Shown here: piece by piece, positions 1 to 24,000 of the stretch
Layout: each line of letters opens with the position of its first letter
How positions within the stretch are numbered: position 1 is the stretch's first letter
From: Pseudomonadota bacterium
GTDB lineage: Bacteria; Pseudomonadota; Gammaproteobacteria; Burkholderiales; Sulfuricellaceae
Assembly (NCBI GenBank): GCA_021801705.1
Contig: JAJYXP010000001.1
Location: 9,581 to 33,580 of the forward strand
Direction of reading: 5' to 3'
Length of the DNA: 24,000 nucleotides
Program-made: the position numbers and the translations under genes
Notes under the pieces: model-generated
What the model saw: the letters and a program-made list of their open reading frames with translations, nothing else
What the model was told of the DNA's origin: nothing
The model's database searches: none

Positions 1-963
1 GCACATTTTATCGCTCGGCCGGCGCAGCCGGAATTTTGCATCCGCGCCGCGGCCGGCGCTGCCCTGCAGCATCCCCCGTTCGTGGGGATTATGGCAGGTG
101 GCGCAAAAAACCTGGCCGTTGGTCGGATCCAGCGGCAACTCCACACCATATTTTTTTTCCGTCTCTTTCATGAATGCGGCGATTTCCGGTGTCGGTTTGG
201 TCAAATGATTCGGGCCCGTCGAACTAATTCCCGGAGGATGCGGAATCCAGGGGTGGCAACCGGTACATAGCTGGGTCAGATCGTCGGTAACGTTGAAGCT
301 GGCGTCGGCGATGCTTTTTACCTGGAACCGGTTCGGGCTGTCGCGGTGGCACGGCAGACAGGCCTTCTTGTTCAGCGTGCCTTCGTCGGTGATCTGGTCA
401 TGCGGATTGAGCCGCTCGTACTGGCTCGGATCATGGCAGTTAAAGCAGAGATCGGTGCGGTACTGAAAGGGTCCGCCGCGAAAGAACATCGGGTTGAGCT
501 TCCGTTCGGCAAAGCGCTCCTTCTGGCATTGCATGGGCAGGTCATGGCAGGCGATGCAGGTGATAACCCCGCCGCCGCGTTTTAACGCTTGGGCGAACGC
601 TTCCGGCATACGGTTTTTCTTTTCCGCAGACGGTTTCATGTCCACCGCATGGATATGGTTCTTAGCCGAATCGGGAACATGGCAGTTGAAGCAAAGCCGG
701 TTGATATTCTTGCCGCGCAACGCCGTATTTTGTGCAGTAGGCCTGCCCTTGTGACAAGCTTGGCAAGCATCCTCTCTCCAGTGGGGATCGGGGATGCGCT
801 CCGGGGTGGTTTTACCGGTGGCGAGCAGATTGGGTATTTCCTCGATCTGCTCGAACAGCCGCTCGTCCCTCGCGACGGCTTTCTTTGTTGGCGGCTCCGC
901 TGCCCACAGCATGGTAAAAGACAGCAGCATGGCTACGCCAACCCACAGCCATTTTAACGCCAT
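1..963 (-). CDS. Secreted multihaem c-type cytochrome (at least 7 haems). The C-terminus lies beyond the window start, and the ORF is absent from the supplied track.
   Basis: Manual minus-strand translation gives ATG at 963-961. Plus-strand frame-1 triplets 1-963 contain no TTA/CTA/TCA, so there is no minus-strand stop. The N-terminus MALKWLWVGVAMLLSFTMLWAAEPP is signal-peptide-like. There are seven CxxCH motifs (CQACH, CFNCH, CIACH, CFNCH, CLPCH, CTGCH, CATCH). The start overlaps the upstream gene's stop by 10 nt (ATGGCGTTAA). Confidence 0.85.
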   Translation of the reverse strand, partial: MALKWLWVGVAMLLSFTMLWAAEPPTKKAVARDERLFEQIEEIPNLLATGKTTPERIPDPHWREDACQACHKGRPTAQNTALRGKNINRLCFNCHVPDSAKNHIHAVDMKPSAEKKNRMPEAFAQALKRGGGVITCIACHDLPMQCQKERFAERKLNPMFFRGGPFQYRTDLCFNCHDPSQYERLNPHDQITDEGTLNKKACLPCHRDSPNRFQVKSIADASFNVTDDLTQLCTGCHPWIPHPPGISSTGPNHLTKPTPEIAAFMKETEKKYGVELPLDPTNGQVFCATCHNPHERGMLQGSAGRGADAKFRLRRPSDKMC

Positions 964-2090
964 GCGCTAACCCCGCCTTCCTGTGTTGCCACAAACAGGG
1001 TGTTATCCGCAAGCATGGGGGCGCCGAATACGGCCGAGCCGATATTTTTTTCCCATACTATTTTGCGTGTATCCAGATCCATGGCGTACAGTCGTCCGCT
1101 CATAGTCCCGATCACTCCTATGCGGTTGGCGCCAACCGTGAAACCGTGACGCAACTCGCTGCCTAGCGATGTTTGCCAGACTACAGCGCCGTCTGCCGCC
1201 TTTAGCCCATACAGCGTTCCATTGTGGCTGCCTATATACAGTATTCCGTCCATCAACAACGGCGTCCCTTGCGGCCAATCCTCCAGTTCCGTCCGCCAGA
1301 CGATGGCCCCGGTGCTTGCGTCGAGCGCATATACGCGGCGGTCATAGGCGCCGAGATAGATCGTGTCTCCAGCCACCAATGGCGCATCATATATGGCAGA
1401 CCCGAGTTCCGTTCGCCAGGCGGGTTTTCCGCTGTGCCGCCAAATTGCGTGGAACACACCATTCTTTGCGCCGATATAGACCCGTTCCTTGTCCAAGCCT
1501 GGCGAGGCATATAATCCGCCGTAGCGGTAATCTTCCGCGTAATAGCGCCAGAGTATCTTGCCGTTGGCAAAATCCAGCGCATACAAAAACAGGTCGTTGC
1601 TGCCCAAATACAGCGTGTCGTCGTCCACCACCGGGGAAGAAAGTATTTTTCCGCCCGTTCTGATCTGCCATTTCTGCTTGCCGGTTTTGGTGTTTAACGC
1701 AGTGACTGTTCCATCTTTGGACGCTACCGCAATGGTCTCCCCTGCTATCACCGGGGTGGCTGAGATGGCGCTGCCAGCGGCATAATTCCATAACACCCGC
1801 CCCCTTTCCTTGTCCAACGCCCACAAGCGCTGATCGTGCCCGGCCACATAGACCGCTTTGCCGCTGGCAACAGGAGAGCCATAGACTCCCCCGCCCAGCT
1901 TGATTTCCCATAGCTTGACGGGGTTTGCCGGGACGGAATGGGTGCTGTGAAAAGTATGGCCGGCATCTCCTCCTATCATCGGCCAATCGGCTGCTCTGGC
2001 TGAGATGATGGTCAAAATCAGTGCGCCGAGGAAAAGTATTTTTAGTTTGCCATCGAAAATCGTCCAATCCACCGAACCGTCCACCTTCAT
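954..2090 (-). CDS. PQQ-like (BamB/YVTN-type) beta-propeller repeat protein, about 8 blades, secreted or N-anchored
   Basis: Lies in ORF 954..2201. About eight ~40-aa repeats end in motifs such as RLWALDKERGRVLW, TVTALNTKTGKQKW, FLYALDFANGKILW, RVYALDASTGAIVW, TLYGLKAADGAVVW and RLYAMDLDTRKIVW. The N-terminus has a hydrophobic stretch LKILFLGALILTIISARA. No CxxCH motif. The start is uncertain: TTG 2201, ATG 2168, ATG 2090, or GTG 2072 preceded by AAGGTGGA. Confidence 0.85.
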   Translation of the reverse strand: MKVDGSVDWTIFDGKLKILFLGALILTIISARAADWPMIGGDAGHTFHSTHSVPANPVKLWEIKLGGGVYGSPVASGKAVYVAGHDQRLWALDKERGRVLWNYAAGSAISATPVIAGETIAVASKDGTVTALNTKTGKQKWQIRTGGKILSSPVVDDDTLYLGSNDLFLYALDFANGKILWRYYAEDYRYGGLYASPGLDKERVYIGAKNGVFHAIWRHSGKPAWRTELGSAIYDAPLVAGDTIYLGAYDRRVYALDASTGAIVWRTELEDWPQGTPLLMDGILYIGSHNGTLYGLKAADGAVVWQTSLGSELRHGFTVGANRIGVIGTMSGRLYAMDLDTRKIVWEKNIGSAVFGAPMLADNTLFVATQEGGVSAWR

Positions 2091-2317
2091 CAGAAAGCGC
2101 CTGCCCGAAACATGCAGTTCCTGTGTTTCGTCTCCGGACGATTTCTGAGGTTGGATACGCCCCGGCATCTTTTTCACTCTCGATAATTCAATGATATACA
2201 AATTATATCAAGGGAATACGATATTGCCATTTGTTATGCCGGGCTTTCATGTGCCCCGTGAAGAACGATACCGATCGCGGTTAAGAAGCCGCAATATTTC
2301 GGCTAGCGCCTGCGGGG

Positions 2318-2351
2318 GAACAAAGGGGGAAACGGTGCGCCCCCTTTGTTC
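2318..2351 (-). terminator. Perfect 12-bp stem / 10-nt loop hairpin immediately after the module-B trihaem gene stop. Possible terminator or mRNA-stabilising stem; it lacks a U-tract.
   Basis: GAACAAAGGGGG (2318-2329), loop aaacggtgcg, CCCCCTTTGTTC (2340-2351). It lies 4 nt downstream of the stop at 2355-2357 on the minus strand. The following sequence is C/G-rich, not T-rich. Confidence 0.4.
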
Positions 2352-2354
2352 GTG

Positions 2355-3260
2355 CTACCTCGGCACCGGAGTCTGGGTCTGCTCCCCGTGCAGTTCGAAA
2401 AACCTGGGCAGGTAGAATTCGCGGTACTTGTTGATCATGCCCACGACCGCGGTATTCTCCAGCCGATCGATCCGGCGCGGAGGATAACCCAGCTCGGCAA
2501 ATGGCAGGTAGGATTTCTCCATGTTATGGCAGTCCTCGCACAGCAACGGCTTTTCGCTTACCTTGTTGTGCATCACCCTCTTCATCCTTGCCTGCTCGGT
2601 AGAATCCATAGCATCTTTTGTTTTCAAGTATTTCGCCAAAAACAACCTTTCCTCGTCACCGTTGATAAAGCGGAAAGTACCGTTATCAGCCTGGGTTCCC
2701 GGGGCGATCTTGGTTCCGTAGTTACCGTATTTCTCCAGATCAGGGGAAACAAGCGCCGGCGGGTTGGCCACCACCTGGCCGGTTTTCTTGTCGTACCAAC
2801 GGAAAGTCCAGGGCGCCTGATCCGGCTTTGCCATGGTATTGATGTGGCAGGTCTCGCAGGCGATATAAAACGCATGCATGTTTAAAAATGCGCGTATGGT
2901 TTTGGCCTTGTTATGGGGCACCGCTCCATGGCACTTTATGCACACATTCGTTTCGTCCGTCTCCACCGTCATGCCGATGTGGTGAAAATGGCCTTTCACG
3001 TATTGCTCCTTTAAGACGACGTAACCCAGGTCGGTGGTTTCCGTCGCTTTCTGTTCCGCCCTGATCTTATGCAACGCTTTTTCTTCTGCGGTTAAAGCTC
3101 CGGGCATTCTCAGGTCGGCGCCGGCGGACGGTTGCGCCGCTTCTTCATGCCCGCCATGGCTAAATATGAGGGGATAGATGAAATAACCGAACCAAATGGC
3201 ATAGGCCATCAGCGCGATTACGTAGAGTTTGCCTATCAGTTGCTTCAAACGACCCAACAT
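2355..3260 (-). CDS. N-terminally membrane-anchored trihaem c-type cytochrome (module B, subunit 3)
   Basis: Lies in ORF 2355..3302. The preferred start is ATG 3260, with GGAG 7 nt upstream (ATG 3302 would overlap the upstream gene by 23 nt). One N-terminal TM helix (LYVIALMAYAIWFGYFIYPLIF). Three CxxCH motifs (CIKCH, CETCH, CEDCH). Paralogous to 5430..6236. Confidence 0.85.
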   Translation of the reverse strand: MLGRLKQLIGKLYVIALMAYAIWFGYFIYPLIFSHGGHEEAAQPSAGADLRMPGALTAEEKALHKIRAEQKATETTDLGYVVLKEQYVKGHFHHIGMTVETDETNVCIKCHGAVPHNKAKTIRAFLNMHAFYIACETCHINTMAKPDQAPWTFRWYDKKTGQVVANPPALVSPDLEKYGNYGTKIAPGTQADNGTFRFINGDEERLFLAKYLKTKDAMDSTEQARMKRVMHNKVSEKPLLCEDCHNMEKSYLPFAELGYPPRRIDRLENTAVVGMINKYREFYLPRFFELHGEQTQTPVPR

Positions 3261-3279
3261 GTCTATTCTCCGGCCTTTA

Positions 3280-4077
3280 TTAGTGCTGAGGTTTGATTTC
3301 ATCCTGGAGGCCCTGTTCCGTCATGACCTTCACATATTCGGCGTAATGCTCGTGAATCATGTCATCTTCCGAGAGATACCCGGTGATGAATACCGTGCCC
3401 AGGGGGAATTTCTCGGGCGCGTAGTGCACGTTGTACCAATGGACGAAGAAGATGAACAGGGCCGCCAGCAAGGCCTCGTCGGTATGCATGATGTAGAGGG
3501 CGTTCAACACGATGCCGGGGAGGAAGTGGGTGAACTCATCCCGCCACCAAAGAATAAAGCCGGCCGGACCCAGAACGGGAATACCCCAGTAGGGCGCATA
3601 GTAGTCGAACTTCTCCTTCCAGGACATGCGGTCATAGCGCGGCGGCCGGTTGGTGAAGTAAAGAAGATACCTGAACATGTCGATCAGGTCGTAGAAATCC
3701 TTCTTGTTCGGAATCATCGGCTGGTTTAGAAATTCTCTGCCGACATTGCCCAAAGTAAGATCCCCTGCCCTTTTCAGGGGCAACACCCGTCTGGTGTAGA
3801 ACAGGTAAATCCAGTAAATGGTATGGTAGACGAACAAGCCCAGCAGGATGGAGCCGGCGATGTGGTGAAGCACCGGTGCAACGTTAATCCCTCCCATAAA
3901 GTTGATGAGAGGCTCCGCCCACGCCTTATCGTGGTATTTCAAGGGGAATCCGGTTAGAGACAGCGTGATCACGGTGGTGAACACCACGACGTGCTGCAGC
4001 CGCTGATGCAATGAGAACCGGAAGAAGTACCTCTTCCCGTTCCTTTCGCATATCTTTTTATATTTCGGCATAGACAT
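3280..4077 (-). CDS. Four-TM b-type cytochrome, HydC/FdnI-like (Ni/Fe-hydrogenase / formate dehydrogenase gamma type), putative dihaem (module B, subunit 2)
   Basis: 265 aa. TM1 RLQHVVVFTTVITLSLTGF, TM2 VLHHIAGSILLGLFVYHTIYWI, TM3 YYAPYWGIPVLGPAGFILWW, TM4 IMHTDEALLAALFIFFVHWYNVHY. The His residues are conserved with paralog 6229..6951. GAGGG Shine-Dalgarno sequence upstream of ATG 4077. Confidence 0.85.
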   Translation of the reverse strand: MSMPKYKKICERNGKRYFFRFSLHQRLQHVVVFTTVITLSLTGFPLKYHDKAWAEPLINFMGGINVAPVLHHIAGSILLGLFVYHTIYWIYLFYTRRVLPLKRAGDLTLGNVGREFLNQPMIPNKKDFYDLIDMFRYLLYFTNRPPRYDRMSWKEKFDYYAPYWGIPVLGPAGFILWWRDEFTHFLPGIVLNALYIMHTDEALLAALFIFFVHWYNVHYAPEKFPLGTVFITGYLSEDDMIHEHYAEYVKVMTEQGLQDEIKPQH

Positions 4078-4112
4078 ACAGTTACCCTCAATCAGTGCGC
4101 GTTTTCAACTTG

Positions 4113-5183
4113 TTATCTGGAGGAATGATGATCATCGCCCGTCGGTTTCACGAAGGAGTAATGGGGAAAGAGCCTCCTTAACAACTCCAGGAAGATAAGC
4201 GTCAGGAAGAAATACAACACGCCTGCCGTCAGCCAGGTAAAAAATACCAACATGTAATGCTGCAAGGGATACTTGTCTTTGTCATAGGTAACGTGAACCT
4301 GATAACCGGCCAGCTTTTCACCCGCTTTTTCATGGCATTCGGAGGTGCGGCAGGTGGTCGGAACATTCTTCTTGTTGCTGGCCGATGTCGGGGATTTCTT
4401 GCTTTCGATGAAGTGCACGCCCTCTCCCTTGACAACGTGGCAATCGGTGCAATCCGGCGTTTCCTGCGAGCCAAACAGCAGCGCCTTGTAATGGTAGGTT
4501 TCCTTATAGGAGGTAACCACGTCGTCCAGCTTGTGCCGCTGCTGGAACTCTTTATCGCCGTGGCACTTGGCGCAGATTCCCACGATTTCCTTCGGATCGC
4601 GCATCTTGCGCAGCCGCGAGGTCACGTGCTTGTAAAAGGATTCGGCGAAATCGCCCGTGCGGTGGCAGGTCTGGCAGCGGGCCAACCCACGCTCCGACAC
4701 GCCACTGCTTTTGCCCTTGAAAAAAGACAGGGGGCGGTACAGCGGTTCTTCGTGACAGTCCTTGCAACCGGGGTAGTCTTGCTGGTCTTTTTTGGGCTTT
4801 CCGTCCGCGTCCAGCTTGCCGTGAACGCTCTTGGCCAGCAGATCAGATACTGGTTTGTGTGAAAAATTTTTCTGGCCTGAGGGCTCGATTAAATGGCACT
4901 CGGTGGTGCACTCGACCTTCTTGGCGGGATCATGGGGGATTTTCTTGATATCCTGATGGCAGTCCGCACACTTTATCCTGACGTGAGGGCCTTCCTTGAA
5001 AATAGCCTCGTTGATGTAAAACAGCCGGAATTTACCGTTTTCATCTATGCGGCTCAGGCCTCGATACTTGTGGCAGAGAAGGCAGTCCAATTCATCCTCG
5101 GCATTAACGGCTCCTGCTATGCCGCAGAGCAACAAAGCTGCAAGGAGCGTAACGACGCGCGTTTTGAAGAATGACTTACCCAT
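4113..5183 (-). CDS. Multihaem c-type cytochrome with signal peptide and C-terminal TM anchor; 6 CxxCH + CX3CH + CX4CH (module B, subunit 1)
   Basis: 356 aa. Signal peptide MGKSFFKTRVVTLLAALLLCGIAGAVNA. Motifs in order: CLLCH, CADCH, CTTECH, CKDCH, CQTCH, CAKCH, CTDCH, CRTSECH. C-terminal helix YMLVFFTWLTAGVLYFFLTLIFLELL. Confidence 0.9.
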   Translation of the reverse strand: MGKSFFKTRVVTLLAALLLCGIAGAVNAEDELDCLLCHKYRGLSRIDENGKFRLFYINEAIFKEGPHVRIKCADCHQDIKKIPHDPAKKVECTTECHLIEPSGQKNFSHKPVSDLLAKSVHGKLDADGKPKKDQQDYPGCKDCHEEPLYRPLSFFKGKSSGVSERGLARCQTCHRTGDFAESFYKHVTSRLRKMRDPKEIVGICAKCHGDKEFQQRHKLDDVVTSYKETYHYKALLFGSQETPDCTDCHVVKGEGVHFIESKKSPTSASNKKNVPTTCRTSECHEKAGEKLAGYQVHVTYDKDKYPLQHYMLVFFTWLTAGVLYFFLTLIFLELLRRLFPHYSFVKPTGDDHHSSR

Positions 5184-5429
5184 TGGCCAGCCCTTTTCTT
5201 ATTTTGTCAAACTCTTGCCAAGCCACTTCCGCATAGCAGCGCAGTGCTTAAAGTTAATCCCGGCAAACCAAGCAGCTTTGTACCCACCTCCAGGGGGGGA
5301 ATTCGGGTTTATTCGACGCCGCCCCGCCCTTTATCAGAACATAGTAAGATAAGAATATCTTCATATCCTAAACATTGCAATACGTTCACACCGGTTTTTT
5401 ATGCGTCTATAAATATATTTTTGGCCGCC

Positions 5430-6236
5430 TTATTGGTGGCTGCGTGCGTCATGGAGCGTGGGCAGATAAAATTCCTTATACTGTTTTATTATGGTTGCCC
5501 CATCGCCGAATTCCAGGCGCTGCGCCCTTTCCGGCGAATACAAGAGCCGGGTGAAATCAAGCATTCCGTTTTCCTTGTGACATTGGCCACAAAAAACGGG
5601 TTTCGCTGACAAATCCTTATGAATCTCCGTGTTAAGGCGGTCCTTCAGTTTCCGTAAATCTCCATTGCCCTCGTTTTTTCCGGTATCGTCGGGAAGCAGG
5701 TTGGCGGCCACGGCTTCGTCGAGAAGCGGGCCTGCGGATGCGTTTTCGTCAAGTCGTTTGGCAACCCCTTTTTCGGCCCTGAATGGAACGATAGTGCCGC
5801 CATAATCCCCCGGTTTGCCCTTCAGCTCCGTCAATGTAAGATTTGAGCCGCGCTGCAGCCATTTGTACTCGAACCGTTCACCTTCTTTAGGCACGATGTG
5901 GCAAACCTCGCAAGCCATGAAGAACGAATGGGCATTGAGAATTCCCCGCACCTCTTTGGACTTTGAGTGCGAATAATCCTTATGGCACTTCAGGCACCAC
6001 GACTGTGACTTGCCCCCCTCGAGTACGGATTCGCCGGCGCCGTGAAAGGGCTCATAAACCATCTCCCGACGAGGGACGGCGCGTTTCGCCAGCGCCTCTT
6101 CACTTTGGGATGCGTCCCTGAAGTATGTAAGCCACAGCAACCAGGCGGAAAAAGCTGCCAGCAGGATAAAAATGATCGCCATCGTAAGATGGACGAAAAA
6201 TTTCTTCGGAGCGCCGGCAATGCCACCCTTATGCAT
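5430..6236 (-). CDS. N-terminally membrane-anchored trihaem c-type cytochrome (module A, subunit 3)
   Basis: Lies in ORF 5430..6299. The preferred start is ATG 6236, with GGAGG 9 nt upstream and an 8-nt overlap with the upstream stop. TM helix VHLTMAIIFILLAAFSAWLLWLTYF. Three CxxCH motifs (CLKCH, CEVCH, CGQCH). The shared C-terminal motif KQYKEFYLP matches NKYREFYLP in the paralog. Confidence 0.85.
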   Translation of the reverse strand: MHKGGIAGAPKKFFVHLTMAIIFILLAAFSAWLLWLTYFRDASQSEEALAKRAVPRREMVYEPFHGAGESVLEGGKSQSWCLKCHKDYSHSKSKEVRGILNAHSFFMACEVCHIVPKEGERFEYKWLQRGSNLTLTELKGKPGDYGGTIVPFRAEKGVAKRLDENASAGPLLDEAVAANLLPDDTGKNEGNGDLRKLKDRLNTEIHKDLSAKPVFCGQCHKENGMLDFTRLLYSPERAQRLEFGDGATIIKQYKEFYLPTLHDARSHQ

Positions 6237-6951
6237 TGCCACGCCCTCCCACTGCGCCGTTCGCGGGTTTTGACGCTTCTTCCGCAATGATTCTTTCATA
6301 CCAGAGCGAATGTTCTTCCTTCATCAGCGTCTCGGAGATCTTGCCGTCGATAAAAGCCCTGTTCATCGGATAAACGTGCGGATTGTAATGAACTGCGAAA
6401 ATATGCCCCACAATAATTGCAAGCGCGGCGAGAGTCGCCTCTCCCAAATGGAGCGCATCTGCCACATCGAGATAGAATTTGGGCCAGTATGATTGCGTCC
6501 ACATCATGGCGCCGGTACTGATCACGATGAACATGCCGAAGTAGACGGAGAAGTATTCCAGCTTCTCAAGATAGGTGAAACGGTCCAGCCTGGGCCGTTC
6601 CTTCCGCAGACCCAACATATACATGACATTCTGATAGGCATCCACAAGGTCCCTCGGTTTCGGCAGCATGTCGCGGAACCAGCTTTTGCCATCAGCCTTG
6701 AACATGACATAGTAGAGGTGATAAAAGCACACGGCGGTGACGGCCGCTGCAGCAATGCGGTGAACGATTCCGCGCCAGTAGAAGATGGTCTTTCCGGCCG
6801 CGCCAAGCAAATCTACAGCCGACCTTTCACCCATCAACATAAAGCCGGTGATGATCAGCAAAGTAGTTGAAACGAACATGATGGCATGCTGGACTCTTTC
6901 GCTCCTCGTAAGCCTGACGAAGGCTTTTTCGCTCTTTCCGTGACGGCTCAT
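6229..6951 (-). CDS. Four-TM b-type cytochrome, HydC/FdnI-like, putative dihaem (module A, subunit 2)
   Basis: 240 aa. TM1 RVQHAIMFVSTTLLIITGF, TM2 GIVHRIAAAAVTAVCFYHLYYV, TM3 YFSVYFGMFIVISTGAMMW, TM4 LHLGEATLAALAIIVGHIFAVHY. ATGA start/stop overlap with the upstream cytochrome at 6948-6951. Confidence 0.85.
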   Translation of the reverse strand: MSRHGKSEKAFVRLTRSERVQHAIMFVSTTLLIITGFMLMGERSAVDLLGAAGKTIFYWRGIVHRIAAAAVTAVCFYHLYYVMFKADGKSWFRDMLPKPRDLVDAYQNVMYMLGLRKERPRLDRFTYLEKLEYFSVYFGMFIVISTGAMMWTQSYWPKFYLDVADALHLGEATLAALAIIVGHIFAVHYNPHVYPMNRAFIDGKISETLMKEEHSLWYERIIAEEASKPANGAVGGRGNA

Positions 6952-8096
6952 CTCAGTGCCCCCTCCTTCTTGCTATCCCGGTGCGTTGCATAAAGATCCA
7001 GCAGCCTGTGACCACCGAGCCCGCCGATCACGGCAGCGATGAGAATCTGATAAAAAAGTTTTATCCAATGCAACACCTTGGCCTGGAATATTTCCCTGTT
7101 CCGCGCGGCATCCGCGCTTTCTTCAGACTCCTCCATCAGATGCGCCACCTTGACCGGGGATATGTGCACCTTGCTGCCCGTGGCAAACTCCTTCGTCGCA
7201 TTGACGTGGCAGCCGGACTGCGAACACGTTGCACGCTTGTTGTCCGCATTGGTCGGCGATTTTTTGTTCCGCTTGGAAGTGATTCGGTGAGGTGAAAAGC
7301 CCAGCGCATACGGTGCATGGCAATTCAGGCAGTTAGCCACTTCCACGTCCCCGTATTGAATCGCTTTGGCATGGTAAGTATCCTGAAATCCGGCTATCAC
7401 ATCCAGTTTATGCCTCGCCATGATCCCCGGGTTCGCGTGGCATTTGCTGCAAAGCTTGACCACGTCCGCCGAGGGCCTCCGAATCGAAGCGCGGTAAGTG
7501 ACATGGCGGAAAAAACGCTCTGCCCATGCCTGCTCTTCATGGCACTGATGGCAAACCTGCAGGAATGCCATCGATTTGGCCTGTCCTTGAAAACCGAGTT
7601 GGTAAGGCTTATTGGCATGGCAGTCCCTGCAGGCGGGCAAATCGTCTTTGTTTTTTGACAGCGAGCCCTCAACGCCGTGTGTGCTTTTTTTCAGGTCTTC
7701 CACAATCGCCTTGTGGGAGAAAACCTTGCCGGTGGAGGGCTCAATCACGTGACAGGATTTACCGCAATCTACTTTTTTCGCACCCGTGTGAGGAATCTTG
7801 TCCACCCCTTCATGGCAGTCCGAGCAATTCAACTTTCCATGATACGAGGCTTGGTGCAAATCCTCATTGACATAAAAGACCCTCTTCACGACCCGTTTTT
7901 TGGCGTCTATTTCATAACGCCCCAAGCCGGGGTACTTGTGACACATGAGGCACGTGTCTTGACCTTCGGATGCAAAGACTGGAGAGGGGGGCAAGGCTAT
8001 CGCCGCGGCAAGGGCAACGCCCGAAAGACAAGTCCAGAAACTCCCTTGCATGCGCGTGATAGCGGCAGGCTTGCATCCTGGTAATTGAAGCCTCAT
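6948..8096 (-). CDS. Multihaem c-type cytochrome with signal peptide and C-terminal TM anchor; 6 CxxCH + CX3CH + CX4CH (module A, subunit 1)
   Basis: Lies in ORF 6948..8144. The preferred start is ATG 8096 (GAGGA 6 nt upstream); ATG 8051 is an alternative. Signal region SGVALAAAIALPPSPVFA. Motifs in order: CLMCH, CSDCH, CGKSCH, CRDCH, CHQCH, CSKCH, CLNCH, CSQSGCH. C-terminal helix IKLFYQILIAAVIGGLGG. Confidence 0.9.
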   Translation of the reverse strand: MRLQLPGCKPAAITRMQGSFWTCLSGVALAAAIALPPSPVFASEGQDTCLMCHKYPGLGRYEIDAKKRVVKRVFYVNEDLHQASYHGKLNCSDCHEGVDKIPHTGAKKVDCGKSCHVIEPSTGKVFSHKAIVEDLKKSTHGVEGSLSKNKDDLPACRDCHANKPYQLGFQGQAKSMAFLQVCHQCHEEQAWAERFFRHVTYRASIRRPSADVVKLCSKCHANPGIMARHKLDVIAGFQDTYHAKAIQYGDVEVANCLNCHAPYALGFSPHRITSKRNKKSPTNADNKRATCSQSGCHVNATKEFATGSKVHISPVKVAHLMEESEESADAARNREIFQAKVLHWIKLFYQILIAAVIGGLGGHRLLDLYATHRDSKKEGALR

Positions 8097-8360
8097 CCGT
8101 TTTCCTCGCCCTTTGCAGGTAATTTGACGGGCTTGGCAAGCCAAGCCGGGGCAGGCTCATATCCGCACCCCGCATTCACGCGGGTTGGTTTGATGGTGAT
8201 TTATCGCAAGCCGCAGCATCGCGCTTGCTTCACCGACAAAACCGCTGCGCCTAGCAACATTCTAGCAAATTATTTACGGAAATAAAGATCCTGATATCTG
8301 CTTAATGGCCTGAATGCTGCTGTTTTTTTCCTCCCTTTCGCTGCGGGCAACGCCGCCCCG

Positions 8361-9347
8361 TCAATCGTTCAATTTATAGACGGAAATTTTGTTGCGCAAC
8401 ATCTCTGCCGCATAAAGCCGGTTGTCCCGGCCCACGGCGATACCTCCCACCGACACGAAGCGCTGCGGCGCGCCGTCTTGCCCCAGAACGCGCAAAAACT
8501 TCCCGTCAGCGTCAAAAACCTGGATCACGTCCATATAGCTGTCGCTGATATAGACTTGATTTTTTTCGTCGACGGCCACGCCTTTCGGACGGTAGAGCTC
8601 CCCTGGAAGCACCCCCCAAGATCCGATCTGGACGAGCAGCGCACCTTCTTCATCGAATGCCTGAGCACGGGAATTAAGAACGTCCACGACATACACCGTC
8701 CCGTTGGACGCCATCGCTACGGTTGCCGGATAGCGGAACCGCCCATTGCCCTCGCCGTATCCGCCCCACTGGCGCACCATCTTGCCGGAGCCTGAAAATC
8801 TCATGACCTTGTTGTTGGCGGAGACGTAGATTTTTGCACCGGAAGCATCCGCCGCCACATCGATGGGGCGCACCGCCACCCCTTTGTCGATAACCGGGAA
8901 TGCGTATTGGAAATGACCCTCGGCGCTGAATACCTGGATGCGGTGGTTACCGGTATCGGCTACGTACACGCGGCCCCTGCCGTCGGTCCCGATGCCGACC
9001 GGGTCTTTGAATTGCCCTTCAGCCGATCCCTTCCGGCCAAAGCTGAGAAGATACCTGCCATTGCGGTCAAAAACGACCACGCGCTGGTTTCCGCCGTCAA
9101 CCACATAAATGCGGTCATCGCTGCCGAGCGCCACATCGGAAGGCAAGGACAGCCCACCGGCTCCCTGGCCGGTAACTTCAAACAGGAGGCGAACGCTTGC
9201 AGTGGGGATGCCGGCGGCGAATGATGCGCTAAGCCAGCCTGCGAGCATGGCTGAAAGGACCGCTCGCAATGCTTGCCGGAGCGTGGCGTTGCGCCCCCAT
9301 GGGCTGGGCAGACCTGTTTCCAGCGCCCGTGCTCCCCATCGTGGCAT
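8361..9347 (-). CDS. Secreted six-bladed NHL-repeat beta-propeller protein
   Basis: Lies in ORF 8361..9401. Six NHL-type repeats, for example FKDPVGIGTDGRGRVYVADTGNHRIQVF and LYRPKGVAVDEKNQVYISDSYMDVIQVF. Hydrophobic signal-like stretch AVLSAMLAGWLSASFAA. Start uncertain: TTG 9401 with GGAGG 10 nt upstream, or ATG 9347. Confidence 0.85.
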   Translation of the reverse strand: MPRWGARALETGLPSPWGRNATLRQALRAVLSAMLAGWLSASFAAGIPTASVRLLFEVTGQGAGGLSLPSDVALGSDDRIYVVDGGNQRVVVFDRNGRYLLSFGRKGSAEGQFKDPVGIGTDGRGRVYVADTGNHRIQVFSAEGHFQYAFPVIDKGVAVRPIDVAADASGAKIYVSANNKVMRFSGSGKMVRQWGGYGEGNGRFRYPATVAMASNGTVYVVDVLNSRAQAFDEEGALLVQIGSWGVLPGELYRPKGVAVDEKNQVYISDSYMDVIQVFDADGKFLRVLGQDGAPQRFVSVGGIAVGRDNRLYAAEMLRNKISVYKLND

Positions 9348-9419
9348 TTTTTTAGTCTCCGGCGGATTCAAGTTCGAAGCGCAACAGCGAATCGTGAACA
9401 AGTATAGCGCACCTCCCTG

Positions 9420-9743
9420 CTATTCGTTCAAGGCCAACAGAATCAGCCCTGCAAGGATGGCAAAGAGAACGATCCAGCCGACAATCCTGATAGCGGTTCC
9501 GACAGTATCGCCCGGGCCGTCCTTCCCTGCCGCGGGCATTCCAACAAAAAAACCGATCTCGCTGCCATACCATATGCAGCCAAGCGGAAGAACCAGAACG
9601 GCAATCGCAAGGTGGAGAATCTCGTGTTTTACCAGGAAGTGGGCTACTGCCATACACACGATTGCCACTAAAATCGATGCAACACGTCCGGCATCCAATC
9701 CCTCGGCTTCCACTTCACGATGCCCCTCGTTCAAGTGCTGCAC
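9420..9743 (-). CDS. Small hypothetical integral membrane protein (about 3 TM)
   Basis: 107-aa ORF with a GTG start. Hydrophobic segments VASILVAIVCMAVAHFLV, LHLAIAVLVLPLGCIWY and IRIVGWIVLFAILAGLILLAL. No recognisable family. It is co-oriented between the Rrf2 and NHL genes. Confidence 0.5.
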   Translation of the reverse strand: MQHLNEGHREVEAEGLDAGRVASILVAIVCMAVAHFLVKHEILHLAIAVLVLPLGCIWYGSEIGFFVGMPAAGKDGPGDTVGTAIRIVGWIVLFAILAGLILLALNE

Positions 9744-9888
9744 TGGGCATGACCTTCCGCTCCCGGTCTATGCGCAAGGAAATTGGCTGCACTTGTCCCC
9801 GGAGGGCGTGACTGGGATAAAGCATCTGGGCGGCTCAAATTATTATTTTGCCACTTTCTCGCTTTGATTCATCAAACCCAACGGGCTG

Positions 9889-10353
9889 CTAGCCCAGTTC
9901 CGCATCCAGAATTGTCGCCGGCAGATCGCGAATGCGGTATTTCCCGCTTTGCACCGCCACGGCCAGCCGCTCGAGGGTATGCTCGTGCATCATGGCGACA
10001 ATTTTTTCCTTGATCGGCTTCCATTTCGAATGCACCGGGCAGGCGGTTTCCTCGCTGCATATTTTCAGACCCAGCACACAGTTTTCACTAAAGCCGACGC
10101 CTTCAATCAGCGTCACAATCTGCATCAAGTCGGTCTTTTCGCCCCCCTCTCGCAGGCAGAACCCCCCTTGGCGGCCACGGTAGGAATAGAGCAGGTTTCC
10201 CCTGCACAAGCTTTGCATGATTTTGGCGAGATAGGCCGTGGGGACACCAAGATATTCCGCAACCTTGCGGTTAAGAATAGGCTCGCCGCGCGGTTGCGTA
10301 GCAATGTAAATCAGCGCCTGGATTGCGTACTGGCTGGTTCGGGATAAAATCAT
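9889..10353 (-). CDS. Rrf2-family transcriptional regulator with a putative Fe-S-binding Cys triad (NsrR/IscR-like)
   Basis: Lies in ORF 9889..10425. The likely start is ATG 10353 (MILSRTSQYAIQALIYIA, the typical Rrf2 N-terminus, with GGAG 5 nt upstream). wHTH region VAEYLGVPTAYLAKIMQSL. Cys cluster CVLGLKICSEETAC (C-x6-C-x5-C). Confidence 0.85.
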   Translation of the reverse strand: MILSRTSQYAIQALIYIATQPRGEPILNRKVAEYLGVPTAYLAKIMQSLCRGNLLYSYRGRQGGFCLREGGEKTDLMQIVTLIEGVGFSENCVLGLKICSEETACPVHSKWKPIKEKIVAMMHEHTLERLAVAVQSGKYRIRDLPATILDAELG

Positions 10354-10448
10354 CGGGGCTCCAAATCGGTATATACTGATCCAATTATCTTCTTTTGCCA
10401 ATTCGAATAATAGTGACATTGCCATAAAAAATCCATGGCTAGAGAAAA

Positions 10449-11126
10449 TCAGTCCAACAACGCCATCCGAAGCAAGCCGGCCACCTCATCGGCGGACAGG
10501 CCTTCCTGATATGGCACCTCACCAAGCAGGGGTGCTTGCAGTCCATGTTCCAGTGCCGCCACATTTTCCCTTAAAAACGGCATGCCGGGTTCGATCTGAT
10601 TCGCCACCCACCCGGCAAGCCTGAGGCCGCGCTGCTTCATAACCTGGGCGGAAAGCAAGGCGTGATTCAGGCAACCCAGCCGCATGCCGACCACCAAAAT
10701 TACGGGAACCCCAAGCCGCTGGGCCATATCAGCGGTATCCTCGCGCCGATTGAGCGGCACCATGAAACCGCCGACACCTTCGACCACCACCACATCGGAC
10801 ATTGCCTGCAATCGCCGGAAAGCGTCCAGCACAGTCCCGATGCCAATTTCCACGCCGGCCCGCTCGGCGGCGATATGGGGGGCAACGGGCAGAACCAGTG
10901 CGTACGGATTGACCAGCTCAGGCGGCGCCGCAACATTGCCTGCGGCACGCAGACTTTCCACATCCGCGCAGCGCAGCCCGCCGGTTGTTTCCTCACAGCC
11001 GGCGGCGACCGGCTTCATGCCAACCGCCCGAAAACCGCGGCTGACGAAAGCACGAAGCAACGCACTGGCAATCAGGGTCTTGCCTACATTGGTATCGGTG
11101 CCGGTGATGAAATAAGCTTTTTTCAT
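10449..11126 (-). CDS. bioD: Dethiobiotin synthetase
   Basis: N-terminal P-loop MKKAYFITGTDTNVGKT. 225 aa. Last gene of the bio cluster. Confidence 0.9.
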   Translation of the reverse strand: MKKAYFITGTDTNVGKTLIASALLRAFVSRGFRAVGMKPVAAGCEETTGGLRCADVESLRAAGNVAAPPELVNPYALVLPVAPHIAAERAGVEIGIGTVLDAFRRLQAMSDVVVVEGVGGFMVPLNRREDTADMAQRLGVPVILVVGMRLGCLNHALLSAQVMKQRGLRLAGWVANQIEPGMPFLRENVAALEHGLQAPLLGEVPYQEGLSADEVAGLLRMALLD

Positions 11127-11268
11127 GAGGGATAAAACCGTTTAACCGCAGCGGAACGGCAAGATCAAAACCGCCGGCCAACCCAAATGGCGCAAACGAA
11201 GGAAATAAGCTTTTTCAAAGAGTTCAAGGTTTTCCTCTCTGCGCCCTCCGCGTCCGCTGCAGTGAAGA

Positions 11269-12147
11269 TTATTTTTTAGCAAAACGCACCACCTGCGCCC
11301 CGTCCGGCAGCTTCGGCTGCCTTTTCTCGCCTTTCCAGGCATGACCGTACACTACCTCATAGGTCGCCGGCAGCTTGCCGTCGCGGCGCAGCGCCTCGTA
11401 ACTCTGCTGCACACGCTGCCAGGCGGTCTTGCCCAGCAGGCCACGGCGGCGCCCCTGATTGGCGTTGTGCGCGCCCAGCGCCTTGAGGTCGCGCATCAAG
11501 CCTGCCAGGTCGGCATAGGTCAGGGTGATGGTTTCCATGTCCATCACCGGCGCGGCGAAACCCGCCCCCATCAGCGCATCGCCGACATCGTGCATGTCGG
11601 GAAAACGGTTGACATGGGCATAAGAATCCAGCGCGCCGAATGCCTGGCGCAATTCCTTCAGGGTGTCCGGGCCGAGGGTGCTGAACATGAGCAGCCCGCC
11701 GCTTTCCAGCGCTCGCCACATGCCGCCGAAGGTCGCATCGAGATCGTTGCTCCATTGCAACGCCAGGTTGGACCAGATCATGCCGACGCTCCCGGCGCGC
11801 AAAGGCAGGTTCTCGATGTCTCCGCACACCCGTTCTTCGCCGGCCAAGAACGGCAGCAGGCGCTTCCACGCGGGCTGGTGGCCACGCGACGCCAGCAGCA
11901 TGGCCGGCGCAATGTCCAGTTCTATCACGCGCGCCTTGGCATAGCGTTCCCGCAACTGCCGCGAGCCGTAGCCGGTACCGGAGCCGGCATCGAGAATAAG
12001 ATTAGGCTCGTATTTGATGTATTGCAGGCGCCCGGCCATGCGGTCGCAGATTTCCCGCTGCAGCACCGCCACCCGGTCGTAGGTGGCAGCGGCGCGGTCG
12101 AAAGAGCGGCGCACCCGGCGCTTGTCCAGCGTGAATTGGTCAGTCAT
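11269..12147 (-). CDS. bioC: Malonyl-ACP O-methyltransferase
   Basis: SAM-methyltransferase motif ILDAGSGTGYG. N-terminal FDRAAATYD. 8-nt overlap with the bioH stop. Sits between bioH and bioD. Confidence 0.85.
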   Translation of the reverse strand: MTDQFTLDKRRVRRSFDRAAATYDRVAVLQREICDRMAGRLQYIKYEPNLILDAGSGTGYGSRQLRERYAKARVIELDIAPAMLLASRGHQPAWKRLLPFLAGEERVCGDIENLPLRAGSVGMIWSNLALQWSNDLDATFGGMWRALESGGLLMFSTLGPDTLKELRQAFGALDSYAHVNRFPDMHDVGDALMGAGFAAPVMDMETITLTYADLAGLMRDLKALGAHNANQGRRRGLLGKTAWQRVQQSYEALRRDGKLPATYEVVYGHAWKGEKRQPKLPDGAQVVRFAKK

Positions 12148-12904
12148 GCAAAAATCCGGTCACAATCTCGGTAAATTTCCCAGGGTGGGACAAAAACGGC
12201 GCATGGGCGGCGCCCGGCAGCACATTCAGACGCGCGTCCGGCATCCGTTCGGCCAGCCATCTGGCCGCGCCCACCGGCGTGAGCATGTCGCGCTCGCCAT
12301 GCAGCAGCAAAGCCGGCGTTTTCACGGCAGCGGCGCGGTCGCGCAAATCGGTTCCGAGCAAAATACCGAGCCCCGCCCGCAAAGCTTCAGCGCTCGGACG
12401 CCCCTTGGCAAACAAGTTGTCACGCAGGCGTTTCAGCACCGTTTTGACTGCGTCATCGCCGCGCGCCTGCAGCGCCAGAAAACGCTTCAACGTGCCATCG
12501 CAATCCGATTCCAGCGCGGCGGCGAATTCCAGCAGCACATCGCGTTCCACCGCCCACGGCCACTCGTCTTTTATCGTGAAGCATGGCGTGGTGGCCACCA
12601 AAACCAGGCGCGACACTTTTTCCGGGTAAAGCGATGCCATTTCCAGCGCCACCTGCCCGCCCAGCGACCAGCCGCAAACGGCCGCCCTCTCCGGCAGCGC
12701 TGCCGCCACGGCGTGGATGAGATTTTCCAGTTCGCAAGGATCGAGCGCAGGACTGGCGCCATGGCCGGGCAAATCCACCAGATGCAGGCGAAAACGCCGC
12801 GCCAGGTCGTCGCGCACCCCGTCCCACACCCCGCCATGCATGCCCCAACCGTGGAGCAGCGCTATATCTGCGCCCATCCCAACCGTTTCGACGAACACGC
12901 TCAA
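12140..12904 (-). CDS. bioH: Pimeloyl-ACP methyl ester carboxylesterase
   Basis: Alpha/beta hydrolase with LLHGWG and the nucleophile elbow GWSLGG. TTG start overlapping the bioF TGA (TTGA). Context bioF-bioH-bioC. Confidence 0.85.
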   Translation of the reverse strand: MSVFVETVGMGADIALLHGWGMHGGVWDGVRDDLARRFRLHLVDLPGHGASPALDPCELENLIHAVAAALPERAAVCGWSLGGQVALEMASLYPEKVSRLVLVATTPCFTIKDEWPWAVERDVLLEFAAALESDCDGTLKRFLALQARGDDAVKTVLKRLRDNLFAKGRPSAEALRAGLGILLGTDLRDRAAAVKTPALLLHGERDMLTPVGAARWLAERMPDARLNVLPGAAHAPFLSHPGKFTEIVTGFLHD

Positions 12905-14064
12905 AGGGTGCGCTCCAGCGCGTTCAGCGCTTCCACCAGCCGGGCAATATCTGCATCACTATGCGCCGCTGACAGGGAAATGCGCAGGCGCGCCTCGCCC
13001 TTCGGCACGGTGGGCGGCCGAATCGCCGGCACGCAGATGTTGCGCTTGCGCAGCGCCTCGCTCACCGCCAGCGTTTCCTTGTTGCTGCCGATAATGACCG
13101 GCTGGATCGGCGTGATTGATTCCATCAGACGCCAGCGCTCCAGCTTGAGCCCCTGCTTCAGGGCAGCGATGAGTTGCCGCAGCCGCGCCTGCCGCCAGGC
13201 CTCGTTTTCGATCAGCTCCAGGCTGGTGGAAAGGGCCGCCGCCAGCGCTGGCGGCATGGCGGTTGTATAGATGTAGGTGCGGGCGCGTTGCACCAGAAAA
13301 TCCACCAGTTCGGCCGGCCCGGCGGCAAAGGCGCCAAACACGCCGGCGGCTTTGCCCAGCGTTGCCATGTAAATGATCCGCTCCGACGGCGCGATGCCGA
13401 AATGTTCGAGCACGCCGCGCCCGGTTCTTCCCAACACGCCGAAGCCGTGCGCGTCATCCAGCAGCAGCAACGCATCATGGCGCTCGCACAGGGCGAGCAA
13501 CTCAGGTACCGGAGCGATATCGCCGTCCATGCTGAATACGGCATCCGTCACCACCAGCTTGCGCCTCGCCCTGGAAGCGGCAAGGCGCTTCTCCAGTGCC
13601 GAAAGGTCGAGATGCGGATAGCGGCTATGCCTGGCGCGAGACAGCAGCGCTGCGTCGTTGAGCGAGGCGTGATTGAGCTTGTCGGCGAAAATCTCGTCAT
13701 TGCGCCCGACCAGGGCGCTAACGATGCCGAGATTGGCCATGTAGCCGGTGGAAAACAACAATGCCGCCTGCCGGCCGGTAAAGCTGGCCAGCGTCTCTTC
13801 CAGCCGATGATGCGGCGCCATATGCCCGCCCGCCAGGTGCGACGACCCTGCTCCCAGACCATATTGCGCTGCCGCCGACTTGAGCGTGTCGACCAGGGCT
13901 GCATGATTGGCCAACCCCAGATAGTCGTTGCTGCTGAAGGACAGGCAATGCATGTCGCCCACCATGACGCGCGCGCCCTGGGGGCCCTTCAGCACGTGCC
14001 GCCGCCGGCGCAACCCTTGCTCTTCCAGCAGGTTCAGCGCTTCAGTCAAAGGAGAGAAGGACAC
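12901..14064 (-). CDS. bioF: 8-amino-7-oxononanoate synthase
   Basis: PLP-dependent class-II aminotransferase fold: SNDYLGL, LLLDDAHGFG and the PLP-lysine motif ATLGKA. 387 aa. Confidence 0.9.
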   Translation of the reverse strand: MSFSPLTEALNLLEEQGLRRRRHVLKGPQGARVMVGDMHCLSFSSNDYLGLANHAALVDTLKSAAAQYGLGAGSSHLAGGHMAPHHRLEETLASFTGRQAALLFSTGYMANLGIVSALVGRNDEIFADKLNHASLNDAALLSRARHSRYPHLDLSALEKRLAASRARRKLVVTDAVFSMDGDIAPVPELLALCERHDALLLLDDAHGFGVLGRTGRGVLEHFGIAPSERIIYMATLGKAAGVFGAFAAGPAELVDFLVQRARTYIYTTAMPPALAAALSTSLELIENEAWRQARLRQLIAALKQGLKLERWRLMESITPIQPVIIGSNKETLAVSEALRKRNICVPAIRPPTVPKGEARLRISLSAAHSDADIARLVEALNALERTL

Positions 14065-14104
14065 GGGGTGAACCGGACGCAGCTTGAATGGCCGGGATCG
14101 CTGC

Positions 14105-15103
14105 TTACGCTTCGGCGCCCATGGCGCGAATGCCCAGCTTGTCGAACAAAGCCAGGTCCTGGTCCGCGGAGGGGTTGGGCGTGGTCAGCAATTTCTCGCC
14201 GTAGAAAATGGAGTTGGCGCCGGCCAGGAAACACAGCGCCTGGAGCGGTTCCGCCATCTGCTCACGCCCGGCGGAAAGACGTACCAGGCTTGTCGGCATG
14301 GTGATGCGTGCCACCGCGACAGTACGCACAAACTCGAACGGGTCGAGCGCCGCAACGTCTTGCAGTGGCGTGCCCGGCACCTGTACCAGCAAGTTGATCG
14401 GGACGGACTCCGGCGGCGGATTGAGGTTGGCGAGCTGGGCAATCAGCGCGGCACGGTGAGTACGCGTTTCGCCCATGCCCACGATGCCGCCGGAACACAC
14501 CTTGATGCCCGCCTGGCGCACTTCGCCGAGCGTGTCCAGCCGATCCTGATAGGTGTGGGTGGTGACCACCTCACCATAATATTCCGGCGCGGTATCCAGG
14601 TTATGGTTGTAGTAGTCCAGCCCGGCTTCGCGCAACTGCTCCGCCTGGCCTTCCTTGAGCATGCCCAGGGTAACGCAGGTTTCCAGCCCGAGTGCGCGCA
14701 CTGCGGTTATCATGTCGAGCACCGGCTTCAGGTCTTTCTGCTTCGGGCCGCGCCAGGCCGCGCCCATGCAGAAACGCGTGGCGCCCTTGTCCTTGGCCGC
14801 CTTGGCCTTCGCCACCACGGTTTCCAGTTCCAGCAGGTTTTCCTGTTCCACTTCGGTGTGGTGGCGTTTGGACTGCGAGCAGTAGCCGCAGTCCTCGGAG
14901 CAGCCGCCGGTCTTGATCGAAAGCAGGGTGCTCACCTGCACCTCGTTGGGATCGAAATGGCTGCGATGCACGCTTTGCGCCCGGAATATCAGGTCGCTGA
15001 ATGGCAGGTCGAACAAAGCCTCGGCTTCCGCCACCGCCCAGGGGGCGCGCGCCCGCATCTCGCTGCCCGCCGCGACGAACTGGGCATTCAGCATCTCATT
15101 CAT
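14105..15103 (-). CDS. bioB: Biotin synthase (radical SAM)
   Basis: Radical-SAM motif [13 protein letters not shown]. 332 aa. First enzymatic gene of the bio cluster. Confidence 0.95.
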
Positions 15104-15497
15104 GAACCTCTACCTCCACCATCATGTCCTGCCAGTTTTCACGGCTTATTCTGATCAGATCCCGGATTCCCAGCGGCACCACTACCAACAGACTCACGGC
15201 CCAGACTGTCGCCACCATATTGAAAGTCCCGCCCAGTAGCGCCTTGAGCGGGCCGGCGAAATTCAAAATCACCACCAGCGAACCGGCGATACCGTAGAAA
15301 CGATAGCCGGCCCAGCGCTGATATTCCCTGACACGATGGTCGGGATGATGGGCGACGGAGGCATAGACGAAAATCGAGAGGGCTATCCACACCATGATCA
15401 GCGGCGGAAGCAGCACGGAAATCATACTGCCGATAATGAATAGTTGCGCCGAACGCCGGGATTGCGCCGCGCTAATAAGTTTCTCAAACTTTTCCAT
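15096..15497 (-). CDS. Small hypothetical integral membrane protein (about 4 TM), translationally coupled to bioB
   Basis: 133 aa. Hydrophobic segments [46 protein letters not shown] and [18 protein letters not shown]. Its stop and the bioB start overlap by 8 nt (ATGAATGA). Confidence 0.6.
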
Positions 15498-15613
15498 TAC
15501 TCGTCTTTACCTGAATTATTAAAGTAAAATGAGCGCAATTTTCAAGGATTAACCCACAGTTGTCAAATATTGCCGGACACATTTTAAACATCTGTATAAA
15601 TATTGGGCGCCAT

Positions 15614-16513
15614 ATGCTGCCGCACACCTGTGCGCTCTGCGGCGCAAACGCGTCCATGCAGTCTTTGTGCACAAACTGCAGCGCAGACCTGCCGCTATCG
15701 CCCACCCCGGCCTGTCCCGTGTGCGCCATTTCCTTGCCTGACAGCAACATTTGTCCCACACCCGCAAGGAGTGTCCCCGCCGGGTTCCCGCCGCTTCGCA
15801 GCGACCACGGCGAGACAAGGGGACTCCGACCCGCATACGACCTTTCATGGGCTATAGCCCATAGAAAGTCGGAGTCCTTTAGGGCTACGAGCCATGAAAC
15901 CGGCTCGTGCGGGATCGTATGCCCCACAAGGGGACTCCGACCCGCTACGAGCCATGAAACCGGCTCGTGCGGGATCGTATGTGGCGCCTGCCTGAAGGAA
16001 CCGCCCGCATTCGACCACACGCTGGCAGCATTCAGCTACGGATTCCCGATCGACCGTCTGCTGCATGCTTTCAAATATGCAGGCGACCTCAGCCTGGCCG
16101 GAATTCTGGCGGAACCGCTTGCCCGGCTGGCCGTGGAACACCCCAAACCGGACCTGCTGCTGCCGATGCCGCTCCACCCCGTCCGGCTGCGGGAACGCGG
16201 CTTCAACCAGTCGCTTGAAATAGCCAAACCGGTTTCAAGATGGCTCGACATCCCGCTCGCCGCCGATGCCTGCCAGCGCAAGCGCGATACGCCGCCCCAG
16301 GCCGGACTGAAATGGCGGGAGCGCCGCCGCAACGTGCGCGGCGCCTTTGCCTGCGATCTTGATTTAAATGGAAAAAAAGTTGCGGTGCTGGACGATGTGA
16401 TGACCACCGGCGCGACCCTGAACGAAATCAGCCGGATATTGAAAAGCCGCGGCGCATCTGAGGTCAGCGCCTGGGTGATAGCGCGCACCCCGGCGGAATC
16501 ACCCAGGCGCTGA
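15614..16513 (+). CDS. comF: ComF-family phosphoribosyltransferase-domain protein carrying an in-frame repeat insertion in its N-terminal Cys-rich region
   Basis: N-terminal Cys pairs CALC, CTNC, CPVC and CGAC followed by PPAFD. C-terminal PRTase motif [14 protein letters not shown]. The ORF begins at 15560, but ATG 15614 ([10 protein letters not shown]) fits the family N-terminus. Confidence 0.85.
15815..15981. repeat. Cluster of direct and inverted repeats inside comF
   Basis: A 38-nt unit gctacgagccatgaaaccggctcgtgcgggatcgtatg occurs at 15884-15921 and 15944-15981 (60-nt period). A 20-nt unit acaaggggactccgacccgc occurs at 15815-15834 and 15926-15945. A hairpin pairs ggactccgac (15821-15830) with gtcggagtcc (15868-15877) and encloses the perfect 16-bp palindrome atgggctatagcccat (15847-15862). 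Confidence 0.9.
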
Positions 16514-16577
16514 CCGTTTCAACCAATTCGGCGAAGCTGGCATTTTGACCGCTATTGGAATTAAACTTAAAAAACCC

Positions 16578-17042
16578 ATGTTTGACATCGTCCTTTACCA
16601 GCCGGAAATACCCCCCAACACCGGCAATATCATTCGTCTCTGCGCCAATACCGGTTGCGGACTGCACCTGGTCAAACCGCTTGGATTTTCTCTGGATGAC
16701 AAACAGCTTCAGCGCGCCGGTCTCGATTACCACGAGTATGCCACGGTCGAAACCCACGAAAATTGGGATGCTTGCCTGCGCCATTTCAGCGGGCGGCGAA
16801 TGTTCGCACTTACTACCAGGGGAAGCGCGCGTTACAGCGAAATTGTTTTCCAGGCCGGTGACGTATTCGTTTTTGGCCCCGAAACACGCGGGCTACCGAA
16901 AGAAATCCTGGCACGCTTCGAAGCCGGCAGGCGTGTCCGCCTGCCGATGCGGCCGACAAGCCGCAGCCTGAATCTTTCCAACACGGTTGCCGTGGCGGTG
17001 TACGAGGCGTGGCGCCAAACCGGATTTGAAGGCGGGGTGTAG
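16578..17042 (+). CDS. trmL: tRNA (cytidine/uridine-34 2'-O)-methyltransferase, SpoU/TrmL type
   Basis: [26 protein letters not shown] is the typical TrmL N-terminus. About 154 aa from ATG 16578 (the ORF begins at 16545). C-terminal [18 protein letters not shown]. Confidence 0.85.
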
Positions 17043-17115
17043 GGTGGGCACGTCTTTGTGCCCACGCGGAGAATCTCGGCTGACCGCGTGGGCACAAAGA
17101 CGTGCCCACCCTACA
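17038..17115. repeat. REP-doublet (REPIN-like) compound palindrome filling the convergent trmL/gpsA intergenic gap; probable bidirectional terminator
   Basis: Perfect 32-nt arms: tgtagggtgggcacgtctttgtgcccacgcgg (17038-17069) and its reverse complement (17084-17115), with a 14-nt loop. Each arm itself holds a hairpin, GTGGGCAC-gtcttt-GTGCCCAC. Each arm starts with GTAG. The left arm overlaps the trmL stop codon TAG (17040-17042). Confidence 0.8.
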
Positions 17116-17117
17116 TT

Positions 17118-18101
17118 TCACTCCGCCTTGGGTTCCCGGTTGAGCAGCTCCTCCACCGCCCGGCCCGGGGGCACGCCTTCGAACAGTACCTGGCATACCG
17201 CGCGGGTGATCGGCATATCCACGTTCATGCTTTCCGCGAGATGCAGCACTTCGCCTGCGGTATGCACACCTTCTGCGACATGGCCAAGTTCAGCCAGGAT
17301 AGTCTCCAGCTTTTGTCCCCGGGCAAGACGCAGACCCACGGTGCGGTTGCGGGACAGATCACCGGTGCAAGTCAGTATCAGGTCACCCGCGCCAGCCAGG
17401 CCCATGAATGTTTCCGGCCGTCCGCCCATTGCGGTGCCCAGCCGGCTGATTTCCGCCAGGCCACGGGTGATCAGCGCGGCACGCGCATTGTAGCCGTATC
17501 CCATGCCATCAGAAATACCCGCCGCAATGGCCATGACGTTCTTCACGGCGGCGCCGATTTCGACCCCGACCACATCGGTACTTGAATAGACTCGCAGCCG
17601 CGGGCTATGCAGTTGCAACGCCGTGGCATGGGCGAAACTCTCGTCGTGGGAAGCCAAGGTGAGAGCCGTCGGCAGGCCCTTGGCCACCTCCTGTGCGAAA
17701 CTCGGGCCGGACAGCACGCCGCACCGCAGCTTTCCGCCCAACTCTTCCGCCACTACCTGGTGAGGCAGCCGGGCTGTGCCCGCTTCAAAACCCTTGCACG
17801 CCCAAAGCAGCGGCACGTTCGCACCCAGCTCAGCCATTTGCCGCGCCACCTGACGCAAGCCCGCCGTAGGCACGACAATCAGGGCAAGATCGGCCTGGTC
17901 GAGCGCGTCTTCCAGCATCAACGCTATTCGCAGCGTTTCGGGAAAATCAAAACCGGGAAGATAGCGCAGGTTGCTGCGATCTTTCGACATTTCGGCCAAC
18001 TGCGCCGGGTTGCGCGTCCACAGGCGCACGTCATGCTGTGCTGCGAGGCTGATGGCAAGCGCCGTTCCCCAGGCACCCGCACCCAATACGGCGATCTTCA
18101 T
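17118..18101 (-). CDS. gpsA: NAD(P)H-dependent glycerol-3-phosphate dehydrogenase
   Basis: [16 protein letters not shown] Rossmann N-terminus. ATGA overlap with the upstream SH3 gene stop at 18098-18101. About 327 aa. Confidence 0.9.
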
Positions 18102-18550
18102 GCGCCCCACACCTGGCTGGCCAACACATATCCAGCCTGGCCGCCGCGATGGCGCACTTTCAGCCAGCCGGAAGCGCCTTGTTCCACCAGTTCCAGCACG
18201 ACGTCCCGCTCGGCCTGGAACACCAGCGGCGCAGTGCTATCCGCCGACTGGCGGACATCGGCACGAGCCGCCGTCACCACCACCATGCGCGCATCGCCCA
18301 AGTTTTTCTTTTCGATCCAAGCCAGGCCGCCGGCACTATCGCGAACCTTGGCCCACTGGTCGAGGTTGACGATGATTTCAAATGGATAGTATTTCCCCAC
18401 CAGGAACAAACGCTTCGCCTGCACCGAGGGGGCGTCGTAGAGGACAGCGCGATCCGTCGCGACAGAACGGTAATCCAGCGCCGGGGCGCTGGACGAAAAC
18501 CCGAAAAACAGAAACAGGCACAGCCCGGCAAAGAGGGAGAGCCTTACCAT
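18098..18550 (-). CDS. Secreted bacterial SH3-domain protein
   Basis: Lies in ORF 18098..18598. Signal peptide [24 protein letters not shown] from ATG 18550 (alternative starts 18574 and 18598). Two SH3-like segments ([30 protein letters not shown] and [29 protein letters not shown]). Confidence 0.7.
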
Positions 18551-18578
18551 CACTGCGCCGGTTCTGCCCACCATGACA

Positions 18579-19040
18579 TCAGTGTGTGATTGCCGCACCT
18601 GCGCCCTGTTCTGCCAGACGCTGCTGGTACAGCACGTCGAAATTAACCGGATTCAACAGAACCGGCGGGAATCCGGCGCGCGACACCATGTCCGAAATAA
18701 CTTCGCGCACATAGGGGAACAGGATGTTGGGGCCGGTAATACCAAGAATCGGCTCCAGATCTTCCTGGGGGATGTTGCGGATCTGGAAAATCCCCGCCTG
18801 GGCGGCTTCCACCAGAAACAGGGTCTTGTCTTCAGGCAATTTTGCAGTCACCGTCACCGTCAGCACAACTTCATAGACACCTTCTTCCATGATCCCGCCT
18901 TGATGGCGCAGTTGCACCTCCACCTGCGGCGTTTCACGCACCAGGAAAACTTGCGGTGCATGGGGGATTTCCAGGGACAGATCCTTGACGTAAATTTTTT
19001 CGATGGAAAAAACCGCTTGTTGCTCCTGCTCGTTGCTCAT
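18579..19040 (-). CDS. secB: Protein-export chaperone SecB
   Basis: 153 aa. N-terminus FSIEKIYVKDLSLEIPHAPQVF. Conserved position upstream of gpsA. Confidence 0.9.
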   Translation of the reverse strand: MSNEQEQQAVFSIEKIYVKDLSLEIPHAPQVFLVRETPQVEVQLRHQGGIMEEGVYEVVLTVTVTAKLPEDKTLFLVEAAQAGIFQIRNIPQEDLEPILGITGPNILFPYVREVISDMVSRAGFPPVLLNPVNFDVLYQQRLAEQGAGAAITH

Positions 19041-19086
19041 GAAGTTCCCTAACTAGAAATAAAATAAATAAATTTGCCGGCCAGAA

Positions 19087-19506
19087 TCAATGCCTCATCA
19101 GCCAGCTTTTGAGATTCGCAGCATCAAGTGCGCCGGCGATCCGGTCTACTTCCGATCCGTTTTTGAATAACGCCAACGTAGGAATGCTGCGGATTCCATA
19201 CTGCTGCGCCAGAGACGGCTCTTCTTCGGTGTTGACCTTGGCGAAACGCACACGGGTCTTCATCTGGGCGGCAACCTGCACGAATACCGGCGCCATCATT
19301 TTGCACGGGCCGCACCACGGTGCCCAGAAGTCCACCAGCACCGGCAAATCGTTCCGGGCAATGAATGGACCGAAGCTGTCAGCAACCAGTTCCAGCGGCA
19401 TACCATCAAGGACGGGAGCACCGCATTTTCCACATTTCGGATTCTGCCCCAGGCGCTCGTCAGGCACGCGGTTTGTGGCCAGGCATTCAGGACAAACAAT
19501 GTTCAT
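19087..19506 (-). CDS. trxC: Thioredoxin 2-type thioredoxin with N-terminal zinc-finger
   Basis: WCGPC active site. N-terminal CPEC...CGKC as in Trx2. ATG 19506 (MNIVCPEC) is preferred over the ORF start at 19593, which would overlap grxC. Confidence 0.85.
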   Translation of the reverse strand: MNIVCPECLATNRVPDERLGQNPKCGKCGAPVLDGMPLELVADSFGPFIARNDLPVLVDFWAPWCGPCKMMAPVFVQVAAQMKTRVRFAKVNTEEEPSLAQQYGIRSIPTLALFKNGSEVDRIAGALDAANLKSWLMRH

Positions 19507-19522
19507 CGCCGACTTCCCGTGT

Positions 19523-19786
19523 TCACCCGGCCAACAGGAGATCCACCCTGCCGGCACGATCCAGCGCAGCCAGGTCGTCGTAGCCGCCGACATGGGTGCT
19601 GCCGATATAAATCTGCGGTACCGTGCGGCGGCCGGTTTTTGCTATCATTTCGTCGCGCCTGGAGGGGTCGAGATCCACCCGGATCTTCTCGATTTCCCAC
19701 ACGCCTTTACTTAACAGCAGCTTCTCCGCCATGGTGCAATAGGGGCATACTGCGGTGCAGTACATGATCACATTCGCCATCGTCAT
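19523..19786 (-). CDS. grxC: Glutaredoxin 3
   Basis: 87 aa. CPYC active site. TVPQIYIG and GGYDDL motifs. ATGA overlap with the rhodanese gene stop. Confidence 0.9.
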   Translation of the reverse strand: MTMANVIMYCTAVCPYCTMAEKLLLSKGVWEIEKIRVDLDPSRRDEMIAKTGRRTVPQIYIGSTHVGGYDDLAALDRAGRVDLLLAG

Positions 19787-20229
19787 TTCTCCATCGGCAT
19801 ATTTGCCCGTTGCCAGGTGGTGATACCACCCGCCATATTATAAACCTGTTCAAAACCGCTCTTGCGCAACACGCGGCAGGCATGCCCGGATCTCATGCCG
19901 CTACGGCAAATGGCAATGATCGGTCGGCCCTTGTATTTTTCCAATTCCGGATGCTTGGCCAATTGGCCGAGCGGAACATGCACCGAATGAGGAACATGGC
20001 CGGCGTAATACTCGCTGTCCTCGCGCACGTCCAGCACCACGGCATTCTGATGGTTGATCAATTGCGTCGCTTCCAGCGTGCCGATATCCTTGATACCGGA
20101 AATGCGGCCACCGATGATCGGCCACAGCAGCATTGCACCGCTGACCAGAACCAGCAATACGATCCCGATATTATTCTGTATGAACTCCACTTGTGCGCTC
20201 CTTACCTTGTTTTCCTGCAAAAGACGCAA
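19783..20229 (-). CDS. Membrane-anchored single-domain rhodanese (YibN-like sulfurtransferase)
   Basis: N-terminal TM helix IGIVLLVLVSGAMLLWPII. Rhodanese active-site loop CRSGMRS. Occupies the position of yibN in the E. coli yibN-grxC-secB-gpsA cluster. Confidence 0.85.
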   Translation of the reverse strand: MRLLQENKVRSAQVEFIQNNIGIVLLVLVSGAMLLWPIIGGRISGIKDIGTLEATQLINHQNAVVLDVREDSEYYAGHVPHSVHVPLGQLAKHPELEKYKGRPIIAICRSGMRSGHACRVLRKSGFEQVYNMAGGITTWQRANMPMEK

Positions 20230-20320
20230 AAGTTTACCAGTAATTTATCGTCTATACTCAATTTGAGGGTTGTAATCATCACCCATTATTCAAACCGGCA
20301 ATTAGCGAGAGGGTCTGTTA

Positions 20321-20550
20321 TGGATACCGTTGACGTCCTGATTTACGTTCACCCCGAACTGCCCCCGGAAACCCGTGCCAAGACAGAGCAGGAGGTAATG
20401 GCCTGTGCCGGTGTGATTGCCGCGGACTTCGATCATCACAAGCATCCGCATGCCCTTACCGTCCTGTACAATCCAGACGAGGTTCAAGACAAGCAGATAC
20501 TCGAAGTGGTGAGACGATACGATCCGGCTGCCACCATGGTAGGCATGTAA
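20321..20550 (+). CDS. Small hypothetical protein (76 aa)
   Basis: ATG 20321 is preceded by GAGGG 6 nt upstream and lies in the only intergenic part of the long shadow ORF 19810..20550. Sequence MDTVDVLIYVHPELPPETRAKTEQEV...HHKHPH. No family recognised. Confidence 0.5.
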
Positions 20551-20592
20551 CCGGCTGTCTGAGCAATCTGCAGCGAGGGGAAGCCGCTGCCC

Positions 20593-20814
20593 TTATGCGC
20601 AGCCGCCATTGCCTGCAGCGACGCCCAATTTTTTCAGGATAGTATCCAGCGGGCACAGGTTGGTGAAGCCGCTCTGGAACAGGTTGGCGCCAACGAAAGC
20701 GGTGAACCAGAGGAAATTGCTGCTGACGAAAAACGGGCTGCCCTGCACGCCCAGACCCAGTGACAGCAGCACGAAAAAGCCGGCGACGATACGAACGATA
20801 CTGTTGATGGTCAT
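20593..20814 (-). CDS. DUF2892 (YgaP C-terminal-like) small membrane protein
   Basis: 73 aa with two hydrophobic helices (IVRIVAGFFVLLSLGLGV and FLWFTAFVGANLF), followed by QSGFTNLCPL, which is typical of DUF2892. AGGAG 7 nt upstream of the ATG. Confidence 0.75.
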   Translation of the reverse strand: MTINSIVRIVAGFFVLLSLGLGVQGSPFFVSSNFLWFTAFVGANLFQSGFTNLCPLDTILKKLGVAAGNGGCA

Positions 20815-20864
20815 AGTTTATCTCCTGAAATGTGCATCTGATTTTGGGACATACCCGGAAAACA

Positions 20865-23800
20865 TCAAGTACGGGCCGCGCTCAAGCGGCGTTCCCATAA
20901 ATAATACATCAACGGGATCACCATCAGGGTGAGCGCGGTGGAAGCGAAAGTGCCGAATATCAGCGAAACCGCCAGGCCTCCGAACACAGGATCTGTGACC
21001 ATGATAGCCGACCCCAGGATGATAGCCAGCGCAGTCAGCATGATGGGGCGAAAACGCACCGCGCCGGCCTCGATCACCGCCTGCTCCAGGTCGTAGCCGC
21101 GCGCCCGGTAATCGACGATGAAGTCGATCAGCAGCAGCGAGTTGCGCACCACCACGCCGGCCAGTGCGATGACGCCAATCATGGAGGTGGCGGTAAATGC
21201 CTGCTGAGTGATCCAGTGGCCGGGGAATACGCCCACCAGTGTGAGCGGAATCGCGCCCATCACGATCAGCGGCATCATGAACGACTTGTAGTAGCCCACC
21301 AGCATCAGATAGATGAATACCAGCGCCACAATGAAGGCGGAACCGAGGTCGCGGAACACATCCAGGGTGAGCCGCATCTCGCCTCCCCACAGCAGATGAT
21401 AACTCATCACGTCGTCAGGCTGTGCCTCGACGAAGCCAAGGTTGCCAGTCTTGAATGACACCCCCGAGGGCAGCACTTTGCCGTCGAGCATTTTGTCCAG
21501 CGCCAGAACCGCGTACACCGGGCTGGATTTCAGCAGCTCGCCACCCACCATGACTGCGGGGTGCTGGTCGCGGTCGTAGATCGGCTTGTCCTGAGTGACA
21601 CCCCCCACAGTGGCGATGGCCGACAGCGGCACCTGCTGGCCGGTCATGTTGACAACGCGGATAGACAGGATTTGCTCAGGCGTCTGGCGCTCGCTCCTGG
21701 GCAGGCGCACAGTGATGTTCACCGGCTCACGCGCGTTGTCCATGTGCACGGTTCCGATGGAGAAGCCCGACACATAATCCCGCAACAGCTTGCCTATCTG
21801 ACCCACGGCCACGCCCGAGAGCGCGGCTTTCTCGCGGTCTACCTCGACATGAAAAGCATCCACGGTAGCGGTCACAGAGTCGTCCACGTTGACGATGCCG
21901 TAGACCTGCCCGAAGGTGCGCTTCACGTCTGCCGCTGCGGCACGCAACTTGTTGTAGTCCGGGCCATACAGCTCGGCCAGAATCTGCGACTGCACCGGCG
22001 GGCCGGGCGGGGTTTCATACAGTTTCAGCTTGGCCTGCGGGAAGGCCTTGCGTACTGGCGCCAGTGCCACGTTGAAGTCGTTCACGATTTCATGCGACGA
22101 CACGGAGCGATCATGTTTGCTGCTGAGGTTCACGCGCAACTGGGCGAGATTGTCGCCGCGCTTCAACACGTCACCACGCACCAGCGCGGCGAAGTCAGCC
22201 GGCGCGGTCATGCCGAGGAAGGTCTGGTAGTCGATGACGTATCTGGTTTGCGCCAGCACCTCGCCCACCGCACGCGCCACCCGGTCGGTTTCCGCCAGGG
22301 TGGTGCCGGCGGGGGTGTCCACCTGCACCAGAAAGGTGTTGGTGTTGTCGTTGGGTAACATCTTGAGCTCCACGCCTAGCGGCGACAACGGGCCATTCAT
22401 GCCGGAAGGCCGAATGAATTGCCAGGCGGGCTGGACCATGGCCGCCAACAGCAGGCCCAGCACAACCAGGAACAGCAGATTGCGGCGGCCGGCGTGCTTG
22501 ATAAACGGTGTAATCACCGCCACGTAGGCGCGGTGTAACGGGTCATTCGGGTCGGCATCCTTGTCCCCCAGCGAGGGCTTCGCCGCGAGAGACTTGGCGG
22601 CCTTGCCGGCGAGCCAGCGGTTGGCGGCCCAAGGCACCACCATGTAGGCGATCACCAGCGAGGCGATCATCGCCACCGGCACGTTGAACGGGATGGGACG
22701 CATGAACGGTCCCATCATCCCGGTGACGAAGGCCATCGGAATGAATGCCAGGATCACTGCCACGGTGGCGATGTTGGTGGGGTTGCCGATCTCGTTGGTG
22801 GCAGTGACCAGAGCTTCCTTGAAGTTCTTGCCTCCGCCGTGGTGCATGTGTCTGTGGATGTTCTCCACCACCACGATGGCCGCGTCCACCAGCAGACCCA
22901 GGGACAGGATCAGCGCGAACAGGGTAATGCGGTTAATGGTCTGGCCGGCGATTAAGCCTACTGTCAGTACCACGAACAGAATCAGCGGCACGGTCAGGGT
23001 GACGATGGCAGCTTCGCGCCAGCCCAGAAAGATCACCAGAATCACCACTACCGAGCCGATGGCGATGCCCAGATGTTCCACCAGGGTGTTCACCGCGTCG
23101 TTGGCCTTGGCACCGTCGTCGCGCGTAACGGCCACTTCCACGCCTTGGGGGATGGCCTGGCGTTTCAGGTTATCAAGCTTTTTGAGTACCGCGTCAGCGA
23201 CTACCACCGCATTGGTGCCGGCCTTCTTGGCGATGGCGATGGTGACCGCCGGTGCCTCGCCACGATGGGCGGGACTGTCGGCGGCAGGGCCGTAGGCAAA
23301 GCGTGACAATTCGTTGGTTTCTGCCGCGCCGTCGACGATGGTGGCGACATCATTCAGGAATACAGGTTGCCCGTTGGGCGCGCCGACGATGATCTGGCCC
23401 ACTTCACGTGCATCGCCGATGAAGCCCGACAGACGCAGCGGGTGGTTGCGGTTGGCATCCACCAGGGTGCCGATAGGCATGGAGACGTTGGCGCCTTGCA
23501 GCATCTTGTCCACCTGGTCCAGCGACAGGCCCGCCGCGGCAAGCTTGACGGGAGATATCCAGACGTTTACCGCACGCGGCGCGCCGCCCACCTGCTGGGT
23601 GAAGGAGACGCCGGGGACGTTGCGCAGTTGTTCAAGCACGCGGGCGGACACCTGGCGCAGATGATAGCCGTCCATTTGGGTGGAACTCAGCGTCAGCGTC
23701 ATGATCGGCACATCGTCCACGTTGATGGGCTTGACCAGTGGCTGCATCGCGCCCGGGGGGATGCTATCGAGGTTCTGCATCAACTGGTTGTAAAGCTTGA

Positions 23801-24000
23801 CCAGGCTTTTTTCCTGATCCTCCCCCACATCGAACTGCACAGTGACCACGCCGAAATCGGGGGCAGCATACCCGAAGGTATGCTTTACTCCGGACTGGGC
23901 GTTCATGATTGCTTCCAGCGGCTTCACCACCAGGTTCTGGATCTCGGTGGCGGAGGCGCCCGGCTTGGCGACGATGATGTTGGCGGCGGGCACCACAATC
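20865..24000 (-). CDS. RND-family efflux transporter permease subunit (N-terminal roughly 40-50 codons lie beyond the window end)
   Basis: 1043 aa are open to the window edge. Typical RND features: LVDAAIVVVENIHRHM, multiple TM clusters, and C-terminal GVVVRNSLLLIDFI. Whether it is an HAE1 or a heavy-metal (CzcA-like) subtype cannot be decided by eye. Confidence 0.9.
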   Translation of the reverse strand, partial: IVVPAANIIVAKPGASATEIQNLVVKPLEAIMNAQSGVKHTFGYAAPDFGVVTVQFDVGEDQEKSLVKLYNQLMQNLDSIPPGAMQPLVKPINVDDVPIMTLTLSSTQMDGYHLRQVSARVLEQLRNVPGVSFTQQVGGAPRAVNVWISPVKLAAAGLSLDQVDKMLQGANVSMPIGTLVDANRNHPLRLSGFIGDAREVGQIIVGAPNGQPVFLNDVATIVDGAAETNELSRFAYGPAADSPAHRGEAPAVTIAIAKKAGTNAVVVADAVLKKLDNLKRQAIPQGVEVAVTRDDGAKANDAVNTLVEHLGIAIGSVVVILVIFLGWREAAIVTLTVPLILFVVLTVGLIAGQTINRITLFALILSLGLLVDAAIVVVENIHRHMHHGGGKNFKEALVTATNEIGNPTNIATVAVILAFIPMAFVTGMMGPFMRPIPFNVPVAMIASLVIAYMVVPWAANRWLAGKAAKSLAAKPSLGDKDADPNDPLHRAYVAVITPFIKHAGRRNLLFLVVLGLLLAAMVQPAWQFIRPSGMNGPLSPLGVELKMLPNDNTNTFLVQVDTPAGTTLAETDRVARAVGEVLAQTRYVIDYQTFLGMTAPADFAALVRGDVLKRGDNLAQLRVNLSSKHDRSVSSHEIVNDFNVALAPVRKAFPQAKLKLYETPPGPPVQSQILAELYGPDYNKLRAAAADVKRTFGQVYGIVNVDDSVTATVDAFHVEVDREKAALSGVAVGQIGKLLRDYVSGFSIGTVHMDNAREPVNITVRLPRSERQTPEQILSIRVVNMTGQQVPLSAIATVGGVTQDKPIYDRDQHPAVMVGGELLKSSPVYAVLALDKMLDGKVLPSGVSFKTGNLGFVEAQPDDVMSYHLLWGGEMRLTLDVFRDLGSAFIVALVFIYLMLVGYYKSFMMPLIVMGAIPLTLVGVFPGHWITQQAFTATSMIGVIALAGVVVRNSLLLIDFIVDYRARGYDLEQAVIEAGAVRFRPIMLTALAIILGSAIMVTDPVFGGLAVSLIFGTFASTALTLMVIPLMYYLWERRLSAART

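Follow-up and report, generated by a model that had tools for sequence, protein, structure and literature searches.

Gene content and layout of the locus

The stretch of DNA analysed here (the window, 24,000 nucleotides) comes from a Sulfuricella-like, sulfur-oxidising MAG that does not belong to the Gallionellaceae. From its start to position 10,353, the window carries eleven genes, all on the minus strand. An initial annotation had described ten co-oriented genes; every gene that it listed was found on that strand in the order given, but the list itself comes to eleven. Inspection of the sequence just past the window start, where further cytochromes had been envisaged, revealed a co-oriented gene for a 1,012-aa cytochrome with 24 CxxCH motifs, after which the locus ends. 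This brings the complete locus to 12 genes with about 54 c-haem sites.

Farthest from the window start lies the gene for an Rrf2-family regulator (positions 9889-10353), for which only the superfamily model TIGR00738 scored above cutoff and which carries a Cys-x6-Cys-x5-Cys-x2-His cluster-type motif. Next come two genes: that of a small, 107-aa protein with three TM segments (9420-9743), in which the motif VLPLGCIWYG-EIG is conserved and which only the betaproteobacterial clusters include, and that of an NHL-repeat beta-propeller (8361-9401; PF01436, 102 bits), which has six blades and begins with a signal or anchor sequence. Two modules of three genes follow. Module A encodes an octahaem cytochrome c (6948-8096), a four-TM dihaem cytochrome b (6229-6951) and a trihaem cytochrome c anchored by an N-terminal TM segment (5430-6236). 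The corresponding genes of module B lie at 4113-5183, 3280-4077 and 2355-3260. The remaining genes encode a periplasmic, eight-bladed PQQ_2/BamB-like beta-propeller (954-2090; PF13360, 185 bits, and PF13570) and a periplasmic octahaem cytochrome c that is cut by the window start (1-963; Paired_CXXCH_1, Cytochrome_C7). The latter had been credited with at least seven haems; it is indeed a multihaem protein, but its full 327-aa sequence has a signal peptide and eight CxxCH motifs.

Genes within the modules either overlap or are separated by gaps of 19-35 nt. In module A, the trihaem gene overlaps the b gene by 8 nt, and the b gene overlaps the octahaem gene by 4 nt. The BamB-like propeller gene overlaps the adjacent octahaem gene by 10 nt. 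Elsewhere, intergenic gaps of 145-264 bp and signals that resemble terminators and promoters point to several transcription units rather than one operon. These signals, all on the minus strand, include a terminator-like hairpin directly after the module B trihaem gene (2328-2344) and the best sigma-70-like site in the locus, upstream of the propeller gene (2202-2230; ATGGCA-17-TATAAT with an upstream TG), each identified by consensus match only. The regions upstream of modules B and A share the motif TTGGTTTGCC (5262-5271, minus strand; two matches versus 0.2 expected), which at module A, as TTGGCTTGCC (8135-8144, minus strand), is part of the palindrome TTGGC-TT-GCCAA. This motif is conserved only in the lineage of two related loci (L008 and L012). 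The Rrf2 gene, which the initial annotation had counted as part of the locus, is adjacent to it, but among relatives it adjoins the cluster in these same two loci only and is not a conserved part. Its membership of the locus is uncertain.

Subunits of the paired modules

The 25 canonical CxxCH motifs counted previously were confirmed (7+3+6+3+6 from the window start); residue shuffles of the same proteins gave a mean of 0.14 and a maximum of 2 in 2,000. The four noncanonical motifs were also recovered: each octahaem protein of the modules has six CxxCH, one CxxxCH and one CxxxxCH, and the last two are invariant in 32 homologues. Throughout this family, all eight haem motifs and eight further histidines are invariant, which is sufficient for bis-His ligation of eight haems. 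Both module octahaems start with a signal peptide and are anchored by a C-terminal TM helix; the helix of module A carries His363 at its cytoplasmic end. Both trihaem proteins have three CxxCH motifs, which are conserved along with four further histidines in 117 family members, and in both an N-terminal TM segment serves as the anchor. The two modules are paralogous, with identities of 35, 26 and 28% for octahaem, b and trihaem subunits (E = 5e-64, 1e-28 and 2e-24). AlphaFold models of moderate confidence (pLDDT 70 and 73) returned no structural relatives.

The two putative dihaem b subunits stood up to profile comparison as FdnI-type, and their homology predicts quinone-site cytochromes. The module A protein scored 59.8 bits against PF01292 (cutoff, 30.1), and that of module B, a B-type paralogue of the FdnI/HydC-like kind whose loop between TM2 and TM3 is longer, fell below cutoff at 24.3 bits. 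A profile of the b family matched FdnI, the gamma subunit of Escherichia coli formate dehydrogenase-N (1KQF chain C), over its full length (E = 6.6e-14), with all four haem ligands (His18, His57, His155 and His169) and the cytoplasmic loop aligned. The module A protein has five conserved histidines (H22, H64, H78, H168 and H183) for two haems, and its haem ligation is therefore ambiguous. Databases list such proteins as "hypothetical" or, misleadingly, as "formate dehydrogenase subunit gamma."

Do the three genes of a module encode parts of one complex? An intact triplet of octahaem c, FdnI-like b and trihaem c is present in 75 of 80 related loci. Its carriers belong to at least four phyla (Pseudomonadota, Desulfobacterota, Myxococcota and a Deferribacteres isolate), and the triplets fall into three ancient paralogue clades, each of which spans phyla. 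Moreover, the parts are naturally fused in every combination: b with trihaem in 11 loci, octahaem with b in L071 and L077, octahaem with trihaem in P0435, and all three in five single polypeptides of 833-908 aa with PF01292 in the middle. These five keep all 11 motifs and about six TM segments. Read from gene architecture, the fusions show that octahaem, b and trihaem proteins are members of one complex, with a predicted 1+4+1 membrane helices. The earlier notion of a module is strengthened by these fusions and by the synteny across phyla.

The usual neighbours of the triplet are an NHL propeller, a cytochrome of roughly 1,000 aa with 18–24 haems and an 8-haem cytochrome. Among the 80 loci, NHL propellers occur in 62, the large cytochrome in 53 and an octahaem of the window-start type in 47. 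The NHL gene lies directly upstream of the large cytochrome in most relatives and adjoins it in 36 of the 80 loci. Across the 619 homologues of the 24-haem protein, conservation extends over the entire sequence and includes every one of the 24 motifs. The protein consists of four tandem tetrahaem repeats with 35-42% mutual identity; we infer that it spans the periplasm. In 13 loci a BamB-like propeller adjoins an octahaem of the window-start type. The propeller encoded in the window lacks cysteines and a lipobox, scores below cutoff with the BamB model TIGR03300 (201 versus 285) and is probably a scaffold, a role that the NHL propeller may share.

Relation to described systems

The initial annotation found no match to a known complex, and our searches agree: no complex-specific NCBIfam or Pfam model reached its cutoff in the profile search, and no solved structure was a whole-protein relative. 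Searches of the locus proteins likewise bore out the reported lack of porin, ferredoxin-type, NrfD, molybdopterin and Rieske domains. The proposed analogy with CbcL/CbcBA is upheld by architecture. The family of CbcL (Geobacter sulfurreducens GSU0274), MtoC (Gallionella, Dechloromonas) and MtrH (Rhodoferax) occurs in metal reducers as well as in lithotrophic oxidisers. As here, its members couple a dihaem b of the HydC/FdnI kind (PF01292) directly to a multihaem c in the periplasm, use six membrane helices altogether and have no FeS, Mo or NiFe subunits. The histidine pattern described for CbcL (one each in helices 1-3, two in helix 5) matches as well, and the octahaem-b fusions reproduce the CbcL layout. 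The differences are that the unit is here split into three genes, that the large c has eight sites including the invariant CxxxCH and CxxxxCH rather than nine CxxCH, that a periplasmic trihaem domain is added on the sixth helix, and that two to three paralogous modules lie side by side. Likened by architecture and not by sequence, the triplet is a split, extended form of this six-helix (1+4+1) design. CbcBA (Geobacter GSU0593-0594) similarly pairs a separate four-TM dihaem b with a multihaem c that is anchored by a C-terminal TM helix; by description, the proposed anchor-helix histidine of CbcA also occurs in the A-type octahaems here. However, CbcA has seven haems, CbcB has only three ligand histidines whereas the b proteins here have four to five of their own, and CbcBA has no anchored trihaem subunit. 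As with CbcBA, sigma54 activators adjoin some relatives of the cluster, but the window has no sigma54 promoter signal and an Rrf2 neighbour instead.

Other likenesses concern the soluble components. Clusters DFE_448-451 and DFE_461-465 of Desulfovibrio ferrophilus IS5 place large multihaem cytochromes beside NHL propellers, proposed as scaffolds, with no canonical porin; the likeness is one of composition, with 12-14 haems versus 24 here and no cytochrome b or inner-membrane module described. PCC3 of Sideroxydans and Leptothrix has a very large periplasmic multihaem cytochrome with low-complexity repeats (median 21 haems versus 24 here) and, in the inner membrane, a dihaem protein for which a link to the quinone pool has been proposed, as here. 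That protein, however, has five TM segments, two WX3HX13H motifs, an SGXXG motif and no Pfam family, whereas the b proteins here are four-TM members of PF01292; PCC3 also depends on a porin and on a cytochrome outside the cell with about 34 haems, neither of which is encoded in the window. Apart from the D. ferrophilus clusters, the only literature trace found was the uncharacterised, cytochrome-rich Deferribacter "19-gene cluster" (DEFDS_0741-60 / FHQ18_02900-02990), which is larger, lies in an iron reducer, encodes a 28-haem protein and has as its third gene a "formate dehydrogenase"/cytochrome b561. In the Deferribacteres isolate (L092), b is likewise third in the order octahaem, b, trihaem, NHL and 1,038-aa cytochrome. 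Judged by position and composition rather than by sequences, the Deferribacter cluster is probably homologous to the locus in the window. The locus had been called undescribed; this holds for the subunit-level description, of which none has been published, but a probable homologue is already in the literature.

Alternative readings and proposed mechanism

Homology to FdnI and the database names could mean that b is a true gamma subunit of a formate dehydrogenase or hydrogenase, with the cytochromes as incidental neighbours. The fold is shared, and an extra anchor helix comes from a partner subunit in both cases (FdnH there), but multihaem c subunits replace FdnH here. Molybdopterin, FeS and NiFe subunits are absent from the locus and from all 80 related loci examined, and the FdnI equivalog models scored far below their cutoffs (52.8 versus 115.85 and 28.9 versus 341). 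The covalent fusion of b to cytochromes c in many genomes effectively refutes this reading, to which we give almost no credence. It is also highly improbable that the octahaem, like HAO, ONR, OTR or MccA, is a catalytic enzyme, with a sulfur or nitrogen compound as its substrate and with b and trihaem providing only its quinone-linked anchor. Eight haems, two of them with unusual motifs, and weak local matches of the trihaem protein to the tetrathionate-reductase family (TIGR04315 and 1SP3) point that way, as does the fact that all hosts are sulfur-cycling organisms. Yet TIGR04315 reached 35 bits against a cutoff of 375, the octahaem matched no octahaem enzyme in sequence or fold, and its eight further invariant histidines offer a distal ligand for every haem, with no obvious open site. 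In addition, in two fusion proteins the octahaem domain matched the pentahaem electron-transfer domain of MtrC/MtrF with a score that reached the cutoff.

Might the system be purely periplasmic, with modules that serve as quinol dehydrogenases or quinone reductases for soluble enzymes or an electron store? The 24-haem protein would then act as a capacitor, and in this organism all electrons would stay within the cell. In keeping with this, neither the window nor the 6 kb past its start contains a porin or other outer-membrane component, cytochromes included, the secreted cytochromes have plain Sec signal peptides and no lipobox, and about 13 loci hold a solitary triplet with no large cytochrome nearby. 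However, no recurring catalytic neighbour adjoins the solitary triplets, in line with a self-contained module, and no conserved periplasmic enzyme neighbours the triplet in general. The tight link across phyla to very large linear multihaem proteins and NHL propellers is the hallmark of EET clusters (D. ferrophilus, Uet, PCC3), and eleven relatives have a porin-like gene beside the pair of BamB-like propeller and octahaem that the window also has. We consider the purely periplasmic reading unlikely. The locus had earlier been described as periplasmic; these eleven relatives indicate that the family as a whole is probably a trans-envelope conduit rather than confined to the periplasm. In this genome, with no outer-membrane component in the region searched, an extracellular or outer-membrane partner can only be inferred.

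The idea of inner-membrane, quinone-coupled modules is supported by the pairing of FdnI-type b with membrane-anchored multihaem c. We favour, with reasonable though not high confidence, two paralogous inner-membrane quinone/quinol:multihaem-cytochrome oxidoreductases that would exchange electrons with multihaem wires. In each module, a periplasmic octahaem c anchored by its C-terminal helix and a periplasmic trihaem c anchored by its N-terminal helix would flank a four-helix FdnI/HydC-type dihaem b, which would pass electrons through the membrane, towards or away from a quinone site placed, by extrapolation from FdnI, on the cytoplasmic face. The modules would then exchange electrons with the secreted 8-haem and 24-haem proteins. 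The direction of flow is not readable from phylogeny, since the hosts include both oxidisers and reducers. Should the quinone site lie on the N-side, like that of Fdn and Phs, the membrane potential would aid outward electron flow from quinol to the cytochromes and no energy would be conserved, as proposed for CbcL; the reverse, an inward flow of electrons from low-potential donors, would be electrogenic. The octahaem/b/trihaem unit thus described recurs, unstudied, in at least four bacterial phyla.

Gene content and boundaries of the locus

All of the genes listed by the initial annotation were found on the minus strand of window 1-10353; its title spoke of ten genes, whereas its own list holds eleven. 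Its count of 25 canonical CxxCH motifs (7 + 3 + 6 + 3 + 6) proved correct, as did the variant motifs, one CxxxCH and one CxxxxCH in each octahaem cytochrome. Shuffles of the same proteins gave a mean of 0.14 CxxCH, with 2 as the maximum. The feature is genuine and far from random. Modules A and B, each composed of genes for an octahaem cytochrome c, a cytochrome b and a trihaem cytochrome c, are paralogous (35, 26 and 28% identity for the three subunits). Scanning the locus proteins against Pfam and NCBIfam returned only generic cytochrome, PF01292, NHL and PQQ_2/BamB-like matches, with no complex-specific model at or above its cutoff and, as had been read by eye, no porin, FeS, NrfD, molybdopterin or Rieske domain. 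Public databases name these proteins "hypothetical", "cytochrome C", "cytochrome c3 family protein" or "formate dehydrogenase subunit gamma".

A look beyond the window start for further cytochromes had been proposed, and it revealed one. We read this sequence from JAMCQJ010000108.1 (GCA_023382095.1; related locus L008), which is 100% identical to the window and comes from a MAG labeled "Gammaproteobacteria bacterium"; near-identical MAGs are labeled Sulfuricella sp. Just beyond window position 1 lies one more co-oriented gene, encoding a secreted cytochrome of 1,012 aa with 24 CxxCH motifs (L008:15536-18574). In L008, the cytochrome truncated at the window start is complete, with 327 aa and eight CxxCH. 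With the 24-haem gene and the completed octahaem protein, the locus totals 12 genes and some 54 c-haem sites. Its end is flanked by an opposite-strand lipoprotein gene (219 aa; L008:18937-19596, minus strand), which has relatives in 10 related loci, and then by an Fnr-type regulator gene scoring above its NCBIfam cutoff (L008:20131-20895, plus strand). On the other side, a complete and co-oriented biotin operon (bioB, bioF, bioH, bioC, bioD; window 10449-15103, minus strand) lies directly upstream, with only about 95 bp between bioD and the Rrf2 gene. Window 15096-17196 (minus strand) holds five consecutive putative ORFs of 106 to 178 aa with no Pfam match at E <= 0.001; two of them, at 15487-16020 and 16039-16488, had no NCBIfam match either.

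Gaps of 145 to 264 bp split the locus into five blocks, namely Rrf2, the 3-TM and NHL genes, module A, module B, and the BamB-like propeller with the octahaem cytochrome at the window start. Module B is followed by a hairpin resembling a terminator, and the strongest promoter match lies upstream of the propeller gene. We considered a single ten-gene operon, but both the gaps and these signals point to several transcription units. Fnr boxes were not enriched in the window (11 versus 7.8 expected), and no Rfam elements were found. The sequence TTGG[CT]TTGCC occurs exactly twice in the window (5262-5271 and 8135-8144, minus strand; 0.2 expected), once upstream of each module, and is conserved in the closest relative (L012) only; it may be a lineage-specific operator. 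Rrf2, a generic family member by model scores, was rejected as a conserved component because it adjoins the cluster in this lineage only. The 3-TM protein (window 9420-9743, minus strand; 107 aa) had no family match, carries a strongly conserved VLPLGCIWYG-EIG motif and is confined to betaproteobacterial clusters. The GC content of the locus is about 6 points lower than that of the rest of the window (54.3% for 1-10353 versus 60.7% for 10449-24000), and its GC3 is below that of the neighboring bio genes. This composition is compatible with horizontal acquisition.

Three haem proteins form one membrane complex

The module A b subunit matched PF01292 at 59.8 bits (cutoff, 30.1). Its module B counterpart scored under the cutoff (24.3 bits) and is paralogous to it at E = 1e-28. 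Aligning the two paralogues with fusion proteins and homologues from databases showed five conserved histidines (H22, H64, H78, H168 and H183 in module A numbering). The family profile matched Escherichia coli FdnI (1KQF chain C) over its full length at E = 6.6e-14, and both the FdnI ligands (His18, His57, His155 and His169) and its cytoplasmic TM2-TM3 loop align with the b family. Could these proteins then be formate dehydrogenase gamma subunits, as their public label states? The FdnI equivalog scores were far under cutoff (52.8 versus 115.85 for TIGR01583; 28.9 versus 341 for NF007924) and no formate dehydrogenase catalytic genes lie nearby, so the label is a misnomer. Moreover, neither the locus nor its relatives hold Mo or FeS partner genes, and the b protein is found fused to cytochromes c. 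The b clades define three paralogue types (type A in 78 loci, type B in 29 and a third in 18), all of them represented in both Pseudomonadota and Desulfobacterota.

In the octahaem subunit, all eight motifs, both variants included, are invariant across 32 homologues, as are eight further histidines. These additional histidines are enough for bis-His ligation of every octahaem haem, and such a full complement favors a role in electron transfer over one in catalysis. A catalytic octahaem enzyme of the HAO, ONR, OTR or MccA kind was rejected on the same ground, a distal His being available for all eight haems, and because the libraries searched gave no match to such a family or fold. Database members of the octahaem family number 311, almost all unnamed. 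Conserved features of the trihaem family (117 sequences) are its three CxxCH motifs, four other histidines and a C-terminal Y-x2-F-x2-P. Taken together, all haems of the c subunits are apparently bis-His ligated. Profile searches of the PDB with the octahaem, trihaem and 24-haem proteins gave local haem-motif matches only (NrfB, 7TFS and 1SP3); AlphaFold models were moderate, and a structure search found no structural relatives.

In the window, the multihaem c and b proteins are encoded by separate genes, which within a module overlap by 4 and 8 nt or are spaced by 19 to 35 nt. Natural fusions join them elsewhere. The b and trihaem proteins are fused in eleven related loci, and the octahaem and b proteins are fused in two (L071 and L077). 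An exhaustive search of 1.84 billion representatives recovered 264 trihaem-family members, among them one octahaem-trihaem fusion and five triple fusions of 833 to 908 aa (P0442, P0443, P0479, P0486 and P0561), in which octahaem, b and trihaem parts follow each other in gene order with all 11 motifs kept. In the fusions tested, PF01292 lies mid-protein. These data show that the three haem proteins form one membrane complex. The octahaem subunit has a signal peptide and a C-terminal helix, and the trihaem subunit has an N-terminal helix; the helices (one octahaem anchor, four of b and one trihaem anchor) sum to six, and six TM segments are present in P0442, the cleanest of the triple fusions. 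The predicted 1 + 4 + 1 topology is self-consistent, with both c domains periplasmic and both b termini cytoplasmic, as in FdnI. A further fusion, P0448 (767 aa), is a b-trihaem protein with a C-terminal FGE-sulfatase (SUMF1-like) domain (PF03781, 203 bits), which suggests that in some organisms a redox enzyme domain can be coupled to the module.

Distribution, multihaem wires and propellers

Our locus scan, with one genome per species, yielded 80 loci, all from MAGs. The hosts among Pseudomonadota include Sulfuricella, Sulfurimicrobium, Sideroxydans, Gallionellaceae and Rhodocyclaceae, as well as Thiodiazotropha, Sedimenticola, Polarisedimenticolaceae and Thiohalomonadaceae. Many hosts are Desulfobacterota, including Desulfobulbaceae and Desulfocapsaceae, and one belongs to Myxococcota. 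The same gene order is present in a complete Deferribacteres isolate genome (L092). An intact triplet of octahaem, b and trihaem genes was found in 75 of the 80 loci, in one copy (45 loci), two (16) or three (14). NHL genes accompany it in 62/80 loci, cytochromes of 18 to 24 haems in 53/80 and cytochromes of 7 to 15 haems resembling the truncated one in 47/80, and the NHL gene directly adjoins the large cytochrome in 36/80. These frequencies show a conserved association of the triplet with very large secreted multihaem proteins and propellers. In about 13 loci the triplet is solitary among unrelated neighbors, so that no conserved catalytic partner emerges. In the symbiont clusters, those of Thiodiazotropha and relatives, a signal peptidase S26 gene lies between the cytochrome modules (L036, L037 [e.g., L037:5780-6700], L040, L042, L043 and L053).

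The N-terminal part of the 24-haem protein carries 8 haems and is followed by four tandem tetrahaem repeats of 35 to 42% identity. Its family (619 matches) is conserved over the full length with all 24 motifs kept, and one member occurs in the cultured Thiohalomonas denitrificans. The BamB-like propeller, which has no Cys at all, scored 201 against TIGR03300 (cutoff, 285); an equivalog score under cutoff and the lack of a lipoprotein signal speak against a true BamB.

Eleven Beta- and Gammaproteobacterial relatives have the order NHL, tetrahaem, ∼600-aa protein, BamB-like propeller and octahaem, of which the window keeps just the propeller and octahaem pair. The gene for the ∼600-aa protein (L017:15335-17176, minus strand; also in L015, L016, L018, L020, L022, L024-L027 and L031) encodes a signal peptide, no haem motif and at most two Cys; the protein is rich in Ser, Gly, Asn and Tyr and has 13 alternating amphipathic segments, compared to 3.9 ± 1.8 in shuffles. 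No relatives of this family were found in Pfam, NCBIfam or the PDB. Judged on composition and strand pattern, the protein looks like an outer-membrane barrel, and the family may represent a novel kind of porin serving cytochrome conduits. Neither the 24-kb window nor the set of genes called over the 6 kb past its start includes this porin-like gene.

Relation to known systems and possible electron flow

The view that the locus matches no known complex and has CbcL/CbcBA as its nearest analogy was borne out, the defining parts of other systems being absent. In CbcL, MtoC and MtrH, an N-terminal multihaem c domain (3 to 23 CxxCH) is fused to six TM helices with a HydC/FdnI-like dihaem b, and these proteins occur in 15 phyla, among Fe(III) reducers and Fe(II) oxidizers (PMC6295460). 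Compared by described architecture, the triplet shares with them the PF01292 dihaem b, the six helices and the b-haem histidines, but in the window it is split into three genes and is fused only in relatives. The CbcL histidine pattern (one in each of helices 1 to 3 and two in helix 5) is matched by the triplet when His363 of the A-type octahaem anchor, present in 26/32 sequences, is included. Direct coupling of b to c without FeS, Mo or NiFe subunits had been held to be unique to CbcL (10.1101/2022.08.31.506072). CbcBA, like the triplet, pairs a separate four-TM b with a multihaem c that has a C-terminal TM anchor. However, CbcA is a heptahaem protein and is proposed to supply the fourth ligand to a b with three ligand histidines, whereas the large c subunit of the triplet has eight haem sites and its b subunit has four FdnI-type histidines of its own. 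Regulation also differs: CbcBA is under sigma54/BccR-type control, and sigma54 promoters were not enriched in the window (12 versus 17 expected), though sigma54 activators adjoin some relatives. Our analysis places the locus, by architecture, as a split, trihaem-extended relative of the CbcL class within an NHL and multihaem-wire cluster.

Clusters of D. ferrophilus pair NHL propellers with multihaem cytochromes and have no b (PMC5815863); by description, NHL beside large multihaem cytochromes without a porin is likewise seen in our locus. An uncharacterized Deferribacter "19-gene cluster" has a "formate dehydrogenase"/b561 gene in third place and a 28-haem protein (PMC13186404, PMC6896113). 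The b gene is also third in the Deferribacteres locus L092, and the Deferribacter cluster is probably homologous to the triplet cluster.

PCC3, Uet and Mto each fall short in defining parts. PCC3 has a periplasmic cytochrome of about 21 or more haems, and our locus encodes a secreted protein of 24 haems. No porin gene was present in the window or the adjoining 6 kb past its start, and the five-TM PCC3 protein carries two WX3HX13H and an SGXXG motif whereas the b described here is a four-TM PF01292 protein without SGXXG. MtrAB/MtoAB combine a DmsE/MtrA-family decahaem with an MtrB porin; the TIGR03508 scores (28 bits for the octahaem and 89 bits for the 24-haem protein; cutoff, 192) and the missing porin argue against them. 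With the Uet system only the NHL protein is common; the undecahaem UetJ, the porin UetC, the cupredoxin UetF and the c7-type soluble trihaems are absent from the locus. ACIII, Qrc, Hmc, Tmc and Nrf were rejected because no locus protein gave an NrfD-type or FeS match in Pfam or NCBIfam, and the Ferrigenium "octaheme complex" because of its different, bd-like architecture.

The interpretation of a quinone-linked periplasmic electron-transfer locus was supported and extended by FdnI homology, fusions and cross-phylum gene order. Electrons would leave a quinone site via the two b haems, enter the chains of the octahaem and trihaem proteins and continue to the 8-haem and 24-haem wires, or take the reverse path, with the propellers probably acting as scaffolds. 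The quinone site would lie on the N-side. In that case, electrons flowing outward would dissipate membrane potential, which is also the proposal for CbcL, and those flowing inward from donors of low potential would do so electrogenically. The reaction of Phs thiosulfate reductase is driven by the membrane potential. Phs has been cited for a homologous b domain, and the Fdn/Phs-type b motif of CbcL implies quinone chemistry at the cytoplasmic face (10.1101/2022.08.31.506072).

The triplet itself is described in no paper that we found, and it is widespread and uncharacterized. To our knowledge, only a few proteins (CymA, ImcH, CbcL and CbcBA) have been linked genetically to electron exchange of the quinone pool with periplasmic or extracellular cytochromes. 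The triplet represents a distinct three-subunit CbcL relative whose composition and topology are fixed by natural fusions, ahead of any experiment. It is conserved in at least four phyla, where it is now annotated as "hypothetical" or wrongly as formate dehydrogenase, and a specific marker is at hand in the octahaem protein, with its invariant CxxxCH and CxxxxCH motifs, combined with the anchored trihaem. Cultured carriers exist, including the Deferribacteres isolate. The adjacent paralogues are a natural setting in which to ask how specificity for redox window or direction is encoded, and the triplet is a candidate inner-membrane point of electron entry or exit in sulfur oxidizers, lucinid-clam symbionts and Desulfobulbales. 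Possibly, though we hold it rather doubtful, the triplet, NHL protein, 18- to 24-haem wire and octahaem, joined in some lineages by the BamB-like propeller and porin-like barrel, make up an unrecognized, horizontally mobile and complete trans-envelope conduit serving sulfur- and iron-oxidizing chemolithoautotrophs and Desulfobulbales, in which the neighboring modules of types A, B and the third kind would serve distinct redox windows or opposite flow directions. Such a conduit would let Sulfuricella, Sulfurimicrobium, Sideroxydans, Thiodiazotropha symbionts and Desulfobulbales exchange electrons with solids.

Follow-up and report, generated by a model that had tools for sequence, protein, structure and literature searches.

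Two c-b-c gene triads, each encoding an octahaem cytochrome c, a formate-dehydrogenase-type cytochrome b and a trihaem cytochrome c, are present as six intact minus-strand genes (A, 8096-5430; B, 5183-2355) in an uncultured bacterium of the sulfur/iron-oxidiser type. Their observed homology, architecture, conservation, selection, gene fusions and gene neighbourhood suggest, with a probability of roughly 0.6, that the triads act as Cbc-like quinone:multihaem-cytochrome oxidoreductases and supply an electron-transfer chain that is periplasmic or extracellular. Positions refer to the window, which is the whole 24,000-nucleotide stretch of DNA that was analysed, and the six genes are as follows.

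6948-8096, minus strand: A1, octahaem cytochrome c that has a signal peptide and, at its C-terminus, a membrane helix
6229-6951, minus strand: A2, FdnI/PF01292 four-helix cytochrome b of the dihaem type, from Pfam, profile and fold matches
5430-6236, minus strand: A3, trihaem cytochrome c anchored in the membrane at its N-terminus; haem region related to a portion of octahaem tetrathionate reductase
4113-5183, minus strand: B1, paralogue of A1 that likewise has the 8 haem motifs, a signal peptide and a C-terminal helix
3280-4077, minus strand: B2, paralogue of A2 in which the loop following helix 2 is longer by about 25 residues
2355-3260, minus strand: B3, paralogue of A3, from pairwise homology, hydropathy and motifs

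All six open reading frames lie on the minus strand at the coordinates given in the original prediction, and public annotations of identical MAG contigs give the genes the same starts (382, 240 and 268 aa for A; 356, 265 and 301 aa for B). The longest open reading frames of A1 and B3 start at 8144 and 3302, respectively. The gene junctions are likewise as described: A1 and A2 share an ATGA overlap at 6951-6948, A2 and A3 overlap by 8 nt (ATGCATAA, 6236-6229), and the genes of module B are separated by 35-nt and 19-nt spacers, each having a GAGG/GGAG-type Shine-Dalgarno sequence. In Ca. Thiodiazotropha, too, A1 and A2 share the ATGA overlap and the B genes are spaced apart. Hydropathy and an AlphaFold model of A2 bear out the proposed anchoring of the subunits by a C-terminal helix, four long helices and one N-terminal helix, respectively; by hydropathy, subunit 1 has a signal peptide and a C-terminal helix, and subunit 3 has a single N-terminal helix. 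The signal peptide, the anchor topology and the positive-inside tails are consistent with haem domains on the periplasmic side.

The two modules had been proposed to be pairwise homologous in the same gene order, and this is the case over the full length of each subunit. In pairwise BLASTP comparisons, A1 and B1 are 35% identical over 323 aa (E 2e-64 to 4e-64), A2 and B2 are 26% identical over 253 aa (E 1e-28), and A3 and B3 are 28% identical over 228 aa (E 1e-24 to 2e-24). The corresponding scores are 197, 96 and 87 bits, compared to at most 24 bits in a shuffle control (n=100), and multihaem cytochromes of the same cluster, other than the triad pair, score no more than 27-31 bits when compared with A1 or B1. 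Once all CX2-4CH motifs are masked, the matches persist (A1/B1, E 2e-27; A3/B3, E 2e-11), and the similarity between A and B therefore extends beyond the haem motifs rather than being confined to CxxCH. The three peptide pairs cited earlier as examples are all found as written.

Triads from 44 MAG loci (hosts Gallionellaceae, Sulfuricella, Sideroxydans, Sedimenticolaceae, Ca. Thiodiazotropha and others) fall into three paralogue clades (A, B and C), and beta and gamma subclades are seen in each; clade C is present in relatives. Identity is approximately 30% between clades and 65-77% within them. The duplication is old, as claimed, but A and B are members of two of the three ancient clades and not in-situ tandem duplicates. 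The cassettes are shuffled: their order and orientation differ between genomes, and the A-then-B tandem is limited to this genome and FK1.bin35, its closest relative. Additionally, both copies were said to be kept intact, and this is supported: orthologues of each are intact in approximately 20 other genomes, and dN/dS values of 0.07-0.34 for all six genes indicate purifying selection. Across the loci, 71 of 79 modules have the complete c-b-c arrangement. Natural fusions also occur, with about 60 c-b, 8 b-c and about 6 c-b-c fusions among the 149 best library representatives; the c-b fusion relatives of the cytochrome b are 450-930 aa in length. The joined subunits always come from one triad and never from two, and the fusions support one complex per triad.

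The haem motifs of A1 comprise six CXXCH, one CX3CH (CGKSCH) and one CX4CH (CSQSGCH), the last two corresponding to CTTECH and CRTSECH in B1. In subunit 1, the eight haem motifs and nine additional His are invariant across clades A, B and C, and subunit 3 has three haem motifs and four additional His. None of the c haems requires an open coordination site.

The cytochrome b is a four-helix protein of the PF01292/FdnI-like superfamily. A2 matches PF01292 at 59.8 bits (cut-off 30.1); B2 by itself scores 24.3 bits, under the cut-off, and most orthologues in its clade carry the domain. A2 also has a profile match to E. coli FdnI (1kqf_C, E 4e-9), which is the sole PDB fold match (E 8e-8, TM 0.67-0.73) to its AlphaFold model, a model of moderate confidence (pLDDT 73). 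The likeness to FdnI (1KQF chain C) thus covers the full-length profile and fold, the four helices and the His on helices 1, 2 and 4, as FdnI His18, His57 and His169 align with H22, H64 and H188, which are invariant in all clades. In contrast to FdnI, the partner is a haem c rather than an Fe-S subunit, the equivalog cut-offs are failed, and six membrane His (22, 64, 78, 168, 183 and 188) are invariant rather than four, H78 and H183 being extra. Because of these six His, the haem-ligand set is uncertain, and hence so is the position of the quinone site. At 32 cytochrome b positions, some of them near the presumed quinone site, different residues are fixed in clades A and B; one of these (H/E/G) is four residues past the equivalent of FdnI His169.

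The A/B pair sits in a larger cluster that includes an NHL propeller, a PQQ-like propeller, and 8-haem and 24-haem cytochromes. The flanking and intervening features are as follows.

1-963, minus strand: periplasmic cytochrome c with eight haems; complete on the full contig at 327 aa, the last 6 codons being removed by the window edge
954-2201, minus strand: beta-propeller of the PQQ/BamB-like type, carrying a signal or anchor at its N-terminus; public gene call start at 2168
2202-2230, minus strand: sigma-70-like promoter match (ATGGCA-17-TATAAT, 10/12, with TG) upstream of the propeller gene; a consensus match only
2321-2348, minus strand: hairpin CAAAGGGGG...CCCCCTTTG with a 10-bp stem, right after the B3 stop; terminator-like, T tract not clean
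5184-5429, minus strand: gap between modules A and B, 246 nt, AT-richer
8130-8147, no strand: palindrome GGCTTGGC-nn-GCCAAGCC, approximately 35 nt upstream of the A1 start; kept in the closest relative
8361-9401, minus strand: NHL-repeat beta-propeller with a signal peptide (NHL, 102 bits)
9420-9743, minus strand: small 107-aa protein with three membrane helices and no family; accompanies the cluster in betaproteobacterial MAGs
9889-10353, minus strand: Rrf2-family regulator with a CX6CX5C cysteine motif; adjoins the cluster only here and in the closest relative

The octahaem cytochrome is followed, beyond the window, by a 1066-aa, 24-haem cytochrome (24 CXXCH) with a signal peptide. The gap between A and B may hold a separate promoter for B; no promoter consensus site was found in its 246 nt. 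An NHL propeller gene accompanies the triads in 28 of the 44 loci, and a further cytochrome of at least 8 haems lies within 10 kb in 27. About 15 divergent A-type triads stand alone amid housekeeping genes, and the link to large cytochromes is therefore not obligatory.

The original prediction likened the modules to the alternative inner-membrane cytochromes of Geobacter, and the analogy to the bc-type ones is apt in design. CbcBA of Geobacter sulfurreducens (Cbc5; GSU0593-0594) consists of CbcA, which has 7 haems and a C-terminal helix, and the four-helix CbcB, and is a proposed inner-membrane quinol:cytochrome c oxidoreductase in extracellular electron transfer; CbcBA, ImcH and CbcL are parallel inner-membrane modules with potential-graded use. 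By description, the triads similarly have the gene for a multihaem c with a C-terminal helix directly before that for a four-helix, PF01292-type dihaem b. However, the triad subunit has 8 haems rather than 7, an obligatory trihaem, N-terminally anchored subunit is added, the neighbouring regulator is Rrf2 rather than of the sigma-54/BccR type, and the hosts are sulfur/iron-oxidiser lineages rather than metal reducers. Furthermore, a membrane-helix His of CbcA is a proposed b-haem ligand, but its triad equivalent is not conserved, with H/Y/F/G/D/A at the start of the subunit 1 helix in clade A, H/Y/S in clade B and H/Y in clade C. Given this variation, and the complete set of His within the cytochrome b itself, b-haem ligation from the c subunit is unlikely. 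In NCBIfam, no matching named model (CbcA/CbcB) was found.

CbcL, MtoC and MtrH, from metal reducers and iron oxidisers, are fusions of an N-terminal multihaem c with a HydC/FdnI-like b that have six C-terminal helices and are thought to be bidirectional. Compared by description, they and the triads both combine a multihaem c and an FdnI-like b as one functional unit, with six membrane helices in sum (1+4+1 in the triad). The triad differs in having three separate genes and an Otr-like trihaem subunit, and was not assigned to this single-polypeptide type, fused relatives being found elsewhere; none of the fused relatives looked up bears the name CbcL or MtoC.

Beyond the triads, the cluster resembles operons of sulfate reducers in which a six-bladed NHL-type propeller lies beside secreted cytochromes of 16-26 haems, and which are implicated in extracellular electron exchange (Skennerton 2017; Deng 2018). 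The likeness, by description, is an NHL gene and a 24-haem secreted cytochrome in one cluster on the same contig; the descriptions of those operons include no cytochrome b triad but do include a peptidyl-prolyl isomerase, for which there is no counterpart here. Clusters of multihaem and NHL genes are also known from lithotrophic Proteobacteria, some of them Gallionellaceae. One is the Uet cluster of Ca. Tenderia (undecahaem UetJ, 28-strand barrel UetC, cupredoxin and isomerase, with no cytochrome b), of which the NHL protein alone is shared, the other four being absent from the window and the full contig. Others are PCC3/PCC4 of iron oxidisers, which have a barrel gene and an inner-membrane protein with five helices and two WX3HX13H motifs; these were rejected as counterparts, as the triads have a four-helix cytochrome b of the FdnI type and no outer-membrane barrel gene is found within 10 kb in this genome. 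The extracellular reach of the chain is in consequence only probable; like quinone coupling, direction and specialisation, it is inferred.

Public pipelines label the cytochrome b genes as gamma subunits of formate dehydrogenase or hydrogenase (e.g. the JGI name 'cytochrome b subunit of formate dehydrogenase'), and TIGR01583 and TIGR02125 are weakly matched. However, these matches amount to 27-53 bits against equivalog cut-offs of 116-341 (for formate dehydrogenase gamma, TIGR01583/NF007558, 52.8 and 27.3 bits against 115.85, with no adjacent FdnG/FdnH). No locus has molybdopterin, Fe-S or NiFe subunit genes, and the flanks are always cytochromes c, so that gene context effectively rules out this identity. 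Less remote, although improbable, is that the triads anchor a periplasmic enzyme in the membrane and serve as its point of electron entry, the substrate being a soluble compound of sulfur or nitrogen (tetrathionate/thiosulfate-type chemistry), and are not part of an extracellular route. The triad carriers, all MAGs, are mostly of sulfur-oxidiser lineages, a SoxYZ gene adjoins one stand-alone triad, and the cytochrome b superfamily of the triads also includes PhsC, which anchors thiosulfate reductase. Subunit 3 also has a profile match to the Shewanella octahaem tetrathionate reductase (1sp3, E 1e-6), but only two electron-transfer haem stretches align. Its weak match to the model of that family, TIGR04315, scores 23-35 bits against a cut-off of 375, and with three haems, rather than eight that include the catalytic Lys-ligated one, it was rejected as a member. 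Moreover, a candidate second His ligand is available to each haem, no catalytic subunit is conserved next to the triads, and what recurs beside them is NHL propellers and cytochromes of 8 to 24 haems.

Two other explanations, both slightly less likely than a soluble-substrate enzyme, concern the relationship between A and B. If the two were obligate partners in one supercomplex, a hetero-oligomer of triads in series, then it would fit that A adjoins B in 19 of the 44 loci, often with C, that they lie on the same strand here with no strong terminator in between, and that the structural reference, formate dehydrogenase-N, is oligomeric. Yet A occurs without B in 24 of the 44 loci and B without A in L054 and L056, the cassettes are transcribed divergently in most betaproteobacterial relatives, and fusions are confined to single triads. 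Alternatively, the paralogues could be redundant, the second copy being kept by dosage or chance with no real division of labour, as architecture, haem motifs and conserved His are the same in A and B. This sits poorly with the low between-clade relative to within-clade identity, the conservation of both clades across proteobacterial classes, the strong purifying selection on both copies, the 32 differently fixed positions, and the differences between the clades in loop length and gene-junction style.

If the triads are quinone:multihaem-cytochrome oxidoreductases, then each would form one inner-membrane complex, in which the FdnI-like A2 or B2 would hold two b haems spanning the membrane, with a quinone site, by homology, near the cytoplasmic haem. 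The octahaem and trihaem subunits, tethered by their C-terminal and N-terminal helices, respectively, would flank the cytochrome b on its periplasmic face. Electrons would pass out of the quinone pool via the b haems to an 11-haem periplasmic array, or in reverse, and since all c haems are apparently bis-His, the complex would carry out electron transfer only. Onward exchange would be with the 8-haem and 24-haem cytochromes of the periplasm and the NHL/PQQ-like propellers encoded in the same cluster, and together these would constitute a periplasmic, and probably extracellular, electron-transfer chain. If the FdnI geometry is valid, then the module would be electrogenic. Low-potential electrons from outside that reduce quinone would generate proton-motive force, as in formate dehydrogenase-N; quinol that reduces the periplasmic haems would spend it, as PhsC-type reverse loops do. 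The A, B and C paralogues, retained next to one another, would plausibly be specialised for different potential windows, directions or partners, and the 32 differently fixed positions are compatible with such specialisation, which the original prediction had suggested for redox potentials or partners.

Neither a family name nor a publication was found for the triad. As a tentative extension, it might represent an undescribed modular family of quinone-coupled gates serving widespread mineral or partner electron exchange in uncultured sulfur/iron-oxidising Proteobacteria, with one to three paralogues that are potential-graded or direction-specific. If so, the hosts of this route would include the lucinid-clam symbionts (Ca. 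Thiodiazotropha) and Gallionellaceae, and direction-specific gates would separate electron uptake, which makes proton-motive force, from discharge, which consumes it.

Six co-directional open reading frames on the minus strand form two three-gene units (triads A and B), each encoding an octahaem cytochrome c, an FdnI-like cytochrome b, and a trihaem cytochrome c (subunits 1, 2, and 3, respectively). All six are present where the original prediction had placed them:

6948-8096, minus strand: A1, octahaem cytochrome c
6229-6951, minus strand: A2, cytochrome b
5430-6236, minus strand: A3, trihaem cytochrome c
4113-5183, minus strand: B1, octahaem cytochrome c
3280-4077, minus strand: B2, cytochrome b
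2355-3260, minus strand: B3, trihaem cytochrome c

The same gene calls were obtained on identical public MAG contigs (GCA_027438235.1, GCA_023382095.1, and several ENA/Logan assemblies). The predicted junctions were also recovered, with an ATGA overlap and an 8-nt overlap in triad A; in triad B, the spacers measure 35 and 19 nt and carry Shine-Dalgarno sequences. In BLASTP comparisons, the proposed pairwise homology is full-length for each of the three pairs: A1 and B1 are 35% identical over 323 aa (E 4e-64, 197 bits), A2 and B2 26% over 253 aa (E 1e-28, 96 bits), and A3 and B3 28% over 228 aa (E 2e-24, 87 bits). Shuffled controls (n=100) reached at most 24 bits, and the cluster's remaining multihaem cytochromes matched A1 or B1 at just 27-31 bits. 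With all CX2-4CH motifs masked, A1 still matched B1 (E 2e-27) and A3 still matched B3 (E 2e-11). Therefore, the similarity is not confined to the CxxCH motifs, a possibility that had been raised with the original prediction.

The triad recurs as a unit elsewhere. Scanning one genome per GTDB species with an A2 profile yielded 44 distinct loci, all of them in MAGs. The carriers include Gallionellaceae, Sideroxydans, Sulfuricella, Sulfurimicrobium, Nitrosomonadales, Rhodocyclaceae, Methyloversatilis, Sedimenticola(ceae), Polarisedimenticolaceae, Thiohalomonadaceae, Thiotrichaceae, Ca. Thiodiazotropha, and two 'Deltaproteobacteria', and the closest is 'Proteobacteria bacterium FK1.bin35' (95%). 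When these loci were annotated with the window proteins, 71 of 79 cytochrome b genes lay in the complete c-b-c order with both cytochromes. Run with HMMER against 1.84 billion representatives, a profile of the A and B cytochromes b matched 2996 clusters at E ≤ 1e-3, of which 809 remained at E ≤ 1e-30; among the best 149 matches were approximately 60 fusions of subunit 1 to cytochrome b, 8 of cytochrome b to subunit 3, and approximately 6 triple c-b-c fusions. The fusions agree with the predicted topology, which places the tail of subunit 1, the two termini of the cytochrome b, and the N-terminus of subunit 3 in the cytoplasm, and give Rosetta-stone support for a single complex. The triad is an evolutionary unit and probably a physical one as well. 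The fused library proteins (for instance, triple fusions P0264 (908 aa), P0311, P0348, and P0320; b-c fusions P0250-P0254; and c-b fusions P0260, P0270, P0275, and others) follow the triad gene order and come from Armatimonadota, Schekmanbacteria, and unnamed metagenome bins, with 5 to 19 haems in the fused c domain.

Subunit 1 carries a signal peptide and eight haem motifs (six CXXCH, one CX3CH, and one CX4CH), and its C-terminal membrane helix leads into a basic tail; all eight motifs and nine additional histidines are invariant among 77 homologues. Its search for PDB sequence relatives found none, the top match being NrfB (E 0.011). Subunit 3 is anchored at its N-terminus and contains three CXXCH motifs plus four additional invariant histidines; in a profile search, it aligned with two electron-transfer haem stretches of the Shewanella octahaem tetrathionate reductase 1sp3 (E 1e-6), far under the family cut-offs. 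Because of the invariant extra histidines in subunits 1 and 3, every c haem can be bis-His, and nothing in the sequences suggests a catalytic haem in the triads.

Subunit 2 matches PF01292 (B2 by itself scores below the cut-off), and a profile of 27 orthologues had a sole match, E. coli formate dehydrogenase-N FdnI (1kqf_C), over its full length (E 4e-9). Similarly, the AlphaFold model of subunit 2 (four long helices, pLDDT 73) had 1kqf_C as its only significant match among PDB folds (TM 0.67-0.73). The FdnI haem ligands His18, His57, and His169 align to H22, H64, and H188. However, while FdnI uses four membrane histidines, the triad cytochrome b has six (H22; H64 and H78; H168, H183, and H188 in A2 numbering) that are invariant across all paralogue clades, and the i,i+14 spacing of H64/H78 and the i,i+15 spacing of H168/H183 resemble those of bc1 or NarI-type b cytochromes. 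The six may include ligands of a third cofactor. A CbcA-style b-haem ligand supplied by a histidine in the subunit 1 membrane helix was rejected as unlikely, as the position is not conserved.

A neighbour-joining tree of 76 cytochrome b sequences resolved three clean clades (A, B, and C), each split into betaproteobacterial and Thiodiazotropha/gammaproteobacterial subclades. Mean cytochrome b identity is 0.65-0.77 inside clades and 0.29-0.31 across them. The 44 loci comprise 24 with A only, 7 with A and B, 12 with A, B, and C, and 1 with A and C; B without A was seen at locus L054 and also at L056. At L056 (55-11461, a Nitrospirae MAG), the B-like triad lies directly 3' of the operon for an aa3-type cytochrome c oxidase (SCO1, COX1, COX3, COX4, COX2, and haem O synthase) and is followed by an NHL protein and a large cytochrome. 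The clade C cassette is approximately 30% identical to both A and B, adjoins them at 12 of the 44 loci, and is missing from the window genome. A distinctive cytoplasmic tail, rich in Arg and Trp, marks its subunit 1. Clade C cassettes were located at:

L007, 1516-4852
L011-L018 and L048, approximately 800-3700
L053, 4616-7837

Cassette arrangement also varies between lineages. Most betaproteobacterial MAGs have C, B, and a small membrane protein gene on the minus strand, then an NHL gene and A on the plus strand, then octahaem cytochrome and PQQ-propeller genes on the minus strand. Thiodiazotropha loci run on a single strand, in the order octahaem cytochrome, C, signal peptidase, B, A, NHL, and 20-haem cytochrome. 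The tandem of A then B, followed by a propeller, an octahaem cytochrome, and a 24-haem cytochrome, occurs only in the window genome and FK1.bin35. Given this lineage-variable arrangement and the deep clades, the A/B pair consists of juxtaposed ancient cassettes. The proposed old age of the duplication is thus upheld, but a local tandem duplication is not. Orthologues of A and B are intact everywhere, and in comparisons with two relatives all six genes have dN/dS values of 0.07-0.34, in keeping with the claim that both copies are kept; overall, the evolutionary reading first put forward holds and is extended. The A and B cytochromes b differ at 32 fixed positions. Four residues beyond the FdnI His169 equivalent, for instance, A has H, B has E, and C has G, and the loop after helix 2 is approximately 25 residues longer in B and C than in A. 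From sequence, the fixed differences and loop length would fit different tuning of the quinone site or of potential.

Upstream of the triads lie an NHL-repeat propeller (102 bits), a small membrane protein, and an Rrf2-family regulator. The main features around the triads are:

8130-8147: palindrome GGCTTGGC-nn-GCCAAGCC, approximately 35 nt 5' of the A1 start codon
9420-9743, minus strand: 107-aa protein without a family match, predicted to have three membrane helices
9889-10353, minus strand: Rrf2-family regulator with a CX6CX5C motif
10449-15103, minus strand: complete biotin operon (bioB, bioF, bioH-like hydrolase, bioC, and bioD)
17118-18110, minus strand: GpsA
18579-19040, minus strand: SecB
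19087-19593, minus strand: thioredoxin 2 with zinc ribbon
19783-20229, minus strand: rhodanese-domain protein
20865-23996, minus strand: AcrB-type RND transporter, reaching the window edge
L001 (the longer contig locus of the window genome), 17142-20342, just beyond the left end of the window: 1066-aa cytochrome with 24 CXXCH in a repeating pattern and seven Paired_CXXCH_1 matches
L015 (a sister MAG locus), 14119-15960, minus strand: 613-aa Ser/Asn/Gly/Tyr-rich secreted protein with no Pfam match, with homologous positions in L011-L018, L022, and L048

The palindrome is kept in FK1.bin35 and partly in MAG260, and might act as an operator or form a hairpin in the 5' leader; apart from it, no convincing shared operator or sigma-54 motif was found 5' of A1, B1, the propeller, the small membrane protein, or Rrf2. 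In betaproteobacterial MAGs, the 107-aa protein is conserved at 42-57% identity and is encoded beside either the NHL gene or cassette B. The Rrf2 gene lies directly 5' of the cluster only in the window genome and FK1.bin35, and its motif is typical of Fe-S-binding members (IscR/NsrR-like). The biotin operon is directly 5' of the Rrf2 gene, in the same direction as the cytochrome cluster. On the 3' side of B3 are, in this order, a hairpin with a 10-bp stem, a sigma-70-like match, a PQQ/BamB-like propeller, and an octahaem cytochrome truncated at the window edge. At other loci, relatives of the 1066-aa cytochrome have 18-24 haems and usually directly follow an NHL gene. Within 10 kb of an A-type cytochrome b, an NHL gene is found in 28 of 44 loci and another cytochrome of at least 8 haems in 27 of 44. 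Sulfurimicrobium-type MAGs encode an NHL lipoprotein, a 4-haem cytochrome, and the 613-aa protein ahead of the propeller-octahaem pair; in sister MAGs, the 613-aa protein sits between the 4-haem cytochrome and the PQQ-like propeller. It could be a candidate outer-membrane barrel; no counterpart was found within 10 kb in the window genome. Approximately 15 divergent A-type triads stand alone amid unrelated genes, with no consistent partner among their neighbours, and therefore the triad can be self-sufficient.

The closest known design is CbcBA, which likewise pairs a C-terminally anchored multihaem cytochrome c with a four-helix cytochrome b. In contrast to CbcBA, the triad has a different haem number, an obligatory third subunit, a subunit 1 helix without a conserved histidine, another regulator, and another host ecology. 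Other candidates were ruled out: Geobacter Cbc3 combines a cytochrome b and a 5-haem cytochrome c with an Fe-S protein; the Uet cluster (Ca. Tenderia), suggested by the NHL and trihaem genes, lacks a cytochrome b and has other defining genes; PCC3/PCC4 have a different inner-membrane protein; and a formate dehydrogenase or hydrogenase subunit is excluded by model scores and the gene context of the loci. Neither Pfam nor NCBIfam (the latter also run on the fused relatives) includes a specific model for the triad, and homologue, full-library profile, and cluster searches returned only generic or hypothetical names and no cultured carriers, all being MAGs. No description of the c-b-c cassette was found in full-text literature searches, Thiodiazotropha included, although coverage was incomplete and a prior description is possible; a paper on Nitrosomonas EET and one on cable-bacteria flockers contained nothing relevant.

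The best-supported reading is that the triads would be Cbc-like quinone gates, with specialised paralogues, serving a periplasmic or extracellular chain of haems. Homology with FdnI predicts one periplasmic and one cytoplasmic haem in the b subunit, with the quinone site near the latter, and the two tethered cytochromes would form an 11-haem periplasmic array without a catalytic site. The simplest function would be reversible quinone:multihaem-cytochrome electron transfer, feeding or receiving from the 8- and 24-haem cytochromes and propeller proteins. If the FdnI geometry holds, the module would be electrogenic: incoming low-potential electrons would conserve energy, as in formate dehydrogenase-N, while quinol reducing the periplasmic haems would consume it, as in PhsC-type anchors, for which this cost is established. 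Such a quinone:multihaem-cytochrome role has been suggested for CbcBA, CbcL, and ImcH of Geobacter as well as for MtoC/CymA of iron oxidisers, and NHL-propeller/giant-cytochrome operons of sulfate reducers have been tied to extracellular electron exchange.

Of all parts of extracellular electron transfer, the step from the quinone pool to periplasmic cytochromes is the one least understood and hardest to predict, and it sets how much energy the cell retains. To our knowledge, few such modules have been described beyond Geobacter and Shewanella. Whether bc1, alternative complex III, CymA, or MtoC provides the entry point at the inner membrane of neutrophilic iron and sulfur oxidisers is still debated. 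Since the cassette is conserved and easily recognised, and its cytochrome b evolves slowly, the three genes would serve as a genomic marker for this capacity in uncultured lithotrophs and chemosynthetic symbionts. The paralogues A, B, and C would also offer a natural series in which to ask how electron gates are matched to redox potential or direction.
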